DNA from: Candidatus Nitrospinota bacterium M3_3B_026
Lineage (GTDB): Bacteria; Nitrospinota_A; UBA7883; JBPRGF01
Direction: 5' to 3'
Length of the DNA stretch: 64,000 bases
NCBI GenBank assembly: GCA_051418015.1
Contig: JBPRGF010000009.1
Coordinates: forward strand, 1 to 64,000
Part shown: positions 1-64,000 of the stretch, in pieces
Layout: each line of letters starts with the position of its first letter
How positions within the stretch are numbered: position 1 is the stretch's first letter
Translations under genes and position numbers: made by a program
Notes under the pieces: model-generated
What the model was told of the DNA's origin: nothing
The model's input: the letters and a program-made list of their open reading frames with translations, nothing else
Database searches by the model: none

Positions 1-45
1 GGATGGCGCCAATCAGCAGAGCGGAAAGTAAATGTTTGCGTGTCA
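1..45 (-). CDS. N-terminal fragment of a secreted protein (MTRKHLLSALLIGAI...); the gene continues beyond the window's left edge
   Basis: ATG (revcomp) at 43-45 preceded by a GGGAGA ribosome-binding site; hydrophobic signal-peptide-like start; only 15 codons visible. Confidence 0.3.
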
Positions 46-336
46 TGGTTTTTTCTCCCGATACCACGTTCTTTTTTCGCGCCTCGCCGCCTATCGCGCG
101 GCTGTAAAAATCTTCCCTGATAAATAAATACCCCCTCCGCCCGCGAAAAGCTATCCCACGAAAGTGGGATTTTTCAAAAAAATCGGGCAGAAGGCTAAAT
201 GGCATAAACCGCGCTAAAACGACAAGATAACGCCAACGGCGCAAAAATAGGGCGAAAAAAAATGTTGCCCCCCCGCGATCACGGGTGTAAAAGGAAGGCG
301 GGTGGTCCATCCTGGGATTCTCCAAGGGGAAGAGAA

Positions 337-1125
337 ATGGGAAAAGCGGCCAGAGTTCCCGCCTCGTCACTTAAAAAAGCTTTCGGCCTGCTCGAGGCGC
401 TATACGCAGCCGGGGACACCGCAAGCCTCGTAAACACGCTCTTCGACGAGATCGGCGCCCTTGCGCCTCACGAGTCGGCGGTCTATTTTCCCCTGGACAC
501 GGAGCGGGGCGGGATGCCGTCGTCCGCAGGGCACATCTACAAAAACATAGACGGCGGCGACAAGATCGCCGTCCTTTACGGGACGCGATACAGCGCCATG
601 GACCCCCTCAAAAAACTCTGCCTGCCGGGATTCGTGAACAAAACTCTCAAGAACACCGACGTCGCGCCCATAAGCAAGCTCACCGACGGGGAGTTTTACT
701 GCGACTTTTTAAAGCCGATTGGGATAACCTATGTCTGCGGCGTGGCGTTGAGCTTCAACGGCAGGCCGGTCGGCGGCATCGGCCTGCACAGGCCCCCCGG
801 CTCTTCGGATTTCAGCGATACCGAAAAAGCCGTCCTCACCCTCCTGGCGCCCCACATGGCCTACGTGATAAACAACCACGAGGCCCGGGAGGGCAAGCTT
901 GGGTTCGCGGCGCGTTTCGGCGAAAGCTCCGCGATGAAGGTTTTCGATTTTTCGCGGCGCGAGGCGGAGGTGGCGGCGCTTGCGGCGCGTGGGCTGAAGA
1001 ACAGCGAGATCGCGGACATGCTGTTCATCACCGAATATACGGTCAAGGATCACCTGCGAGCCATATACAAAAAGACCGGCGTTAAAAGCCGCTCCGGGCT
1101 CGTGGTGAAGCTTTTCTCGCGCTAA
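337..1125 (+). CDS. LuxR-family transcriptional regulator (N-terminal sensor-like domain plus C-terminal LuxR HTH)
   Basis: C-terminal LKNSEIADMLFITEYTVKDHLRAIYKKTGVKSRSGLV matches the LuxR/FixJ-type HTH; ATG at 337 follows an AAGGGGA ribosome-binding site (alternative ATG at 262). Confidence 0.6.
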   Translation: MGKAARVPASSLKKAFGLLEALYAAGDTASLVNTLFDEIGALAPHESAVYFPLDTERGGMPSSAGHIYKNIDGGDKIAVLYGTRYSAMDPLKKLCLPGFVNKTLKNTDVAPISKLTDGEFYCDFLKPIGITYVCGVALSFNGRPVGGIGLHRPPGSSDFSDTEKAVLTLLAPHMAYVINNHEAREGKLGFAARFGESSAMKVFDFSRREAEVAALAARGLKNSEIADMLFITEYTVKDHLRAIYKKTGVKSRSGLVVKLFSR

Positions 1126-1189
1126 CGCGGCGCCCCCCGCCCCCGCTCCTCGTTTATGAGCCGGCCGGATTCTGTGGCAAAATAAAAAG

Positions 1190-2932
1190 ATGCGCGAAAG
1201 AGATGATGTAAAAGTGGCCGAGACCGCCGGCTTCTGCTGGGGCGTCAAGAGGGCCATGGACATGACCCTGGAGACCGCCAGGAAGGCCGCCGGCCCTATT
1301 TACACCCACGGGCCGCTGATCCACAATCCCCAGGTCATAAAGATGCTGGAAGGCAAAGAGGTCTACGCCGTGGATGACGCCGCGGCTCTCGACGGCGGCA
1401 GGGTGATAATCCGCACCCACGGCGTGACGCCGGAGGCGAGGTGGAGCCTGAAGGCCAGGGGCCTGGCCATAAGCGACGCCACCTGCCCGCTTGTCGCCAG
1501 GGCGCAGGGGATCATCAAGAAGCACGCCGGGCGCGGCTACACCACGGTGATAATAGGTGACGCCGGCCACGCGGAGGTCATCGGCCTGATGGGCTACGCC
1601 AACGGCCGCTGTCACGTGATAAACAACGCCGATGACGTGGACAACCTTCCGCCCATGGACAAGACTCTGGTCGTGGCGCAGACGACCTGCGACGTCTCCA
1701 GGTACAAGGAGGTTTTAAGGAGGGTCAGGGAGAGGTTCCCGGACGCCGTGGCGCCGGAGACGATCTGCGACGCGACGGAGCAGAGGCAAGCCGAGGTCAT
1801 GGAACTGGCCCGCCGGGTGGACGCCATGGTGGTGGTCGGCGGCAAAAACAGCGCCAACACGAACCGGCTGGCCCAGATCGCGCGGGAGGCGGGAGCGAGA
1901 ACTTTTTTGATAGAGACCGAGGATGAGCTGGACCCGCGCGAGATATCCAAATACGAGCGCGTGGGGCTGACCGCCGGAGCCTCTACCCCCTCGTGGATGA
2001 TCCAGAGGGTCCGGCAGCGGCTCGAGAGCATAAGGTCCGGAAAGCGTGGCGGGCCCGCCGCGTGGCTGGGACGGGTGGTGGAGGGCGCGGTGGTCGGCAA
2101 CGTGAGCGTCGCCCTTGGCGGGGCGCTGATGGCGTTCGCCAACATGACCCTGGCGGGGCTTGATTTTTCATGGACGGCGGCGTATATCGCCGGGGTGTAC
2201 CTCTTCTCGATGAACGCGTTCAACCGGCTCAACGACGTCCGGACCTTCAGGCACAACGAGCCGGAGAAGATAAGGTTCTATCTTGCCCATCGCGGCCTGA
2301 TGACCGGCGCGGCCCTGGCGGCGGCGCTGTCGGCCCTGGCGGCGGCCTTCACCCTTGGAGCGGCGGTCACGGCGGTGGTGGCTGGAGCGCTGGGGCTGGG
2401 GCTTGCCTACACGGTCAAGTGGTTCACGGGGAGCAAGGCGCTGCGCGTCCATCGCCTGAAGGACATCCCCGCGTCGAAGGACATGTTCGTCGGGGTGGCG
2501 TGGGCCGTGTTGACGGCAGTTGTCCCGGCGATGGCGGCGGGGGCGGACGTTTTTTCCGCGACGGTGATGGTTGTGTTTTTTTTCACATTCGGCCTGGTGT
2601 ACATCCGCTCCGTCCTGTCGGATATCCGGGATATCCATGGCGACAGGCTGGTGGGCAGGGAAACCATCCCCATCCTGATCGGCGACGCCGCCACGAAGAT
2701 TTTTTTGGTTTTCCTCACGGCGGGTCTTGCCGGTCTTTTGTTCGCCTCGTCATACGCGGGGCTTGTATCCCCGTTCGGTTATCTTATGCTCGCCTCCGTG
2801 GCGTACACGGCGCTGTACCTGGCCCTGTACCACGCCAGGGTGATAAACCGCGGATTGGGTTTCGACCTGATGGTGGACGGGGTTTTCCATTTCTCCGGCC
2901 TGCTGGCGATTGTCTGGCGCCTGGCCGCGTGA
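1190..2932 (+). CDS. ispH: 4-hydroxy-3-methylbut-2-enyl diphosphate reductase IspH fused to a C-terminal UbiA-family prenyltransferase-like polytopic membrane domain
   Basis: N-terminal 280 aa have IspH/LytB hallmarks (AGFCWGVKRA, ICDATEQRQ, GGKNSANTNRL); C-terminal 300 aa are multi-TM with a DIRDIHGDRLVGRETIPILIGD Asp-rich motif (UbiA second motif) and a degenerate first motif NRLNDVRTF. Confidence 0.7.
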   Translation: MRERDDVKVAETAGFCWGVKRAMDMTLETARKAAGPIYTHGPLIHNPQVIKMLEGKEVYAVDDAAALDGGRVIIRTHGVTPEARWSLKARGLAISDATCPLVARAQGIIKKHAGRGYTTVIIGDAGHAEVIGLMGYANGRCHVINNADDVDNLPPMDKTLVVAQTTCDVSRYKEVLRRVRERFPDAVAPETICDATEQRQAEVMELARRVDAMVVVGGKNSANTNRLAQIAREAGARTFLIETEDELDPREISKYERVGLTAGASTPSWMIQRVRQRLESIRSGKRGGPAAWLGRVVEGAVVGNVSVALGGALMAFANMTLAGLDFSWTAAYIAGVYLFSMNAFNRLNDVRTFRHNEPEKIRFYLAHRGLMTGAALAAALSALAAAFTLGAAVTAVVAGALGLGLAYTVKWFTGSKALRVHRLKDIPASKDMFVGVAWAVLTAVVPAMAAGADVFSATVMVVFFFTFGLVYIRSVLSDIRDIHGDRLVGRETIPILIGDAATKIFLVFLTAGLAGLLFASSYAGLVSPFGYLMLASVAYTALYLALYHARVINRGLGFDLMVDGVFHFSGLLAIVWRLAA

Positions 2933-2993
2933 GGCCCGCCGGACGCTGACTGAGGCCGGGTCTTCGAACACAGGATCAACGGAAGGGTTTGCC

Positions 2994-3263
2994 ATGGATA
3001 TGAAGATAATCGGGCCGGTTTTCGCGGCAGTGTTCCTGGCCGAGTTCGGCGACAAGACACAGCTTGCCACCCTCGCCTTCGCAGGGGCTGAATCTTCCCG
3101 GTGGAGCGTTTTCGCCGGGTCGGCGGCCGCCCTGGTAACGGCGTCGGCCATTGCCACGCTGGCGGGCGCCGCTGTCTACCAATACGCCCCGGCGTGGGTT
3201 GTGAGGAAGGCCGCCGGAGTATTGTTTCTTGTTTTCGGGCTGTTCTATCTTGTCAGGAGCTGA
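2994..3263 (+). CDS. UPF0016/GDT1-family small membrane protein (single-domain bacterial form)
   Basis: EFGDKTQ signature motif (E-x-G-D-K-T), 90 aa, two to three hydrophobic helices. Confidence 0.6.
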   Translation: MDMKIIGPVFAAVFLAEFGDKTQLATLAFAGAESSRWSVFAGSAAALVTASAIATLAGAAVYQYAPAWVVRKAAGVLFLVFGLFYLVRS

Positions 3264-3304
3264 AGGCGGGAACGCGCCGGGCCGGACGCGGTTGAGGTAT
3301 TGGA

Positions 3305-4222
3305 CTATCTCTTCCTTCGCAGCGCTTTTTTCAACGCCCAGCCGATATTCCTTTTCTCCTTCGGCGCCGTCATGATCCACTCGGAGAGCGCCGCCACGCG
3401 GCAGTGGTTCGAGACGATCCCTCCCTCGGTGAGGTTGTAGAAGTCCGCGGGGCCGTTTTTGCGTTTCCACGTTGTGAAAGCCCACTCCATCCATTGCTTG
3501 GTGATGAACAGGCTCTTGCGGGTGAGCACCTCCCGTCCGAAGATGTCCACATCCTTTACCATGTCGTCGCCCTGGCCAAAATCGTCCCGGCCCTCGCGCG
3601 CCCCGGCCGCCCTCGACGAATAGGCCGGGCCGCCGGGGGGGATGGAGAGGTCCTGCCCCAGGAAGCCTATCGGGTTCGCGCCCATCCTGAAGGCGAGGTC
3701 CAGCCCCACCGTGAGCACGGACCCACCGGGGATCAGGTATCCAAGCGCCGGGTTTTCCGCGGCTATCTTGACCAGCGCCGGTATGTCCGGGGCGAACTTG
3801 TTGTAGAAGACCACCTCCCCTTCCCATGCCGCCAGAGCGTCTGGGTGGATGATGGTGGGGGCGGCGAGGATTTTTCCCTTTGACGGCGCCCCGGCGAAAA
3901 AGCGCGCCACGTCCGGCTGCGGGTCCAGGGTGACCACGATGGAAGGCTCGGCCCCCTCCTCGGCCAGCCCCGCGAAGATCGCGTCGACGCATATGATCAG
4001 GGCCCTGCCCCGGGCCATGGACAGCCACTGGACGTTCTTGTCCAGGGAGGGGCCCGCGCCCACGACAAGGGAGGGGACACCCGGGAACTTTTCGAATAGC
4101 GCCGCCACGCCTGTGGAGCGGGCTATGGCGCTCCGGTTCGCCTCGAAGTTGGCCGTCCACAGCCCGGCGAAGCTGCGGATGGTGGCGTTCTTGACCTCGA
4201 ACAGCCGCTGGTGATCAACCAT
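3305..4222 (-). CDS. DUF115 / MptE-like (motility accessory factor Maf-like) protein
   Basis: SLVVGAGPSLDKN glycine-rich motif and overall architecture typical of DUF115 proteins associated with flagellin glycosylation. Confidence 0.5.
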   Translation of the reverse strand: MVDHQRLFEVKNATIRSFAGLWTANFEANRSAIARSTGVAALFEKFPGVPSLVVGAGPSLDKNVQWLSMARGRALIICVDAIFAGLAEEGAEPSIVVTLDPQPDVARFFAGAPSKGKILAAPTIIHPDALAAWEGEVVFYNKFAPDIPALVKIAAENPALGYLIPGGSVLTVGLDLAFRMGANPIGFLGQDLSIPPGGPAYSSRAAGAREGRDDFGQGDDMVKDVDIFGREVLTRKSLFITKQWMEWAFTTWKRKNGPADFYNLTEGGIVSNHCRVAALSEWIMTAPKEKRNIGWALKKALRRKR

Positions 4223-4231
4223 GAGGCGCTA

Positions 4232-5617
4232 TTATTCTCCGGCCCGGACGACCCTGTCCCGGCCTTCCCTCTTCGCCTCGTAAAGCCCCTTGTCGGCTCT
4301 CTCGATTATGTCTTTCGGCTCGTCGTCCGGGGTAAACTCCGTGACGCCCATGGAGACGGTGACATGGATCACCTTGTCCAGGACGACGAACTCGTGGAGG
4401 CCGACGTTTTTGCGTATGCTCTCGGCCATCTTTAGAGCGTTTTTCAGCCTGGAGCGGTACAGGATCAGCGCGAACTCCTCGCCGCCGTAGCGCGCCACGG
4501 TGTCCGAGGCGCGGACGGACTCCTTTATGATCTCGGCGATCTTGGCGATGACCTGGTCGCCCGCCTGGTGGCCGTAGGTGTCGTTGAACTCTTTGAAGCG
4601 GTCTATGTCCAGCATAACGAGACAGCAGCTCTCGCCGGTACGCTTGAACTGGGCCACGGCCTCCTTGATCCTTTCGTCGAAGTAGCCGCGGTTGAAGACC
4701 CTCGTAAGCGAGTCCACGGCCTTTTCCTGCCTGGCCATCCTCAACTCTTTTTCCAGCCGGGAGATCTTCTCCCCCGCCTCGGCCACCTTCACGTTCGCCT
4801 CCACGAATTTCTCTCTCATCTCCGTGTTGGCTTTCTGGATCTCGAGGGTCTCCGCCAGGATGGCATGCTGGATTTTCTTGATCTCGTCGAGGCTGGTGGC
4901 GGCTATTACCTTCTTCGAGTAGTTGTCAAGCTTCGCCCCGTAGGATTCGCTGGAGACGGACAGGGACTGTATGTAGCCCGCCAGGGAGCCGATGATGGCT
5001 TTCAGCTCCTCCTTCTCCTGCTCGACGAGGCCGGCCTCGTTGCTCTTGTTTATGAAGAAATTGTATAGGGATCTGCTCAGCCCGTCCGCCGTCTCCACCT
5101 TAAGCCCCTCGAACCTTTTTGCGCGCTCGGTCTTGAGCGAGTCGAAAAAAGGCTCCCGCTCGTCCGCCAGCAGGATGGCCCCCTTGCTGAAGCCGTCCAG
5201 CAGCGTGACGTAGGGGGAGAGTATCTCCCTCGTCGCGTCGATGAGGTCTATCTTCTCCGGCTTCCTTTCGCCCTGCTCGATGGCGGGGGCCTGCTCCTTT
5301 TTCCCCTCGCGTCCGCCGAGGATGGAGGCGAGCCCCGACAGCAGCCCTCCTCCGCCTGCTTTTCCCTTCTCCTTCAGGCTGGCGTCGATCTTCTTGCAAA
5401 GCTGGGTATAATCTTTCTGAATCTGCTGGACCTGGAAGATGTTCTGCGCGGACTTGACTCGCCCCGAGAGCTTGTCGAGGGCGTTCTCCAGATTCTTGTC
5501 GCCTTTCACCAGCGCACGGGCGTGGGAGATCATCGAGGCGACCAGGTCCTGGTAAGACTTCGTAAGGCTTTCCAGGTACTTGTTCTTTTCCTTGTACCTT
5601 TTAAGTATTTCGCTCAC
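4232..5617 (-). CDS. GGDEF-domain diguanylate cyclase with N-terminal coiled-coil region
   Basis: RYGGEEFALIL active-site motif; DRFKEFNDTYGHQAGDQVI. Confidence 0.85.
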   Translation of the reverse strand: MSEILKRYKEKNKYLESLTKSYQDLVASMISHARALVKGDKNLENALDKLSGRVKSAQNIFQVQQIQKDYTQLCKKIDASLKEKGKAGGGGLLSGLASILGGREGKKEQAPAIEQGERKPEKIDLIDATREILSPYVTLLDGFSKGAILLADEREPFFDSLKTERAKRFEGLKVETADGLSRSLYNFFINKSNEAGLVEQEKEELKAIIGSLAGYIQSLSVSSESYGAKLDNYSKKVIAATSLDEIKKIQHAILAETLEIQKANTEMREKFVEANVKVAEAGEKISRLEKELRMARQEKAVDSLTRVFNRGYFDERIKEAVAQFKRTGESCCLVMLDIDRFKEFNDTYGHQAGDQVIAKIAEIIKESVRASDTVARYGGEEFALILYRSRLKNALKMAESIRKNVGLHEFVVLDKVIHVTVSMGVTEFTPDDEPKDIIERADKGLYEAKREGRDRVVRAGE

Positions 5618-5653
5618 GCGCCCTGCGGGTCCTTTCTCAAAGAGGCGGCCTGC

Positions 5654-7240
5654 CTAGCCTGTCACGATCCTTCCGGCGGCTGCGTCCTTAGCCTCGGCGC
5701 TCTCGACGGCGACGCTCCCGTTGACTATAACGTATTCCATCCCCACGGGATAGCTGTTCGGCGCCCTGTACGATGCCGTGTCGCCTATCGTCTCAGGGTC
5801 GAAGACGGTTATATCGGCGAAACTCCCCGGACGCAGCCTGCCCCTTTTCTTGATCCCGAAAAAGTCGCAGGCCATGGAGGAGCATTTTTTCACGGCCTCG
5901 GGCGTAGTGAACATCTTCTTTTCCCGGACGTACTCCTTGAAGAACTTCGGGAACGTCCCGAACGCTCTCGGGTGCGACTTTCCTATGGACAACGGCCCGT
6001 CGGCGGCGCGGGCGCCGGCGTCGGAGCCGATCATCACCCATGGTTTGCCGATTATCCTGTCCATGTTCGCCTGGCTCATGACGAAGTATATGGCCTCCAC
6101 CTGGGCCTCCTCCTCGGCCAGCAGGCCGAAGATCAGGCCGAACACGTCCTTTCCGCGAAGGGCGGCGGCCTCGGCGACGGTGAGGCCCTCCAGGTCCGCG
6201 TTCGGGCTGCCGGGGCGGACCTGGGCTATCATCACCTTGTCCCAGTATCCTGCGTCGGGATGGTTTTCGAGGATCGCTTTTTTGAAAGAATCCCGCATCC
6301 CCTCCCTTCGCAACGCCTCCAGCAGCCCCGGCCTCCCGCCGTCGAAGGCGCTGTCCGGCAGGACGACGGAAAGGCCCGTGTTGGAGGCCAGGTATGGGTA
6401 CCTGTCCGCCATGATGGGAACGCCGTCCTCCATGGCGCCCTCCAGTATCTCGAAAGCCCTGTCGAGCTTGCCCCAGTTCGCCTCCCCCGCCGTCTTCAGG
6501 TGCGACACCTGCAGCCTGACGCCGGACCGCCTGGCGACGTCGACCACCTCCTCCAGCGATTCGGTAAGCTCAGCGCCTTCGGAGCGTATGTGGGATGTGA
6601 ATACCTTGTCCCTGCGCGCCGCCTCCGAGTAAGCCTGGATGAACTCCTCCCTCTCCGCGAAGCAGGCGGGAGGGTAGACTATCCCGATGGACATCCCCAG
6701 GGCGCCGCTGTCGAGGCCCCCGGCGATGGTCTCCCGGATGGCTTTCATTTCCGCCGGGCCGGGGCCGCGCCCGTTGAGGCCGATCACGGAGCCTCTTATG
6801 GTGTTGTACCCGACGAGCGCGGCGAAGTTGACGGACGGTTTCGCGGCGGAGAGGGCCTTGAAGTAGCCGTCAAGCCCCGTCCACTCCACGTCCATCCCGA
6901 ACTGCTCTTTGTAGTCCTTCACCCTCAGCCGCCTTGTCTCTCCATCCATGGGCGCGGCGGCGTAGCCGCAGTTGCCGCCGATCTCCGTCGTCACGCCCTG
7001 GAGTATCTTCGACCTCGCGCGGGGGTCTATGAGCAGGTAGTAGTCGGAATGGGAATGAACGTCCACGAAGCCTGGCGCAACCACCCGCGCCTCGGCGTCG
7101 ATGACGCGCTTCGCTCTCCCGGGGCTGATGTCCGGGGCGATGCCGGATATGACGTCCCCCTCGACGGCGACGTCGGCCCTGTAAAGCTCTTCGGAGTCGC
7201 CGTCGGCGACGAGGCCGTTCTTGATCAACAGGTCGAACAT
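5654..7240 (-). CDS. N-acyl-D-amino-acid deacylase (D-aminoacylase), amidohydrolase superfamily
   Basis: N-terminal LIKNGLVADG...PGFVDVHSHSDYY metal-binding HxH motif; length 528 aa. Confidence 0.75.
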   Translation of the reverse strand: MFDLLIKNGLVADGDSEELYRADVAVEGDVISGIAPDISPGRAKRVIDAEARVVAPGFVDVHSHSDYYLLIDPRARSKILQGVTTEIGGNCGYAAAPMDGETRRLRVKDYKEQFGMDVEWTGLDGYFKALSAAKPSVNFAALVGYNTIRGSVIGLNGRGPGPAEMKAIRETIAGGLDSGALGMSIGIVYPPACFAEREEFIQAYSEAARRDKVFTSHIRSEGAELTESLEEVVDVARRSGVRLQVSHLKTAGEANWGKLDRAFEILEGAMEDGVPIMADRYPYLASNTGLSVVLPDSAFDGGRPGLLEALRREGMRDSFKKAILENHPDAGYWDKVMIAQVRPGSPNADLEGLTVAEAAALRGKDVFGLIFGLLAEEEAQVEAIYFVMSQANMDRIIGKPWVMIGSDAGARAADGPLSIGKSHPRAFGTFPKFFKEYVREKKMFTTPEAVKKCSSMACDFFGIKKRGRLRPGSFADITVFDPETIGDTASYRAPNSYPVGMEYVIVNGSVAVESAEAKDAAAGRIVTG

Positions 7241-9378
7241 CGGTCTCCTTGTCTTGCGATGTCAGAGGACGGCGCGGTCTTTTCCCTATCCACGCCGCCT
7301 GTGTAGATGAGCCGGTAAAGGGCTAGGTTGCGCTTTACCTTTTTCACGTAATCCCTCGTCTCGGAGTAGGGTATCATCTCCACCAACTCGTCGTCGTCGA
7401 GGTTTCCATACCGTTCGCGCCACTTGTCCGCCGCCGATTCGCCTGCGTTGTAGGCCGCGAGGGCCAGCGTCAGGTTCCCCTCGTATCTTGCCAGCAGGCC
7501 CGAGAAATAGGCCACGCCCAGGGGAATGTTTACATTAGGGTTGAAAAGGAGCCGCGGCGCGAAAGGCTTTCCGGTCTTCTCCGGCATCCCCGTGTTCTCG
7601 TAGACCCGCCTGCCCGTCGCGGGGATGATCTGCATCAGCCCCCGGGCGTCGGCGGGGGAGAGAGCGGCGGGCTCGAAGGCGGACTCCTGCCGTATGATGG
7701 CAAGCGCCAGGAAGGGGCTGACACCGTGCGTCCGCGCCTGCCCGGCGACGTTTTCCCAGTGCTCCACCGGATAATAGGCCCGCCAGGACGGACCGGAGAA
7801 ATCCAGATCCAGTGGGCCTCCGTGGTTCGCCACGAGCCGTATCGATCTGCCCGGCGCGCGCGCCCTGCGGTATTGAAGCGCAAGCCACAGCGCCTCTTCA
7901 GGGCTCCGGGTCAGGCGCCTGGAGAGGGCGTCGAGCTCAAGCCTGGCCTCGCCGTACATCTCCATCTCCACCAACGCCTCAAAGCGCCTGCGGCGGCGTT
8001 CGGCTTCCTCGTCAAGCGCCACGCCCACAGGCTCCATGCGCCCGCTCTCGTCCGGCTTCAGCGACATGACGCCATTCACGGGACGCGGGTCCGGAGGTCC
8101 GGTCAACATCCGTGTCCCGTAATAGGTATGGGGGAATCTTCCCTTCAGCTTTTCGCCCATGCGCTCCCCTCCGGCGGCGTCCCCGGCGCGCGCTTTCGCC
8201 CTCGCCGCCCAGTAGAGGAATTTTCCGTCGGCGCCGGTGTTCCTCGGGTCGCGGGAGAATTTTTCAAAAAGCCTCGCCGCCTGAGCGTGGCCGCCCTCCT
8301 GGTATTTCGTCCACCCGATCCTCCACATGATGTCGCGGGCCAGCCTGGGGTCGGGCGAAAGCTCCAGCGCCGCGGCGTATTCCTCCCCCGCCTCGCCAAG
8401 CCTGCCGGCGGATTCGGCGATCCTGCCGAGGACGTAGCGGGCGCGGGCCCTGACCTGCCGTCCGGCCCCGGAGGATGCGAGCTTCTTGAGCCTTTGCGCT
8501 GTTTGGGCGTTTTTGTCATTGTTCCAGTCGATCACGGCGATCCGGTAGTCGGCCATATGGGCGAGCCCCGAGCCTGCGTAGCGCCGGATCACCTCCTTGA
8601 AGACAGCCCTTGCGCCCGTCCTGTCCCGCGCCCTGTACTTGACCATGCCAAGCTTGTAGAGGGCCTTGGCCTTGCGGCTCTCCGAGTAGCCTATCTTCAG
8701 TATCCGCTCCAGCTCCACCGCCGCGTCGGAGTAACGAAACGCCCTGTAGAGCCGCTCCGCCCGGCCCATCCTCTGGGAGAAGGTGGCGTAAGGATAGGCG
8801 GACTTGCCAGGCGGCGCGCCTTCCTCGCGGCGAAGGCGTATTGTTTTTTCGATGATTTCCCTGTCGATGGCGGGGTCGGGATAGTCGTAATAAGCCCGCT
8901 GGTAGAGCCTGTACGCGGCGGCCTTGCGGCCGAGGGGCTCCATCCTGCGCGCCTCCATGTAAATCCTTTTCGCGCGGAATTCGGCGGGGACCGCCTCCAC
9001 GCCTATGCTCTCAAGGTATCCGCCGCACGTCTCGGAGGAGACATCGCCGCAGGCGGCGAGGAGGCGGAGCTTGTTGACCGTGGCGGCGAGGGGGCTTTTG
9101 GGGAAGTTTTTGACGAGCCTGTCCAGCGCCGGCAGGGATGCTGTGAGTCCCTCTTTTCCCTTCAGTACGGAGGCGAGGTCGCGCATGGCATAGTCGCCCA
9201 GGATGAAGGAGGGGACGGCGAGTTTTTCGAGTCTTTCGATCGCCTCTTCCGCCGCGCCGTCTTCCAGGAGCGCGCGGGCGGCGCGGTATTCATCCAGTCC
9301 GGCGGCGAAAGACGGGACGGCGGCCGCCAGCGCCGCCATGAGCGCAAGCGCCGCGGGCCTAGCGAACCAGTATTCCAT
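7225..9378 (-). CDS. Soluble lytic murein transglycosylase-like protein (TPR-rich N-terminal region plus SLT catalytic domain)
   Basis: C-terminal LAIIRQESAFEPAALSPADARGLMQIIPATG SLT motif; signal peptide MEYWFARPAALALMAALAAA; start chosen at ATG 9378 (alternative 9405); 3-prime end overlaps the upstream gene by 16 nt. Confidence 0.75.
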   Translation of the reverse strand: MEYWFARPAALALMAALAAAVPSFAAGLDEYRAARALLEDGAAEEAIERLEKLAVPSFILGDYAMRDLASVLKGKEGLTASLPALDRLVKNFPKSPLAATVNKLRLLAACGDVSSETCGGYLESIGVEAVPAEFRAKRIYMEARRMEPLGRKAAAYRLYQRAYYDYPDPAIDREIIEKTIRLRREEGAPPGKSAYPYATFSQRMGRAERLYRAFRYSDAAVELERILKIGYSESRKAKALYKLGMVKYRARDRTGARAVFKEVIRRYAGSGLAHMADYRIAVIDWNNDKNAQTAQRLKKLASSGAGRQVRARARYVLGRIAESAGRLGEAGEEYAAALELSPDPRLARDIMWRIGWTKYQEGGHAQAARLFEKFSRDPRNTGADGKFLYWAARAKARAGDAAGGERMGEKLKGRFPHTYYGTRMLTGPPDPRPVNGVMSLKPDESGRMEPVGVALDEEAERRRRRFEALVEMEMYGEARLELDALSRRLTRSPEEALWLALQYRRARAPGRSIRLVANHGGPLDLDFSGPSWRAYYPVEHWENVAGQARTHGVSPFLALAIIRQESAFEPAALSPADARGLMQIIPATGRRVYENTGMPEKTGKPFAPRLLFNPNVNIPLGVAYFSGLLARYEGNLTLALAAYNAGESAADKWRERYGNLDDDELVEMIPYSETRDYVKKVKRNLALYRLIYTGGVDREKTAPSSDIARQGDRCSTC

Positions 9379-10330
9379 GGCGGTTCGTGAAATGGGAGAA
9401 CTCATCCAGATTCAGTATCCTACAGGCTATGCTCTCCGGCGTGTCCTCTTCGGCTACCGGGACGAAAACCGCGCCCTCCGCCTTGCGGAACCACGTGACC
9501 TGCCTCTTGGCGAACGCCCTGGTTTCCTTCTTTATGATGTCCGCGGACTCTTCAGGATCCACGGCCCCCTCGGCCTCTTTCAAAAGCGTTCTATAACCGA
9601 GGCTTCGCATTGGTTTTACCCTGTCATTATAACCCATCTCCAAGAGCCGTTTTACCTCCCCGCGCCATCCGTCCCGCAGGCTCTCCTCCACTCTGCGGTC
9701 AATCCGCCGGTAGAGGACGTCCCGGGGAGGGTCGAGAACCAAGAAGAGCGTGTCCCACTCGGCCTTAGCCGGGTTTTCCCGGAAAAACTCGCTTAAGCGG
9801 CGGCCGGTGGTCATGTATACCCCCACAGTCCTGCGCGTCCTGAAGGTGTCGTTGGGATGGATCCGCGCCGCCCATTCCGGGTCCACGGACACGGCGAGGC
9901 TGTACAACCCCTCCTGCCCCTCCCCGGCGGCGATCTCGTCCATCCTGCGTTCGGCCTCGGGGCTTATCCTCGCGCCGAGGTGGAGCGTCTCGACGAGGGC
10001 TTTTATGTACAACCCCGTTCCTCCGGCGACCAGGGGGACGCGACCCTTGCTCCAGAGATCCCGCGCTATCCTGCCCGCCTCTTTTCTGAACCTGGCGGCG
10101 GAGTAGTCCTCATCCGGGTCCGCCACGTCCAGCAGGTGATGGCGGACACGCTTTCTCAGGCTTTCGGAGGGTTTGGCGGCGCCTATGTCGAAATGACGAT
10201 ACACCTGGACGGAGTCGGCGGAGATTATCTGGGCGCCGAGCTTTTCGGCCAGGGCCACCCCCACCTCCGACTTGCCGCTTGCCGTCGGCCCCGCCAGGAC
10301 GATCAGCGGAGGTTTTCTCCCGTCAGGCAT
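9359..10330 (-). CDS. miaA: tRNA dimethylallyltransferase
   Basis: LIVLAGPTASGKSEVGVALAEKLGAQIISADSVQVYRHFDIGAAKP P-loop and MiaA signature. Confidence 0.9.
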   Translation of the reverse strand: MPDGRKPPLIVLAGPTASGKSEVGVALAEKLGAQIISADSVQVYRHFDIGAAKPSESLRKRVRHHLLDVADPDEDYSAARFRKEAGRIARDLWSKGRVPLVAGGTGLYIKALVETLHLGARISPEAERRMDEIAAGEGQEGLYSLAVSVDPEWAARIHPNDTFRTRRTVGVYMTTGRRLSEFFRENPAKAEWDTLFLVLDPPRDVLYRRIDRRVEESLRDGWRGEVKRLLEMGYNDRVKPMRSLGYRTLLKEAEGAVDPEESADIIKKETRAFAKRQVTWFRKAEGAVFVPVAEEDTPESIACRILNLDEFSHFTNRHGILVR

Positions 10331-11027
10331 AACGGACGGCTATCTTCCTGTACTCGGCGGAGTCCTCCCCCTCCGGTGTCCTCAAAGTAAGGGGCGGCTC
10401 GACGACTCTCTTTTCCTCCCCGTCCCCGCCGAGCCGGGCCTCGGAGAGGAACACGTTCGGCGGGCCGCCTGGAACGGGGATGATCTCCCTGTACCGGATC
10501 TCGTGAAAACCGGCGCTTTCCAGTATTTTCTCGTATTCGCCCCTGCGCTCCGGGATCATGCTTATGGTCATGGTCCCTCCTTCGGCGAGCAGGCGCGAGG
10601 CCGTCCGCGCAAGCCCTTCCAGCGTCATCTTTGTCTCATGCCGGGCGGCGGCCCTGGCCGGGTCGGCGCAGAGTCTGCCTGCTCCGGCCTTGTAATACGG
10701 AGGGTTCGAGACCACCGCGCCGAACTTGGTTGATCCCAGGATATCCGGGACGCGCAGCATGTCCGCGGCGATCACGTGATATCGCGCCAGTCCGCTGCGC
10801 CTTGCGTTCCAGAGAGCGGCCGAGGCCAGGGCGGGGTTTATCTCCACCGCGAAAGGCTCCAGCCCCGGGTTGTCCATCCCGATCAGGATGGAGACGACGC
10901 CCGCGCCCGCGCCAAGGTCTATCATCGACAGGGAGCCGCGGGGCCGGAAAAAGTCCGCGAGTATGAACGAATCACGGTTGTACCTGTATCCGGCGCCGGC
11001 CTGGGCGAGCGTAAGGGATGGACTCAT
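10323..11027 (-). CDS. Class I SAM-dependent N6-adenine methyltransferase (TrmN6/YfiC-like)
   Basis: VVSNPPYY (NPPY) catalytic motif; IDLGAGAGVVS SAM-binding motif. Confidence 0.65.
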   Translation of the reverse strand: MSPSLTLAQAGAGYRYNRDSFILADFFRPRGSLSMIDLGAGAGVVSILIGMDNPGLEPFAVEINPALASAALWNARRSGLARYHVIAADMLRVPDILGSTKFGAVVSNPPYYKAGAGRLCADPARAAARHETKMTLEGLARTASRLLAEGGTMTISMIPERRGEYEKILESAGFHEIRYREIIPVPGGPPNVFLSEARLGGDGEEKRVVEPPLTLRTPEGEDSAEYRKIAVRYA

Positions 11028-11119
11028 GGGTCTATTTTAACCGCGCGGGAGGGCAGAAGGGTAGGGCGGGATACGGCCTGGCGGCGGGGCAGGACTCCCG
11101 AATCCGCCGCCGGAGCCGT

Positions 11120-11587
11120 TTACGAGGTCACGTCCACATGCTCTCCCGGTCCGTCATCCTGGACGCGTTTTTCAAGGTTTTCCTCGGCGATTCTGGACAT
11201 GGCTTCCTTTATCCGCCGCTGTTCCTCGGGGGGGATCTCTCTGATGACCTCGTCCTCTTTCTTGTCGATCACCTTGACGACCAGTCCGCCGTTGTCGACG
11301 GTGTAGTCGCGCCGCACGTCCCTTGTCAGCAGGGCGCCGGGGTTTTCCCGCCCCTCCCGGTGATCGCCTTCACCTTGCCCGCCCGCGGCCTTCGCGGCGG
11401 CCTCCGCCGCTCCGTGTCTTTCGACCACCGCGTCTCCACGAGTGGATATCTCCACCATGTCGGAGGCTGGCTGTGATGGGGGCCTGCTTTCCGTTTCCGC
11501 TCTTTCGGGGGCCGCTCTTTGCCGGGATGCGGTCCTCGCGGCGGTCTCCGCGGCTGCTGATATATCCCGGACTTCCATTTTCCTCAT
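11120..11587 (-). CDS. flaG: Flagellar protein FlaG
   Basis: C-terminal YTVDNGGLVVKVIDKKEDEVIREIPPEE matches the conserved FlaG motif; preceded by a sigma-28-type promoter. Confidence 0.7.
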   Translation of the reverse strand: MRKMEVRDISAAAETAARTASRQRAAPERAETESRPPSQPASDMVEISTRGDAVVERHGAAEAAAKAAGGQGEGDHREGRENPGALLTRDVRRDYTVDNGGLVVKVIDKKEDEVIREIPPEEQRRIKEAMSRIAEENLEKRVQDDGPGEHVDVTS

Positions 11588-11700
11588 CCTTCCCTAGAAC
11601 GTTTTTCCAGCTATCTCCTGTGAATACAGGCGCTTGGCCGGGAACGTCCCGTCCATGACACCCGGCCCGAGCGCCAGCGGGAAATATCCCGCTGATTGTC

Positions 11701-11727
11701 TTATCGGAACGGCGGATTTAAACTTTA
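11701..11727 (-). promoter_or_regulatory. Sigma-28 (FliA)-type promoter upstream of flaG: TAAAGTTT-N11-TCCGATAA on the minus strand
   Basis: Minus-strand sequence TAAAGTTTaaatccgccgtTCCGATAA is a near-perfect match to the TAAA-N15-GCCGATAA consensus; it lies about 115 nt upstream of the flaG start. Confidence 0.65.
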
Positions 11728-11982
11728 GAACGATGTTCGAAAAAAGTAAGAATAATTTATAACAAGTTAAGTATCAATGCATTACGGTTGTTACGGTTCG
11801 GGCCCGGGCAGGACGGAAAAGGCTCTCCCCAAGGCGATGCCGGGCGGGGATGGGGCGAAATTTTCTTGCGGGCGGTATTGTCCGGGGGGCGCAAGCCGAA
11901 GGATCCCTCTGCTGCATCCGGCGCCGAGATGCTTCGTTTCGTTCAGCGTGACATTGCCGCCTCGGAGTGAGACCCTTCGCTG

Positions 11983-12018
11983 GCGCTGCCGGTATGACAC
12001 TGTAGGCAGCGCGCTTTT
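11983..12018 (+). terminator. Rho-independent terminator, plus-strand orientation, with no annotated plus-strand gene upstream
   Basis: Stem GCGCTGCC/GGCAGCGC (8 bp) with a 14-nt loop, followed by GCTTTTTTATC. Confidence 0.6.
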
Positions 12019-12062
12019 TTATCTAAGACGTCTGCATAACCCGGTCAGCGCCGCCCGGGCCG

Positions 12063-14282
12063 TCAGGCGCCCATCAGGGAGGGCAGGGCCTTGCGCCAGG
12101 GCTTCAAAAACTCGGTGGTTGTCGCCTTTATCACCGTTTTGCCGTTCACCATTACGCTGGCAATATCCCGGGTGACTTTTCCGATGACCTTCGCCGGGAC
12201 GCCGAGGCCGGCCGCCGTTTCGAGGATTTTTGCGGTGTCGGCCGGATCGGCGGAGAGCACAACCCTGGACTGGCTCTCCGAAAAGAGCGCGAAATCCGCC
12301 CTGAGATCCGTTTCGAGGTCCACTTCGAACCCCAGCGGCTCCTCTTCCCTGTTGGTGTCGAACAGGCATTCGGCCAGGCAGACGGCAAGGCCCCCGTCCG
12401 AGACGTCGTGCGCGGAGCGGACGAGCGCCTTCCCGGCCAGGGCGCCGAGGAGTTTCTGAAGGGCCGCCTCTTTTTCAAGGTTCACCCTCGGCGGCGCGCC
12501 TCTTTCCATCCCGTGGATCACGGCCAGGTACTCAGACCCTCCGATCTCGTCGAAAGTCTCGCCGAGGAGGATTACGGCGTCCCCCTCCTTCCTGAAAAAC
12601 TGCCCCACCAGCCTGTCGTAATTCTCCAGGAGCCCAACCGCGCCGACGGTTGGGGTGGGGTGGACGGCGTCGTCGCCGGTCTGGTTGTAAAACGAGACGT
12701 TGCCGGAGACGACGGGCGTCCCCAGCGCCTCGCAAGCCTCCGCCATTCCCTCGATGGCCTGGTTGAAGCGCCACATCACCTCCTCGCGCTCCGGGCTGCC
12801 GAAGTTCAGGCAGTCGGTGATAGCAAGCGGTTTCGCGCCGGAGCAGGCGACGTTGCGGGCCGCCTCGGCCACGGCCTGCCTGCCGCCTTCGCGGGGGTCG
12901 AGGAAACAATATCTGGCGTTGCAGTCGAGGCTCATGGCGACGGCCTTTTTCGTCCCCTTGATCCTGATGACGGCGGCGTCGGAGCCGGGCCTTTGTACCG
13001 TATCGGTCCGCACCATGTGGTCGTACTGGCGCCAGACCCACTCCCTCGAGCAGAGGTTCGGCGATCCAAGCATGGTTTTAAGTGTCCCGGTCAGGTTTTC
13101 CGGCTCCGGGATATTTTCCGTTTTCAGTTCCCGGAGCCTTGCTAGGTTTTCCGGCGGGAGGGCCAGCCTGCTATGGACGGGGGATTTTTCGGAAAGCGGC
13201 GCGGCCGGTATCTCCGCCACGACCTCGCCGTTATCCTTCAGCCGGACCATCCCGTCGTCCGTCACCTGGCCGATAACCTCCGCCGACAGGCCCCATTTTT
13301 CGAAAATTTCCCTCACCTGCTCCTCCGTCCCCTTTTTCGCCACCAGCAGCATCCGCTCCTGCGACTCGGAGAGCATGATCTCGTAAGGCGTCATCCCCTC
13401 CTCGCGGCGGGGTACTTTTGAGAGGTCGATTTCCACCCCCGTCCCCGCGCGGCCGGCCATCTCGAACGCCGACGAGGTCATCCCCGCCGCGCCCATGTCC
13501 TGTATCCCCACCACGGCGCCGCTCTTGAAAAGCTCCAGGCAGGCCTCGATCAGCAGCTTCTCGGTGAAAGGGTCGCCAACCTGGACGGTGGGTCTTCGCT
13601 CCTCGCTGTCTTCGGAGAACTCCTCGCTGGCCATCGTGGCGCCGTGGATGCCGTCGCGGCCTGTCCTGGAGCCGACGTACATCACCGGGTTTCCCGCTCC
13701 CTCCGCCTTGCCGAGGAATATTTTGTCCTTCGGCGCCACGCCGAGGTTGAAGGCGTTCACCAGGCAGTTGCCGTTGTAGCTTTCGTGGAAAACCAGCTCC
13801 CCGCCTATCGTGGGCACGCCCACGCAGTTGCCATACCCGGCGATCCCCGCCACCACGCCGCCGGCGAGGTAGCGCGTCCTGGGGTGGGACACCGCCCCGA
13901 AGCGGATGGAGTTCAGCGACGCCACGGGCCGCGCGCCCATGGTGAAGATGTCGCGCAGGATGCCCCCGACACCGGTGGCCGCGCCCTGGTACGGCTCTAT
14001 GTAGGAGGGGTGGTTGTGTGATTCCATCTTGAACACCACCACAAGCCCGCCGCCTATGTCCACGACCCCCGCGTTCTCCCCCGGGCCCTGGATGACGTGG
14101 GGCGCGGTGGTGGGGAACCTCTTGAGGCTGAGTCTGGAGCTTTTGTAAGAGCAGTGCTCGCTCCACATCGCCGAGAATATCCCGAGCTCCACGATGTTCG
14201 GCGGGCGGCCCAGGATTTCCAGGGCCAGGTCGAACTCTTCGCGGGTCAGGCCGTGAAGGGTGATATGGTTCGTGTCCAGCAT
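12063..14282 (-). CDS. purL: Phosphoribosylformylglycinamidine synthase subunit PurL
   Basis: [49 protein letters not shown]; two AIR-synthase-like repeats; 740 aa. Confidence 0.9.
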
Positions 14283-14379
14283 CGGGGCATTATAAACCAA
14301 AACGGCGCCGCGCGCCCAGGCGTTGAGGCCGCGTCTGTTATGGTATATTCCCACGCAACGATGGTTTTTCGAAGGACTC

Positions 14380-14895
14380 ATGACCACGCTCGAAAAGATA
14401 AAAAAGATGATCGAGGCCGACAAGGCCGTGGTGGGGAAGGATTTTCACCAGAGGATATACGAAAGCCTCAAAACCGCCATGGACAGGGCCGGGGTAACCC
14501 CCGAAGAGGCGGACGCTCTCGACTCGCGCTCCGCTGAGCGGAGGAAGATCATGACGACGCCTTTCTCCGGCCTGGTGGAGCCGCAGCTGGACGAGCTGGA
14601 AAAAAATCTTTGTTTAAGCGCCGATTACGAAATCCCCTCGCACCGGAAGGGCCTGCTCGGCGCTTTCAACAGGCTGGTCAAGAAGGCCGTCCTCAAGATA
14701 AAACTCCGCGCCGACGTACAGGTCAGCCAGCAGGCCAGGTTCAACCTCGCCGTCCTTGTCCTGGCCAGGATGACCGCCGTCCATGTGGACCTGCTCGCCG
14801 CGGCGCTGGAGAGGGAGATAGAGAAAAGGGAGACTCTTGAAAAGGACGTAGCCGGGCTGGAGGAGGAAATATCCCGCCTGAGGGAGCGGCGCTGA
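14380..14895 (+). CDS. Hypothetical protein with C-terminal coiled coil
   Basis: ATG at 14380 with GAAGGA ribosome-binding site; no recognisable family; stop overlaps the start of the downstream glycosyltransferase (ATGA). Confidence 0.45.
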
Positions 14896-15968
14896 TGGGA
14901 GAGGGTGGGGTTCACCAGTTCACCTCCTTCGCCCGGCGCGGCGACGCGGTCTATGACTACGCGGAGCTTTTGCGGGGGATATTCCGCTCCTGGGGCGCGC
15001 CATCCAATATATATGTCCTCGACCCGGATCCCCCCCCTTACGACGGCGTGGCTGATTACAAAAGATACAGTCCCGCGCCGGGGGATATCCTTCTGTACCA
15101 TTTCGCCATAGGCAGCAGGCTGACGGACTTCATCCTGCGCCAGCCGGGCAAAAAGTTCATGGTGTATCACAACATGACGCCCGAGGAGTATCTTCTCGGC
15201 GCAGACAACGAAAGCTATCTGGCCGCAAGAAAAGGCGCGAGGGAGCTGGAGATGATGAGGGACGCCCTCGACGGCGTCTTCGCGGTCTCTGAATACAACG
15301 CCGATGACCTGCGGCGGCGCGGGGGGTATGAAGAGGTCGTCATCACGCCCATGGCGAAGGATTTTTCGAGGTTCGAGGGGGCCGCCCCTTCGCCCGCGCG
15401 GATGGAGAAATGGAAAAGCGGCAAGAAAACAATTCTTTTCATAGGCCGCGTCGTCCCGCACAAGCGGCAGGACGACCTGATAAAAGTCCTCCACGCCTAC
15501 ACCCGGCTCTACGGCCCCGAAGCGCGGCTTGTCATGCCGGGCTCGTGGAAGAATATGGAGCTTTATAAAGACAGCCTTCTCCGTCTTTCGGAAAGACTGG
15601 GGATTGCTGATCTTGTTGAAATTCCAGGGTTTATAGACGAGGAAGACTTTTTGGCGCTCTTTTCCATGGCGGATGTGTACCTGAGCCTCAGCGAGCACGA
15701 GGGGTTTGGCGTGCCCTTTCTGGAGGCGATGTGGTTCGGTGTCCCCGTGGTGGCCTACGGTGTTTGCGCGATCCCGGAGGTCTTGGGCCCCTCGGGTATC
15801 AGGCTGCGTGAAAAGGACAGCTTCGCCGCCGCCGCCGTGTTGCGGGAACTTTTCGAGAACAGGGAGCTGAAGGGACGGATAGTGGAAGGGCAGAGGAAGC
15901 GGCTGGAGGATTTCTCGCCCCGCCGCCTCGAGGCGGTTTTGAGAGAGGCGCTGGCGTCCAGGGCGTGA
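14895..15968 (+). CDS. Glycosyltransferase family 4 (GT1-fold, Glycos_transf_1)
   Basis: EGFGVPFLEAMWFGVPVV signature of the retaining GT4 C-terminal domain. Confidence 0.8.
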   Translation: MGEGGVHQFTSFARRGDAVYDYAELLRGIFRSWGAPSNIYVLDPDPPPYDGVADYKRYSPAPGDILLYHFAIGSRLTDFILRQPGKKFMVYHNMTPEEYLLGADNESYLAARKGARELEMMRDALDGVFAVSEYNADDLRRRGGYEEVVITPMAKDFSRFEGAAPSPARMEKWKSGKKTILFIGRVVPHKRQDDLIKVLHAYTRLYGPEARLVMPGSWKNMELYKDSLLRLSERLGIADLVEIPGFIDEEDFLALFSMADVYLSLSEHEGFGVPFLEAMWFGVPVVAYGVCAIPEVLGPSGIRLREKDSFAAAAVLRELFENRELKGRIVEGQRKRLEDFSPRRLEAVLREALASRA

Positions 15969-16075
15969 GGGGCGGGTCCGTCCCGGTGTTCCACGATCGG
16001 GGAAATCTTTTTTTCCCCTGCTTTTATGGACTTTTCGGCGGCGCTTTGGTTATAATCTCAGATTCGATTTTCAGG

Positions 16076-16149
16076 TGGGGCGTCGTCAAGTGGTAAGACA
16101 CGGGACTTTGGATCCCGCATCGGAGGTTCGAATCCTCCCGCCCCAGCCA
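16076..16149 (+). tRNA. tRNA-Gln (anticodon TTG)
   Basis: Cloverleaf folded by hand: acceptor stem TGGGGCG/CGCCCCA; anticodon stem CGGGA/TCCCG with loop CTTTGGA; T-arm GGAGG-TTCGAAT-CCTCC; encoded CCA end. Confidence 0.8.
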
Positions 16150-16201
16150 GGCGGAGGCGGCGTGTTTACAGGAACCGTTGGAATGTTTTTGATCGTTTGA
16201 T

Positions 16202-17158
16202 ATGGTGGCCTCGACAAACGGCAGGCTGGTCCTTATAAGCGGCCGGTCGAACCAGGAGCTCGCCCGGGAGATATCCGACTGGGTGGGGGTTTCCCTGTGC
16301 GAAAGGGAGCTTACGAATTTCTCCGACGGGGAGATATTCGTGAAGATCCAGGAGAACGTGCGCGGCGCGGACGTTTTCGTGATCCAGTCCACCTCCACGA
16401 ACGTCAACGACAACCTGATGGAACTCCTTATAATGATAGACGCCCTTCGCCGCGCCTCGGCGAAGAGGATCACAGCCGTGCTGCCCTATTTCGGCTACGC
16501 CAGGCAGGATCGCAAGGTCCAGTCCCGCACGCCGATCACCGCCAAGCTGGTGGCGGACCTGATAACGGCCGTGGGGACGGACAGGGTGCTGAGCCTTGAC
16601 CTGCACGCGGGGCAGATACAGGGTTTTTTCAGCCTGCCGGTGGACCACCTTTATGCCTCGCCCATAATGACGGATTACGTCAAAACGAAATCGTACAAGG
16701 ACATAGTGGTCGTCTCCCCCGACGCGGGGGGCGTGGAGAGGGCGAGGGCCTTCGCCAAGGCTCTCAACGCCGGGCTGGGGATCATCGACAAGCGGCGGGA
16801 GGCGAAAAACGTCGCCCAGGCCATGCACATAATAGGTGAGGTGGAAGGGCGCGACGTCCTGATCGTGGACGACATGGTGGACACCGCCGGGACGTTGACG
16901 GAGGCGGCGGCGGCCCTCATGGAGGCGGGGGCGAACTCTGTCTCCGCCTGCTGCACGCACCCGGTCCTTTCCGGCCCGGCCATGGACAGGATAAAAAACT
17001 CCAGGCTGAAAGAGCTTATAATAAGCAACTCCATAGCTCTGGACGACAAGAGGAAGGAGACCTCCAAGCTGACCACCATATCGGTGGCCAAGCTGCTGGG
17101 GGAGGCTATTCTCAGGATACACAAGGAGACTTCGGTCAGCTCCTTGTTCGAATATTAA
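16202..17158 (+). CDS. prs: Ribose-phosphate pyrophosphokinase (PRPP synthetase)
   Basis: VLPYFGYARQDRK and DLHAGQIQGFF motifs; 318 aa. Confidence 0.92.
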   Translation: MVASTNGRLVLISGRSNQELAREISDWVGVSLCERELTNFSDGEIFVKIQENVRGADVFVIQSTSTNVNDNLMELLIMIDALRRASAKRITAVLPYFGYARQDRKVQSRTPITAKLVADLITAVGTDRVLSLDLHAGQIQGFFSLPVDHLYASPIMTDYVKTKSYKDIVVVSPDAGGVERARAFAKALNAGLGIIDKRREAKNVAQAMHIIGEVEGRDVLIVDDMVDTAGTLTEAAAALMEAGANSVSACCTHPVLSGPAMDRIKNSRLKELIISNSIALDDKRKETSKLTTISVAKLLGEAILRIHKETSVSSLFEY

Positions 17159-17223
17159 CAGGCCCGGCCCTTCTCTGCTCCGATTGAAGGCGCCGCGGGA
17201 GGATTTTTCAGAGGTTCGATGAC

Positions 17224-17874
17224 ATGAGCGAGACTGTATTGGCGGGCGTTGTCCGCCAGGCTGGAAGAAAAGGGCCCGCCAGGAGGCTGCGGGCCGCGGG
17301 CAAGCTGCCCGGTGTCGTCTACGGGCGGGGGGAAAACATCTCTGTCACGGTGGACTCCAAGGACGTGCTGAAGATACTCGAGAGCAAGGGCGGCGCGAAC
17401 AGGATACTCACGACAAAGTTCGAGGGTGACGGCAAAGAGCGCAAGGTAATGATAAAAGAGCTGGAGGTCCACCCGATGACGGACAAGCTCATCCACGTGG
17501 ACTTGCTGGAGATAGAGCTGGACAAGCCCGTCAGCGTCGCCGTGAGCCTGGAGTTCACCGGCGTTCCCAAGGGGGTCAAGGAGAAGGGCGGCAGGCTGGC
17601 CATCCACAAGAACAAGCTGAACGTGGAGAGCCTGCCGGCGGACATCCCCCCCGTCATCATTGTTCCGATAGCGGGCCTGGACGCGGGGGAGGACCTGCGC
17701 GTCAAGGATATCAAGCTGAGCGGAGAGGTGAGGGCGCTCGATGACCCGGAGGCTATGCTGGTGGCGGTGATAATGCCCAAGCTGGCCGAGGAGGCCGCGG
17801 CCGAGGGTGAGGCCGAGGAGGGCGAAGAGGCCGCCCCGGCGAAGGAGGGTAAGACGCCCGCCGGGGAAGGTTGA
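17224..17874 (+). CDS. rplY: 50S ribosomal protein L25 / general stress protein Ctc
   Basis: RRLRAAGKLPGVVYGRGENISV L25 N-terminal signature; acidic C-terminal tail. Confidence 0.85.
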   Translation: MSETVLAGVVRQAGRKGPARRLRAAGKLPGVVYGRGENISVTVDSKDVLKILESKGGANRILTTKFEGDGKERKVMIKELEVHPMTDKLIHVDLLEIELDKPVSVAVSLEFTGVPKGVKEKGGRLAIHKNKLNVESLPADIPPVIIVPIAGLDAGEDLRVKDIKLSGEVRALDDPEAMLVAVIMPKLAEEAAAEGEAEEGEEAAPAKEGKTPAGEG

Positions 17875-17972
17875 TTTTTCTCCGGAAATTGGCGAAGCTC
17901 TTTTCGCCCGGCGAAAGCCCGTGCCGGTCCGCAACGAAACGGGATGAGCGCCCCCCGGAAGCGCCGCGCCTG

Positions 17973-18509
17973 GTGGCCGGCCTTGGCAACCCGGGCCGGG
18001 AATACGCCGGGAACAGGCACAACGCCGGGTTCATGGCGGTGGATTTTCTCCTGCGGCGCTGCGGCTTTGGCCCCATGGAGGCAGGCGACGGCTTCCAGGC
18101 CGCCCGCGGCCCGGCGCTCGGGTACGATGTTGTGTTTATAAAACCCATGCTCTATATGAACTTAAGCGGCGGACCCGTCGCGAAGGTTATGGAAAGGCTT
18201 GATATACCCTTGGAGAAGCTTCTCGTCATACATGACGACATCGACATCCCGCTTGGCTCCGCCCGGTATAAACGCGGCGGAGGAAGCGCCGGGCACAACG
18301 GCGTTCGCTCGATCATGGAGAGCGTGGGGTCGGGAGGCTTCGACAGGATAAGGATAGGCGTCGGCCGCCCCCCGGAAGGGGTCTCGGCGGCGGACTACGT
18401 GCTCAGCGATTTTTCAGAAGAGGAGGCCGAGCCCGTGGCGGGCGCAATGGAAGAGACCGCCGGTCTTTTCGAGAATCTTTTTCTGGGCGTGAAAATCAAA
18501 GACGATTGA
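17973..18509 (+). CDS. pth: Peptidyl-tRNA hydrolase
   Basis: LVAGLGNPGREYAGNRHNAGFMAVD signature; start uncertain: GTG at 17973 gives the canonical N-terminus, and the open frame extends back to TTG at 17871, overlapping the rplY stop. Confidence 0.8.
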   Translation: MAGLGNPGREYAGNRHNAGFMAVDFLLRRCGFGPMEAGDGFQAARGPALGYDVVFIKPMLYMNLSGGPVAKVMERLDIPLEKLLVIHDDIDIPLGSARYKRGGGSAGHNGVRSIMESVGSGGFDRIRIGVGRPPEGVSAADYVLSDFSEEEAEPVAGAMEETAGLFENLFLGVKIKDD

Positions 18510-18567
18510 TAATAATTTTTATCGCGTCATGGTAACAACAAGCTCAACCTGTTTGTAGGGGGATCAG

Positions 18568-20550
18568 ATGGAGACATTTTTGGGTCTGGCGCCGGTTGTC
18601 GGGATTCTGGGTCTTGGCGTGGCTTTCGGGCTTTACGCCGGCATCCTCAGGATCTCGCCGGGCAGCGAGAAGATGAAAGAAATATCGGAGATGATCCACA
18701 CCGGCGCCATGGTCTTCCTCAGGCGCGAGTACTCCATTCTTTCCGTGTTCGTCGTCGTGGTGTTTGTCCTTCTGTGGGTCTTCCTGGCCGCCAAGACGGC
18801 CATCGCGTTCATCGTGGGCGCGGCCTGCTCCATGCTGGCCGGTTTCATCGGCATGAAAGGGGCCACCAGGGCGAACGTGCGGACCTCGGAGGCGGCCAGG
18901 GATAAAGGCGAGGCCGCGGCCCTCAGCGTGGCCTTCTCCGGTGGCGCCATTATGGGCCTTTCGGTGGCCAGCCTGGGGCTCCTCGGGATCAGCGCCTTCT
19001 ACATCATATACGTGATGATGGGCTCGATGGAGGGGGTGACCTACCTGGCCGGGTTCGGGATGGGCGCCTCGTCGATCGCCCTCTTCGCCCGCGTGGGCGG
19101 CGGCATCTACACCAAATCCGCCGACGTGGGGGCCGACCTCGTGGGCAAGGTGGAGGCCGGCATCCCCGAGGACGACCCGCGTAACCCGGGCGTTATCGCC
19201 GACAACGTGGGCGACTGCGTGGGCGACACCGCCGGACTGGGCGCGGACATCTACGAGTCTTATGTCAACTCCGTGGTGGCCACCATCGCCATAGGAGCCG
19301 CGATGGGCGCCATGGCGCCGCAGTACATGGCCCTGCCGATACTGGTGATAATGATCGGCCTGGTGTCATCCCTGGTCGGGGTGGCCTCCATAAAGATAAT
19401 GAAGGGGCTGGACCCGGCCTCGGTCCTGCGCTATACCTCGTTCCTCGCGGCGGCGGTGATGCTGGCGGTTTCGTACCTGGCCACGGTCATGCTGGGGCTC
19501 GGCGTCAACGTATGGGGGGCGCTGGCGCTCGGCTGCGGCGCGGGGATCGCCATCGGGCTGATGACGGAATACTACACCGGCATGTTCAGTCCGGTCAAAA
19601 ACCTCTCCGCGGCGGCGTTGACGGGCCCCGCGACGATCATAATATCCGGTTTCGCCCTGGGTCTGGAGTCCGTCGCGCCGCCGGTGCTGGTGATAGCCGC
19701 CGCCACCTATTTCGCCGACAGCCTGGCGGGCCTCTATGGCATCGGCCTTGCCGCCGTGGGGATGCTGGCCACGGTGGGCATCACCATGTCCGTGGACGCC
19801 TACGGGCCGATCGCCGACAACGCGGGCGGAATATCGGAGATGGCCGAGCTGGGGCCGGAAACCAGAAAGATCACCGACGGGCTCGACGCCATCGGCAACA
19901 CCACCGCGGCTATCGGGAAAGGCTTCGCCATCGGATCCGCGGCGATGACGGCGCTGGCGCTCTTCTCCGCCTATACCAAAGCCGTGGGGCTCGACAGCAT
20001 AAACATTGTCGACGCCAAGGTCGTCATAGGGCTCTTCCTCGGCGGCATGATAACCTTCCTGATCGCCTCTTTCACCATGACCTCCGTCGGCAAGGCGGCA
20101 AAGCTGATGGTGGAGGAGATACGGCGCCAGTTCCGGGAGATTCCGGGCCTGATGGAGGGCAAGACCAAGCCGGACCCGGCCACCTGTGTCGATATCGCCA
20201 CCGAAGCCTCGTTGAAGGAGATGATCCTGCCGGGTCTGACGGCGGTGATGACGCCGGTCGTCATCGGCTTTCTCCTCGGCCCGGAGGGCCTTGGAGGACT
20301 GCTGGCCGGCGCCACGGTCACCGGCGTCATGCTGGCGCTGCTCATGGCCAACGGCGGCGGCGCCTGGGACAACGCTAAGAAATACATAGAGTCCGGCCAT
20401 CACGGCGGCAAGGGGTCCGACGCCCACAAGGCCGCCGTCGTCGGCGACACCGTGGGCGATCCCTTCAAGGACACCTCCGGCCCGGCGATGAATATCCTCA
20501 TCAAGCTGATGTCGATAATATCGCTGGTGATCGCGCCGTTGCTCGTCTGA
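18568..20550 (+). CDS. hppA: Membrane-bound proton-translocating pyrophosphatase
   Basis: 660 aa, about 15 TM helices; [19 protein letters not shown] and [16 protein letters not shown] motifs characteristic of V-PPases. Confidence 0.92.
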
Positions 20551-20580
20551 CGGCGCCGATAGCGCCCTCTTGTCACAGCG

Positions 20581-20621
20581 CCCCCGCTGGAGGCGGAAGA
20601 CGCCACGGCGGGGGTTTTTTT
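20581..20621 (+). terminator. Rho-independent terminator downstream of hppA
   Basis: CCCCCGC...GCGGGGG stem followed by T7 run. Confidence 0.75.
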
Positions 20622-20821
20622 GTCCGCTTGCGCCGATGCCGCATTTTCAGGCGCTCGTCCACGCCCGGCCGGGAACCCCGGTGATTGGTTGAGAGCCGAG
20701 GGTCTAACCGCCGCTTCCAACTGTTCGCCGTCCCACTGTCTCGCCGGACCCTGTGCCGCCGCCGACCTCCGTTCCCGGTCTCTTGCGCCCACAGGGTTTC
20801 AAAAGTAATAAAACGTTACTT

Positions 20822-20856
20822 TTACAAATAACGTCACCGCATGACGTTATTTGTAA
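20822..20856. promoter_or_regulatory. Perfect 15-bp inverted repeat TTACAAATAACGTCA-ccgca-TGACGTTATTTGTAA in the AT-rich intergenic region (candidate operator or hairpin)
   Basis: Read directly from the sequence; flanked by additional AACGTTA/AACGTCA half-site-like repeats. Confidence 0.5.
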
Positions 20857-21103
20857 CTTTTCGCGCCGGGTCTCGGGCGGAGTCCTGACATAACATATTG
20901 ATAATAAAGCTATAATAATAATGGCCCACGATTTGCTTTATAGGTTAGCGTGATTGTAAAAAGTATTTGTGCGTTACATCTCGAATAGACGTTTGTTGTT
21001 TCGAGCGCTAGGGATTTTCCAGCGGCTGGAGTCGTATTCAACCGCATCCGATGCTCTATAGTGTTGAAGAGCCGGGTTTTCGACTGAGAAAGAGGGGGTG
21101 TGA

Positions 21104-22243
21104 ATGAAGGTCGAGCAAAGGATCTGGACCGAGAAGGGGGGCTGGTCGCCTTCCGCGCCTGGGGAGGCGGAGAGCCTGGGGTCCGCCGCGGAGCTTGTTC
21201 TGGTGTTCGGCGGGCGGGAGAGGCTGACGGACGCTCGGCTTATGGGGGAGGTTCGGGCGGCGTATCCTTCCGCGCGGCTGGCAGGTCTCTCCACGGCCGG
21301 TGAGATTCTTGGCGGGGAGGCGCTTGAAGGCTCGCTGGCCGTCACCGCCGTGAGCTTTAAAAGCTCCGAAATCCGCATGGAACAGGTTAAGATAAGAGGC
21401 GTCGGCGGCAGCCACGAGGCCGGCCAGGCGCTGGCTTCGTCTTTGGGCCATGATGGTCTTCGCCACGTCCTGGTGTTCGCGGACGGTTTTTGCGTTGATG
21501 GGGCAGAGCTGGCCCGGGGGATGTGGGAGAACCTGCCTTACGGCGTCTCCGTCACCGGTGGTCTGGCGGCCGATGGGGAGGAGTTTGAAAAGGGCGTTGT
21601 CCTGTTGGACGGCGAGGCTTGGGGAGACAGGGCGGTGGCCGTCGGATTTTACGGGGATATTGAATCCGGTTTCGGCGCCGGGAGCGGCTGGGTTCCTTTC
21701 GGCCTTGAGAGGGAAGTGACCGGCGTGGAGGGTGTCATATTGTCGGAGTTCGGCGGCAGGACGCCGCTTGAGATTTATGAGAACTATCTTGGGGACGAGG
21801 CGGCGCGGCTTCCGGCCTCAGCGTCCATGTTTCCGTTGCTGATTCTTACGGACGACGACATGGGCCAGACCCGCTCCGTGGTGGCGGTGAACCGCGAAGA
21901 CGGCAGCGTGAGGCTGAACGGGGCCATTCGCAGGGGAGCGCGCGCCAGGCTGATGCTGGGCGGGCCGGAGCGGCTCGCGCCCGCGGCGTCGGAGGCGGCG
22001 GGCAGGGTCGCCGCCGCGCTGGGCGGAAAGAGCGCGGAGCTTGCGCTGGCGGCGTTCGGCCTTGGCAGGAGGATGATATTGAAACAACGCTCGGAGCTTG
22101 AGCTGGAGGCTGTTCTGGGAGCCCTTGGCGGCGCGCCCCTGGCGGGGTTTTATTCTCTCGGCGAGATATGCCCGCCCCGGCCCGGAGCGCCATATTCGCT
22201 TATGTCCCAGAGCGCCTCCCTTACAGTGTTGCGGGAGGATTGA
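21104..22243 (+). CDS. FIST-domain sensory protein (FIST_N plus FIST_C)
   Basis: Size and composition typical of FIST sensor proteins; operon partner of a hybrid histidine kinase (ATGA overlap). Confidence 0.5.
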   Translation: MKVEQRIWTEKGGWSPSAPGEAESLGSAAELVLVFGGRERLTDARLMGEVRAAYPSARLAGLSTAGEILGGEALEGSLAVTAVSFKSSEIRMEQVKIRGVGGSHEAGQALASSLGHDGLRHVLVFADGFCVDGAELARGMWENLPYGVSVTGGLAADGEEFEKGVVLLDGEAWGDRAVAVGFYGDIESGFGAGSGWVPFGLEREVTGVEGVILSEFGGRTPLEIYENYLGDEAARLPASASMFPLLILTDDDMGQTRSVVAVNREDGSVRLNGAIRRGARARLMLGGPERLAPAASEAAGRVAAALGGKSAELALAAFGLGRRMILKQRSELELEAVLGALGGAPLAGFYSLGEICPPRPGAPYSLMSQSASLTVLRED

Positions 22244-23547
22244 TGTCGCCGGTGTCCCATCCTCTTTTGCTCCGGCAGCTTCGCCGTCATTTCGGCGGCC
22301 CGGAGTCTTTCCCGGAGGAGTTGAAACCTTTTGTAGAGGCCGTCGACAAGGCGTATCACGACGCCGACTCCGACAGGCTCATGCTGGAGCGCTCCCTGGA
22401 GCTTTCGTCGCAGGAGTTCGTGATAAAGAGCGCCGAGCTGCGGCGCCAGATCGAGGAGCGCAAGAAGACCGAGGAGAGGCTGAAGGAGGAGAAGGAGAAG
22501 GCCGAGGAGGCCTCGAGGCTGAAAGACAAGTTCGTCTCCCTGGTCTCCCATGACATAAGGACTCCCTTCTCGTCGATAATGGGTCTTCTGCGGCTTTTGG
22601 GCTCCGACACCGTCCATCCCTTGCACGAGGACCAGAAGGCCCTGCTCGAGCATGTCCTGAGGATCGGCGAGGGGCTTGTGAACATGGTGGACAGGCTCCT
22701 TGACGTAAGCAAGCTGCGGACGGGCAAGATAAAACCCAAGATGAGGTTCGTCGAGGCGGCCAGCGTCACGGCGCAGGTTACCGGCGGCCTGTCCCACGCC
22801 GCCTCTGAGAAGGGGATAGACCTCGTGGACGAGACGCCGCCCGGGGAGCGGCTTTACACCGACCCGGCCCTTTTCACCGAGGTGATTCAGAACCTTGTCA
22901 CGAACGCGATAAAATTCTCCAACAAGGGCGACCGGGTGACGCTCTACATGCCCGAGGGCGGCGCCATCGCCGTCAGGGACACCGGGTTGGGGATCAGGAA
23001 AGAGAATATCCCGAGGCTTTTCCGCCATGACGAGAAGACCAACTCCACCGGGACCGCCGGTGAGCTTGGCGCGGGGCTGGGGCTGCCTTTCAGCATGGAC
23101 ATCATGAAGGCCCTTGGGGGGACGCTGAAGGTGGAGTCCATCCCCGGCGATGGCAGCGTGTTCACGGCGACCCTGTCGCCCGTGCGGCCGCTGATTCTTC
23201 TGGTGGAGGACGACGAGCTGCCCCGTCTGATCCTCAAGGAGAGCCTGGAGTCGCTGGACGCGGACGTGATAGAGGCCGAGCATGGCGAGGAGGCGCTGGC
23301 CGTCCTGGCGGAGACGACGCCGAACCTCGTGGTGACGGACATAAATATGCCCAACATGAACGGATTCAACCTGCTGAAAAAGATCAAGGAGAGCCGCGAC
23401 ACCAGGGATATCCCGGTGATGGTGATAACGTCCGACGACAAGATCGAGACAAGAGAGAAAGCCTTCAGGCTCGGCGCCGCCGACTTTTGCGGCAAGCCTC
23501 CCGTGATACACGACTTCCTGCCGAGAGCCCGCAGGCTCCTGGCCTGA
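22243..23547 (+). CDS. Hybrid sensor histidine kinase (HisKA-HATPase-REC)
   Basis: H-box SLVSHDIRTPFSSIMG; G-box GTAGELGAGLGL; C-terminal receiver domain ILLVEDDELPR...VVTDINMP. Confidence 0.85.
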   Translation: MSPVSHPLLLRQLRRHFGGPESFPEELKPFVEAVDKAYHDADSDRLMLERSLELSSQEFVIKSAELRRQIEERKKTEERLKEEKEKAEEASRLKDKFVSLVSHDIRTPFSSIMGLLRLLGSDTVHPLHEDQKALLEHVLRIGEGLVNMVDRLLDVSKLRTGKIKPKMRFVEAASVTAQVTGGLSHAASEKGIDLVDETPPGERLYTDPALFTEVIQNLVTNAIKFSNKGDRVTLYMPEGGAIAVRDTGLGIRKENIPRLFRHDEKTNSTGTAGELGAGLGLPFSMDIMKALGGTLKVESIPGDGSVFTATLSPVRPLILLVEDDELPRLILKESLESLDADVIEAEHGEEALAVLAETTPNLVVTDINMPNMNGFNLLKKIKESRDTRDIPVMVITSDDKIETREKAFRLGAADFCGKPPVIHDFLPRARRLLA

Positions 23548-23611
23548 AGGGCCACCCGTTCCGGCGTTTATAAATGTTTGACACCCATGGGTATAGTGCG
23601 AAAATGTAGCC

Positions 23612-25138
23612 ATGCGAATACTAGTCGCCGACGACATGGGCGCGATGCGTCAGACAGTGAAACGTACGCTGAACTCCCTTGGGTTCAACGAGATATCGGA
23701 GGCCAAGAACGGCAAGGAGGCCTACGACGCCATAATGGCCGGCCAGGACATCCCGGGGAGGAAGATCGACCTGGCCATAATAGACTGGAACATGGCGCCG
23801 ATATCCGGCATCGAGCTTTTGAAGACTCTCCGGGCCGACGAACGGACGAAGGACATCCTTTTCGTGATGCTGACCGCCGAGCAGATGCGCGACAATATCC
23901 TGCTCGCGCTGCAGGCGAGGGTTGACGAGTACATCATAAAGCCCTTCACGGCGGAGACGGTCAAAAAGAAGTTCGACATCATTACCCTGCGTGAGCTGGG
24001 GAAGATAAGAAAAGAGGTGGACGACCACCTGGCCTCGCTCAAGGATCGGCTGGAGCCGGAGACCGCCGAAGAGAGAAAAAAAGCCCTTGGCGGGTTCAGG
24101 AAAAAGCTCGCCGCCGCAGGCCGGATATCTCCCTGGAGCTATTACGCCCTGATGGAGACGGGGAAGACGCTTTTGAAGTTCGGGGAGGCCGACGAGGCTG
24201 AGAAATGTTTCCGGGACGTGTTGTCCAAAAACTTTGGCGTGGCCGAGGCGCACAAGGAGCTTTCCAGGATACTCCGCGACAGGGGGAAGATCGCCGAGTC
24301 GGCCGAGGAGTTGCGGATCGCGTCGATGGAGCGGCCCGACTCCGGCGAGATCAAACAGAAACTGGGAGAGGCGTACCTGAAGGAGGGGCGCCTCGACGAG
24401 GCCATAGACGTCCTTTCGGATTCCCTGAAGCTGCTGGAGGAGAGCAGGGACAAGCGGCTTCTCGCTCGGGGCAGGAGCGGCCTTGGCGAGGCCAGGATGA
24501 AAAAGGGCGAAAAGGACGGGGACGAGAAGATGAGACAGGAGGCCCTGGAGGACTTCGGCGAGGCGGCGCGCCTGGACCCGGACCTTGTGGCCGCCAGCTA
24601 CAACCTGATGGTCGCCTGCAAGAAGGCCGGAATGACCGAAAAAGCCATGGAGATCTTCAAGAGCATACAGGAGATGGAGCCGAAGGACGCGGAAGGGTGG
24701 ATCGCGCTGGGGAAGGCGTACCTCGACCAGGATGAGAAGTCAAAAGCCCTTTTCGCCTTCAGGAAGGCCGAGGATCTTTCGGAGGGGCGCTTCCCGGTGT
24801 ACGAGGAGATTTCGAAGGCCCTCTACCACGCCAGGATATTCGACGAGGCTCTCGCCTATCTCGACAAGGCCAAGGAGATAAACCCTTCCGGCGTCTTCTC
24901 CTACAACCTGGCGGGGATCATCCACCGGATGAGAGACGAGAGCGCCAAAGCCCTGAAGGAATACCAGAAAGCCTCCAAGCTGGACCCGGACAACCCTTCG
25001 GTCTACTTCAACCTCGGGGTGGCGTATTACAAACTCGGCGACGGGGAGAAGAGCACAGAGCAGTTCAGAAAGGCAAAGGGCCTTGACCCGGACCTCCCGG
25101 AGCTTGCCTCCTACATGGAAAAGCTCGGGATAGCCTGA
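23612..25138 (+). CDS. Response regulator (CheY-like receiver) fused to TPR repeats
   Basis: ILVADDMGAMRQ...AIIDWNMAPISG receiver domain; multiple TPR units (AYLKEGRLDEAI, YNLMVACKKAG, YFNLGVAYYKLG). Confidence 0.8.
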   Translation: MRILVADDMGAMRQTVKRTLNSLGFNEISEAKNGKEAYDAIMAGQDIPGRKIDLAIIDWNMAPISGIELLKTLRADERTKDILFVMLTAEQMRDNILLALQARVDEYIIKPFTAETVKKKFDIITLRELGKIRKEVDDHLASLKDRLEPETAEERKKALGGFRKKLAAAGRISPWSYYALMETGKTLLKFGEADEAEKCFRDVLSKNFGVAEAHKELSRILRDRGKIAESAEELRIASMERPDSGEIKQKLGEAYLKEGRLDEAIDVLSDSLKLLEESRDKRLLARGRSGLGEARMKKGEKDGDEKMRQEALEDFGEAARLDPDLVAASYNLMVACKKAGMTEKAMEIFKSIQEMEPKDAEGWIALGKAYLDQDEKSKALFAFRKAEDLSEGRFPVYEEISKALYHARIFDEALAYLDKAKEINPSGVFSYNLAGIIHRMRDESAKALKEYQKASKLDPDNPSVYFNLGVAYYKLGDGEKSTEQFRKAKGLDPDLPELASYMEKLGIA

Positions 25139-25184
25139 GGGGGTTCCTGCCCGGCGGATGCGACCGGCCACGGCCCTGCCTGGA

Positions 25185-25204
25185 ATGCTAAACATGTTTA
25201 GCAT
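25185..25204. promoter_or_regulatory. Perfect 20-bp palindrome ATGCTAAACATGTTTAGCAT immediately upstream of the ribosome-binding site of the RHH antitoxin gene (candidate autoregulatory operator)
   Basis: Read directly from the sequence; ends 13 nt before ATG 25217. Confidence 0.6.
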
Positions 25205-25216
25205 GGAGGATTGGGT

Positions 25217-25441
25217 ATGTTCGGAATAAGACTGCCGGCCAATGTGGAGGAGCGTCTTGACAGGCTCGCCAAGCGCACGGGCCGGACGAAGACCTATTAC
25301 GCGCGCCAGGCCATTCTCGAATACCTGGACGACCTCGAGGACATCTACCTGGCGGAGAAACGCCTGACGGACATCCGCGCCGGACGAACGCGGCCTGTCT
25401 CCTTGGATGAGATGAAAAAGCGCCTTGGCCTGGACGATTGA
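25217..25441 (+). CDS. Ribbon-helix-helix antitoxin of the RelB/DinJ/ParD-type family (orphan; partner toxin degraded)
   Basis: 74 aa; [34 protein letters not shown] is a typical RHH (CopG-like) N-terminus; GGAGGA ribosome-binding site 6 nt upstream. Confidence 0.65.
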
Positions 25442-25514
25442 GTTCGATCCACGCGCCGAGAGGGACTTTATTTATTTTTTACGCCCGTGGAAAGTCATGC
25501 CGGATTTGATATAG
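25425..25514 (+). pseudogene. Truncated relE/parE-family toxin remnant (29 codons), overlapping the antitoxin stop
   Basis: Translation (TTG)[14 protein letters not shown]... reproduces the characteristic RelE/ParE N-terminus, then diverges and terminates; the remainder is deleted up to the convergent kinase gene ending at 25525. Confidence 0.55.
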
Positions 25515-25524
25515 CCTGAATCCT

Positions 25525-26886
25525 TCACCCATTCTCCTCTTCCATCGCGGGAAGTGAGACGGTGAACCTCGCCCCTTTCCCCTGTTCGCTGTCCAGGCTG
25601 ATGGAGCCGCCATGCGCTTCGGCGGCAAGCTTGCAAAAGGCCAGGCCGAGCCCGTGGGAGCCGTCTCCGCCGCCCGGTTTCATGGAGCTTTTGGCCTGCT
25701 CGAAGGCGTTGAATATCCGCTCCCTGTCCGCCTCGTCCACTCCCTCGCCCTCGTCGCTCACCGAGAGAAGGACCATCTCCCCCTCCTCCCTCACGCCGAC
25801 GGTGACGCGGCCGCCGGTGGGGGAGTGTCTCAGCGCGTTGTCCAAAAGGTTCGACAGTATCCGGCGGACAACGCCGCCATCGGCCTCCACCATCGCCCTG
25901 TCAGGCCCGTTGTATTCCATCCTGATCTCGTCGAAACGGGCCACCACCTCGAACTCCTTCAGGATTCTCCGCGCCATGTCCGTGAGATTGAAACAGCTCG
26001 TGTGGAGCTGGAACTTGCCTATCTCCATCTTGTGGGAGTCGAGGGTCGCCTTTATCATGTCCAGCAGCCTTTCGCAGCCGAACCGGGAGAGTTTCAATAT
26101 GTCCGTCGTCTCGCCGCCCGGCTCCGTGCCCTCGAGGTAGGCGAGGTTCGATATGACCAGCGACAGGGGGTTTTTCAGGTCGTGGATGGTCATGTACAGA
26201 AGCCGCTCCTTTATCGTCTCGGCTTCCCTGAGCTGGGCGAGGTCTTTTTCTATCGTCTCGATCTTCTCCCGGCCTTCCCGGACGCTGGACTCGAGCATTT
26301 TGACCTGGGCGTTCTTTCTCAGCTTGGCGATCTTCGCCGCCACAGCCTTCAGCGCCCCGCCGATGGAGCTTTTGTCCACGGCGAAGAAGGGATGAGCCTC
26401 TCTCATCCCTCCCACGTTCAGGATCCCCATGACGTTCCCGTCGAAAGAGAGCAGGGGGAACGAGCAGAATATGTTCTCGGAGTGGCGGGTGGGGTGGTTC
26501 TGCCTCTTTATCTCCTTCAGGTCGTCGATGTTCGAAAAATAATACGGCTTGCTGTTCCGTATCACGGCGCTTGATATGGAGCCGTCGTCAGGGTCCACGG
26601 TCTTGCCGGTTATCTCCCCCGCGCCTTCGCCCGTGGCCTCCTCCACCCTCCATCCATCTTCGCCCTTGATGACTATCGAGGCCGACGAGCCGCCGAGCAG
26701 GTCCTGGAATATGTCGAGCATCATCGCCAGGGCTCCGGCGGGATCCGCCGTGGAGGATACGTCCACACTCATGATGGCGTCCCTGGCGGCCACCTGCAGC
26801 CGCCAGAACCACGAATCATCGTCCTGTTTTTTCCTGACGAGGGCGCGGAACTTTTTAAGGTCCGCGGCTGGACTTGTCGCTGGCAT
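25525..26886 (-). CDS. Sensor histidine kinase with N-terminal GAF-like domain
   Basis: H-box LLYMTIHDLKNPLS; HATPase motifs LLDNALRHSP, GGDGSHGLGLAFCKLAAEAHGGSI. Confidence 0.85.
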   Translation of the reverse strand: MPATSPAADLKKFRALVRKKQDDDSWFWRLQVAARDAIMSVDVSSTADPAGALAMMLDIFQDLLGGSSASIVIKGEDGWRVEEATGEGAGEITGKTVDPDDGSISSAVIRNSKPYYFSNIDDLKEIKRQNHPTRHSENIFCSFPLLSFDGNVMGILNVGGMREAHPFFAVDKSSIGGALKAVAAKIAKLRKNAQVKMLESSVREGREKIETIEKDLAQLREAETIKERLLYMTIHDLKNPLSLVISNLAYLEGTEPGGETTDILKLSRFGCERLLDMIKATLDSHKMEIGKFQLHTSCFNLTDMARRILKEFEVVARFDEIRMEYNGPDRAMVEADGGVVRRILSNLLDNALRHSPTGGRVTVGVREEGEMVLLSVSDEGEGVDEADRERIFNAFEQAKSSMKPGGGDGSHGLGLAFCKLAAEAHGGSISLDSEQGKGARFTVSLPAMEEENG

Positions 26887-26966
26887 TATTTTTATGGCCT
26901 GCTCTCAATAGATTAAACCCCGATAATTACAAATATACATTACTTTGAGGAGTTTGACGCGGATTT

Positions 26967-27782
26967 TCAAGGCTCTGGAGAACAGGGCTCCTGGAAAACC
27001 CGCCCGTCGTCCAGCCGGACGGCGGTCAGGAGTCTCCCCCACACGCACCCGCTGTCGAGGGCGTACATGTCATTTTTCATGACAAGCCCCTGCGCCGCCC
27101 AGTGGCCGCAGATTATCAGATCCTCCGCGCTCTTGCGTCCCGGCGCGTCACGCCAATGGATTTTCCCCGGCGGGGCCTTGCCGGGCGGGCCGGAGAACTC
27201 GAGATCCATCTCGCCGTCCGGCGTGATGACGCGCATCCTCGTCATGGCGTTTATGATGACGCGAAGCCTGTCCGTCCCATGAAGGCCATCCATCCATTTT
27301 TTCGGCCCTCCGTCGAAAAGCTCCCTCAGCAGCGCCGGTCTGCCCTCCGAGCGCAAGACGCCCTCCGCCTCGCGGGCGAGCCTCTCCGCCTCGGCGGCTG
27401 TCCACTGGGGCAGCAGGCCCGCGTGAGCGAGGACGCGGCGCCCCTCGCGATGAAGCAGCGGCCGGCGGACAAGCCAGTCCAACAGCTCATCCCTGTCCGG
27501 CGCGGCGAGGACGTCGCCGAAGGTGTCGGAGCCGCGGGCTTGCATGGCGCCGTCGGCCACGCCGATCAGGCGCAGGTCGTGATTGCCCATGACGCTGATG
27601 ATCCTGTCGCCGAGCCCCGCCGCCCACCGCAGTACGGCCGCGGAGTCCGGACCCCTGTTCACGAGGTCGCCCGTCAGCCACAGCCTGTCCTTCGCTGGGT
27701 TGAAGCCGATCTTCCCCAGCAGTTTTTCGAGCGGGCCCATGCGGCCCTGGATGTCGCCGATCGCGTATGTGCCCATATTCAA
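26967..27782 (-). CDS. apaH: Bis(5-prime-nucleosyl)-tetraphosphatase (symmetrical)
   Basis: AIGDIQGRMGPLEKLL...LTGDLVNRGPDS...GNHDL metallophosphatase motifs of ApaH. Confidence 0.85.
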   Translation of the reverse strand: MNMGTYAIGDIQGRMGPLEKLLGKIGFNPAKDRLWLTGDLVNRGPDSAAVLRWAAGLGDRIISVMGNHDLRLIGVADGAMQARGSDTFGDVLAAPDRDELLDWLVRRPLLHREGRRVLAHAGLLPQWTAAEAERLAREAEGVLRSEGRPALLRELFDGGPKKWMDGLHGTDRLRVIINAMTRMRVITPDGEMDLEFSGPPGKAPPGKIHWRDAPGRKSAEDLIICGHWAAQGLVMKNDMYALDSGCVWGRLLTAVRLDDGRVFQEPCSPEP

Positions 27783-27928
27783 CGCCGTTAAAGGCTGAAA
27801 GTATAACAGCGGCGCGCCGCCGAAAAAAATATTTGATTAATTATCATGGCGGGATCATATAGAATCGTATGAGAAGCGCGGCGAGCGCGTTCGTTTGATA
27901 TGGTTTCCAGCTTTCAGGAGAAGCGTTT

Positions 27929-28717
27929 ATGTCTTTACCGGGTATCGGTGTAATCCTAGTCCTCGTAGTACTGCTCCTTATCACCATCCTCAGGGTGATA
28001 AACGAGTACGAGCGCGCTGTGGTGTTTCGTCTTGGGCGGCTCCTGGAGGTGAAAGGGCCGGGCCTGATCATCCTGCTCCCGGTGATCGACCGGATGGTGA
28101 GGATATCGCTGCGGCTCGTGGCGCTGGATGTGCCGTCCCAGGATGTCATCACGAAGGACAACGTCTCCGTAAAGGTCAACGCCGTAGTCTACTTCCGCGT
28201 GGTGGACCCGGAGCGGGCGGTCATACACGTGGAGGACTATTTCTACGCCACAGGCCAGCTTTCCCAGACCAGCCTGCGCTCCATCCTGGGCCAGGTGGAC
28301 CTCGACGAGCTTCTGTCCGAGAGGGACAAGATAAACCAGGACCTGCAGGAGGTGCTCGACCAGAGGACGGACCCGTGGGGGATAAAGGTCGCCAACGTCG
28401 AAGTGAAGCACGTGGATTTGCCCAACGAGATGCAGCGCGCCATGGCAAGGCAGGCCGAGGCGGAGCGCGACAGGAGGGCGAAGGTGATAAACGCCGAGGG
28501 CGAGTTCCAGGCCGCCCAGAGGCTTTTTGACGCCGCCGCCATCATAGAGAAACAGCCGGCGGCCCTCACACTACGGTACCTGCAGACGATGCGCGAGATG
28601 TCCAGCGAGAAGGCGAGCTTCAGCGTTATACCGCTGCCCATGGATTTCCTGGAGCCTTTCATGCGAAAGTTCGGCTTCGTCCCGAAGCCCGAGACCGGCG
28701 GTGAGGGGCAGGCTTAG
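27929..28717 (+). CDS. SPFH/band-7 (stomatin-like) membrane protein
   Basis: N-terminal TM helix; [15 protein letters not shown] and extended band-7 domain; CAGGAGAAG ribosome-binding site. Confidence 0.85.
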
Positions 28718-28759
28718 GCCCGCGCCCTGGAAGGCTTTGGAATGACGTTTTGACGGTTT

Positions 28760-37211: not shown

Positions 37212-39296
37212 ATGCCCGGAAGATCGAGGAAAACAGCTAAAGGGCTTTTCGTAACGGGAACGGACACCGGCGCCGGCAAAACCGCCGTCGCCGCGGCGCT
37301 GGCTTTCATCCTGCGGGAGGAGGGCTACAGCGTCGGCGTCATGAAACCCGTCGAGACGGGAGCGAAAAAACGGGGCGGAAAGCTCATCGGCGCGGACGCG
37401 GAGATTTTGATGAAAGCCGCCGGGGCGCCGGACCCGTTGGAGATCGTAAACCCGTACCTTTTCAAAAAACCACTCTCCCCCTGGCACGCCGCCTCCGCCG
37501 AGGGAGCGCGGATCGACATCGGGCGGATAGCCGAACTTTTCGATGAGCTTTCCCGGCGGCACGACATCGTAATAGTCGAAGGCGCGGGGGGGCTTCTGGC
37601 CCCCGTCACGGCGGAGGTCTCCATGGGGCGGCTGGCGAGAAGGCTCAATATACCGGCCCTCATCGTCGCCCATCCATATCTCGGGAGCATAAACCATACC
37701 CTGCTGACAGCCAGGATGGCGGGCCTCATCGGGCTGGATATCGCCGGGATCGTGTTCAACCAGAGCAAAAGGCGCAGGTTCCCCGAGCCGGATTTCGATT
37801 TCATCGGCAGGGAGGCCGGAGCCGATGTCTTCGGCCTGATCCCATACACATCCTCCGCGCGAAACGTCCAAAAACTGGCGTCCCACGTCCGGCGGAGCGT
37901 GGACGTGGAGGGACTCATCGCCAGGCTGAAAAGCCTGGCGCCTAAAAACCTCCAGAAGTCATACGAGGAGCGGGACAAGAAATACGTCTGGCATCCGTTC
38001 ACGCAGATGAAGGAGTGGATGGAAGAGCCGATCGTGGTCGTGGAGTCCGGCGACGGGATAACCGTCCGGGACGTCCGGGGCAGGGAGTTCATGGACCTTT
38101 TTTCGAGCTACTGGTGCAACGTCCATGGCCACGGCGACGAGAGACTCAACGCGGCCATAGGCGCCCAGCTCGGCAAGATATCCCACTCCACGTTCCTCGG
38201 CCTGTCCAACGTCCCCGCCGTGGACCTGGCGGAGAAGCTGGCCGAGATAACCCCCGAGGGGCTCGACAGGGTCTTTTACTCCGACGATGGATCAACGGCC
38301 GTGGAGGCGGCGCTGAAGATGAGCTACCAGTACTGGCGGCATACGGAGCCGCGCTCACGAAGGGACAGGTTCATTGCCGTGGAGGGCGCCTACCACGGCG
38401 ACACCATGGGGGCCATGTCCGTCGGCGGCATAGACATCTATCACGAGGTGTTCAGGGATCTGCTGGCGAAGACGGTTTTCGTCCCCCCGCCCTACTGCTA
38501 TCGTTGCCCCATCGGCAAGTCCTACCCCGACTGCGCCATCGCCTGCGCGGGGCTGATAGACGAAGCGCTCGCGGCCAATGAAGGACGGGTCGCGGCGATG
38601 ATAATAGAGCCGCTGGTGCAGTGCCCGGGAGGGATCATCACCGCGCCCCACGGATACCTGAAACGCGCCGCGGAGGCCTGCGCCCGGCACGGCGTCCTGC
38701 TGATCGCCGACGAGGTGGCGGTGGGGTTCGGCAGGACGGGGCGGATGTTCGCCTGCGAGCACGAGAGTGTCCGGCCGGACATCATGACGGTCTCCAAGTC
38801 GATAACCGGCGGGACCATGCCCTTCGCCGCCACCATCGCGTCGTCGAGGGTCTTCGACGCCTTCTGGGGCGACTACAGGGAGCTGAAAACCTTTTTCCAT
38901 GGCCACACCTACACAGCCAACCAGCTTGGCGCGGCGGCGGCGCTCGAGAACCTGCGGCTGATGGACGAGCGCGACATCATCGGCCAGGCGCAGGAAAAGG
39001 CGGCGGAGCTTTCCGCGGTGCTGGCCCGGTTCCAGGACCTGGAGCATGTGGGCGATGTCCGGCAGAGGGGGCTTATCGCCGGGGTGGAGCTGGTGGCGGA
39101 CAAGGAGACGAAAAAAACCTACCACTGGACCGAGAGGATGGGCGCCAGGGTTGTCTTGGAGGCAAGAGGGCGGGGGTTGCTGGCCCGCCCCCTGGGCGAT
39201 GTGCTCGTCCTTTTCCCCGCGCCTTTCGCCTCCATCGCCGAGGTCAGGAAAATGACCGATATCCTCTACGATTCCATAGCCGCCGTGACGGAGTGA
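37212..39296 (+). CDS. bioDA: Bifunctional dethiobiotin synthetase / adenosylmethionine-8-amino-7-oxononanoate aminotransferase (BioD-BioA fusion)
   Basis: N-terminal GTDTGAGKT P-loop (BioD) followed by a class-III aminotransferase domain (WHPFTQM..., HGHTYTANQLG) in a single 694-aa frame. Confidence 0.85.
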   Translation: MPGRSRKTAKGLFVTGTDTGAGKTAVAAALAFILREEGYSVGVMKPVETGAKKRGGKLIGADAEILMKAAGAPDPLEIVNPYLFKKPLSPWHAASAEGARIDIGRIAELFDELSRRHDIVIVEGAGGLLAPVTAEVSMGRLARRLNIPALIVAHPYLGSINHTLLTARMAGLIGLDIAGIVFNQSKRRRFPEPDFDFIGREAGADVFGLIPYTSSARNVQKLASHVRRSVDVEGLIARLKSLAPKNLQKSYEERDKKYVWHPFTQMKEWMEEPIVVVESGDGITVRDVRGREFMDLFSSYWCNVHGHGDERLNAAIGAQLGKISHSTFLGLSNVPAVDLAEKLAEITPEGLDRVFYSDDGSTAVEAALKMSYQYWRHTEPRSRRDRFIAVEGAYHGDTMGAMSVGGIDIYHEVFRDLLAKTVFVPPPYCYRCPIGKSYPDCAIACAGLIDEALAANEGRVAAMIIEPLVQCPGGIITAPHGYLKRAAEACARHGVLLIADEVAVGFGRTGRMFACEHESVRPDIMTVSKSITGGTMPFAATIASSRVFDAFWGDYRELKTFFHGHTYTANQLGAAAALENLRLMDERDIIGQAQEKAAELSAVLARFQDLEHVGDVRQRGLIAGVELVADKETKKTYHWTERMGARVVLEARGRGLLARPLGDVLVLFPAPFASIAEVRKMTDILYDSIAAVTE

Positions 39297-39366
39297 AAAG
39301 ACCCGCCCTTCCCGCGCCTCTTCTCGTGGCATAATAAAAGCCTGAAGAGAATTTCAAGGTGTCTTC

Positions 39367-39807
39367 ATGGCAAGAGCGCTCGCCCTGGATATAGGGGACA
39401 AGAGGACCGGCGCCGCGGTGTCCGACGACCTGGGGATCACGGCCCAGCCCGCGGGCGTGGTCGAGGCCTCGGGGTACAAGCCCCTTCTGGCGTTTGTCCG
39501 CGGGCTGATGGAAAAATACGAGATAGACAGGATCATAGTGGGCCACCCCGTGAACATGAACGGGACGATAGGAGAAAGGGCCCGGCTGAGCGAGCGGATC
39601 GCGGAAAAGCTGAAAAAAGACATCGACGCGGAGGTGATCCTGTGGGACGAGCGGCTGACCACGGCGCAGGCTGAACGGGCTCTGATATCAGCGGATGTCT
39701 CGAGGAAAAAAAGAAAACAGTCCGTGGACCAGGTAGCGGCGCAGCTTATTCTCTCCGGCTGGCTCGCGGCGGGCGGCGGGAGCCGCGGAGGAGAGTGGCG
39801 GCGATGA
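39367..39807 (+). CDS. ruvX: Putative pre-16S rRNA nuclease / Holliday-junction resolvase-like YqgF
   Basis: MARALALDIGDKRTGAAVSD N-terminal signature. Confidence 0.85.
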   Translation: MARALALDIGDKRTGAAVSDDLGITAQPAGVVEASGYKPLLAFVRGLMEKYEIDRIIVGHPVNMNGTIGERARLSERIAEKLKKDIDAEVILWDERLTTAQAERALISADVSRKKRKQSVDQVAAQLILSGWLAAGGGSRGGEWRR

Positions 39808-40796
39808 GAAAAACGGCGGCCGTCTCCGGCCTCGCTGTTGTTCTGGCCCTGGCCGGATGGGGGATAGTGGAGATGGAGCTTGCCAGGCCGAGAGGCGGGA
39901 CGGGGGACGCCGTCGTCTGGATCCCGAAGGGAGCGAGCGTGCGGGCCGCCGCCTCGAAGCTGGCCGAGGAGGGCGTCATCTCCAGCCCGTTGCTTTTTGA
40001 GCTGGAGGCGCGCCTCCGGGCGGGGGGGCGGATCATGGCCGGTGAGTACCTTTTCGAAAGGAACAACTCCATAAAAGACGTGGTCGGAAAGCTCAGCCGG
40101 GGCGAGGCGCTCCTCCACGCGGTCACCATCCCGGAAGGATACGACATCGCCGGCGCGGCGCGGGCCATGGAAAAACTTTTAGACCCGGAAGATTTCATGA
40201 AGGCCGCGCGCGACCCCGACGTCCTGCGAGGATGGGGGATCAGGGGAGAATCGGCGGAAGGGTATCTTTTCCCGGAGACGTACCATTTCCGGAAGGGAGT
40301 GACGCCCCGCCGGGCGGTGGAGACGATGGTAGGGATGTTTTTCAGAAAGGCGCGGGAAGCCATACCGGAGGACGTGCTAGAGGATCCAGAGAAGCTGCAT
40401 GAGCTTGTCACCCTCGCCTCCATCGTGGAGAAGGAGACCGCCGCGCCGGACGAACGGGCGCTCGTGGCGGCGGTTTTCAAAAACAGGCTCCAGCGCGGGA
40501 TGCCGCTTCAGTCCGACCCCACGGTGATCTACGCCCTGCCGGACTTCGACGGCAACCTCACGAAGGAAGACCTGTACCATGACTCCCCTTACAACACCTA
40601 CGCCCGCAAGGGCCTGCCGCCGGGGCCGATAGCCAGCCCGGGCCTTCGCGCCCTGAAGGCCGCCGCGCGTCCGGCGGACGTGGACTATCTCTATTTCGTC
40701 TCCACCAACGACGGCGGACACGTCTTTTCGGCGACTCTCGCCGAGCACAATCACGCCGTGCGGCGTTACCAGCAGAACCGCGGCGCGGCGCCCTAG
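39804..40796 (+). CDS. mltG: Endolytic murein transglycosylase MltG (YceG family)
   Basis: N-terminal TM anchor; YceG-like domain (ETYHFRKG, LQSDPTVIYAL); ATGA overlap with ruvX. Confidence 0.85.
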   Translation: MRKTAAVSGLAVVLALAGWGIVEMELARPRGGTGDAVVWIPKGASVRAAASKLAEEGVISSPLLFELEARLRAGGRIMAGEYLFERNNSIKDVVGKLSRGEALLHAVTIPEGYDIAGAARAMEKLLDPEDFMKAARDPDVLRGWGIRGESAEGYLFPETYHFRKGVTPRRAVETMVGMFFRKAREAIPEDVLEDPEKLHELVTLASIVEKETAAPDERALVAAVFKNRLQRGMPLQSDPTVIYALPDFDGNLTKEDLYHDSPYNTYARKGLPPGPIASPGLRALKAAARPADVDYLYFVSTNDGGHVFSATLAEHNHAVRRYQQNRGAAP

Positions 40797-40818
40797 GACG
40801 TTTTTGGAAGGCGCGGGA

Positions 40819-41955
40819 ATGGCGAAGATACTGGCCGTGGACGACGTGGCGGACAACGTAGACCTGTTGCGGTACATACTGGAAAAGCATGGACACCAGG
40901 TGCTACCCGCCTACAGCGGGCGTGAGGCGCTCGATATCGCGGAAAGGGAGAAGGTCGACCTTGTCCTGCTGGATATCATGATGCCGGAGATGGACGGGCT
41001 GGAGACGGCCTCCCGCTTCAAGAGCCAGGAGCACCTCAAGCACGTTCCCATCATCTTCCTCACGGCGCACAGGAAAGAGGCGGCGGATATCGCCGAAGGG
41101 CTTGCCGCGGGAGGGGACGAATACCTGACGAAACCTTTCGAGAAGGTGGAACTCCTGGCCAGGGTGAATTCCATGCTGCGGATCAAGTTTCTCTACGACC
41201 AGGTGTCCGGCGCGCGGCGGGAGATGGAAAGGGAGCTGAAAACGGCCCAGGCGGTGCAGTCCGCCATGCTCCCAGCGCGCTTTCCGTACCCGGAGAGGGT
41301 CAGGTTCCACGCCCGCTACATGGCCACCTCCTCCATAGGCGGCGACTATTACGACGTCCTGGACTACGGCGGCGGCAGACTGGGGATGATCGTGGCGGAT
41401 GTCTCCGGCCACGGCCCCTCCGCGGCGCTGATAGTATCGATGCTGAAGACCATCCTCCACGCGGGCGACTTTGTCAGCGCGGAGCCTGAAAGCGTGGCGC
41501 GGAGCCTGAACAGCCACCTGAAACGCATGATCCCGGAGGACCGTTTCGTGTCGCTGTTCTTTGGCGTCCTCGACCTGGACGCCGCGTCGCTGACCTACGT
41601 GAGGGCGGGGCATCCCTTCCCCCTGCTGCTCAGGGCGAGGGACAGGTCGGTCGTGAGGCTCGCGGCGGAGGGAGAGCTGGTGGGCCTTTTCGACGAGATA
41701 GAGATCGAGCAGGAAACGGCTCCCATGGAACCGGGGGACAGGATTCTCATGTACTCCGACGGGCTCATCGAGATGGCCGACGGGAAAGAGGAATTATACG
41801 GCCTCAGGCGGATGGAAAAATTCGTGAAGGAAAGGTTCGACGACGATGGGGAAGCGCTGCTGGACGCCATCCTGGAGAACACGGCGAGTTTCAGCGCCGA
41901 AGAGTTCCCCCCCGATGACATCGCCATCCTGATGGCGGAGATCGCCCGCCGATGA
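40819..41955 (+). CDS. Response regulator receiver fused to PP2C-type (SpoIIE/RsbU-like) serine phosphatase
   Basis: ILAVDDVADNVDLLRYIL...LLDIMMPEMDG receiver domain; C-terminal GGDYYDVLDYGGGRLGMIVADVSGHG PP2C motif. Confidence 0.85.
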   Translation: MAKILAVDDVADNVDLLRYILEKHGHQVLPAYSGREALDIAEREKVDLVLLDIMMPEMDGLETASRFKSQEHLKHVPIIFLTAHRKEAADIAEGLAAGGDEYLTKPFEKVELLARVNSMLRIKFLYDQVSGARREMERELKTAQAVQSAMLPARFPYPERVRFHARYMATSSIGGDYYDVLDYGGGRLGMIVADVSGHGPSAALIVSMLKTILHAGDFVSAEPESVARSLNSHLKRMIPEDRFVSLFFGVLDLDAASLTYVRAGHPFPLLLRARDRSVVRLAAEGELVGLFDEIEIEQETAPMEPGDRILMYSDGLIEMADGKEELYGLRRMEKFVKERFDDDGEALLDAILENTASFSAEEFPPDDIAILMAEIARR

Positions 41956-42875
41956 GCCGGATCGCCCCGGACTCCCGCCTGGCCGATGTCCCCGGCGTGA
42001 AGGTGGGGCACTGGACGGACCGGCGGGCCGGGACGGGCGCCACGGTGGTAACATTCGACCGGCTTTCCCCGGCTTCCGTCCACGTGGCCGGCGGCGCGCC
42101 GGGCTCGCAGGAGACGGAGCTTCTGGATCCATCCCGCTCTGTTCCCGGCGTGGACGCGATCCTGCTGGCGGGAGGATCCGCTTTCGGCCTGGCGGCGGCG
42201 GACGGCGCGCGGCGATATCTGGAGGAACGGGGCCGGGGCTTTAAGGTCGGCTCATACACGGTTCCCATAGTGCCCGCGGCGGTGATATTCGACCTGGCCG
42301 TGGGAGATGGCGCCGTCCGGCCCGGCCCGGAGGCTGGCTACGCCGCCTGCGAAAACGCCGAAAGCGGGGGCAGGCACGAGGGCGACGTGGGCGCGGGGGC
42401 GGGCGCGCGGGTGGCCAAGTACATGGGAATGGAAAAGAGCCTGCCGGGCGGCCTGGCCTCGAGGAGCGTCCGGCTGGAGGACGGGACGATGGTGGGCGCG
42501 CTGATGGTAGTGAACGCCTTCGGCGCGATCGTCGATCCGGCCACGGGCGATGTCATAGCCGCTCCGAGGGGCGCCGATGGAAAAACCGTTGACTACATTT
42601 CCTCGAAGGTCTCCCCGCCCTCCTTTGGGAACACCTGTGCCGGGGTGGTCGTGACGGACGCGGCCCTGACCAAGGCGGAGGCGAAAAGGGTGAGCGTGAT
42701 GGCGTCGGCGGGGCTCGCCAGGGCGGTCACGCCGGCTTTCACGCCCTATGACGGGGATATGATATTCACCGTCTCCACAGGCTCCGGGAGGGCCGGCACG
42801 GCCAGGGTTGGCGCATGGGCGGCAAGGCTCGTTGAGGAGTGCGTGACAGCCGCCGTGAGGGCCGCTCGGGGATGA
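41952..42875 (+). CDS. P1-family (DmpA/S58-like) aminopeptidase
   Basis: GVKVGHWTD...GTGATVVTF and LLAGGSAFGL motifs of the DmpA/ArgJ-like fold; ATGA overlap with the upstream gene. Confidence 0.65.
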   Translation: MSRIAPDSRLADVPGVKVGHWTDRRAGTGATVVTFDRLSPASVHVAGGAPGSQETELLDPSRSVPGVDAILLAGGSAFGLAAADGARRYLEERGRGFKVGSYTVPIVPAAVIFDLAVGDGAVRPGPEAGYAACENAESGGRHEGDVGAGAGARVAKYMGMEKSLPGGLASRSVRLEDGTMVGALMVVNAFGAIVDPATGDVIAAPRGADGKTVDYISSKVSPPSFGNTCAGVVVTDAALTKAEAKRVSVMASAGLARAVTPAFTPYDGDMIFTVSTGSGRAGTARVGAWAARLVEECVTAAVRAARG

Positions 42876-42928
42876 ATTAACAAAAAACTCATCATCGGCC
42901 GGCGCCTCCACATGGTAGAAAATCATCG

Positions 42929-43375
42929 ATGAGACGGAGCGGAAAACTCAAAATACTTTTCCTTTGCACGGGCAACTCCTGCCGCAGCCAGATGGCGGAA
43001 GGGTGGGCCAGGGCGCTTAAAGGCGACGTGATAGAGCCTTGCTCCGCCGGTGTCCAGGCCCATGGGCTGAACCCGGACGCCGCGCTGGTGATGGCCGAGG
43101 CGGGGGCGCCCATCTCCGGCCAGAGGTCGAAGCTTGTCGATGAACTGCTGGATGTCGAGTTCGACTACGTCATCACCGTCTGCTCCGCCGCCAACGAGGC
43201 CTGCCCGAGGTTTCCTGGCAAGGCGAGGGTGATTCATGCCGGTTTTGACGATCCGCCGAGACTGGCCGAAGGGGCGAAATCCAGGGAAGAGGCGCTTTCC
43301 CACTACCGCAGGGTGCGGGACGAGATCAGGGCCTTCGTGGAGTCTTTGCCGGAGGCGCTGGGCGAGCGTCTCTGA
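42929..43375 (+). CDS. arsC: Low-molecular-weight phosphotyrosine phosphatase family arsenate reductase (thioredoxin-coupled ArsC)
   Basis: ILFLCTGNSCRSQMAEGW CX5R P-loop; 148 aa. Confidence 0.75.
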   Translation: MRRSGKLKILFLCTGNSCRSQMAEGWARALKGDVIEPCSAGVQAHGLNPDAALVMAEAGAPISGQRSKLVDELLDVEFDYVITVCSAANEACPRFPGKARVIHAGFDDPPRLAEGAKSREEALSHYRRVRDEIRAFVESLPEALGERL

Positions 43376-43384
43376 GGGCCGTTC

Positions 43385-44371
43385 TCACCAGCGCAAAAGC
43401 GACGCGCCCCAGGTAAGCCCCCCGCCGAAGGCCACCAGCAGCGCCAAGTCGCCCCGCCTCAGCCTCCCTTCCTCCGCCGCTTCGCTCAGGGCTATGGGTA
43501 TGGAGGCGGCGGAGGTGTTCCCGTACCTTTCGACGTTGGTGTAGACCCTCTCCTCCGGAACGCCGAGGGCCTTGCCGACGGCGTTTATGATGCGGATGTT
43601 CGCCTGGTGGGGGATGACAAGCCCCAGGTCGGCAGGCTTCAGGCCGTTTTCCTCCAGCAGGGCGGCCGCCACGTCGCTCATCCTCTTGACGGCCACCTTG
43701 AAGGTCTGGTTGCCCTTCATTTTCAGGCAGAAGCTCGCCTCCTGCGCTCCAGCGGCGGCCCCGCCCATGGCGGCGAACCCTCCCGCCGTCAGAAGGTCCG
43801 CGTAGGCGCCGTCGGCGTGTATCCGTGACCCTATGACACCGCCGCCGTCGGCCGATGCCGTCACCACCGCCGCCGCCGCGCCATCGCCGAACAGGACGCA
43901 GGTACCCCTGTCCTCCCAGTCGATGATGCGGCTGAAGACCTCGCTGGCGGCGATCAGGACGTTTTTCGCGGCTCCGGATTTTATGTAGGCGTCCGCGATG
44001 GATAAGGCGTAGACGAACCCCGAGCAGGCGGCCAGCAGGTCGAAGGCGGCGCAGCCTCCGGCGCCTATCTCGTTCTGTATGAAACAGGCCGTGGAGGGGA
44101 ACATCATGTCCGGCGTCGACGTGGCGCACAGGATCAGGTCCAGCTCCCGCGGGGCCACTCCGGCGTTCTCCAGCGCCTCGCGAACGGCGGGGACGGCCAG
44201 CCCGGAAGCGGTGACGTCCCTTTCGGCGATCCTGCGCTCTCTTATCCCCGTGCGGGTGACGATCCATTCGTCGGAGGTGTCGACCATCTTTTCCAGGTCG
44301 CGGTTGGTGAGGATTCTGGGGGGGAGGTTTTTCCCAAGGCCCGCGATACGGGCGCGAGGCGGACCGTTCAC
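43385..44371 (-). CDS. fabH: 3-oxoacyl-ACP synthase III
   Basis: ARIAGLGKNLPPRILTNRDLEKMVDTSDEWIVTRTGIRERRIA; active-site region AACSGFVYAL; start approximate (GTG near 44368, overlapping plsX stop). Confidence 0.85.
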   Translation of the reverse strand: MNGPPRARIAGLGKNLPPRILTNRDLEKMVDTSDEWIVTRTGIRERRIAERDVTASGLAVPAVREALENAGVAPRELDLILCATSTPDMMFPSTACFIQNEIGAGGCAAFDLLAACSGFVYALSIADAYIKSGAAKNVLIAASEVFSRIIDWEDRGTCVLFGDGAAAAVVTASADGGGVIGSRIHADGAYADLLTAGGFAAMGGAAAGAQEASFCLKMKGNQTFKVAVKRMSDVAAALLEENGLKPADLGLVIPHQANIRIINAVGKALGVPEERVYTNVERYGNTSAASIPIALSEAAEEGRLRRGDLALLVAFGGGLTWGASLLRW

Positions 44372-45549
44372 TTTGTCTCCGGCTCTTCGTAGCCGCTCAG
44401 GCCGATCTTGCGCTTCATCTGATCCCAAAGCCCGCCGCGTTTGCCGGCCTTGGAACGCAGGATGTCCTGGTTGCTCTGGAGGCTTTCACGGATGTGCCCG
44501 TTGACATCTTCCCGCACGAACTTTTTGGCGGCCATCACGGCGCTCTTTATGGACTTTGGCCCCGAGGAGCCGTGGGAGATGAAGACTGCGCCGTCGATCC
44601 CCAGCAGCGGGGCTCCGCCCACCTCGGAGTGGTCGATCCTCTTTTTAAACTCCTCCAGGCCCGGGCGAAGGAGAAGGTATCCCATCCTGCCGCGGAGGCT
44701 GCTTTTGAACATCTCCTTCAGGGAGACGCTTATCATCTCCGCCACGGACTCGGATATCTTGAGCGCGATGTTCCCCGTGAACCCGTCGCAGACCACCACG
44801 TCCGCCACGCCCCTGTACAGAAGCTTGGCCTCCACGTTGCCGACGAAGTTTATGGAGCTTTCCGTGAGCAGCTCGAAGGCGTCCCTGATGACGTCGTTGC
44901 CCTTGGTCTCCTCCTCGCCTATGGACAAAAGCCCCACCCTGGGCAGGTGGTCGTCCAGGACGTACTGGGCGTAGATGGCGCCCATCAGGCCGAACTCGTA
45001 AAGATGCCCCGCCTTGCAGACCACGTTGGCCCCCGCGTCCAGCAGGACCGTGTGGCCCGTCCTGGTGGGCAGCGTCACGGCGATGGCGGCGCGGTCGATC
45101 CCCTCCAGGGTGTTCAGGAAAACCGTGGCCACGGCCATGACGGCGCCGGTGTTGCCGGCGGATATGAAGGCGTCCGCCTCGCCCTCTTTCACCATCTTCA
45201 CGCCGGTGTGGATCGACGATTTTTTTTTCTTGCGCAACGCGGCGGACGGCGACTCGTCCATCCCCACCGCCTCTTCGGCGTGGCGGACGGAAAGGCGGTC
45301 CTTGTCATAGGAGCGCTTCGACAGCAAGCCGTCGACCCTCTCCTCGTCGCCGACAAGGATCACCCGGACATCCCCGCCGTTTTCGACGGCCTGGATAGCG
45401 CCGTCTATTATGGCCTCGGGGGCGTTGTCGCCGCCCATGGCGTCGAGCGCCACGGTGATCTCGTCCTTTCCAGGCGCCTGCGGCGCGGGCGCGGTCTCCT
45501 CCTCGCTTTCGGGCGTCGCGGACTCCCCGCCCTCTTCAATCTCGCTCAA
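44368..45549 (-). CDS. plsX: Phosphate acyltransferase PlsX (with about 30-aa acidic N-terminal extension)
   Basis: ITVALDAMGGDNAPEAIIDGA signature; conserved rpmF-plsX-fabH arrangement. Confidence 0.85.
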   Translation of the reverse strand: MSEIEEGGESATPESEEETAPAPQAPGKDEITVALDAMGGDNAPEAIIDGAIQAVENGGDVRVILVGDEERVDGLLSKRSYDKDRLSVRHAEEAVGMDESPSAALRKKKKSSIHTGVKMVKEGEADAFISAGNTGAVMAVATVFLNTLEGIDRAAIAVTLPTRTGHTVLLDAGANVVCKAGHLYEFGLMGAIYAQYVLDDHLPRVGLLSIGEEETKGNDVIRDAFELLTESSINFVGNVEAKLLYRGVADVVVCDGFTGNIALKISESVAEMISVSLKEMFKSSLRGRMGYLLLRPGLEEFKKRIDHSEVGGAPLLGIDGAVFISHGSSGPKSIKSAVMAAKKFVREDVNGHIRESLQSNQDILRSKAGKRGGLWDQMKRKIGLSGYEEPETK

Positions 45550-45732
45550 CTATTCCTCTTCGGACCCTATGACCTGCTCGTCGTTGTAGGTCCCGCACTC
45601 GGGGCAGACCCTGTGGGGCTGTTTCGGTTCTCCGCACTGGGGACAGGTCGAAAGCGGCGGCAGGCTCAGCGCGTCGTGCGATCTTCGCATACCCCGCCTG
45701 CTTCGCGATGTCTTTTTCTTCGGAACGGGCAT
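45550..45732 (-). CDS. rpmF: 50S ribosomal protein L32
   Basis: [19 protein letters not shown] plus CPQCG...CPECG zinc-ribbon. Confidence 0.9.
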
Positions 45733-45745
45733 CGTTATTCCTCTC

Positions 45746-46291
45746 TTATTTGAACTTCAGTTTCTTCAACTCGGCCAGCCTGGGGTCCACTGACGGCGTC
45801 TCGCAGCCGCACTCTGTCTCGTTCAGGTTCGCCCCGCACACGGGGCAAAGCCCTCTGCATCCCTCGGCGCATACCGGACTCATGGGGACGGCCAACGCCA
45901 GGGCGTCCCGGATCGGGCCGTAGAGGCTTATCTCGCCCCCCTCGTAAAGCTGGACGTCCATGTCCTCGCCGGTCAACTCAACCTCTCCGCCGGTCGTTTC
46001 CACGCTTTCGCCTGGCATGAATACCGTGGTTACGTCCGCCGCGACGGGCATGTCGAACTCGTCCAGGCAGCGGGAGCAGGCGAGCCGCAACGTCCCTTCG
46101 ACGCGGCCGGACAGGTAAACCGTCCCGCCGCTTCGGTAAAGCCTTCCGCCAAACTCCACGGAAGCCGCTACGGGTGTGTGGTCTTTCTCGGCGGCGAAGG
46201 TCTCCGGGGGGATCGTCCACCGCCTGTCCACTCCCTCCTCGGGGATGAGCGACACCTTCAGAGTCAACGGACTTTCGCGATCTTTTTTCAT
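45746..46291 (-). CDS. yceD: YceD/DUF177 family protein (large-subunit rRNA accumulation protein)
   Basis: CSRCLDEF...[15 protein letters not shown] cysteine pairs; conserved position upstream of rpmF. Confidence 0.8.
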
Positions 46292-46426
46292 GATTCCGCT
46301 CCAAAGTCCCGAGGATAAGTAAACTACCCGTATAGCAGTTTTGAAAAATTATGTCAATTCCCGTTGCGGTTTCCCGTGGTGGGAAGCGGGACGGGCGTGG
46401 ACCGGTTTTGCCGGTGGTATGGGCTA

Positions 46427-46930
46427 TTATTCCCCGAAAGCCGTCACTTTCGCCGTGAACTTTCCGAGTTCGTCCCGGTTTCGCAGGGTAGTCTCCTCGG
46501 CCATCGTGGCGCGGGGGAGCATCTCCCGTATCGTCCGCGTGAAAAAGCCCGCGCTGGAGCGGCCTAGAACGGAACCGTCGCGGCGGCAAAGCGCGGCGCT
46601 GCTCAGGGCGCAGGAGGGCGACCCGCTTTTCAGGACGAGGCCGCCTATCCCGCGCTCCGCGAACTCCTCGGCGGCTGCCCTGGCGTGGCTGCTCATCATC
46701 TCCGTGCAGTCCTTTCCGGTCAGCGCGCCGATGAGCCTTGTTCCTTCGCTGTCCTCCACGAGGTTTACGGGCTCCCTTGGGACGCCCATGCCCGCGTCCA
46801 CCTCGGGGCAGAAGGGGACGAGTTCAAAACGTCTCCGCAACGCGTCGATAAGGGCTGGCTCGGCCTTATCTCCGCCGTCGTGGCGGACCTTGTCGCCCAG
46901 CAGACAGCGGCTCACGCCGACGGGGCGCAT
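46427..46930 (-). CDS. DUF523-family protein (TudS-like 2-thiouracil desulfurase family)
   Basis: VGVSRCLLGDKVRHDGG N-terminus typical of DUF523/YbbK proteins. Confidence 0.5.
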   Translation of the reverse strand: MRPVGVSRCLLGDKVRHDGGDKAEPALIDALRRRFELVPFCPEVDAGMGVPREPVNLVEDSEGTRLIGALTGKDCTEMMSSHARAAAEEFAERGIGGLVLKSGSPSCALSSAALCRRDGSVLGRSSAGFFTRTIREMLPRATMAEETTLRNRDELGKFTAKVTAFGE

Positions 46931-47421
46931 TCGGACTCATCGCCCCCGGCTTTCGATATCCCGTGGAGCGCGGCCTCGAAGACGGCCTCGATGTTCTCCA
47001 CGGCGGCCCTGGGGCTTCCGGGAAGGTTTATTATCATCACTTTTCCCCGCAGGCCCGCGAGCCCGCGGGACAGGACGGCGTTAGATGACTTCGCCAGGGA
47101 GGCCGCGCGCATGGCCTCCGGTATGCCGGGGATCGGTCTGTCCAGCAGGGGCCTTGTGGCCTCGGGGGTGACGTCCCGGGGCGACACACCCGTGCCGCCA
47201 GCCGTCAGCAGCAGGTCGACTTCGCCGGAGTCGGCCCATTCGCGCATCGTCTCCCGGATTGCCTCCTCATCGTCGGGGACAACGGCGAACCTGCCGAGGG
47301 TCAGGCCCTGTTTTTCAAGGAACGAGCGCATGGCCTTTTCCACCCTGTCCTCGCGCTCGCCGCGGCTTGCCCTGTCACTCGCCACCAGCAGAGCAGTGGA
47401 GATTTTTCCTGGCGCGCTCAA
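46912..47421 (-). CDS. mogA: Molybdenum cofactor biosynthesis protein MogA/MoaB
   Basis: ISTALLVASDRASRGEREDR...LLLTAGGTGVSPRDVTPEA signature. Confidence 0.85.
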   Translation of the reverse strand: MSAPGKISTALLVASDRASRGEREDRVEKAMRSFLEKQGLTLGRFAVVPDDEEAIRETMREWADSGEVDLLLTAGGTGVSPRDVTPEATRPLLDRPIPGIPEAMRAASLAKSSNAVLSRGLAGLRGKVMIINLPGSPRAAVENIEAVFEAALHGISKAGGDESECAPSA

Positions 47422-47425
47422 GGCT

Positions 47426-48628
47426 TCAGGAGCCGGGAGGGGTGAACAGCACGTCGTCGTTCGGAAGGAAGACGTCCGGGCCGGTGGAGTAGAGCGCGAC
47501 TTCTCCGTCGCTTTTTTCGAACCTGTAAGGGTTGTTCCAGGGATCCAGGAGGTCCGGTTGGCGGATGATTCCAGCTTTGGCGAGCTGGTCCAGACTTTCG
47601 GGCAGTCCGCCGCGCAGGACGTTATATATTTCGAGCCCCCTTGCTATTTTCTTGAGGCCGCCCCTCGCCTGAATGGCGTTCACCCGCGACATGCCGCTCT
47701 TTTGCGCCTCGATGAGCTCCGGCCACCTGGCCATCTGCCAGTACAGCCCGCCCACCACCACCGCAAGCAGCGCGGCGGTGATGACAAGGCGCATCGTGAG
47801 CCCGGCGCGGTCCGCTGTCTTCGTTTCCTCTTTTTTCTTTTTGGCGGGTTTTATTATCCCGAGTTCCAGGAGGCTTTTGATCGCCTCCAGCGACTCAAAA
47901 CTCCCCTGCCGGGCGGAGTCCAGCGTCTCCCGGATGCTTTTGCCCTGGCCGATGACGGAGAGGACGGCGACCTGCTGGTCCGAGAGCGTGACGCCCCGGG
48001 CGCTCAATATGTCGTACTCCAAAGACGAGCGGAAATCCCCTTGCGCGTTCTCCCGCGGCTTGGCGGCCAGCGAGTCGTCCTCCTCTTCCTCGCCGATTAT
48101 GTTTTTCACGATGAACGTGTCGAAAGGGGGGAGCCCCGCCGCCACCCTGGGCCACTCGTCGGCGACCCTGCACCCCTCCATCAGCAGCGCGTCCACGTCC
48201 ATCGGCGTCATCACCTTGTTGTTGTACTTGACGCCCTTCATGGGGGCGAACTCGTATTCCCCCTTTTTCCAGCGCAGGGCATAGTAGACGTTGTCGATCA
48301 CCTGGCGGCGGATGAACTCCACCAGGGTCTGCGTGCTGATCCTTCTTGCCAGGATGTCCCAGTACGGCTTGAGCTTGTCCTCGTGCTCCTTTTTGACCGC
48401 GCTCCACTCCTGCGGGGATATGACGGCGTTGGAGACCAGGCTTCCCCCCAGCCTGGTTTCGTCCCTTTGCGGGGAGCTTTCGGCGTATATGATGGCGCCG
48501 TTGTCGAAGGTGATCCTGACCGTCTCGTCCTTTTCGGTCAGCGTCAGCCTGCCGGTTTTTCCCTCCAGCTTTATCATCTGGAGTATGTTCATGATGTTGA
48601 AGTCGTCGAGACTTCCCTTCAGCGCCAT
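47426..48628 (-). CDS. PATAN (DUF4388)-domain protein with single TM helix and C-terminal type II secretion GspG-like pseudopilin domain
   Basis: N-terminal MALKGSLDDFNIMNILQMIKLEGKTGRL (DUF4388/PATAN); TM helix LTMRLVITAALLAVVVGGLYW; C-terminal LLDPWNNPYRFEKSDGEVALYSTGPD resembles the GspG C-terminal motif; ATG 48628 overlaps the upstream stop (ATGA). Confidence 0.6.
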   Translation of the reverse strand: MALKGSLDDFNIMNILQMIKLEGKTGRLTLTEKDETVRITFDNGAIIYAESSPQRDETRLGGSLVSNAVISPQEWSAVKKEHEDKLKPYWDILARRISTQTLVEFIRRQVIDNVYYALRWKKGEYEFAPMKGVKYNNKVMTPMDVDALLMEGCRVADEWPRVAAGLPPFDTFIVKNIIGEEEEDDSLAAKPRENAQGDFRSSLEYDILSARGVTLSDQQVAVLSVIGQGKSIRETLDSARQGSFESLEAIKSLLELGIIKPAKKKKEETKTADRAGLTMRLVITAALLAVVVGGLYWQMARWPELIEAQKSGMSRVNAIQARGGLKKIARGLEIYNVLRGGLPESLDQLAKAGIIRQPDLLDPWNNPYRFEKSDGEVALYSTGPDVFLPNDDVLFTPPGS

Positions 48629-50538
48629 CAGTAGTAGTCCTTCATGAATACCGTGTTCATCGCCAGCCAGTACAGGGCCGCCGCCGCGAGGAAGACGGCG
48701 TGCTCCCTGGCGAGTTCGGCCGACAGGGGCGTTTTGTATATCACAAGCTCGGAGCCTATCATGGCCACGGCGTACACAAGCATAACGCTGGTTATGAAGG
48801 TGAGCGGAAAGCCAGCCGCGGCCTCGTGGTGGTAGGATCTTCCGACGCCGGGGAGGAGCCTGTCCAGCCATCCGGCGGTCCTGTTCCTTTTTCTCGCGAA
48901 CTGGCGCATTTCCTTTCGTTTCCTGTCCTTTTTCGCGCTCGACACTCCCCCCTTGCTGAGCGTGGCTGCCACGCACTGGTTGCACTTCGGGAAAGGCGAG
49001 GCCAGGCGTATGGGAGGACGGAAGGGCGTCCCGCAGGAGGCGCAGACCTGGTGGGAGAGCCTCCTGTTCCAGAAGAGGGCCGCCGCGCCGAGCAGCAGGA
49101 CGAAGCCGGCGGACGCCCACCTGTAGAGCTCTTTCGATACGGGGCCGAAATAGACGCTCCACAAAACATCGGCGACGGTCTCCGTTTCCCGCGCCATGGC
49201 CCGCTCATAGCGGGAGAGGTCCCTGGATGTTATGGGAAAGTCGGCCACCTTGTTCTCGCTCCCCTCGCCGGTCGCCTCCACGAGCTCCCTTGTCCTGTCC
49301 AGGTCTATGGACAGGGCGATGTTGTACTCTTTTTCGGAGTCCTTGGTCTTGGCCATGAAAGCGTAGGCGTTCGACAGGTTGAAATGCGCCTCCACCGACC
49401 GCGGGTCGGCCTTGATGGCTTTCTCGTACATGTCGACGGTCTTGTCATATTCCTTCGCCAGGAAGTAGACGTTGCCCTTGTTGACCAGCGCCCGGACGTT
49501 GTCCGGGTCTTTTTCGAGCATCATGTCGTAATACCCGATGGCGGCGTCCTTGTCCTGCCTGAGCTTGTTGAGGTAGCCGAGGGCGAAGGCGGCTATTCCG
49601 GCGTCGGGGTTTTTCTCAAGCTCTTGCTCCAGCCTTTTTTTGGTCGAGTAGTCCCAGGTGTTTTCGGAGAGCAGATAGAGCGCCCTGTATGTCTCCGCGT
49701 CCGGCAGGGTCACGCCCCGGGCCATGTAATGGAAGGTGTAGGGGCCGGAGAAGAGGAACAGGACGAAAAGCGCGACCACTGCCTTCCCCCCCGTCTTGAG
49801 GTACGGCCACAGGAACAGCGGGATGGCCAGCAGGAAGACGAGCCATCCGCCCACCGCCAGCGGGACCAGCAGGACGAGCGCTCCCATCACGGCCTTCCAC
49901 GCCCCCTCGGGATGGGTGGGGATGAAATCGGTGATGTCCGACAGCAGGGCCCTGTAGTTCTTCGCCGCGCAGGCCAGAAAGGTGAGCAGGAAGGCCACCA
50001 GCAATGCCATGTATGCGTATCTGGCGGCGGCGGCTATGAACTTGCCGCGCTGTATCCTGTTCGAGAAAAGCGCCCTCACCCCGGCCGCGGCCTGGGCCCC
50101 GGCGTTTTTGACGTCCGTCTTGTCGCGCGCGATGATGGCGTGGGCCAGGAAAAAACGCGCCCGGGGATGGTCCGGCGCGAACATGACGGCGTGCTGGGCG
50201 GCGGTCACCGCGGTTTCGCCGTCCCCTTTATCGAGGGTCTCCCTCCCGACAGCCAGGGCGATGTCCGCCAGCGGGAAAAGGTTCCTCGTTCCAAGGTCCC
50301 GCATGGTGTTGAGTATTCTGTTGGCCTCGTCGAAGGCGCCGAGCCCGTCCCCGTCCTCGATGCGCTCCATCCAGCCCGTGAAAGCCTCCCCGAGCTCCCC
50401 GTTGGAGGCCAGGTCCTCGATCTTGAGCGCCTCTGCGCGGAAATAGCGTCCGTCTTTTATCCGGTCCTCACCGGAGGCGGGCGCGGCTGCCGAGAAAAGA
50501 AGCGCGAGGAAGGCCGCGAGCGCGGCGGTCAGTTTCAT
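48628..50538 (-). CDS. TPR-repeat polytopic membrane protein with Cys4 zinc-ribbon
   Basis: Signal/TM MKLTAALAAFLALLFSAAAPASG; several TPR units (AHFNLSNAYAF, ALVNKGNVYFL); CASCG...CNQC; 4-5 TM helices; start uncertain (ATG 50538 versus GTG 50589). Confidence 0.6.
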   Translation of the reverse strand: MKLTAALAAFLALLFSAAAPASGEDRIKDGRYFRAEALKIEDLASNGELGEAFTGWMERIEDGDGLGAFDEANRILNTMRDLGTRNLFPLADIALAVGRETLDKGDGETAVTAAQHAVMFAPDHPRARFFLAHAIIARDKTDVKNAGAQAAAGVRALFSNRIQRGKFIAAAARYAYMALLVAFLLTFLACAAKNYRALLSDITDFIPTHPEGAWKAVMGALVLLVPLAVGGWLVFLLAIPLFLWPYLKTGGKAVVALFVLFLFSGPYTFHYMARGVTLPDAETYRALYLLSENTWDYSTKKRLEQELEKNPDAGIAAFALGYLNKLRQDKDAAIGYYDMMLEKDPDNVRALVNKGNVYFLAKEYDKTVDMYEKAIKADPRSVEAHFNLSNAYAFMAKTKDSEKEYNIALSIDLDRTRELVEATGEGSENKVADFPITSRDLSRYERAMARETETVADVLWSVYFGPVSKELYRWASAGFVLLLGAAALFWNRRLSHQVCASCGTPFRPPIRLASPFPKCNQCVAATLSKGGVSSAKKDRKRKEMRQFARKRNRTAGWLDRLLPGVGRSYHHEAAAGFPLTFITSVMLVYAVAMIGSELVIYKTPLSAELAREHAVFLAAAALYWLAMNTVFMKDYY

Positions 50539-50585
50539 TTGGCGGAACACTCGGCGGTCCGAAAGGTTCAGTCGCCCGTCGTCCT

Positions 50586-51086
50586 TCACTCCTTGAACAT
50601 GTCGTCCAGCCTGTCTTTGACCGAATCGGAGTAGCCGGACTCGAGCTGTTGTTTCTGCACCACCCTTTTCGATGCGATGTCGAATATCTTCTCCAGCTTG
50701 GCCGTCAATTCCTTGGAGTAGAGGTTCACCATGCCCACGGTCGTCTTCTCGTCAAAGACTATGGCGCTTATCGCCCTGTCGCCGACGAGGGATATGTGGA
50801 TGTGGTCTTTCTTTCCCTGGTGGAACATCACGGCGAACTCCGTCTCGCCAAGAAGGCGCGCGAGCTCCTTGGTGGCGGCGAAAGCCCCCGCCACGAGGGC
50901 CGAAAGCGACTGCGGATTAATGGTCTGCGTGCTGCCCTTCTGGGTGACCAGGTGGCCTTCCTTGTCTATCAGGAAGATGCACTTGGCGTTGGACAGCTTC
51001 AGGAACTCTTCCAGGAGTTTCTCTATCTGGTCGAAGTCCTCTTTGTAGTAGATAAGCCGCTTGTCCCGGAGCTGCTCGTCTTTCAT
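50586..51086 (-). CDS. Roadblock/LC7-domain protein (MglB-like)
   Basis: Roadblock fold signature CIFLIDKEGHLVTQKG...VGDRAISAIVFDEKTTVGMV. Confidence 0.7.
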   Translation of the reverse strand: MKDEQLRDKRLIYYKEDFDQIEKLLEEFLKLSNAKCIFLIDKEGHLVTQKGSTQTINPQSLSALVAGAFAATKELARLLGETEFAVMFHQGKKDHIHISLVGDRAISAIVFDEKTTVGMVNLYSKELTAKLEKIFDIASKRVVQKQQLESGYSDSVKDRLDDMFKE

Positions 51087-51104
51087 TCGATCGACCCGGC
51101 CTTT

Positions 51105-52331
51105 CTAAAGGTTCTCGCTGTAGATATCGATGTCGGCCTGCTCCCGGAGTTTGCCGAAAAACTCCTCCAGCAGGTTTCGCTTGCGCTGGCCCTTTATTCT
51201 GGCCACGACTTCGCTTTTCACGCTTTCCAGCGGCGCTCCGCCGAACCTGCCGGCGTTGGCCCCGTAAAAGCTTTTCACCTCGCCTTCCGTTATCCTGAGC
51301 CTCTCGTTGAGGTTCGGGATCACTTCCCTTATTATCTTGCCGATTATGACGTTCTTGGTGGCCTCGTTGCGCAGATTGTCGAGGCTGAGCTTTCTGCCGG
51401 AGAGGTATCTGTCCATCTGCTCCTGGGAGGTGAAACGTTTCGTGAAACTCTTTATCTGCGCCTCAACCTCGTCCCTGGGCGCCTGAATCTGACGCTTCTT
51501 GGCGTCTTGTAATAATAGAACATAGTTTATGAGCGACTCAAGAAGTTTCTTTTTCTCCTCCGGCGTGAACTTTTTGAAGTCCTCCACCTCGTCGCTCTTG
51601 GCGCCCAGCCGGTACTGAGCCTGGCAGTACTGGTTGAAATAGGACCTGGATATCCTGTCCGCGTTGACCTTGGCGACGTAGATCTCCTTTTTCTCCTCCG
51701 GCTTCTTCTCCTTTTTGGCTTTTTTCACCGCTTCGGCCACGGCTCCGGGCTCCTTGGCGTTTAGCCGGTCGAGTATCATCGAGGCGGTAAGCTTCAGCGT
51801 GCCGAGCACCCCCTCACCGGTGGCCGCGACGGCCTCGGTGGTGGGCGCGCCCATCCAGTTTATCTTCTCGTCCAGCTCCTCCACGCTCATGGCGGTGGGC
51901 AGGTCCCGCTTGTTCCACTGGATCACCAGGGGAATCTGCTCGATCTTCAGGCCGTACTCTTCCAGGTTTTTCTTGAGGTCCTCCAGCGACTCTATGTTCT
52001 CCGCCAGCTTGTCCTTCTGCGAGTCGGCGACGAATATGACGCCGTCCGCCCCCTGCAGGACGAGCTTGCGGGTGGAGGAGTAGTAGACCTGGCCGGGGAC
52101 GGTGTAGAGCTGGAACTTCGTGTTCATCCCCCGCACCTGGCCAAGGTCCAGGGGCAAAAAGTCGAAAAAGAGTGTCCTGTCGCCCTCGGTGGCTATGGAG
52201 GTCATCTCGCCCTTGCTCTGGTCAGGCACCTTGGTGTGGACCACCTCGAGGTTCGTCGTCTTCCCGCTCATGCCGGGACCGTAATACACCAGCTTGCAGG
52301 ATACCTCCCGCTTAGCGTAGTTTATCTGCAT
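51105..52331 (-). CDS. mglA: MglA-family Ras-like small GTPase with about 210-aa C-terminal extension
   Basis: N-terminal 195 aa align to MglA (YGPGMSGKTTNL P-loop, DFLPLDLGQVRGMNTKFQLYTVPGQVYY, IQWNKRDLP); the extension is Lys/Glu-rich and SurA-N/PpiD-like by motif resemblance only. Confidence 0.75.
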   Translation of the reverse strand: MQINYAKREVSCKLVYYGPGMSGKTTNLEVVHTKVPDQSKGEMTSIATEGDRTLFFDFLPLDLGQVRGMNTKFQLYTVPGQVYYSSTRKLVLQGADGVIFVADSQKDKLAENIESLEDLKKNLEEYGLKIEQIPLVIQWNKRDLPTAMSVEELDEKINWMGAPTTEAVAATGEGVLGTLKLTASMILDRLNAKEPGAVAEAVKKAKKEKKPEEKKEIYVAKVNADRISRSYFNQYCQAQYRLGAKSDEVEDFKKFTPEEKKKLLESLINYVLLLQDAKKRQIQAPRDEVEAQIKSFTKRFTSQEQMDRYLSGRKLSLDNLRNEATKNVIIGKIIREVIPNLNERLRITEGEVKSFYGANAGRFGGAPLESVKSEVVARIKGQRKRNLLEEFFGKLREQADIDIYSENL

Positions 52332-52368
52332 TCTCGATCAACCTTCAGAGCGTAAAGGCCCGCCGCTG

Positions 52369-52731
52369 TCACACTTCGATCCGGCCGGTTTTCTTGATCT
52401 CGTTGGCGGCCTGGAAAAGCGCCACGTTCACCTTGCCCGGGTCGACTTCCAGCTCCGTGATGGCGATGAGCACGGATTTGCCGAGATCCACGACATAAAT
52501 CCGCTTCTGGTTAGACTGAATTATATACCGCGTGAATTCGTTGTGCCCCATGTTTTTGAGGGCGTTTTTTATGTTCTGGGCGATCTGCGACATGAAAGCC
52601 CCCAGCGTCTCGGCGGTCTCGGGATCGTCCAGGTTGGACTCTATGACCATCCCCTCCTTGGTTATTATCAGCGCGCCAAGCATGTAGTCGCTGTTGCAGA
52701 GTACCTTGAGAATAGACTTTAAGGTGTTCAC
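52369..52731 (-). CDS. Roadblock/LC7-domain protein (MglB-like)
   Basis: MLGALIITKEGMVIES...VLIAITELEVDPGKVN roadblock signature; 120 aa. Confidence 0.75.
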   Translation of the reverse strand: MNTLKSILKVLCNSDYMLGALIITKEGMVIESNLDDPETAETLGAFMSQIAQNIKNALKNMGHNEFTRYIIQSNQKRIYVVDLGKSVLIAITELEVDPGKVNVALFQAANEIKKTGRIEV

Positions 52732-52846
52732 ACGTCGTCTCCGCTCAGAAGCGGCCCTCGCGCCCGCGGCCCGGCGGCCTTGCGGGCAGCCCTAAAGGTG
52801 TTCACGCGCCTGTTCCCCCGCCGGTCCCCGGCCCTTCGCGGCGGCC

Positions 52847-53812
52847 TCAACCGGCCACCTCCTCCAGATAGCGTTGTATGCGTTTCTCCACCGCCGAAAG
52901 GTTCGCGTCGTTGTCCACGACCACGGCTATCGTGGCGTAGAACGCGTTGGCGATGATTATTGTGCCGATGGGGCTGACGAGGGTCCCCCTCTGGAAGCTG
53001 CCGTTGCCAAGCCTTCGCGTGGCGTTCATGGAGGTCTTGTAAAGGTTGAAGACGAACGAGGGTATGATGTTCTCGTCGAGCCCGGCCCTGTTTATGATCT
53101 TTATCGGCTGCCCGTTCCTGTCCAGCAGGAAAAGGGCGTTCAGACCTTCGAGCCTGCTGAATATCGTGAGCTTGGCGCTCATCGCCTCCTGCGCGTGCAG
53201 GTCCTCGGCCTCCTCCTCGCCGCCTATGATGACCTTCTCGTCCATGGCCGGGGCGGCGGCCCGGGGGGCTTTTTCCACCTCGGCGCGCAGCGCCTGGTCT
53301 ATTATGACCTCTCCGGCCCCCTCCTCACCAAGCTCCTCGGTCTCCCCCTCCTGCGTTTCCTCCTTCTTCACGGCCTCCTTCGCGGCGGCCTTCTCCTCCT
53401 TCTCCCTGACGATGTTCATCAGGGAGACGGCCCGCTCGTCGTCGGGGGCGGTCTCGAGAATGTCCGTCAACAGCGCCTTGGCGCGCTTTCTCGCGCCGGC
53501 CTTGAGGTATATCTGGCTGGAGAGCAGCTTGGCCAGGTAGTTCCCCGGGTCGAGCTTCAGCGTCTTCTCGAGGCTGCCCAGGGCCGCCTTCAGGTCGTCC
53601 GGCCTGCCCTTCTTGTTGTAGCGGGTGATGAAGGTCTCCGCCCTGGCCATATGGACGGCGCTGTTGTTCGGAAACCTGGAAAGCGCCTTCTCCAGCACGC
53701 TAAGGGCGAGGGCCGTCTCCCCCAGTTTCCTTAGCTGCTTGGCTATCCTCGCGTAAGCGATGGCGGCCGCCGGCTGGACGCTTTTGCCGGGGGGGCTCTC
53801 CTGTGCGGTCAT
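52847..53812 (-). CDS. TPR-repeat protein fused to C-terminal roadblock/LC7-like domain
   Basis: N-terminal TPRs (ALSVLEKALSRFPNNS...); C-terminal LFLLDRNGQPIKIINRAGL...GTIIIANAFYATIAVVVDND roadblock-like. Confidence 0.55.
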   Translation of the reverse strand: MTAQESPPGKSVQPAAAIAYARIAKQLRKLGETALALSVLEKALSRFPNNSAVHMARAETFITRYNKKGRPDDLKAALGSLEKTLKLDPGNYLAKLLSSQIYLKAGARKRAKALLTDILETAPDDERAVSLMNIVREKEEKAAAKEAVKKEETQEGETEELGEEGAGEVIIDQALRAEVEKAPRAAAPAMDEKVIIGGEEEAEDLHAQEAMSAKLTIFSRLEGLNALFLLDRNGQPIKIINRAGLDENIIPSFVFNLYKTSMNATRRLGNGSFQRGTLVSPIGTIIIANAFYATIAVVVDNDANLSAVEKRIQRYLEEVAG

Positions 53813-54146
53813 CTTATCCCGGGGTTATCGCGGAGTTCAAAAAAGTTCGCTCCCTTTGCGTGGAACAAGCCCGGCGGGCCATAAAAATCCTCTTGAAATC
53901 CAATAGTTATCCACGCATTACTTGACTGCCGTATTCTAGCTACGGGGGCGAAGCTTTGTCAAATACATTTAATTATCGTATAAGTTGCTTAAATGTTTGT
54001 AAATTTAAATGTACCGCGAAGGGATGGCGGAACGAAGAAAACACGCGCGCGAACCCGCGGGACGCTGGCCGAAAAGGCGTCTTTACATGGCCTGCGCAAT
54101 CTAATAGAGTAAAACACAAGGCTTGTTCTGAAAGGGGAAAAGAGAA

Positions 54147-54341
54147 ATGTTCGGTATAGGAATGCCCGAGCTCATTATCATCCTTGTTATCCTGCTCGTG
54201 ATCTTCGGAGCCAGCAGACTGCCGGAGATAGGCGCGGGTCTGGGTAAGGGGATAAAGAATTTCAAAAAGTCGGTAAGCGACACCGAAAAGGAGCTCAAGT
54301 CGCCCGAAGACTCGGTCGAGAAAGAGAAAGGCGGCTCCTGA
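54147..54341 (+). CDS. tatA: Sec-independent protein translocase subunit TatA/E
   Basis: [41 protein letters not shown]. Confidence 0.9.
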
Positions 54342-54360
54342 AGGCCTGAAAAAACCGCTC

Positions 54361-54666
54361 ATGGCGATGGAAAAGGAGTTCAGGATAACCTGCCCGTGTT
54401 GCGATACCATCCTCATCGTGAGCAGGGCGGAGGGGAAGATACTGGAGACGAGAGCGCCCATTATCGAAAAGTCCACCGGCGACAGGCTCCAGGACGCCTT
54501 CCTGAAAGCGGAAAAGGACAGGCGGGCGCGTGAGGCGGCGTTCGACAACATCAAGGAGACGCTGGACAGAAAGAAAAAGAGCGCCGATGACCTTTTCCGC
54601 GCCTCGCTGGAGGAGGCCCGCGGCGACGAGGGCGAAAAACCTCCTTCCATCTTTGACGCGGACTGA
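54361..54666 (+). CDS. Hypothetical small protein with CxCC motif and charged C-terminus
   Basis: 101 aa, 19 nt downstream of tatA; no recognisable family. Confidence 0.4.
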   Translation: MAMEKEFRITCPCCDTILIVSRAEGKILETRAPIIEKSTGDRLQDAFLKAEKDRRAREAAFDNIKETLDRKKKSADDLFRASLEEARGDEGEKPPSIFDAD

Positions 54667-54784
54667 TCCCCCCGCGCCCGCCACGGGCGAGCGCTTCCCC
54701 CGGACGGGCGTTCCCAGAATCCCGCCGTTTCTTTGAAAAACCCGGAAAGGCTATAATGCGGCAGTCTCTTCTGGTTCTCAACTG

Positions 54785-56221
54785 ATGGAAGACCGCTTCA
54801 GCAAAAACCTTGCCATAGCGGACCGGCGTTTCCCCGCCGCGGCGCGGGCGGCCAGGTCGGCGGACGATTCGATAACCCTGGTACCCTCGAAGTCCGGCGC
54901 GATGACCGGCAGGGCTGGCGCCGTGTGGCTCGCCAGCCGCTACGACCCCGTCCGCGAGGCGGAGACCTTCGCGAAGGGGCAGGACATAAAACCCGGCGCC
55001 AGCGTCGCCCTTTACGGCGTCGGGCTCGGCTACCATCTGCGCCCACTGCTCGACGCCGCCGGCCCCGGCGGAAAAGTCATGGCGGCGGAGGCGAACGGGG
55101 CCGTCCTGAGGGCGGCGCTCAAGATCATCGGCCCCGGCGTTCTTGAAGACCCCCGCCTCGGGATCGTGGCGGCGCCGGGCAAGGAGGAGTTCCTTTCGTT
55201 GTGGGCGGATGCGTTCGGCGCCCTGGACGGGCGGGGGGCGAAGGTGGTGGTCCATGGCCCCTCCACGAGGGCCATCCCCGCCGGGTTCGAAGATGTCTCG
55301 AACGCCGTGGAGATGATAAGGATAGACAGGAGATTCCCTTTCGTCATGGGACCCCTGGAAAGGGAGAACCTGGGCCGGAACCTCCCCAGGCTGCTGCGCT
55401 CTCCCGGCGTCGGCCGTCTTGCGGGCCTGTTCCGGGGCGAACCTGTGGCCATAGTAGGCGGCGGCCCCTCGCTGGATGGGCAGGCGGCGTTTTTCGCGTT
55501 CCAGGACAGGATGCGTATTTTCACGAGCGACACGGCCCTGCCGGCGCTTCTCGAACACGGCGTGGAGCCGGACCTGGTGTTCAGCGTCGACCCGCAGGAA
55601 GACTCCCTGCTCCACTTCGTCCTTGCCGGACGGTTCGACCTGCCCCTTGTCCTGACGCCGACGGCCTGCGCGGGGCTGGTGGAACGCTGGGAAGGGCCGC
55701 TGATCTTCGGCTTCAAAAGCCCGGACAGATATCCGGCCCCGGCGGACCGGTGGGCGGAGAGGATGGGGTCGTTCGAATCCGGCGGGTCCGTCTCCTGCGT
55801 GGCTTTCGAGACGGCGCTCATTTCGCGCGCTTCAACTGTTATCATGCTGGGGCTGGATTTCGGCGCCCCCGGCGGGCGTGGCTACGCCTCCGGGACGGCG
55901 CCTGACATCCTCGGCGCGGCGCCGTGGAACCCTAAGGAGACCGTCATGGAGAAAAACTGTTTCGGAGAGGATGTCCCTTCGTCGGCGCTTTTGAACTCCT
56001 ACCGGAGGGAGTTCGAAAGACTCGCCGCCGGGGCGGACGCCCGGGTGGTGAACATCTCCGGACGGGGCGTTCGCGCCGATGGAGTTCAAGCCGCGCCGTC
56101 TCCCCTGCCTTATATCGCCGACGCCGGAAGGAAGGGAAGGGCGGATTTCAAAAAATTTCAACCGGAGCCCGCGGGAGGAGATGTCGCGCAGGCGTTTGAG
56201 AAATGGCTGAAAGACTCGTAA
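54785..56221 (+). CDS. DUF115 / MptE-like (motility accessory factor Maf-like) protein, second copy
   Basis: VAIVGGGPSLDGQ glycine-rich motif and DUF115 architecture; paralogous to 3305..4222. Confidence 0.5.
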   Translation: MEDRFSKNLAIADRRFPAAARAARSADDSITLVPSKSGAMTGRAGAVWLASRYDPVREAETFAKGQDIKPGASVALYGVGLGYHLRPLLDAAGPGGKVMAAEANGAVLRAALKIIGPGVLEDPRLGIVAAPGKEEFLSLWADAFGALDGRGAKVVVHGPSTRAIPAGFEDVSNAVEMIRIDRRFPFVMGPLERENLGRNLPRLLRSPGVGRLAGLFRGEPVAIVGGGPSLDGQAAFFAFQDRMRIFTSDTALPALLEHGVEPDLVFSVDPQEDSLLHFVLAGRFDLPLVLTPTACAGLVERWEGPLIFGFKSPDRYPAPADRWAERMGSFESGGSVSCVAFETALISRASTVIMLGLDFGAPGGRGYASGTAPDILGAAPWNPKETVMEKNCFGEDVPSSALLNSYRREFERLAAGADARVVNISGRGVRADGVQAAPSPLPYIADAGRKGRADFKKFQPEPAGGDVAQAFEKWLKDS

Positions 56222-56234
56222 GACAGGGAAGGGG

Positions 56235-64000: not shown

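Follow-up and report, generated by a model that had tools for sequence, protein, structure and literature searches.

Proteins in which IspH is joined to a UbiA-type membrane domain have been described as "Rosetta stone" proteins (Rao, O'Dowd, Li, Wang, Oldfield 2015, Chem Sci 6:6813, PMC4746011). That study collected 47 IspH-UbiA sequences, found 'primarily' in Desulfobacterales and 'all in sulfate-reducing anaerobes', and classed the UbiA half as CDD PT_UbiA_5 with its function unassigned (PMC4746011). Nine transmembrane helices, modelled on ApUbiA, and 'two DXXXD repeats' were reported, and it was proposed that the UbiA domain places IspH at the membrane, leading to a high local supply of IPP and DMAPP (PMC4746011). 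Expression of full-length IspH-UbiA failed and only a truncated protein was obtained; fusions of IspH to RPS1 were described in the same paper (PMC4746011). A literature search covering IspH-UbiA, PT_UbiA_5 and anammox ispH returned no follow-up beyond this 2015 study.

Three further systems serve as points of comparison. IspH-RPS1 (NF000907, PRK00087) likewise begins with a complete IspH and is likewise about twice as long as IspH by itself, but its C-terminal partner consists of soluble S1 RNA-binding repeats instead of a membrane domain. UBIAD1 of animals, which belongs to the UbiA family, binds HMG-CoA reductase and is responsive to GGPP. This complex (PDB 8djm) is non-covalent, regulatory and part of the eukaryotic mevalonate pathway, and is used here as an analogy only, whereas IspH-UbiA links its membrane domain covalently to an enzyme of the MEP pathway in bacteria. 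The archaeal proteins of solved structure, ApUbiA (4od4/4od5) and AfUbiA (4tq3), are stand-alone proteins with a complete NxxxDxxxD first motif, whose own physiological substrates are uncertain.

Here we analyse a gene in a 64-kb stretch of Nitrospinota DNA, referred to as the window. Its product is a member of the published IspH-UbiA family, having IspH at the N-terminus and UbiA at the C-terminus, a length of about 580 residues, three conserved cysteines and a predicted nine-helix UbiA domain, and it comes from a previously unreported lineage, being Nitrospinota-like and not from the sulfate reducers of Rao et al. 2015. The preliminary description of the locus knew of IspH-RpsA fusions only and thereby implied that the architecture was novel. 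This does not hold, as IspH-UbiA was published in 2015 beside IspH-RPS1 and with the same rationale of local IPP and DMAPP supply (PMC4746011); the fusion architecture itself is not new.

The fusion gene and its continuity

The fusion occupies positions 1190..2932 on the plus strand, a single reading frame that comprises 580 codons and a stop. A GTG at position 1214 on the same strand is an alternative start, which would yield a form of 572 residues, the one recorded as P0001. In the full-length protein, the Pfam LYTB model (PF02401) covers residues 7-279 over its whole length (1-267/267) with 313.9 bits, and PF01040 (UbiA) covers residues 307-548 with 59.1 bits against a gathering cut-off of 34.2. 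When the C-terminal half was scanned alone, PF01040 reached 61.4 bits against the same cut-off. The NCBIfam equivalog TIGR00216 (ispH_lytB) is matched at 292.1 bits, its cut-off being 187.85. The reading of the locus as an in-frame fusion of a complete IspH, placed in the first 280 residues, to a domain of the UbiA family is thus borne out. In contrast, the IspH-RPS1 model NF000907 scored 311.9 bits against a cut-off of 624 and aligned over model positions 3-279 only, leaving the S1 repeats unmatched, and membership of that family was rejected.

In an AlphaFold2 model of the fusion protein (mean pLDDT 87.7, pTM 0.70), nine long helices come after an IspH trefoil. The two halves are connected by a short, basic linker, SIRSGKRGG (residues 280-288; 2027..2053, plus strand), between the last IspH helix and the first transmembrane helix (TM1). 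At the linker pLDDT drops, and mean pairwise identity in this region (residues 281-304) is 20.5%, compared to 52.6% in the IspH half and 37.8% in the UbiA half.

A frameshift or misassembly that merged two neighbouring genes could in principle mimic such a gene, and at one related locus (L017) the halves do lie in different frames, which itself is probably a frameshift. The same architecture was however found in one open frame in 77 of 80 independent species-representative genomes from many assemblers and sources, the other two exceptions being interrupted by contig ends. In a search of 5.8 billion proteins, the 120 best homologues, ranging from 100% to 40% identity, all carry both Pfam domains and measure about 580 residues. 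Linker length is kept across homologues and the AlphaFold2 model is confident across the junction. Comparison with orthologues, which had been suggested as a check, thus supports continuity, and we reject an artefact with near certainty.

The IspH half

The IspH (LytB, HMBPP reductase) domain spans residues 7-279 (1208..2026, plus strand). The three ligands of the [4Fe-4S] cluster are present as C16 (1235-1237), C99 (1484-1486) and C193 (1766-1768), all on the plus strand, as are H45, H127, E129, T166, S221, N223 and S265. Across 283 homologues, the cysteine ligands and the catalytic and diphosphate-binding residues are invariant or nearly so. The trefoil of three alpha/beta domains expected of IspH is seen in the N-terminal half of the AlphaFold2 model. 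Judged by these features, the IspH half is complete and apparently functional.

The IspH halves of fusions from different phyla show 50-66% identity to that of the query, in comparison to 28-39% for solved stand-alone IspHs; the fusion may accordingly have arisen once. Sequence homology extends over the full length of distant members: loci from Thermodesulfobacteriota, Syntrophaceae and a 'delta proteobacterium' align over both halves, and with the Desulfobacterota locus L036, for example, the query shares 55% identity in the IspH half and 37% in the UbiA half. These Desulfobacterota comparisons were made with fetched genome loci.

The fused IspH could be a specialised paralogue feeding a dedicated pathway while a separate, stand-alone IspH performs the housekeeping reaction. 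Paralogy does occur in the family, since one Thermodesulfobacteriota MAG carries two fusion copies (L052 and L080) that are 71% identical. But tblastn detected no second ispH in the 64-kb window, and none was found within 10 kb on either side of the 80 related loci; the same searches found no second UbiA gene either. Together with the score above the TIGR00216 equivalog cut-off, the near-invariance of the catalytic residues in 283 sequences and the position of the gene amid unrelated housekeeping genes, outside any biosynthetic cluster, this makes a specialised paralogue improbable.

Conserved residues of the UbiA half

Residues 289-580 (2054..2929, plus strand) form a UbiA-superfamily intramembrane domain with nine predicted transmembrane helices and a cytoplasmic N-terminus. 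This agrees with the UbiA fold, for which about nine helices and an active site facing the cytoplasm are expected. According to the predicted topology, the active sites of both halves face the cytoplasm.

The first Asp-rich motif lies at the cytoplasmic end of TM2 and reads N345-RLN-D349-VRT-F353-RH-N356-E357-P358 (2222..2263, plus strand). It fails the NxxxDxxxD pattern: the query has N345-xxx-D349-xxx-F353 and retains just NxxxD. Among 283 sequences N345 is 95% conserved, position 349 is Asp in 64%, Asn in 20% and Glu in 6%, N356 is found in 80% and E357 in 57%; P358 is present in 49 of 51 sequences. In the anammox/Planctomycetota loci D349 is replaced by Asn in 31 of 34 and by Tyr in two. 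At position 353, where the canonical motif has its third Asp, Asp is absent both from the commonest residues in the 283 sequences and from the lineage signatures listed. Glu occupies this position in all 12 Desulfobacterota loci, a third acidic residue absent from the other lineage signatures listed, and most other lineages have a hydrophobic residue. The preliminary description had called the motif NRLNDVRTF (residues 345-353; 2222-2248) degenerate. That it is non-canonical stands, but the change is a trait of the whole family and not a decay of this gene.

The second motif, at the cytoplasmic end of TM6, is canonical. It was located correctly before as DIRDIHGDRLVGRETIPILIGD (residues 478-499; 2621-2686), and its core reads D478-IR-D481-IHG-D485-RLVG-R-E491-T-I-P494 (2621..2671, plus strand), which passes the DxxxD test in its extended form, DxxDxxxD, as D478-xx-D481-xxx-D485. 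Conservation among the 283 sequences is 85% for D478, 85% plus 7% Glu for D481, 98% for D485 and 96% for E491, while G489 and P494 are invariant in 51 sequences. Motif 2 aligns with the chlorophyll synthase motif NDFKSVEGDRQLGLKSLP. In candidate division B38 (L003, L005 and L051), however, it is eroded to D-V-N with two of the three Asp gone, and the B38 members may on this ground be inactive.

Two more conserved elements were found. A cytoplasmic-loop segment preceding TM5, D-I-P-A-S429-K430-D (2462..2482, plus strand), contains S429 in 99% and K430 in 96% of the 283 sequences, the remainder having Arg at the latter position; by analogy with other enzymes of the UbiA type, it probably provides the diphosphate-binding Lys. 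D563 (2876..2878, plus strand) is an acidic residue in TM9 near the cytoplasmic face, with Asp in 92% and Glu in 7% of these sequences.

That so many charged residues are conserved on the cytoplasmic face speaks for binding of Mg2+ and diphosphate by the UbiA domain, which probably also catalyses transfer. The family-wide absence of the third Asp of motif 1, the replacement of D349 by Asn in anammox bacteria and the losses in motif 2 of B38 suggest at the same time that some family members may be inactive. Support for a different role comes from the change in motif 1 and from the erosion of the motifs in particular lineages: no longer mainly a transferase, the UbiA half may, in analogy to UBIAD1, anchor IspH in the membrane, take up a prenyl diphosphate as a ligand that modulates IspH by feedback, or do both. 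Against such an anchor or sensor speaks the conservation of D485, E491, K430, S429, D563 and N345, residues of the kind by which active UbiA enzymes coordinate Mg2+ and diphosphate. Motif 2 is wholly retained in most lineages, which favours catalysis, with the limit that sequence alone cannot separate binding from catalysis. We regard the anchor or sensor as unlikely.

Relation to named UbiA subfamilies

The C-terminal half matches UbiA-family NCBIfam models only, and each of them far under its cut-off. The best one is NF010117/PRK13591 'prenyltransferase' with 45.7-48.9 bits against a cut-off of 238, followed at a distance by NF009521 (21-24 bits against 296), NF004749 (MenA; 17.7 against 277) and NF005742 (14-16 against 313). 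With such scores, membership of MenA, DGGGPS, ChlG, HPT or PRK13591 was rejected. Among solved structures, none is close by sequence: the best match is ChlG at an E value of about 0.03, and ApUbiA and AfUbiA share just 14-15% identity with the UbiA half of the fusion.

The closest sequence models are those of the branch comprising DGGGP synthase, chlorophyll synthase and homogentisate phytyltransferase (HPT), together with NF010117, an uncharacterised model that we take to be archaeal. The motif-2 signature D-x-x-D-x-x-G-D-R-x-x-G-x-x-T-(I/L)-P is common to the fusion and this branch, and the N-E-P extension following motif 1 is reminiscent of the N-x-P-x-R-P found in the DGGGP synthase, chlorophyll synthase and HPT enzymes. 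The fusion differs from the branch in being without the third Asp of motif 1 and in being joined to IspH.

Distribution of the fusion

An alignment restricted to the UbiA half was used to scan GTDB at one genome for each species. Relatives were found in 212 genomes, a minimum that depends on the search patterns, and the 80 best of these were retrieved. The carriers closest to the window are Nitrospinota and MAGs from vent sites labelled 'Nitrospirae', with 51-64% identity in the UbiA half. Going by the names in the genome records, further carriers are Zixibacteria, Thermodesulfobacteriota, Syntrophaceae, 'delta proteobacteria' and candidate division B38, as well as every anammox genus sampled, i.e., Brocadia (including the complete genome AP021856.1), Kuenenia, Scalindua, Loosdrechtia and Wunengus. 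The family is common among anaerobic bacteria, and its range is much wider than the published 'sulfate reducers'.

Searching the UbiA half against 1.84 billion cluster representatives gave 1422 matches at E<=1e-3 and 491 at E<=1e-10. The best 150 comprise 91 full-length fusions, 23 proteins with a truncated IspH tail and 36 others, most of which are short matches that start within the linker or the domain and represent fragments of fusion genes. This UbiA clade is therefore almost always fused to IspH.

P0247 (307 aa) is a genuine stand-alone relative, itself uncharacterised. Its best model is PRK13591, as for the query, at 85.6 bits and again under the cut-off of 238, and its neighbours (DUF61, HVO_A0261/FilR1, Nre and an ATP-dependent DNA ligase) form a typically archaeal setting. 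Archaea, which have no IspH, rely on the mevalonate pathway. As P0247 is the nearest stand-alone relative examined, it is plausible that a bacterium acquired an archaeal-type UbiA which was then fused to IspH. Another short match to the UbiA half, P0265, is located on a contig of 2.8 kb.

Genomic neighbourhood

In the window, the fusion gene is flanked by a LuxR-type regulator (262-1125) on one side and by a small membrane protein of the GDT1/UPF0016 type on the other, which lies downstream on the plus strand at about 2994..3263 and matches Pfam GDT1 with 76.4 bits. Genes for an MptE-like protein, a GGDEF cyclase, an amidohydrolase, Slt and MiaA lie beyond these neighbours on the opposite strand.

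For comparison, 628 adjacent ORFs from 81 loci were clustered. The gene directly downstream on the same strand varies by lineage. It encodes a DUF502 protein in 36 Brocadiales/Planctomycetota loci, separated by a gap of about 30 bp, a DUF2268 protein in 10 Desulfobacterota loci, and a Methyltransf_2-type O-methyltransferase in 8 close Nitrospinota loci. GDT1 takes this position in 4 loci including that of the window; it was seen at L001 and at 3 other close Nitrospinota loci, with no other phyla represented, and is probably a lineage-specific neighbour functionally unconnected to the fusion gene. Within this set, no neighbour conserved between phyla was found, a near-exception being a GT2-type glycosyltransferase present at 22 Brocadiales loci and as two strays at other positions. 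Elsewhere in the 64-kb window, none of the DUF502, DUF2268, O-methyltransferase and GDT1 partners was detected, nor was a polyprenyl synthase. Given a downstream gene that changes with lineage and no partner common to phyla, the fusion gene behaves as a housekeeping gene and not as a member of a dedicated cluster, and its context offers no pointer to the acceptor.

The O-methyltransferase bears on one particular mode of action, the literal form of the channelling put forward in the preliminary description, in which the UbiA half takes DMAPP (or HMBPP) directly from the fused IspH and dimethylallylates a lipid, quinone or aromatic acceptor at the membrane. Its presence in eight close relatives suggests that the product in that lineage is hydroxylated or aromatic; it is, however, lineage-specific and missing from the window. 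The near-obligate fusion to a DMAPP-releasing enzyme would be most simply explained if the C5 product were the donor, and both active sites are predicted on the cytoplasmic face. On the other hand, DMAPP-using UbiA-family enzymes are known mainly from plants and not from bacteria. Taken together, direct channelling of C5 units appears quite unlikely.

Discussion

Starting from the observed architecture and residue conservation and from the modelled fold and topology, we consider it most probable that the fusion is a bifunctional, membrane-tethered IspH-UbiA enzyme, which would combine precursor supply and prenylation at one location and in equal dosage; we put the probability of this reading at about 0.6. 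The cytoplasmic [4Fe-4S] IspH domain would convert HMBPP to IPP and DMAPP in the last step of the MEP pathway. Tied to it by the short basic linker, the nine-helix intramembrane prenyltransferase of the UbiA type would have its putative active site (N345/D349, S429-K430, D478/D481/D485, E491 and D563) open on the same cytoplasmic face. With its first metal site altered, the UbiA half would still be catalytically active and would transfer prenyl groups from a prenyl diphosphate to a membrane or aromatic acceptor in a Mg2+-dependent reaction. Being fused would then serve to keep precursor supply and membrane prenylation in one place and to express them 1:1, and not to tunnel substrate.

Several observations count against the bifunctional enzyme. 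The motif changes described above, i.e., the family-wide lack of the third Asp, Asn in place of D349 in anammox bacteria and the losses in B38, weaken the case for activity of the UbiA half, as do its scores far under cut-off on all characterised NCBIfam prenyltransferase models. With no neighbour common to phyla, a pointer to the acceptor is missing as well. Most characterised UbiA enzymes take longer prenyl diphosphates of C10 and above, provided by separate elongating synthases. As IspH yields C5 units, only DMAPP as the donor would allow a direct supply. The failed expression of the full-length protein (Rao et al. 2015, PMC4746011) also weighs on this side.

In comparison to the 2015 paper, the present analysis adds a wider set of lineages, a near-obligate fusion, an altered motif 1 next to a conserved motif 2 and the lack of a neighbour shared across phyla. 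Because the architecture has already been published, it opens no new category; the residual value lies in the orphan membrane half and its occurrence in ecologically important bacteria. IspH is an anti-infective drug target, which lends a naturally membrane-bound IspH some enzymological interest. The wider range, the family-wide change in motif 1 and the relative in an archaeal context sharpen the question of function and give concrete sites for mutagenesis.

Nitrospinota are marine nitrite oxidisers. They and every anammox genus sampled are among the carriers of an orphan UbiA clade that is covalently tied to IspH in 212 or more species-level genomes. It is conceivable, though we hold it only as a tentative idea, that this clade makes a new C5-prenylated (dimethylallylated) membrane lipid or cofactor directly from nascent DMAPP, or that it is a membrane module which senses prenyl diphosphates and exerts feedback on the last step of the MEP pathway, comparable to UBIAD1 and HMG-CoA reductase. 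Either, if true, would be new to isoprenoid biology and would concern anaerobes and microaerophiles that are dominant in the environment.

Start codon, copies and variants of the fusion gene

The start of the fusion gene is ambiguous, with an ATG at position 1190 and a GTG at position 1214 as the two candidates. The identical database protein P0001 comprises 572 aa, consistent with the GTG start, and this codon is preceded by AAGAGA, whereas no clear Shine-Dalgarno sequence was found upstream of the ATG. The domains of the fusion protein are the same for either start.

Two metagenome-assembled genomes carry two fusion genes each. In the Thermodesulfobacteriota genome SMAG_U12230 the two copies (loci L052 and L080) share 71% identity, and in the Planctomycetota genome nzgw513 (L053 and L066) they share 85.5%. 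These pairs represent either real paralogues or mixed bins. The loci L045 and L047, at 97.9% identity, look like strain variants. Only a single locus, L017 (9006-10726) of the Nitrospinota genome LOGT_bin.0048, has the IspH and UbiA halves out of frame, with IspH at 9006-9839 and the UbiA reading frame, open from 9125, lying in different, overlapping frames. An assembly indel is the probable cause of this frame break, rather than a true division of the gene.

In the three loci from candidate division B38 (L003, L005 and L051), the second Asp-rich motif of the UbiA half reads D-I-W-V-I-Q-S-N-G instead of D-I-R-D-I-Q-G-D-R. Two of its three aspartates are thus gone; the IspH residues are all kept. 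The B38 fusion proteins may constitute a pseudo-enzyme lineage.

An unfused relative of the UbiA half

P0247, a stand-alone relative of the UbiA half with a length of 307 aa, is encoded at 4752-5675 of L086, a contig from a hydrocarbon metagenome. Since its surroundings on this contig contain the archaea-typical genes DUF61, FilR1, Nre and ATP-dependent DNA ligase, the nearest unfused relative among those examined appears to be archaeal. Archaea lack the MEP pathway.

Other genes in the window

The tRNA dimethylallyltransferase gene miaA (9359-10330, - strand; Pfam IPPT, 246.9 bits), whose product consumes DMAPP, sits on the strand opposite to the fusion gene, ~6.4 kb downstream. As unrelated genes intervene between the two, their proximity is probably coincidental. 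A membrane-bound H+-translocating pyrophosphatase is encoded at 18568-20550 (+ strand; H_PPase, 856.6 bits). The 694-aa open reading frame at 37212-39296 (+ strand) contains a dethiobiotin-synthetase-like P-loop domain at residues 10-215 (AAA_26/CbiA) and a class-III aminotransferase at residues 270-687; it looks like a BioD-BioA fusion, joining two consecutive enzymes of the biotin pathway. BioD-BioA fusions are known from plants. Two genes for MptE-like proteins (PF01973, DUF115) are present within the 64 kb, at 3305-4222 (- strand) and 54785-56221 (+ strand). The first of these adjoins the pair formed by the fusion gene and the small membrane-protein gene GDT1, an arrangement kept in four close Nitrospinota loci.

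Neighbouring genes in related loci

In all 36 Brocadiales/Planctomycetota loci, the next gene after the fusion gene, at a distance of ~30 bp or less and in the same orientation, encodes a DUF502 membrane protein, e.g., at 10855-11550 in L057 and 7645-8334 in L002. Upstream of the fusion gene and on the other strand, these loci share a conserved block encoding GT2, FolD, a HemN-like radical SAM protein, EF-P and polyprenyl synthase.

In the close Nitrospinota relatives L006-L011, L016 and L059, the gene downstream on the same strand encodes a small-molecule O-methyltransferase with a Methyltransf_2 and a dimerisation domain, which is absent from the 64-kb window. Its reading frame starts a median of 11 bp past the fusion gene (seven loci), and in L016 GDT1 is placed between the two. 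For this lineage in particular, the neighbour may hint at a product that is hydroxylated or aromatic.

Follow-up and report, generated by a model that had tools for sequence, protein, structure and literature searches.

A candidate sigma-28 promoter conserved upstream of an orphan flaG gene in an uncultured Nitrospinota-related clade

The question raised by this locus is whether a short minus-strand element that resembles the promoters of late flagellar genes directs transcription of the flaG-like gene behind it, and how much of the surrounding 64-kb window, by which we mean the whole stretch of DNA analysed, would share that control. We propose that the element is very probably a functional promoter of the sigma-28 family (FliA/SigD-type) and that it drives a monocistronic flaG mRNA. 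Its parts are the following:

Positions 11720 to 11727, minus strand: -35 element TAAAGTTT, identical to the sigma-28 consensus at 8 of 8 positions
Positions 11709 to 11719, minus strand: spacer AAATCCGCCGT, 11 nt
Positions 11701 to 11708, minus strand: -10 element TCCGATAA, matching GCCGATAA at 7 of 8 positions

Read on the minus strand, the whole element agrees with the sigma-28 consensus TAAAGTTT-n11-GCCGATAA at 15 of 16 positions and has the canonical 11-nt spacer, which bears out the match at both boxes with exact spacing claimed by the initial annotation; the consensus used for scoring is the E. coli-type one, as given in PMC2859248, and it is applied here to a host from a distant Nitrospinota-related clade. 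The element is intergenic, has the same orientation as flaG and lies within leader distance of it, the end of the -10 box falling 113 nt before the ATG at 11587 and 122 nt before that at 11578, in keeping with the separation of about 115 nt first given. It is the sole match with three or fewer mismatches on both strands of the 64-kb window, and relaxed patterns such as TAAA-N14-16-CCGATA retrieved no further site in it. From base composition, a match with at most one mismatch is expected 2.7e-4 times per window and 0.017 times per 4-Mb genome. Two other stretches, 52322-52347 and 35478-35503, were considered as second sigma-28 sites and rejected, having 3-4 mismatches and the wrong spacing; neither the window nor any contig of the clade yielded a second site, relaxed patterns included. 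Also set aside was a near-match, TAAAGTTT-N12-GCTGATGA, in the Nitrospinota contig L006, which we attribute to chance because it is internal to the coding sequence for SLT, in a genome that is AT-rich. A good motif alone is no proof of activity, since FliA in E. coli binds many good sites that are nonetheless unproductive; those sites are mostly intragenic, and their conservation was not assessed in that work (PMC4183435).

Conservation of the element was followed across eleven orthologous loci from about six lineages (the window, L001, L002, L004, L084, L085, L088, L089, L090, L092 and L093), which were obtained from a search of 5.8 billion proteins, a MiaA-based scan of species-representative genomes and a FlaG-protein-based metagenome scan. 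The search of 5.8 billion proteins returned only six relatives of this FlaG-like protein, and across the loci, with GC contents of 51-62%, FlaG identity runs from 70% down to 34-36% (by alignment and tblastn). At every one of the eleven loci the element lies 120-145 nt upstream of flaG. It reads TAAAGTTT-N11-(T/A)CCGATAA in nine of them, the other two being variants, namely TAAAGTTC-N11-GCCGATAC in L004 and TCAAGTTC-N11-GCCGATAC in L093. Orthologous elements score 13-15 of 16, against 12 or less for the controls (reverse strand and downstream sequence). Six of the eleven loci were retrieved by protein similarity alone and L088-L093 through peptide patterns, with the DNA motif unused, so that the test provided by L088-L093 is non-circular. 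Pairwise identities, taken from a gap-free alignment anchored on the element and averaged over six non-redundant lineages, are as follows:

Upstream flank, 74 nt: pairwise identity 0.34, 0 of 74 columns invariant
-35 octamer: pairwise identity 0.96, 7 of 8 columns invariant
Spacer, 11 nt: pairwise identity 0.41, only the first two positions (AA) invariant
-10 octamer: pairwise identity 0.92, 6 of 8 columns invariant
The 9 nt past the -10 box: pairwise identity 0.78, 5 of 9 columns invariant
The next 40 nt of leader: pairwise identity 0.32

The spacer is 11 nt long at all eleven loci and free in sequence, the first position of the -10 box is T, A or G among the relatives, and the -35 box is preceded directly by an invariant C, as it is followed directly by the invariant AA. 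Linkage of the promoter to flaG is kept despite a changing upstream neighbour: in the window, L085, L088, L090 and L092 this neighbour is purL, while L001 has a divergent M48 peptidase there and L002 a divergent PKD protein. The 335-nt purL-flaG spacer itself has no homology to the closest relative beyond about -80. Two fixed boxes, a spacer of fixed length and free sequence, and linkage to one gene together point to a sigma-factor recognition site, and the alignment indicates that in the orthologous loci the boxes and their spacing are held by selection. Recurrence of the octamers at the 11-nt spacing in all eleven loci thus lends support to the original proposal, made from a single sequence, of a sigma-28 promoter driving flaG.

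The gene that this promoter would serve is the following:

Positions 11120 to 11578, minus strand: flaG-like gene encoding 152 aa and beginning MEVRD, within an ORF annotated as 11120-11587

Its product matches PF03646 (FlaG) at 35.2-35.3 bits, above the gathering cut-off of 23.8, over residues 96-133, and the FlaG C-terminal signature reported from inspection is thereby upheld; the alignment is restricted to profile positions 57-94 of 101, that is, to the C-terminal core. The Pfam FlaG family is matched by all seven of seven orthologues (best E-value 4.5e-10), and a profile of the orthologues, compared with solved structures, finds FlaG 6JSX at E = 5.7e-4 and B. subtilis YvyC 2HC5 at E = 3.8e-3. 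Against the NCBIfam FlaG equivalogs the scores are 24.5 and 18.4 bits, for cut-offs of 117 and 107. With a pLDDT of 48.6, the AlphaFold model was too poor to confirm the FlaG fold, and Foldseek with this model placed 2HC5 (YvyC) at the top with a non-significant E = 0.11. The N-terminal two-thirds of the protein are disordered and of low complexity. Conservation resides in a core, R-DY-V-D...VVKVID...V.REIPPEE.R.I, and in a tail, VDVT[ST], and in the ortholog alignment both the FlaG core and the C-terminal tail are under clear purifying selection. Given a match confined to the C-terminus, equivalog scores below cut-off and a poor model, we describe the product as a divergent FlaG-domain protein which, judged by its profile match, retains only the C-terminal core. 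Translation probably begins at the second ATG, at 11578, as orthologues begin MEVRD, MAIRD, MIVRD or MAVRD at the equivalent position, with a Shine-Dalgarno sequence at matching distance. The first ATG, at 11587, was rejected as the start because it lies inside the conserved Shine-Dalgarno sequence GGGAAGGA(G/T)G and because the orthologues begin at the equivalent of 11578.

Around the element and along the predicted transcript we place the following further features:

Positions 11735 to 11775, minus strand: A/T-rich tract, possible UP element, including CTTTTTT at 11745-11739
Positions 11692 to 11700, minus strand: start region GACAATCAG, with C.AT.AG conserved in all loci
Positions 11676 to 11693, minus strand: predicted 5'-terminal stem-loop AGCGGGAUAUUUCCCGCU, with a 7 bp stem and a 4-nt loop
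Positions 11579 to 11693, minus strand: predicted 115-nt 5' leader
Positions 11073 to 11119, minus strand: GC-rich hairpin after the flaG stop, terminator-like, without a U-run

The usual sigma-28 geometry would place the start of transcription at the invariant A at 11693, 8 nt past the -10 box. In the alignment of the loci an invariant pyrimidine-A-G occupies the positions 7-9 nt past the -10 box, and the start near 11693 predicted by the initial annotation coincides with it. Upstream, GC content over 11728-11790 falls to 29%, against 62% for the genome, and every one of the eleven loci has A-runs or T-runs at about -45 to -60, the sequence itself being unconserved; this composition suggests that the tract may be a UP element. 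Within the leader of the window a second long hairpin, at 11629-11675, directly follows the 5' stem-loop. Folding of this leader gives -51.4 kcal/mol (z = -3.6 vs shuffles), and only it and the leader of L085 (z = -3.4) fold clearly better than their shuffles; the leader sequences have diverged too far for an alignment from which covariation could be read. A GC-rich 5'-proximal hairpin is nonetheless present in ten of the eleven loci, its sequence and offset differing in each, and may have a stabilising role. Leader lengths range from 93 to 137 nt across lineages. In the window the leader carries an SD-like CAGGAG in its middle, at 11620-11615, in addition to the Shine-Dalgarno sequence GGGAAGGA at 11594-11587; GGA motifs, which CsrA control of a flagellar leader would call for in loops, with one of them overlapping the Shine-Dalgarno sequence, are frequent near that sequence and in mid-leader in several lineages, with position and sequence unconserved. 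One sub-lineage also has an upstream ORF of 15 codons that ends 2 nt before the flaG start. Rfam at the gathering score found no family in the leader or in the purL-flaG spacer, and at E <= 1 gave nothing beyond a 17-bit antisense match inside the flaG coding sequence. It is conceivable, if doubtful, that the leader provides a dedicated post-transcriptional control of FlaG dosage, independent of flagellin, of which the 5' stem-loop, the mid-leader SD-like motif and, in one sub-lineage, the upstream ORF would be the recurring features; we know of no description of such control for FlaG.

The nearest genomes to the host are uncultured Nitrospinota MAGs, the best MiaA in the species-representative scan being 57% identical and belonging to JACQZB01, which carries the flaG-promoter unit itself (locus L004); the species of the window is absent from the set of genomes scanned. 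In agreement with the absence of a flagellin gene stated at the outset, a Pfam sweep of essentially all ORFs found no flagellin gene in the 64-kb window, nor any fliA, flgM, hook, motor or chemotaxis gene, nor indeed a gene for any sigma factor; the related contigs likewise hold none of these genes, and about 150 kb of clade DNA contain no flagellar gene other than flaG. The MptE-like and DegT proteins were considered as the flagellin-glycosylation proteins PseD and PseC, fell below the NCBIfam cut-offs and are not counted as flagellar evidence. Flagellar genes normally cluster elsewhere in the genome, and their absence from these contigs therefore weighs little. To our knowledge, no flagella have been observed on cultured Nitrospina. 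The core genome of Nitrospina/Nitromaritima is reported to include flagellar assembly and chemotaxis genes (PMC5029188), and Nitrospinota are reported to have homologues of FliO (PMC12248157) and of FlgV, a protein described as co-conserved with sigma-28 (PMC11607428); together with the Nitrospinota affinity of the nearest genomes, these reports give indirect backing to a presumed sigma-28-family factor in the host.

At all loci of the clade the orphan flaG lies between purL (or other genes) and a methyltransferase-miaA pair, and past it the same strand carries, in order, genes for a TrmN-like methyltransferase, MiaA, an SLT lytic transglycosylase, an amidohydrolase, a GGDEF protein and an MptE-like protein. 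This seven-gene order is held across genomes of 51% to 62% GC, and it is one reason to ask whether a transcript begun at the sigma-28 promoter might read through the hairpin that follows flaG into the downstream cluster, giving the latter a partly late-flagellar timing. The 99-nt intergenic stretch past flaG folds at -35.4 kcal/mol. Both the window and L001 lack a T-run at this hairpin, and only 92 and 60 nt, respectively, separate flaG from the next gene; moreover, the SLT, GGDEF and weakly PseD/Maf-like MptE proteins could plausibly relate to flagella. We nevertheless regard such read-through as unlikely. In L002, L084 and L085 canonical hairpin-plus-T-run terminators follow flaG, and the gap past it measures 200-270 nt; every lineage examined has a separate, conserved TAnAAT box for the methyltransferase gene, about 6 nt ahead of the ATG; this gene and miaA are housekeeping genes of tRNA modification; and Nitrospinota contigs that lack flaG retain the miaA-SLT-amidohydrolase order all the same. 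Taken together, the post-stop hairpin or terminators and the separate -10 box of the methyltransferase gene indicate that flaG is most probably monocistronic. The tie to the late flagellar regulon, which had been drawn for the locus as a whole, consequently holds for flaG only, and the hairpin and the -10 box of the downstream gene speak against it for the rest.

The isolation of flaG from flagellin, fliD and fliS at all eleven loci, whereas distant relatives keep a flagellin-flaG-fliD-fliS arrangement, could also be read as the mark of a sigma-28-family factor repurposed for a non-flagellar programme, with a FlaG-domain protein that has lost its flagellar role in a lineage devoid of flagella. 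Sigma-28-family factors have been repurposed elsewhere, as for the late genes of Chlamydia and in the case of WhiG in Streptomyces, and both the reduction of the FlaG domain to its C-terminal core and the roughly 150 kb of clade DNA without another flagellar gene would fit such a change. Repurposing is nonetheless distinctly improbable in view of the flagellar and chemotaxis genes of the Nitrospina/Nitromaritima core genome, the FliO and FlgV homologues of the phylum and the little that a contig-level absence says of genes that cluster elsewhere; purifying selection on the core and tail also opposes it, as does the parallel between the conserved tail and the C-terminal strand of the C. jejuni protein that is predicted to dock on FlhA. 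That the element is no promoter at all, and represents either the operator of a regulator or an RNA element in a longer leader made from an upstream sigma-70 promoter, we consider highly improbable. A sigma-70-like site matching at 9 of 12 positions, TTGATA-17-TATTCT, does lie at 11777-11749, 22 nt upstream of the element, and conservation of the 9 nt past the -10 box goes beyond strict sigma-28 need. The sigma-70-like site is unconserved, however: none of the 74 columns of the upstream flank is invariant, and across the lineages no sigma-70 site upstream of flaG is conserved. The conserved positions, by contrast, are those of the two sigma-28 octamers base for base, at the canonical 11-nt spacing and free in between; the boxes are not mutually complementary, such a pattern fits neither a palindromic operator nor an RNA motif held together by base-pairing, and the leader matches no Rfam family. 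A chance match in an A/T-rich intergenic region, finally, is barely credible: the region is A/T-rich (29% GC just upstream), as is the consensus, but at most 7e-4 matches are expected per 10 kb even if 30% GC is assumed, and the element is present in eleven of eleven orthologous loci, between flanks that retain an identity of only about 33%.

Comparison with known systems places the element within a familiar class. In B. subtilis, flaG (yvyC) is the head of a SigD-dependent yvyC-fliD-fliS-fliT operon, and the hag promoter has a UP element of the kind that boosts SigD promoters. Our locus shares with B. subtilis a sigma-28-family promoter before flaG, an A/T-rich upstream tract and profile similarity to YvyC; it differs in that flaG is a stand-alone gene here and part of an operon there, and the role of the UP element here would follow from composition only. 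Three loci of distant bacteria found in the same scan (L097, L105 and L115) have the flagellin-flaG-fliD-fliS arrangement and a similar core FlaG-domain sequence, whereas their flaG genes encode proteins of about 110-128 aa that match the Pfam profile over its full length (82.7 bits), and the genes usually lack a sigma-28 site directly upstream, so that flaG in these loci presumably relies on the flagellin promoter. Set against these arrangements, the gene order indicates that the flaG of our clade is relocated to the head of a conserved same-strand run, with a promoter of its own. With the class 3 FliA promoters of E. coli and Salmonella (fliC, tar, aer; PMC2859248, PMC4183435) the element shares both octamers and the 11-nt spacing; like them it precedes a late flagellar gene, is oriented towards it and has its predicted start about 8 nt past the -10 box. 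It departs from them in that the first base of the -10 box is T, A or G, and not a fixed G, and in the additional lineage-specific conservation of a C preceding the -35 box, of the AA that follows this box and of C.AT.AG at the start; the leader here is long and structured (93-137 nt), the host is distant and uncultured, and dependence on the sigma factor is presumed. In C. jejuni, flaG is transcribed from a sigma-28 promoter, and FlaG, a protein secreted by the flagellar export apparatus, limits the length of the flagellar filament, competing with FliS-flagellin complexes at FlhA, on which its last six residues are predicted to dock (PMC11536152). The C. jejuni system and ours are alike in having this gene family under a sigma-28 promoter and in the conserved C-terminal segment of the protein; in our clade, unlike C. 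jejuni, flaG has no sigma-54 site, is most probably monocistronic and lies away from fliD/fliS and flagellin, and the N-terminal region of the protein is longer and of low complexity. A sigma-54 promoter like that of C. jejuni flaG was looked for and rejected, the best candidate matching 5 of 11 specified positions, with nothing conserved and no lineage possessing such a site.

We propose the following model for transcription of flaG from the sigma-28 promoter. In an RNA polymerase that carries the presumed sigma-28-family factor, region 4 of the sigma factor would read TAAAGTTT and region 2 would read nCCGATAA, the two being held at a fixed distance by the 11-bp spacer, and the alpha C-terminal domains would probably use the A/T tract at about -45 to -60 as a UP element. 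Transcription would begin at the conserved A at 11693 and would yield an mRNA that opens with the stem-loop of a 115-nt structured leader, continues with the 152 codons of flaG from 11578 and ends at the post-stop hairpin. By analogy with the systems compared above, FlaG would be made late in flagellar assembly, alongside flagellin, and its competition with FliS-flagellin complexes at the export gate FlhA would set a limit to the length of the filament.

As sigma-28 promoters before flaG are already established, the element represents an ordinary kind of regulatory site, found in a new host. Mildly unusual are the isolation of flaG with a promoter to itself, the additional lineage-specific conservation near the start and the long structured leader. 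For annotation, the gain is a corrected flaG start codon and the recognition of flaG as a probable monocistronic late gene, and the 11-site alignment offers a possible seed for a position weight matrix with which the late flagellar regulon could be searched. Furthermore, the locus suggests that flaG can stand alone with its own promoter and need not be a passenger in a flagellin or fliD operon. It would provide an example, validated by evolution, of the E. coli-type sigma-28 promoter code persisting unchanged in a deep, uncultured Nitrospinota-related clade, and it lends support to the view that flagellar construction in members of this phylum follows a conventional late-gene hierarchy.

The flaG gene opens a same-strand order of seven genes, flaG, TrmN-like methyltransferase, miaA, SLT/TPR lytic transglycosylase, amidohydrolase, GGDEF and MptE-like, which is kept in genomes spanning 51-62% GC. 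The MptE-like gene that ends the run shows weak similarity to the flagellin modification protein PseD, at 45.5 bits, far under the cut-off. The features of this locus, with their positions on contigs of relatives (L numbers), are:

3305-11578, minus strand: seven-gene run from flaG to MptE-like; also in L002, L004, L089, L090 and L092
11025-11045, minus strand: TAnAAT region of the methyltransferase gene; L001 ~2585-2606, L002 ~3920-3945, L084 ~1325-1350
L089 ~455-512: flaG leader region with the upstream ORF; equivalent positions in L090 and L092

A TAnAAT box is conserved before the methyltransferase gene, reading TAAAAT in the window (11039-11034, minus strand) and TAGAAT, TAAAAT or TACAAT in the relatives. 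As the methyltransferase ATG (11027) lies only ~6 nt 3′ of this box, with no Shine-Dalgarno sequence present, the arrangement suggests that the methyltransferase-miaA unit is expressed as a leaderless mRNA. The predicted flaG leaders carry a Shine-Dalgarno-like motif midway, CAGGAG in the window (11620-11615, minus strand) and GGAGGA in L084 and L085. Within the L089/L090/L092 group, AAGGAG-N5-ATG starts a 15-codon upstream ORF (MNREFSLNVMRYLWG) in the leader, the stop of which falls 2 nt 5′ of the flaG ATG. Such elements may point to translational coupling or control.

The 335-nt purL-flaG spacer of the window has no counterpart in the relatives: the spacer of L085 measures ~100 nt, and the L001 sequence shows no homology to the window past -80. 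The spacer also holds a plus-strand terminator-like hairpin (11983-12020), GCGCTGCC-N14-GGCAGCGC followed by TTTTTT, which is oriented away from both purL and flaG. A 60-codon ORF (11788-11970, plus strand) stops just 5′ of it; this stretch could be relic sequence or give rise to a small divergent transcript.

Elsewhere in the window we recorded the following:

1190-2932, plus strand: single 580-aa ORF, IspH/LytB (residues 7-279) fused to a UbiA-family prenyltransferase (residues 307-548); also in L087, 10475-12193
14895-15968, plus strand: GT4 glycosyltransferase
30800-33300: low-GC island, GC3 0.34-0.58 vs ~0.8 elsewhere
34341-35471, minus strand: DegT-family aminotransferase, nearest PseC (336 bits vs cut-off 423.5)
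47426-53812, minus strand: DUF4388, TPR, Roadblock/LC7, GTPase-SurA_N fusion, second Roadblock/LC7 and another TPR protein
54785-56221, plus strand: second MptE-like/DUF115 protein, 478 aa
62384-63784, minus strand: sigma-54-dependent response regulator, NtrC/AtoC-like

The GTPase cluster is similar to MglA/MglB-type modules for polarity or motility; the fusion of its 408-aa small Arf-like GTPase to a SurA_N domain is unusual. The low-GC island, whose three ORFs (223, 382 and 247 aa) have no Pfam match, is probably foreign DNA. The DegT-family, second MptE-like/DUF115 and GT4 proteins, all under their family cut-offs, may belong to a system for nonulosonic acid or glycosylation. Since the NtrC/AtoC-like regulator scores under the cut-off for the flagellar regulators FlgR and FlbD, it provides no evidence for a flagellar hierarchy; its presence does show that sigma-54 is in use in this organism.

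Follow-up and report, generated by a model that had tools for sequence, protein, structure and literature searches.

We examined if a small ribbon-helix-helix (RHH) gene standing without a partner in a 64-kb stretch of Nitrospinota DNA (64,000 nucleotides; the whole stretch analysed is called the window) is what remains of a toxin-antitoxin (TA) pair, and what has become of the toxin and of the antitoxin left behind. The window carries a candidate operator palindrome, a Shine-Dalgarno (SD) sequence, an antitoxin ORF and a toxin stub between the convergent genes for a TPR response regulator (TPR-RR) and a GAF histidine kinase (HK). Comparison with related loci indicates that this is very probably an eroding type II relBE-family TA cassette from which the toxin was removed by deletion, a reading to which we assign a probability of about 0.93. 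A separate assembly, L001 (Logan assembly of run SRR28149505), was identical base for base to window positions 19143–35441, so that the cassette junction was recovered in two assemblies. The convergent kinase gene, on the minus strand, encodes 453 aa with GAF, HisKA and HATPase_c domains. Upstream of the antitoxin and on its strand, from about 19143 to 25138 (L001 2–5996), lies a string of genes for a FIST/FIST_C sensor, a hybrid HisKA-HATPase_c-Response_reg kinase and a Response_reg-TPR protein; Nitrospinota relatives down to 64% identity keep the same gene order.

The antitoxin gene (25217–25441, plus strand, stop TGA at 25439–25441) is intact and encodes a 74-aa RelB-like RHH protein. It matched the NCBIfam model NF048017 ("type II toxin-antitoxin system RelB family antitoxin") across profile positions 1–70 of 70 with 115.7 bits (cut-off 50), and its N-terminus matched Pfam RHH_1 (PF01402) with 32 bits (cut-off 20.5); homologues amounted to 2276 proteins at E <= 1e-3. 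The nearest relative, P0002, is 93% identical in amino acids and is encoded on metagenome contigs L002 and L003, where the same palindrome, SD and start codon are followed by a gene that overlaps the antitoxin stop and encodes an 88-aa toxin. This protein, which ends GHRKQVYR, matched PF05016 over its full length (63.9 bits) and TIGR02385 RelE/StbE (41.2 bits), and the solved structures nearest to it were 2khe (E 1e-28), Rv2866 (3g5o) and E. coli RelE (4fxe); these matches and solved relatives identify the partner toxin as an mRNA interferase of the RelE type. On both contigs (L002 1093–1654; L003 822–1383) a further TA pair, made up of an RHH antitoxin and a PemK/MazF-family toxin, comes immediately after the intact RelBE cassette, and the two pairs make a small cluster within an AT-rich backbone.

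In the window, a frame that starts with TTG (25425–25514) overlaps the antitoxin 3′ end by 17 nt and runs for 29 codons to a TAG at 25512–25514, after which 10 nt precede the TCA at 25525–25527 that is the minus-strand stop of the kinase gene; in this arrangement the coordinates agreed with those of a first-pass annotation of the DNA. The annotation took the whole frame for a RelE/ParE toxin stub. This holds for its first 15 codons, of which 13 residues are identical to those of the L002 toxin, whereas the last 14 codons are not toxin sequence; likewise, the assignment to RelE/ParE was borne out at the level of the superfamily (PF05016 in the L002 counterpart), the type being RelE/StbE and not ParE proper. 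The toxin remnant thus delimited comprises the TTG start and codons 2–15 (25425–25467, plus strand; homology end 25467 ± 2, from alignments A1 and A2, tblastn and a family HMM). The alignment of window and L002/L003 DNA (A1) was continuous at about 93% identity from ~25176 to ~25467, ran without interruption across the antitoxin-toxin overlap, matched 20/20 over the operator, and found no similarity beyond. The surviving toxin N-terminus fits the family motif MAW.IE.DP.A, and residues 16–29 are read-through of AT-rich DNA (25468–25510, plus strand) that is unrelated to any toxin and similar only to two contigs of a sister lineage, L019 and L020.

Searches of the window for the rest of the toxin gave the same end point. 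The intact toxin used in tblastn found residues 1–15 at 25425–25469 only (E 9e-5), and an HMM trained on 57 further intact toxins of the family picked the stub as the sole segment with E < 1 among 1403 six-frame segments (E 0.022, profile positions 1–15). Neither tblastn nor the family HMM found another toxin fragment or RelE-like toxin in the 64-kb window, and the mere 57 nt between the junction and the kinase stop showed no toxin similarity in any frame. At 29 aa the stub by itself is too short for a match to any Pfam or NCBIfam model, and none was obtained. Two observations had been named beforehand as speaking against a deletion, namely a stub unlike RelE/ParE N-termini and an intact toxin in another frame nearby; since the HMM selected the stub and nothing else, and tblastn found nothing in the window past residues 1–15, the deletion reading stands, as does the description of the RHH gene as an orphan. 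The window antitoxin is without a complete overlapping cognate RelE/ParE-superfamily toxin gene, having toxin codons 1–15 only, and where a functional type II system has both genes intact and a shared autoregulated promoter, here the toxin is deleted and the -10 element is without its TAT.

The history of the site could be followed in relatives. The sister Nitrospinota lineage L019/L020, from two other sequencing runs, has a flanking TPR-RR orthologue (P0122) that is 89% identical and complete synteny (FIST, hybrid HK-RR, TPR-RR, small RHH gene, GAF-HK, Metallophos, Band_7); in alignment A2 the cassette of the window recurs there at the corresponding site, and its junction (GAGAGG[G/T]A.CT and then a T-rich segment) and right flank agree with those of the window. 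Values of dS (NG86) between window and sister were 0.41 for TPR-RR, 0.28 for the kinase and 0.33 for the antitoxin, so that the antitoxin lies within the range of its flanks, consistent with vertical co-inheritance. In L021/L022, with a TPR-RR 64% identical, the neighbourhood and downstream synteny are the same and there is no cassette, the orthologous genes finishing at the equivalent position. As the site is empty in L021/L022, the cassette was inserted in an ancestor of the window and L019 lineages; as both of these lineages have the same junction, the toxin deletion predates their split. The deletion asserted by the first-pass annotation is thereby placed in time: judged from these alignments, the cassette was evidently acquired horizontally, and the toxin deletion is evidently old, ancestral to window and sister lineages. 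In the empty sites the convergent TPR-RR and GAF-HK genes overlap tail-to-tail by 28 nt (L021 1721–1748; L022 4853–4880); in the reconstructed pre-insertion site of the window lineage they stand 5 nt apart. L022, the empty-site Nitrospinota relative, comes from the same assembly (ERZ27249683) as L002. A scan of the genome contigs with the flanking TPR-RR protein gave only distant TPR proteins (25–35% identity) and no orthologous locus; the orthologous loci described here were found via the protein database and the contigs encoding its members.

The insert of 372 bp (25139–25510) is bracketed exactly by a 9-bp direct repeat, ATAGCCTGA, both copies of which are kept in both lineages (in L019 at about 4659–4667 and about 5044–5052). 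Copy 1 (25130–25138, plus strand), identified by repeat search, makes up the last three codons (I-A-stop) and thus the native end of the TPR-RR gene at the left edge of the inserted cassette; copy 2 (25511–25519, plus strand) forms the right edge, 5 nt before the kinase stop codon. One such 9-mer repeat is expected by chance per 700 bp, and its position at both edges suggests a target-site duplication or integration through microhomology. No transposase, terminal inverted repeats or other insertion vehicle could be recognised at the insert (inverted repeats were judged by eye). An integron-cassette origin was considered, but no attC-like GTTRRRY core was recognisable by eye. The left flank of the insert (25139–25175, plus strand) is GC-rich and non-coding and showed no similarity to the intact L002 cassette (A1, A2); when the origin of this flank and of the AT-rich segment at 25468–25510 was sought in ~90–100 loci and the window, matches (short blastn matches in the case of the left flank) were obtained only to L019/L020. 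Across the AT-rich segment and the leader there was no terminator-like site, with fold z-scores of -0.1 to +0.45. The stub frame has 29 codons in the window (25467–25514) and in L019 (~4997–5047) despite offsetting indels (a T-run longer by 2 and an A-run shorter by 2 in the window); the middle of the peptide differs, and the last residues (KVMPDLI vs KVMPGLI) and the stop codon are shared. This equal length is probably a coincidence, or it may represent homopolymer slippage.

The palindrome ATGCTAAACATGTTTAGCAT (25185–25204) is its own reverse complement over 20 bp; no other perfect palindrome in the 64-kb window has arms of 9 nt or more, and the chance expectation for 10-nt arms is 0.11 per Markov-1 shuffle of the window. 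As had been noticed in the first pass, the antitoxin ATG at 25217 stands 13 positions past its last base; between them is the SD, GGAGG (25205–25209, plus strand), 7 nt before the ATG, kept in L002 and changed to GGAAG in L019. RelB-type antitoxins repress their own transcription, and the proposal that the palindrome is a candidate operator gained from comparison across the family. The palindrome is 100% conserved in L002/L003/L019/L020. Among 77 distinct upstream regions, drawn from 80 metagenome loci of the antitoxin family together with loci found earlier, 67 have GCTA-N8-TAGC at a fixed distance, -26 to -39 from the start codon (chance 8e-4 per region), and the other ten have near-variants of it. 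The majority form, GCTATAATTGTATAGC, found in 47 regions, includes the -10 hexamer; the form GCTAAACATGTTTAGC, which is the 16-bp core at 25187–25202, is common to the window and L002/L003/L019/L020, and L036 has GCTAAACGTGTTTAGC. Relative to the majority form the window operator is changed symmetrically in both half-sites, as would be anticipated if a symmetric RHH dimer reads the site. The family-wide inverted repeat thus gives strong comparative support to a predicted operator role for the palindrome. The core occurs once in the window with up to 3 mismatches allowed, and a search of viral contigs for the exact operator gave 0 matches.

The promoter and the coding sequence of the antitoxin were compared with those of the relatives. 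The window alone lacks the TAT of the extended -10 element TGGTATAAT, which abuts the palindrome in L002 and L019 (3 bp lost; A2 columns 101–110), and retains the remnant CCTGCCTGG^AATGC at 25176–25189 (plus strand); no sigma-70 consensus promoter was found in 24900–25800. A weak promoter is conceivable because the remnant, TGgAATGCT, keeps the TG motif and, within the hexamer, the A of position 2 and the T of position 6; its AATGCT occupies the position of TAGGCT in L036, which was read by eye as the L036 -10. From the TPR-RR gene, upstream on the same strand, to the antitoxin no terminator-like site was found, so that read-through from that gene is possible as well. With 3 bp of the -10 box lost, any current expression of the antitoxin must use this weakened promoter or the upstream read-through.

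Changes in the antitoxin gene were assigned to branches by parsimony with L002 as outgroup. On the window branch, 9 changes are synonymous and 4 are non-synonymous (omega 0.13), and there are neither stops nor indels; transition/transversion-matched simulation gave 8.7 non-synonymous changes expected and P(<=4) = 0.007, from 13 substitutions only. By these values (omega 0.13, P = 0.007) purifying selection would appear to have acted on the window ORF during much of the period after the toxin loss. Replacements on this branch are L2F, D9N and S67K, position 2 being L in 75/75 relatives and K67 being unseen in the family. On the L019 branch codon 41 has an insertion of 1 bp, and codons 44 and 57 have become stops; the branch also has the SD change from GGAGG to GGAAG, 6 synonymous changes and seven replacements, several at family-invariant positions (P7S, Y27C, I4M). 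The L019 antitoxin is thus a pseudogene, with changes compatible with neutrality (P = 0.30). The two branches were not significantly different (9:4 vs 6:9, Fisher P ~0.15 as an estimate and not a computed value). Loss of the gene in the sister lineage shows that the orphan antitoxin can be dispensed with.

Loss of the toxin was also seen elsewhere in the family. An intact toxin ORF of 85–96 aa begins at antitoxin start +208 in 64 family metagenome loci. Loci L004–L009 and L023, whose antitoxin is 76% identical and intact, have a TGG-to-TAG nonsense change at toxin codon 55 and a downstream frameshift (L004 2708–2975); L028 and L078 have truncated toxins, and about nine family loci have no recognisable toxin ORF. 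A minority of family loci, by this comparison, evidently lost the toxin independently. The L004-type cassette with its inactivated toxin is present on contigs from several peat and soil metagenomes. The gene tables of L006 and L008 list no toxin; the L006 DNA is an L004-type pseudogene, and an ORF scan of L008 gave the same 54-aa truncated ORF. L010, a candidate orphan antitoxin, was rejected as such upon finding an intact uncalled 90-aa RelE-type toxin at L010 3209–3481; gene tables therefore under-report toxins in this antitoxin family, and orphan status needs a check of the DNA. In Photorhabdus, pseudogenisation affected the toxin only in 185 copies and both genes were lost in 186, antitoxin-only loss accounting for 8, and toxin-first pseudogenisation is a documented common route for chromosomal TA systems (PMC13617665), in agreement with the first-pass view of the locus as a classic step of TA decay. 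Orphan antitoxins are abundant in Klebsiella, with anti-addiction among the roles proposed (PMC7192599).

The present state of the antitoxin may be understood in more than one way. It could be a neutral relic, already non-functional or unexpressed, whose ORF is intact since too little time has passed and whose low omega is a small-sample accident or the legacy of earlier selection; we give this somewhat less than an even chance and place it slightly ahead of the reading in which the antitoxin is retained, is still expressed, and neutralises RelE-type toxins from a paralogous module or from incoming plasmids or phages (anti-addiction, or immunity), which we consider doubtful. The TAT deletion specific to the window, the failure to find a consensus promoter, the clear pseudogene in the sister lineage and the two unusual replacements, L2F and S67K, all fit a relic, as does the finding that in Photorhabdus erosion of both genes is about as common as that of the toxin only (186 vs 185; PMC13617665). 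A relic is harder to reconcile with 13 window-branch substitutions that brought neither stop nor indel, and with 4 non-synonymous changes where 8.7 were expected (P = 0.007), over the same period in which the sister copy gained 2 stops and a frameshift. These figures (omega 0.13) arose after the toxin had gone, a loss older than a divergence of dS ~0.3–0.4, and so count towards retention, together with the intact 74-aa ORF, its full C-terminal region aligned to NF048017, the intact SD and operator, and the lack of a terminator after the upstream gene, permitting co-transcription. An intact cassette 93% identical to that of the window circulates in marine-sediment metagenomes, including ERZ27249683, which also holds a Nitrospinota relative of the flanking genes; and anti-addiction is an established concept, as put forward in the discussion of PMC7192599 and in PMC2654758. 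Retention is, however, weakened by the fate of the gene in the sister lineage (frameshift, two stops, SD mutation), by the 3 bp lost from the window -10 box, by L2F at a family-invariant position, by the absence of a RelE-like toxin from the 64-kb window and by the small sample of substitutions. A fuller version of retention, in which selection kept the orphan antitoxin through a species-level divergence (dS ~0.3–0.4), with expression rewired to read-through from the two-component operon, and in which it acts in trans as immunity against RelE toxins of mobile elements or as antitoxin or regulator of a paralogous module, seems to us rather improbable.

Two further explanations have less in their favour. 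The RHH protein might have been domesticated as a transcription factor for the surrounding FIST, hybrid HK-RR, TPR-RR and GAF-HK genes, given that its gene is on the same strand as the FIST/HK-RR/TPR-RR string, 79 nt after the last gene, beside the convergent kinase, and bears the signature of purifying selection. We regard this as very unlikely, for the operator core occurs only once in the 64 kb (<=3 mismatches), before the antitoxin's own gene, the insertion is lineage-specific, and the neighbourhood functions in L021/L022 with no such gene and in L019 with a defunct one. It might also be supposed that the toxin is in fact intact and that the stub is produced by mis-assembly or a frameshift error, the data being from a metagenome-assembled genome and the junction adjoining error-prone T- and A-homopolymer runs. 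To this we give practically no credence: the separate assembly L001 is identical, two more runs, from the 11% divergent L019/L020 lineage, show the same junction, and the 57 nt from junction to kinase stop are without toxin similarity in any frame.

We return to the eroding relBE cassette; nothing found contradicts the deletion or the erosion reading. In an ancestor of the window's Nitrospinota lineage, the space between the convergent TPR-RR and GAF-HK genes received a cassette made up of a promoter bearing the palindromic operator, then the relB-like antitoxin and, overlapping it, the relE/stbE toxin. Toxin codons 16–88, with whatever lay downstream, were then lost by deletion before the window and L019/L020 separated; still in place are the operator, the ribosome-binding site, the complete antitoxin ORF and the first 15 toxin codons, which now run into unrelated DNA. 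The antitoxin, if made, would presumably bind as an RHH dimer to the symmetric GCTAAACA/TGTTTAGC half-sites beside or over the -10 and repress itself, and would have no toxin left to neutralise in cis; the 29-aa stub peptide, being without a whole RelE fold, should not be capable of toxicity. Erosion would appear to be ongoing, with the sister antitoxin dead and the window ORF apparently selected for most of the time after the split, but with 3 bp of the window -10 lost.

Seen in this way the locus is a natural time series of TA erosion in the poorly studied Nitrospinota, from empty site to insertion, then a shared toxin deletion, then divergent fates of the antitoxin. It otherwise confirms known TA decay, being an ordinary, textbook and well-resolved case of toxin-first erosion that opens no new question; the mildly interesting point is whether the window antitoxin is still functional, for anti-addiction or as a partner in trans, or is just beginning its decay. 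The conserved GCTA-N8-TAGC operator with symmetric half-site variation, in a very large RelB-like family, could guide studies of binding specificity.

In comparison with RelB/RelE modules, the locus has the antitoxin first and the toxin start overlapping the antitoxin 3′ end, an N-terminal RHH domain in the antitoxin, an inverted-repeat operator at the promoter and the motif of the toxin N-terminus; it differs from them in that the toxin is absent from codon 16 on and the -10 box is damaged, so that there is no working TA module. With anti-addiction modules it shares an intact chromosomal antitoxin without a toxin in cis, a signature of purifying selection and the presence of near-identical intact cassettes in the environment. 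Among anti-addiction examples, the chromosomal ccd of Erwinia chrysanthemi (Saavedra De Bast et al., 2008) reportedly protects against homologous plasmid-borne toxins. The classical examples are complete TA pairs, whereas the window has an orphan with a damaged promoter and with loss of the gene in the sister lineage. The likeness to the eroded TA loci of Photorhabdus (PMC13617665) and Klebsiella (PMC7192599) includes the small intergenic insertion in an otherwise conserved neighbourhood and the inactivation of the toxin first, followed in some lineages by decay of the antitoxin; the window differs in its host phylum, Nitrospinota, in its cassette, and in that its toxin was lost not by point pseudogenisation, as in L004–L009, but by a clean deletion common to two lineages.

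Follow-up and report, generated by a model that had tools for sequence, protein, structure and literature searches.

Can a single protein connect a pilus or secretion machine to a polarity GTPase across the inner membrane? The question is raised by a gene in a 64,000-nucleotide stretch of DNA from Candidatus Nitrospinota bacterium M3_3B_026, referred to here as the window. The gene occupies 47426..48628 on the minus strand, an exact match to an ORF of 400 aa plus stop with the N-terminus MALKGSLDDF, and encodes a PATAN-TM-pseudopilin-like protein (hereafter the target). We take its ATG start to be correct: none of 38 homologues departs from M1-A2-L3, AAGGA stands before the ATG, and the ATG shares 1 nt with the TGA stop of the preceding gene. 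A longer ORF with a GTG start (47426..49162, 578 aa) was rejected, since it runs into the gene upstream and MALxGSL begins every homologue.

From N- to C-terminus the target carries a PATAN/DUF4388 domain, a second, small domain made of helices, a single transmembrane (TM) helix, and a GspG-related domain of ~100 aa, four parts in all. A scan against NCBIfam assigned no family to it, and public annotation of proteins in its family reads only 'DUF4388' and occasionally 'ComGC'. Our literature search found no account of a PATAN/DUF4388-pseudopilin fusion, and nothing on MXAN_3211, MXAN_4965 or SgnC having a PATAN-TM-pseudopilin architecture. MXAN_3211 and MXAN_4965, which co-occur with SgmX, are candidate members of the family in Myxococcus xanthus.

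Domain architecture, topology and pilin-like features

We first consider the cytoplasmic part. A PATAN domain at the N-terminus had been proposed from the letters of the sequence, and the search against Pfam PF14332 (DUF4388) bore this out (E=1.6e-26, 93.2 bits vs a cutoff of 25), with residues 4-159 aligned to model positions 1-121 of 122. The domain as a whole covers residues 1-175 (48104..48628, minus strand). The match spans 156 target residues against a 122-position model, and the AlphaFold prediction places a four-helix insertion at residues 53-118 between β-strands (pLDDT about 90; helices 53-66, 72-85, 89-93 and 99-118). Model and Pfam span together indicate that the optional 'alpha-clip' insertion of PATAN/DUF4388 proteins is present. 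With the N-terminal 265 aa as query, phmmer recovered no solved PATAN relative from the PDB. Downstream, residues 200-262 (47843..48031, minus strand) form a small winged-helix-like cytoplasmic domain without a Pfam match, modeled as four helices and a strand (pLDDT 86-92), in which G242, F244 and L253 are almost invariant over the wide family.

A single hydrophobic segment follows at residues 277-299 (47732..47800, minus strand), as the original prediction had it, and is the N-terminal part of a continuous 64-residue helix (276-339). Within 15 residues of this segment, K+R number 6 on the N side vs 2 on the C side, and the family means show the same positive-inside bias (3.55 vs 1.84). The sequence-predicted topology is in keeping with the proposal that the two end domains lie on opposite sides of the membrane. 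The TM segment itself is poorly conserved in sequence across relatives.

The remaining residues, 300-400 (47429..47731, minus strand), make up a GspG-like periplasmic head, comprising α1C, an α-β loop, the motif DPWNNPY (362-368), three β-strands and a GPD...DD loop (383-392); the C-terminal block LLDPWNNPYRFEKSDGEVALYSTGPD corresponds to residues 360-385. Two AlphaFold models (pLDDT 83.6 and 84.4) show the continuous helix 276-339 followed by a small β-sheet, the 'lollipop' shape of pilins, in which a hydrophobic α1N runs into an amphipathic α1C packed on the sheet. Profile evidence for kinship with GspG was borderline for the target alone. The full-length protein scored 18.4 bits against Pfam T2SSG (PF08334), under the cutoff of 21, and its C-terminal 136 aa alone scored 22.1 bits. 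Among relatives, T2SSG matched individually at E<=0.01 in 29/30 Nitrospinota sequences (best 7.4e-9) and 31/38 distant ones (best 1.1e-10), a frequency that lies, by these profile scores, far above chance expectation. The TM helix lies outside the matched stretch (318-385), so hydrophobic bias does not account for the matches. In two profile searches of the PDB, the top 4 and the top 8 matches, respectively, were GspG/EpsG. The likeness to GspG/PulG that had been proposed for the C-terminus therefore stands at family level, where homology of the head to GspG appears well supported, but the full-length target falls below the Pfam cutoff. In most of the distant relatives the head is truncated and ends after the second β-strand. 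Foldseek with the target model returned an EpsG match in the PDB, but at E-values >0.5; with the full-length model, PilM, actin and MreB were rejected as fold relatives (probability <=0.2, TM about 0.09), being at noise level.

The features by which pilins are processed are missing. Instead of a short leader, about 276-280 residues forming two folded domains stand before the TM segment (family median 280). A G-x4-E motif at the start of the TM segment was found in 0/248 relatives, and N_methyl (PF07963) gave no match in the target at E<=0.1. A glycine lies just before the hydrophobic segment in about 26/35 Nitrospinota sequences; about 9/35 have E, K, S or L there instead. Judged by these sequence features, the target is not a true pilin and cannot be processed as one; with its long cytoplasmic N-terminus, no Gly-1/Glu5 and no N_methyl match, it should be non-processable and non-polymerizable in the canonical sense. 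Entry into a filament in the way pilins enter it is predicted to be impossible unless the N-terminal 276 residues are removed.

Operon context and conservation

The target had been placed at the head of an MglA/roadblock cluster. The minus-strand orientation reverses this order: the target is the last of six genes, preceded by a TPR-roadblock protein, a roadblock protein, an MglA-SurA_N-like fusion, MglB and a TPR polytopic membrane protein. A putative promoter, TTGACA-18-TAGAAT, lies upstream of gene 1 (53933..53962, minus strand) and was recognized by an 11/12 consensus match only. We found no convincing minus-strand terminator between it and position 47426.

Gene 1 (52847..53812, minus strand; 321 aa) encodes a TPR protein (TPR_19, E=6e-15) with a roadblock-like C-terminal region, where residues 217-318 gave a weak MAPKK1_Int/roadblock-type match (E=7e-4), and is syntenic in all complete loci. 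Gene 2 (52369..52731, minus strand; 120 aa), likewise syntenic, encodes a small Roadblock/LC7 protein (Robl_LC7, E=1.1e-11). Gene 3 (51105..52331, minus strand; 408 aa) encodes an MglA GTPase fused to a SurA_N_3-like domain. Its residues 3-191 aligned to Myxococcus xanthus MglA (5ymx) with E=3.6e-69, retaining DRTLFFDF and YTVPGQV, which hold the intrinsic Arg finger and the TVPGQ switch II. A C-terminal extension of ~215 aa matched SurA_N_3 at residues 215-333 (E=5e-12), so that gene 3 does not encode a single-domain MglA of about 195 aa; the full 408-aa form is kept in 15/15 loci. Gene 4 (50586..51086, minus strand; 166 aa), starting 18 nt after mglA, encodes MglB, a roadblock-type GAP. Its residues 10-166 aligned to M. 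xanthus MglB (6izw_B) with E=1.2e-31, and it matched NCBIfam NF052242 with E=1.5e-28 at a score of 99.9, under the equivalog cutoff of 200. By these alignments genes 3 and 4 are genuine MglA and MglB, and with their retention in 15 loci the proposed proximity of MglA to the target holds.

Gene 5 (48628..50589, minus strand; 653 aa) encodes a polytopic membrane protein with Pfam TPR matches and about 6-7 hydrophobic segments. Its loop 507-598 is basic (19 K+R vs 4 D+E) and carries a CxxC...CxxC motif that is conserved in 18/18 partner ORFs recovered. NCBIfam identities of PilW, Tgl and GltE were rejected for this protein, as they reflect generic TPR similarity far under the cutoffs. Gene 5 shares 4 nt with gene 4 and 1 nt with the target gene, overlaps that suggest translational coupling. 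This upstream protein, the universal partner of the target, had been missed in the original prediction.

We next determined how far this arrangement extends. The distribution of the PATAN-TM-pseudopilin architecture was assessed by sequence. The target family comprises 544 clusters at E<=1e-30 (50% identity clustering), and >1,700 clusters at 90% identity were found around a Myxococcota query; it includes cultured Myxococcota, with orthologues in Stigmatella and Archangium, and Hyalangium also carries it. The six-gene operon is kept in 15 Nitrospinota-like loci, namely 13 genome loci together with the loci L018 and L021 (33-35% identity). Beyond this group, conservation is limited to the pairing with the TPR membrane protein: a gene 5 homologue immediately precedes the PATAN gene in Myxococcota, in Fischerbacteria and in 37/48 metagenome loci. 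MglA/MglB neighbours were found neither at 80 metagenomic loci of distant family members nor at the Myxococcota loci, where the target gene is flanked by housekeeping genes such as phoH, rpsT and mazG. MglA control of the target would therefore be lineage-specific at best.

Genes for type IV pilus (T4P) or type II secretion system (T2SS) components were sought in several ways. A scan of 18 window proteins to both sides of the cluster revealed none, and the canonical pilin motif (G[FM..]T[LM].E followed by a hydrophobic stretch) was absent from 1.1 Mb covering the window and 101 related loci. A tblastn search for T2SSE with one seed in 88 loci (L014-L101) recovered only the seed's own gene in L019, a T2SSE ATPase 6 kb from the target homologue on the opposite strand. 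A T2SSE-seed search near 80 distant family members gave a single match, located inside a PATAN gene. On type IV pili in Nitrospinota, our literature search yielded only an indirect remark that pilins are encoded in some Nitrospinae MAGs; pili and motility go unmentioned in a paper on the Nitrospinae genome. Elsewhere in the window, a low-GC stretch at 30.8-33.2 kb corresponded neither to rRNA nor to any other Rfam family.

A candidate membrane adaptor and the alternatives

From the domain content, the topology signals, the missing pilin-processing motifs and the conserved operon with its partner, we tentatively propose, at somewhat below an even chance, that the target is a bitopic inner-membrane adaptor and pilin mimic that docks on a type IV filament machine and, in Nitrospinota, is switched by MglA. 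PATAN and the small helical domain would reside in the cytoplasm and the GspG-like head in the periplasm, joined by one long helix that crosses the membrane in the manner of pilin α1. Because ~280 folded residues replace the cleavable leader and Gly-1/Glu5 are absent, such a pilin mimic would be retained in the membrane and could not polymerize. Its synthesis is probably coupled by translation to that of the TPR/zinc-ribbon polytopic membrane protein, with which it would probably form a complex. Its pilin-like helix and head may dock at pilin or pseudopilin sites, in either the inner-membrane pilin pool or the assembly platform; the type IV filament machine concerned would be encoded in another part of the genome. 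Docking would then put PATAN at the cytoplasmic face beside the PilB/GspE-type ATPase and the PilC/GspF platform, and MglA, MglB and the roadblock proteins, co-transcribed with the target in Nitrospinota, may toggle this connection at a chosen cell site. [quoted passage not shown] That MglA is physically linked to pilus machinery is a plausible hypothesis, based on domain homology and the operon of one lineage. A more specific version, in which the non-polymerizing mimic sits inside the assembly platform and presses PATAN and, by way of PATAN, the MglA/MglB switch onto the PilB/PilC motor, appears to us fairly unlikely.

Several other explanations merit consideration. The weightiest, which we judge somewhat unlikely, is a scaffold for envelope or polarity functions unrelated to pili, in which the GspG-like fold is simply a small domain for interaction or anchoring in the periplasm. 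The TPR polytopic protein and the PATAN-TM protein would then form a transmembrane landmark or signaling complex (for polarity, division, envelope biogenesis or gliding-type machinery) that Nitrospinota brought under MglA/MglB control. That the invariant partner is a TPR membrane protein and no pilus gene is in keeping with such a scaffold, as are flanks free of pilin or T2SS/T4P genes, the housekeeping neighbours in Myxococcota, the truncated head of most relatives, and the chaperone-like SurA_N domain on MglA, which suggests a non-canonical output. However, the only documented functional connections of both halves of the target are to type IV filament machines, as in the binding of PATAN to PilB/PilC, and the head resembles GspG in sequence (DPWGxPY, GPD..DD loop) and not merely in fold; moreover, pilus genes are often scattered over a genome, and little weight attaches to flanks that lack them. 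The same anatomy could also signal inward. Here the helix and head would pair with free inner-membrane pilins, and PATAN would pass their occupancy to MglA/MglB or other cytoplasmic partners, making the target a sensor of the pilin pool or filament state. The PilS kinase has been reported to sense PilA, and a membrane-retained, non-polymerizable pilin mimic would be suited to heterodimerize with pilins via α1; PATAN domains act as output or interaction modules of signaling proteins, and the structural evidence is shared with the adaptor explanation. We nonetheless consider a sensor distinctly unlikely, given that the TM segment is poorly conserved, unlike the highly conserved α1N of pilin-pilin contacts, and that no pilus genes lie nearby.

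The two remaining alternatives concern the nature of the head itself. The target might be a true pseudopilin with a giant leader, cut by the peptidase after the glycine in DRAG/LTMR to free PATAN and a polymerizable subunit. Cleavage by prepilin peptidase depends mainly on Gly-1, and the glycine found in most Nitrospinota sequences would fit, but its replacement in about a quarter of them, a +5 position that is never Glu in the 248 relatives (+4 is mostly Arg or Lys), the lack of an N_methyl match and a leader consisting of a 275-residue two-domain folded region, for which we know of no precedent, make such processing very improbable. Chance resemblance of a C-terminal region unrelated to pseudopilins might be read from the subthreshold full-length Pfam score and the poor Foldseek E-values, yet it is scarcely conceivable, being effectively refuted by the T2SSG matches in relatives together with PDB profile searches led by GspG/EpsG.

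Significance and comparison with known systems

In Myxococcus, work continues on how polarity regulators such as MglA physically make contact with the pilus machine in the membrane, and the players known there, SgmX, FrzS and SopA, are soluble adaptors. No regulatory domain other than PATAN has so far been shown to bind PilB and PilC, and the target family carries it at the cytoplasmic end of an anchor shaped like a pilin, which makes the family a testable candidate for this connection. The family also shows the pilin fold reused as a permanent membrane anchor, with cytoplasmic domains in place of the signal peptide. If the version with the mimic inside the assembly platform is true, the family would provide a dedicated transmembrane link from a Ras-like polarity GTPase to a pilus or secretion nanomachine. 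It would also represent an unrecognized class of pilin-fold proteins, 'inverted' in that their large N-terminal domains are cytoplasmic, conserved from Nitrospinota to Myxococcota. If the pilus link is wrong, the pairing with the TPR/zinc-ribbon membrane protein would still constitute an unstudied two-component membrane complex. Orthologues in the culturable Stigmatella and Archangium make genetic tests feasible.

The operon shares MglA, MglB and TPR proteins with the modules that pair MglA-MglB with TPR effectors (SgmX, FrzS and SopA in M. xanthus; MglA and Bd2492 in Bdellovibrio), and also contains extra roadblock proteins. In M. xanthus, MglA-GTP brings PilB to the pole via the TPR protein SgmX (PMC11580455). 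Unlike either of these modules, the Nitrospinota operon fuses MglA to a SurA_N-like domain and ends with two integral membrane proteins; no homologues of SgmX, FrzS, SopA or RomR were identified with it. PatA-type regulators (Synechocystis PixG, PixE, PilG and LsiR; Anabaena PatA) have in common with the target an N-terminal PATAN that contains inserted helices and leads into a small helical region, and their PATAN is an output module that binds PilB1 and PilC at the inner membrane. Whereas these regulators are soluble and end in a phosphorylation-controlled REC domain, the target lacks REC and is fixed to the membrane by its pilin-like module.

On the periplasmic side, GspG, EpsG and PulG (PF08334) have leaders of 6-8 residues, in contrast to the roughly 276 N-terminal cytoplasmic residues of the target, which also lacks Gly-1/Phe+1/Glu+5, N_methyl, a conserved TM sequence and gsp/pil genes alongside. 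GspL and PilM-PilN offer a topological analogy only, in that an ATPase-contacting cytoplasmic domain is connected through a single TM helix to a small periplasmic domain contacting (pseudo)pilins and platform partners; there is no kinship in sequence or fold, and the periplasmic domain of the target is pilin-like, not ferredoxin-like. In the modular pilins (Caulobacter CpaL; Streptococcus sanguinis PilB/PilC), as in the target, a pilin module is fused to a second functional module. That second module lies outside the cell, at the C-terminus, in proteins that keep their class III signal peptide, whereas the additional domains of the target are N-terminal and cytoplasmic and take the place of the signal peptide.

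Domain architecture and topology

The 400-aa protein encoded at 47426..48628 (-) matches, at 100% identity, a 'DUF4388 domain-containing protein' from the MAG 'Candidatus Nitrospinota bacterium M3_3B_026'. Its ATG shares one base with the stop codon (TGA) of the gene before it, and AAGGA stands ahead of the ATG; this start was retained, and a longer GTG-initiated ORF reaching 49162 rejected, because M1-A2-L3 is invariant in 38 homologues. Pfam places a PATAN domain (DUF4388, PF14332) at residues 4-159 (E = 1.6e-26), and a single hydrophobic segment spans residues 277-299. Since the protein lacks an N-terminal signal peptide and PATAN is, to our knowledge, cytoplasmic in all studied cases, the topology is N-in/C-out. 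The 15 residues flanking the transmembrane (TM) segment contain six K+R on the N side and two on the C side (family means 3.55 and 1.84).

In a full-length AlphaFold model (38-sequence alignment, pLDDT 83.6), the PATAN domain (1-175) contains an insertion of four helices (53-118). A disordered acidic linker leads from it to a small winged-helix-like helical domain (200-262), and next comes an unbroken helix (276-339), the first third of which forms the TM segment. The remainder consists of two short helices plus three beta-strands. A separate model of the C-terminal 136 aa (pLDDT 84.4) agrees with it, and as modelled the helix and small beta-sheet head take the 'lollipop' shape of a pilin. The original prediction was thus right about the structure and topology of the fusion. 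Foldseek searches with the full-length model also returned many PilM, actin and MreB chains (probability <=0.2, TM about 0.09); given this very low probability, kinship with them was treated as noise.

Pseudopilin likeness and pilin processing signals

The anticipated match to the T2SSG family (PF08334) depended on the query: the full-length protein gave 18.4 bits over residues 320-385, below the Pfam cutoff of 21, whereas the C-terminal 136 aa alone exceeded it at 22.1 bits. Searched singly, 29/30 Nitrospinota relatives matched T2SSG at E<=0.01 (best 7.4e-9), and so did 31 of 38 distant non-Nitrospinota relatives (best 1.1e-10). When a profile of the Nitrospinota C-termini was compared with all PDB sequences, the four best matches were chains of the pseudopilin GspG (2kep, 4e-5), with an alignment spanning the alpha1C stretch plus DPWxNxY...LYSxGPD...D; eight GspG/EpsG chains headed the corresponding list for the 38 distant relatives. 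In Foldseek, EpsG was the sole high-probability match (TM 0.55-0.56), with non-significant E-values. Because the T2SSG-matched region leaves out the TM helix, the match does not stem from hydrophobic composition. With four independent tests concurring, the pseudopilin likeness of the C-terminal domain is well supported at the level of the family, the window protein by itself being borderline; this bears out the PATAN-TM-pseudopilin observation, and a chance resemblance is essentially excluded. The similarity is sporadically visible in public annotation: among the relatives listed, seven carry a precomputed PF08334 match (P0009, P0010, P0019, P0022, P0037, P0357 and P0369), and JGI occasionally names members 'competence protein ComGC' (P0289, P0334 and P0357; Myxococcota), so automated pipelines sometimes detect it. 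Members are otherwise named only DUF4388.

Where pilins have a signal peptide, this protein has about 280 cytoplasmic residues. Two folded domains (about 276 residues) precede the TM helix, Pfam reports no N_methyl match in the protein, and among 248 full-length relatives not one begins its hydrophobic segment with G-x4-E. A Gly often stands just before the TM helix, but about 9/35 close relatives have another residue there, and among the close relatives a basic residue usually occupies position +4. The class III signal that defines pilins is therefore absent, and the protein should remain an uncleaved bitopic membrane protein, unable to join a filament. That it is nonetheless a genuine processed pilin has a negligible probability in our estimation.

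Genomic context and family distribution

Proposed as the head of an MglA/roadblock cluster, the gene is instead the tail of six tightly packed minus-strand genes (successive gaps 115, 37, 18, -4 and -1 nt); on this point the original interpretation, sound in structure and topology, did not hold. A strong promoter-like site (53962..53933, -) lies ahead of a TPR protein (52847..53812, -), a 120-aa roadblock protein (52369..52731, -), a 408-aa MglA fusion (51105..52331, -), MglB (-; E=1.2e-31 to M. xanthus MglB) and a 653-aa TPR polytopic membrane protein (48628..50589, -). The C-terminal ~100 residues of the first TPR protein give a weak roadblock-type match (MAPKK1_Int); if this counts, the operon would encode three roadblock-fold modules, alongside the 120-aa protein and MglB. 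MglA usually consists of a single domain and has about 195 aa. Here it retains DRTLFFDF and TVPGQ (E=3.6e-69 to M. xanthus MglA), and in its C-terminal extension there is a match (51333..51689, -) to the chaperone-like domain found at the N-terminus of SurA/PpiD (SurA_N_3, E=5e-12). With no TM segment in the fusion protein, this is a cytoplasmic chaperone-like module on the polarity GTPase.

The six-gene arrangement is kept in 13 Nitrospinota genome loci and in the two more distant metagenomic loci L018 and L021, where the orthologue of the PATAN protein is only 33-35% identical; the MglA-SurA_N_3 fusion is full length in all 13 and in L018 and L021. Usually downstream, and present in 10 of the Nitrospinota loci, is a mog-like molybdopterin-binding gene, followed here by a 2-thiouracil desulfurase-family gene (together 46427..47421, -). 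Because the mog-like gene begins 4 nt past the PATAN gene and the two downstream genes overlap by 19 nt, the operon may read through to unrelated housekeeping genes, onward to yceD, rpmF, plsX and fabH. Elsewhere in the window, GC content drops to 0.47-0.50 across a low-GC island (about 30800..33250, +), compared with 0.60-0.65 outside it. Three plus-strand ORFs of 223, 382 and 247 aa follow one another in the island, each with a hydrophobic segment at the N-terminus. Since no Rfam family matches the island, it is not an rRNA operon; it may have been acquired horizontally.

A full-length profile searched against 1.84 billion cluster representatives recovered 544 clusters at E<=1e-30. Of the best 150, nearly all have 360-445 aa and match from residue 1 to about 380, and so share the architecture; many distant members stop soon after PW..PY.Y....GY.LL.P, without the GPD..DD loop. 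Named members belong to Myxococcota (including cultured Stigmatella aurantiaca, S. erecta, several Archangium species, Hyalangium gracile and Vitiosangium), 'Deltaproteobacteria' MAGs and Ca. Fischerbacteria. In these lineages the gene is almost always preceded, on the same strand and with minimal gap, by a TPR polytopic protein homologous to that of the window (37/48 loci whose upstream sequence extends at least 2 kb), and the pair is probably translationally coupled. Over about 550 residues, the partner at locus L017 is 25% identical to that of the window (E=2e-30). The window's partner has a zinc-ribbon-like CxxC-(16-22)-CxxC motif (48973..49044, -) within a strongly basic loop (19 K+R vs 4 D+E), and the motif is kept in each of the 18 partner ORFs recovered, which span Nitrospinota, Myxococcota and Ca. 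Fischerbacteria; no Pfam family covers the partner's membrane part. Only in the Nitrospinota-centred subfamily is the gene co-transcribed with MglA, MglB and two further roadblock-domain proteins: MglA/MglB adjoin the gene in 0/28 metagenomic loci that extend at least 5.5 kb upstream of it, and in none of the Myxococcota and other lineages.

In a Ca. Fischerbacteria locus, a 609-aa T2SSE (PilB/GspE-type) ATPase (L019:2414-4243, -) lies 6 kb upstream of the TPR-PATAN pair. Its residues 61-127 match inside the PATAN gene of locus L089 (935-1132; tblastn 3e-7), which suggests a PATAN-like segment in the ATPase N-terminus, in line with the reported co-occurrence of DUF4388 and GspE_N.

A possible link to a type IV filament machine

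Together, these data describe a bitopic protein in which cytoplasmic PATAN and helical domains are joined by a pilin-like helix to a periplasmic GspG-like head. The pilin-mimicking helix and head could find their docking site in a type IV filament machine whose genes lie elsewhere in the genome, either among its pilins or within its assembly platform, bringing PATAN close to the motor; in Nitrospinota, the MglA/MglB switch would gate this connection. Taken jointly, these steps form a tentative reading, to which we give somewhat less than an even chance. Its main rival, a transmembrane scaffold unrelated to pili, draws support from the total absence of pilus genes from the neighbourhood (no pilus or secretion genes near the six-gene operon; no canonical pilin gene in 1.1 Mb, the window plus 101 loci) and from the housekeeping genes that surround the gene in Myxococcota. 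We consider a scaffold less likely than docking, and a sensor signalling inward with the same anatomy less likely still.

PATAN genes recur near mglA and mglB (PMC4316618), and the MglA effector SgmX co-occurs in M. xanthus with two uncharacterised PATAN proteins (PMC11580455). Both domains and the PATAN-MglA genomic association are already known; full-text literature searches found no description of a PATAN/DUF4388-pseudopilin fusion, which is new as far as could be established. In this fusion, a pilin-fold module has exchanged its signal peptide for a long cytoplasmic region, and the protein has a universal TPR membrane partner. The putative pilus-MglA link is plausible and lineage-restricted, and the proposed placement of PATAN near the motor would resemble GspL or PilM-PilN in topology.

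Follow-up and report, generated by a model that had tools for sequence, protein, structure and literature searches.

Among the Ras-like polarity switches of bacteria MglA serves as the model, and to our knowledge it has always been regarded as a single-domain protein with separate, recruited effectors. In the window (the whole stretch of 64,000 nucleotides that was analyzed), an MglA gene encodes a second domain in the same reading frame. The host belongs to the Nitrospinota, important marine nitrite oxidisers that are not known to glide; Nitrospina gracilis was described as non-motile. The questions raised by the locus are whether this gene is real, what the additional domain is, and what it might do for the GTPase.

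The fusion gene and its GTPase domain

The gene (Table 1) starts with ATG, has an AAGG-type ribosome-binding site about 10 nt upstream, as read from the sequence, and contains no internal stop codon. The uninterrupted MglA frame reported in the preliminary description was thus found as an open frame of 408 aa. Canonical MglA has 195-197 aa (PMC4316618), close to the roughly 195 aa given in that description, and the extension, first put at roughly 210 aa, measures about 215 aa. Where the early account gave a Lys/Glu-rich and then amphipathic stretch, a K/E/P/A-rich linker is followed by a helical domain.

Table 1. Features of the MglA-SurA_N locus, with positions in the window
Feature	Coordinates	Strand	Remarks
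Candidate sigma-70-like promoter	53933..53962	minus	TTGACA, 18-nt spacer, TAGAAT; 11/12; pattern match only
TPR protein with acidic linker and C-terminal Roadblock-like domain	52847..53812	minus	321 aa; first cluster gene
Second Roadblock/LC7 protein	52369..52731	minus	~120 aa; directly upstream of the fusion gene; Robl_LC7 44.8 bits
MglA-SurA_N fusion gene, complete	51105..52331	minus	408 aa + stop codon; ORF list, sequence
MglA-type Ras-like G domain	51756..52331	minus	residues 1-192
Flexible linker, K/E/P/A-rich	51690..51755	minus	residues 193-214 (~22 residues)
SurA/PpiD/PrsA-type 'NC' chaperone core domain	51108..51689	minus	residues 215-408
MglB, cognate Roadblock GAP	50586..51086	minus	166 aa; starts 18 nt beyond the fusion gene
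Polytopic TPR membrane protein, Cys4 zinc-ribbon-like motif	48628..50589	minus	636-653 aa, depending on the start
PATAN (PatA_N/DUF4388), one transmembrane helix, T2SS-G (pseudopilin)-like domain	47426..48628	minus	400 aa

Over residues 3-191 the protein aligns from end to end both with MglA of M. xanthus (5ymx/6h17, E 4e-69) and with that of T. thermophilus (3t12, E 8e-67), while the next-best matches, Arf proteins, reach an E value of only 1e-6. Identity of the G domain to M. xanthus MglA is about 56% over 190 residues, and the P-loop, Arg finger, catalytic Gln, TxxGQ and NKRD are common to both. The complete catalytic set of MglA (P-loop GxxxxGKT, Arg finger, switch I Thr, TxxGQ, NKxD) is present as GPGMSGKT (G18-T25), intrinsic Arg52, Thr53, TVPGQ81 (T77-Q81) and NKRD140-143, and these residues are invariant or nearly so among 62 family members. 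An MglB (Roadblock) GAP is encoded within four genes, as is expected of an MglA. The GTPase-GAP pair is intact, and GTP binding, GTP hydrolysis and its stimulation by MglB are predicted.

As in group 1 MglA systems, a full-length MglB with an acidic C-terminal helix adjoins, and PATAN-domain and TPR proteins, reported near some group 1 MglAs, are encoded nearby. Group 1 MglA has about 195 aa, whereas the protein described here carries a covalent SurA-type domain; compared with group 1 of M. xanthus and T. thermophilus, the conserved cluster also encodes two additional Roadblock proteins and a pair of membrane proteins. Wuichet and Sogaard-Andersen 2014 used a single domain of 150-240 aa as their operational criterion, and the fusion, with its second folded domain, lies outside it; this main evolutionary survey of MglA dropped every sequence longer than 240 aa (PMC4316618). 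No published description of an MglA-SurA fusion was found in literature searches on MglA, SurA, Nitrospina/Nitrospinota and C-terminal extension. The literature matches for 'C-terminal extension' concern MglB, not MglA.

A merger of separate mglA and SurA_N genes by frameshift, assembly error or lost stop codon could be read from one NCBI record, which gives the same sequence as a 224-aa protein from an internal methionine. This explanation is given virtually no credence. A Logan contig that was assembled separately, from run SRR28149505, matches window positions 41105-62331 (21,227 bases) at 100% identity with no gap and encodes the identical fusion protein; this contig and the window may share a source sample. 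A single intact fusion ORF of 405-414 aa was found in each of 13 species-level Nitrospinota genomes (13/13) by a genome scan that used alignment A3 of the closer C-domain subset, a number that is a lower bound biased to close relatives. About 89 protein clusters from many samples, with identities down to 43%, share the architecture, and the SurA part lacks both a separate start region and a separate anchor. With these clusters and with homology E values as low as 1e-69, the observation lies well outside what chance would give. With the identical contig and the intact orthologues, the artefact reading is effectively refuted and the fusion is confirmed as genuine. Comparison with orthologues, which had been proposed as a check, recovered the same extension in these genomes and clusters; judged from their sequences, the fusion is kept across the phylum Nitrospinota. 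The internal start at Met185 (NCBI record MGK7344644.1) was rejected, as this Met is not conserved (L, I or V in the family) and the frame is continuous.

The SurA-type domain and its relatives

The domain search proposed for the extension gave two Pfam families above their gathering scores, both at residues 215-333: SurA_N_3 (PF13624), 46.3 bits against a gathering score of 27.2, and SurA_N_2 (PF13623), 28.7 bits against one of 28.5. These matches support the resemblance to SurA-N, PpiD and trigger factor that had been noted from the sequence. Trigger_C reached 17.4 bits, below the cut-off of 22.7, so the domain is not assigned to trigger factor; the likeness to the trigger factor C-terminal domain and MPN555 is much weaker, and no ribosome-binding or FKBP domain is present here. 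The helical core fold of the SurA type, built from N-terminal and C-terminal segments, is complete. Neither Pfam nor NCBIfam gave a parvulin/rotamase match in the fusion protein, and when the C-domain is aligned by profile with PEB4 and HP0175, their parvulin regions are skipped. Signal peptide, lipobox and N-terminal transmembrane anchor, the marks of an extracytoplasmic location, are absent from the C-domain, and the SurA_N_3 match starts at profile position 40, past the anchor part. From the chaperone core of SurA, PpiD, PrsA, PEB4 and LIC12922 the C-domain differs in lacking parvulin and an export signal or anchor, in being basic instead of acidic, in conserved residues of its own and in its attachment to a GTPase.

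Outside the fusion family the C-domain comes closest, at about 85-100 bits, to stand-alone, parvulin-less SurA_N_3 proteins of about 205-290 aa, such as P0132 of Candidatus Magasanikbacteria. They have the same domain boundaries as the C-domain and likewise no parvulin insert. They begin with a transmembrane anchor or lipoprotein signal (a hydrophobic N-terminal anchor or lipobox in 96 of the 105 nearest) and are very acidic, with a median pI of 4.2 and a net charge of -24, whereas the fusion shows neither property: the C-domain of the window protein has a pI of 9.4, and the medians of the fusion family are pI 9.2 and net charge +7. About 20 positions are conserved solely in the fusion family, while shared core residues are kept. 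Among the former are YCQxQYRL 235-242, D251 and K254 (within the D-F-K-K-F stretch, residues 251-255), K278, R313, NEAxK 322-326, K380 and K384. Values of dN for the C-domain are 0.25-0.43; as all pairs at hand show saturation at synonymous sites, omega is given, where computable, only as upper bounds of about 0.08-0.2. By these estimates the domain is under purifying selection. By its sequence, with no anchor, a basic pI and some 20 conserved positions of its own, the C-domain is cytoplasmic; it has moved there from an extracytoplasmic ancestor and has been remodelled and repurposed.

Across the family the linker varies in composition and, in the alignment, in length from 8 to 70 residues. 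In a hydropathy scan of 62 fusion members, linker and C-domain proved free of hydrophobic segments; the most hydrophobic 19-residue window (Kyte-Doolittle 1.67) lies within helix alpha-5 of the G domain. In the AF2 model of the full-length protein, residues 195-213 have pLDDT values under 50, and no confident contact is seen between the G domain and the C-domain (pTM 0.47).

The gene cluster and tail-anchored homologues

The fusion gene is the third of six genes in a conserved cluster, which encodes a TPR-Roadblock protein, a Roadblock protein, the fusion, MglB, a polytopic TPR membrane protein and a PATAN-TM-pseudopilin-like protein. The first protein matches TPR_19 (55.7 bits) and, weakly, the MAPKK1_Int/Roadblock clan at residues 217-318; its orthologues in loci L003 and L004 were flagged as Robl_LC7, and the gene is present in all loci. 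Each of the 16 other Nitrospinota loci (L002-L017) has the second Roadblock gene in the same place, and a Roadblock gene was called at the corresponding position in the tail-anchored relatives described below. Residues 10-166 of MglB match M. xanthus MglB (6izw_B/6h5b_B, E 1e-31) as well as Pfam Robl_LC7 and NCBIfam MglB; the acidic C-terminal helix (DRLDD) is retained, and mglB is conserved in all related loci. The start of the membrane TPR gene overlaps the mglB stop. Its product has Pfam TPR matches, and the translation contains hydrophobic segments and CxxC...CxxC; the gene directly follows mglB in all but one of the 16 other Nitrospinota loci. The PATAN gene, called in locus L001, is conserved behind it (PF14332 69.9 bits, T2SSG 18.5 bits). 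Together these two genes accompany the fusion in 15/16 other Nitrospinota loci and in 0/2 tail-anchored loci; in L003 the fusion is present without them.

A consensus scan placed a sigma-70-like match about 120 nt upstream of the first cluster gene, and the intergenic gaps downstream of it are short or overlapping; it is a candidate for the operon promoter. A search of the 64-kb window, and of about 10 kb around the gene in the 16 other Nitrospinota and two tail-anchored loci, revealed no second mglA or SurA-like gene. Rfam and tRNA scans gave nothing relevant near the locus.

The closest non-fusion homologues found for the G domain, at about 70% identity, are tail-anchored MglA proteins (P0090-P0120). 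One of them is named Planctomycetota, and several are labelled 'SRP receptor subunit beta' by JGI. Their appendage consists of a Pro/Ala-rich linker of 100-190 residues and one C-terminal transmembrane helix, with no folded domain. In the two loci that were compared, the order TPR protein, Roadblock, MglA, MglB is the same as in the fusion loci, while the downstream TM-TPR and PATAN-pseudopilin genes are missing. As the appendage differs and the four-gene order does not, the C-terminal appendage appears to change while the module stays. In a neighbor-joining tree of G domains the tail-anchored clade is nested among fusion clades, with internal branches of 0.002-0.015. Given two loci and a tree without resolution, a replacement of one anchor by the other is to be taken as a parallel and not as demonstrated history. 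The drop in C-domain scores between the fusion family and the stand-alone relatives, from 163 to 101 bits, is a better argument than this tree for a single origin of the fusion.

Possible role of the C-terminal domain

The reading preferred here, to which about an even chance is given, is an MglA orthologue of Nitrospinota whose C-terminal module is a built-in docking or adaptor domain. MglB, the GAP whose gene follows that of the fusion, would switch off a Ras-like polarity GTPase that is joined permanently, via a flexible linker, to a parvulin-less chaperone core of the SurA/PpiD type. The ancestors of the module would have been membrane-anchored or lipoprotein chaperones outside the cytoplasm; the anchor would then have been lost, the net charge turned from strongly acidic to basic and new conserved residues gained in the cytoplasm. 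The domain may serve to tether the GTPase to a specific partner at the inner membrane face, or to load the GTPase with that partner, most plausibly a co-conserved product of the cluster or an anionic lipid. Thus it would do the job of the transmembrane tail anchor in the closest non-fusion homologues. In eukaryotic Ras proteins, targeting relies on a C-terminal hypervariable region and a lipid anchor, to which the C-domain would be a parallel. Partner binding, the identity of the partner and the setting of MglA location by the C-domain are what we infer; the basic surface fits binding of nucleic acid or acidic proteins equally with lipid binding.

The SurA-like domain could alternatively have remained a holdase for unfolded or extended clients, for instance envelope or pilus-like proteins before export, with the MglA nucleotide cycle setting the site of capture and release. 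Such a GTP-gated cytoplasmic chaperone or targeting factor would follow the logic of SRP54 or Get3, in which a client-binding domain goes together with an NTPase. It is considered unlikely, since the inversion of charge and the residues specific to the family favour a dedicated partner over generic clients, and no client is identifiable. A related scheme makes the fusion the core of a GTP-gated delivery system, in which the relocated domain captures a specific envelope-protein client or hands it over. MglB and the two extra Roadblock proteins would set the nucleotide state, which would decide where capture or hand-over occurs, and the recipients of the client would be two co-encoded products, the polytopic TPR membrane protein and the PATAN-TM-pseudopilin protein. 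The delivery scheme is distinctly unlikely. If true, it would amount to a bacterial counterpart of the GTPase-plus-client-binding logic seen in SRP and Get3 and, taken with the tail-anchored homologues, would mean that prokaryotic Ras-like GTPases target membranes through the C-terminus as eukaryotic ones do.

The C-domain might instead act within the molecule, by tuning access of GAP or GEF, by auto-inhibiting effector binding or by dimerising MglA; PrsA and PEB4 dimerise via their SurA-type core domains. Linker and domain leave right after helix alpha-5, beside the place of the MglB Ct-helix pocket of M. xanthus, which is formed by alpha-5, the beta2 strand and the beta2-beta3 loop, with contacts of K181 and K185 (PMC6785124). 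K180, which equals M. xanthus K181, is nearly invariant in the fusion family, the acidic helix of MglB is kept, and linker and C-domain are positively charged. A regulator of this kind is nevertheless unlikely: AF2 sets the two domains independently around a disordered linker, the range of linker lengths speaks against a fixed intramolecular geometry, and by the tail-anchored homologues the C-terminal position would have a role in targeting. A cytoplasmic GTPase joined across the membrane to a periplasmic SurA-like domain would suit the extracytoplasmic relatives, whose N-terminal anchor sits exactly where the MglA-linker attaches, and the transmembrane helix that follows the linker in the closest non-fusion MglA homologues. 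The hydropathy scan of the 62 members contradicts it, and the Pfam match begins only after the anchor; this arrangement is highly improbable and was rejected.

A covalent partner domain offers a direct handle on the function of an MglA module in a lineage without known gliding. Public annotation masks the fusion: the proteins go under the names 'SurA N-terminal domain-containing protein' or 'SRP receptor subunit beta', and one record shortens the gene to 224 aa. No earlier description was found of an MglA fused to a chaperone-type domain across the Nitrospinota. C-terminal targeting appendages are a hallmark of the eukaryotic Ras, Rho and Rab proteins. The phylum-wide fusion, its relocated and remodelled domain and the transmembrane tail anchor of the homologues together suggest that such appendages also exist on prokaryotic small GTPases.

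Integrity and distribution of the fusion gene

The fusion gene is one open frame of 408 codons, which encodes an MglA GTPase domain (G domain, residues 1-192), a linker (193-214) and a C-terminal SurA-like domain (C-domain, 215-408). An AAGG-type ribosome-binding site is read in the sequence about 10 nt 5' of the ATG start, and the N-terminus, MQINYAKREVSCKLVYYG, is the same as the start of characterised MglA proteins. Neither a stop codon nor a frameshift occurs near codon 200 in the window sequence, and the frame does run uninterrupted into a long extension, as the preliminary description had stated. The 21,227 bases from 41105 to 62331 are 100% identical, with zero gaps, to a Logan contig from run SRR28149505, assembled separately from a sample that may be the window's own. 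That the fusion is an artefact is given almost no chance.

The fusion sequences and their Pfam calls are already in the databases, under names that mask the architecture. NCBI record MGK7344644.1 (P0271) has the exact window sequence, annotated as a 'SurA N-terminal domain-containing protein' of 224 aa with internal Met185 as its start; it spans 51105-51779 (residues 185-408) and drops the entire GTPase domain. Since Met185 is not conserved among the fusion family, this annotation looks like a start-site mis-call concealing the fusion.

The same two-domain architecture was found in 89 clusters (search of 5.8 billion clustered proteins), with identities down to 43% and, a few truncated entries aside, lengths of 376-454 aa. 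Organism-labelled clusters come from Nitrospinae/Nitrospinota or hydrothermal-vent metagenomes, with one cluster member labelled Nitrospirae. With one genome scanned for each GTDB species, 13 species-level MAGs emerged, of which ten are labelled Nitrospinota or Nitrospinaceae and three 'Nitrospirae'; each has a single intact fusion ORF of 405-414 aa. The count of 13 is a lower bound, because the two short patterns used came from close relatives. The extension, for which a comparison of orthologues had been proposed, is thus shared. Evolution of the C-domain is faster (dN 0.25-0.43, vs 0.09-0.16 for the G domain) and yet clearly under constraint, omega being at most 0.2 wherever computable, with synonymous sites saturated.

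GTPase domain and remodelled SurA-like domain

Residues 3-191 align without gaps to MglA of M. xanthus (E 4e-69) and T. thermophilus (E 8e-67); Arf proteins are the next-best solved structures, at only about 1e-6. The set of MglA catalytic features is complete and, across 62 aligned family members, invariant or nearly so. K180, also nearly invariant in these members, is the counterpart of M. xanthus K181, which sits in the alpha-5 pocket, the docking site of the C-terminal helix of MglB (PMC6785124). The MglB gene begins 18 nt downstream of the fusion and its product is full-length, acidic C-terminal helix included (residues 10-166 vs 6izw_B, E 1e-31). Because the catalytic set is intact and a full-length MglB adjoins, the two are predicted to be a working MglA/MglB pair and not a pseudo-GTPase system. 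Sequence, motifs and MglB coupling all identify the protein as an MglA; it departs from the operational definition of a 2014 survey only in not being a single domain of 240 aa or less, and that survey explicitly left out 39 of 488 MglA-clade sequences, those above 240 aa (PMC4316618).

The linker is K/E/P/A-rich, predicted to be disordered (residues 195-213, pLDDT < 50), and 8 to 70 residues long across the family. Residues 215-333 match Pfam SurA_N_3 with 46.3 bits (gathering score 27.2), beginning at profile position 40, directly past the membrane-anchor portion of the model; against SurA_N_2 the extension scores 28.7 bits (gathering score 28.5). Its profile matches PDB chains of PEB4, HP0175, Cj1289, SurA and PrsA over their N-terminal segment and C-terminal tail, skipping the parvulin domain between. 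Modelled alone, residues 213-408 are predicted to form a confident helical domain (pLDDT 92, pTM 0.82). Its best structural match is LIC12922 (3nrk, score 12.4), and further matches are SurA (2pv3, 11.9), a Bacteroides fragilis PPIase (8hm3, 11.9), the SurA core in BAM complexes (8qpv, 11.0), PpiD (8zht, 9.7), Cj1289 (3rgc, 9.4) and trigger factor (4-6); Foldseek gives TM-scores of 0.57-0.66 against the chains of that SurA core in BAM complexes. By the skipped parvulin domain and the fold matches, the extension is a complete SurA/PrsA-type 'NC' chaperone core that lacks the PPIase insert. The preliminary description had guessed rightly at a SurA-N/PpiD/trigger-factor-like extension, and by Pfam score and fold the C-domain is a member of the SurA_N_3 family. 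Lacking both the parvulin domain and an export signal or anchor, it does not count as a SurA, PpiD or PrsA protein.

In an exhaustive C-domain profile search of 1.84 billion representatives, only six proteins exceeded 160 bits, and those inspected were fusion proteins or their fragments. Scores then drop, without intermediates, to about 100 bits, where many stand-alone SurA_N_3 proteins without a parvulin domain (about 205-290 aa) are found, one of them from Candidatus Magasanikbacteria. Among the 105 stand-alone relatives whose N-terminal sequence is long enough for an assessment, 96 have a hydrophobic N-terminal anchor (examples include TM helices and lipobox cysteines). The domain of the stand-alone proteins is extremely acidic (median pI 4.2, net charge -24); the fused C-domain has a median pI of 9.2 and a net charge of +1 to +17 (62 members), next to a G domain that is acidic (pI about 5.5). 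No hydrophobic stretch was detected in the linker or C-domain of any of the 62 fusion members (Kyte-Doolittle, 19-residue windows), the most hydrophobic window of any member being in G-domain helix alpha-5 (mean at most 1.67). A transmembrane topology is contradicted by this hydropathy and is very improbable; the whole protein is predicted to be cytoplasmic, because the G domain must be.

When both groups were aligned to one HMM, core positions V219, A220, N223, I227, L264, I268, L272, A277, L310, E351, Y356, L395, R396 and I401 were common to both, and about 20 positions were conserved in the fusions only (Y235, C236, Q239, Y240, R241, D251, K254, E259, K278, R313, N322, E323, A324, K326, P339, F363, K380, K384). 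The fused domain has retained the SurA fold, switched compartment and acquired a new conserved surface. In the fusion subfamily P0078, P0080, P0082, P0083 and P0085 (444-454 aa) the linker is Ser/Thr/Gln/Pro-rich, 60-70 residues long and of net charge +11 to +13, and a strongly basic segment, e.g. LLQRARQIGQRYVGWIRRKEK, directly precedes the SurA-like domain. This segment, probably amphipathic, could be a membrane-binding helix; it occupies the position of the TM anchor in the stand-alone relatives.

Gene cluster and tail-anchored relatives

Coordinates of the cluster, G-domain motifs and other features
Feature	Position	Strand or location
TPR, acidic linker, Roadblock-like protein	52847-53812	-
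Roadblock protein	52369-52731	-
MglA-SurA_N fusion	51105-52331	-
MglB	50586-51086	-
Polytopic TPR membrane protein with Cys4 motif	48628-50589	-
PATAN, TM helix, pseudopilin-like (T2SSG) protein	47426-48628	-
P-loop	G18-T25	G domain
Intrinsic arginine and threonine	R52, T53	switch I, G domain
G3 motif T-V-P-G-Q	Q81	G domain
G4 motif N-K-R-D	N140-D143	G domain
Tail-anchored MglA gene	L018:8001-8945	
Tail-anchored MglA gene	L019:8001-9140	
ORF opposite real genes	48700-50634	+
ORF opposite real genes	50649-51512	+
ORF opposite real genes	52874-53734	+
TatA/B/E-family gene	54147-54341	+
Small ORF, CPCC motif	54361-54666	+
tRNA-Gln (anticodon TTG)	16076-16149	+

The fusion is gene three of a tightly packed cluster, with gaps of 115, 37 and 18 nt and overlaps at the final two junctions; a sigma-70-like pattern match (11/12) lies 5' of gene one. 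Genes one to four recur in this order in each of the 16 other Nitrospinota loci examined, and 14 of those loci have all six genes, the exceptions being L011, which stops within gene five, and L003, without genes five and six at that position. No second mglA was found in the window, nor within about 10 kb in any locus examined.

Roadblock and Longin dimers serve as GEF platforms for eukaryotic small GTPases, and by this analogy the two extra Roadblock-type proteins upstream of the fusion, one joined to TPR repeats via a very acidic linker, are a candidate GEF or scaffold for it. The polytopic TPR protein (636-653 aa) begins with a signal or TM segment and also contains TPR repeats, several more hydrophobic stretches and a zinc-ribbon-like CxxC...CxxC motif (CASCGTPF...CNQC). 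Its gene adjoins mglB in the Nitrospinota loci, L003 excepted, and has an ambiguous start: GTG at 50589, overlapping the mglB stop, vs 50538 as called on the Logan contig. The product of gene six, kept in that position in Nitrospinota, has an unusual architecture of a cytoplasmic PATAN domain (PatA_N/DUF4388), one TM helix and a periplasmic type II secretion G (pseudopilin)-like domain; it carries no prepilin-type signal. Some group 1 MglAs were already noted to be associated with PATAN-domain proteins (PMC4316618).

The G+C content of the window is 61.6%. The long plus-strand ORFs (286-644 aa) opposite real genes are taken as antisense ORFs without function. The TatA/B/E-family gene and the small ORF, whose 101-aa product has no Pfam match on record, are divergent from the MglA cluster. 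The tRNA is the sole RNA gene found in the window (Rfam, ARAGORN).

The closest MglA homologues without a SurA domain (P0090-P0120; 236-387 aa, mostly 300-390 aa) have G domains about 70% identical. The six that were read have a Pro/Ala-rich low-complexity linker of 100-190 residues followed by a single C-terminal TM helix, which makes them tail-anchored MglAs. One homologue is labelled Planctomycetota, and several bear the JGI name 'signal recognition particle receptor subunit beta'. In both tail-anchored loci (L018, L019) the gene order is TPR protein, Roadblock, MglA, MglB. Their MglB is 49-54% identical to that of the window; the TPR protein gives a weak, nearly full-length alignment in one locus and aligns in the TPR region only in the other. 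Downstream TM-TPR or PATAN-pseudopilin genes are absent from both. One and the same module thus occurs with two alternative appendages at the C-terminus of its MglA. A G-domain neighbour-joining tree (internal branches 0.002-0.015) does not settle whether the fusion clade is monophyletic with respect to the tail-anchored clade. No description of a membrane-anchored MglA was found in the literature searched.

Possible role of the C-domain

Several elements are established: the GTPase and GAP are intact by sequence; the SurA-type domain is folded, conserved and cytoplasmic, is flexibly tethered and has been remodelled; membrane proteins are co-conserved with the fusion; and the nearest homologues without the fusion have a membrane anchor in the corresponding place. 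From these we infer the function: the C-domain may be a built-in docking or adaptor module, a reading with about an even chance of being correct. It would hold MglA at, or load MglA with, a particular partner at the cytoplasmic membrane face, either a cluster product or an anionic lipid. In small GTPases generally, targeting elements sit C-terminal to alpha-5, as do the hypervariable region and lipid anchor of Ras. That the fusion truly chaperones or targets unfolded clients under GTP control is considered unlikely. Less likely again is that the C-domain regulates the GTPase cycle within the same molecule, close to the alpha-5 pocket where K180 is nearly invariant, or serves in dimerisation.

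No description of an MglA-SurA fusion, or of MglA in Nitrospina or Nitrospinota, came up in full-text searches. The host phylum is hard to work with. The evidence for the fusion architecture and for its evolutionary remodelling is solid, and both would come as a mild surprise to a specialist.
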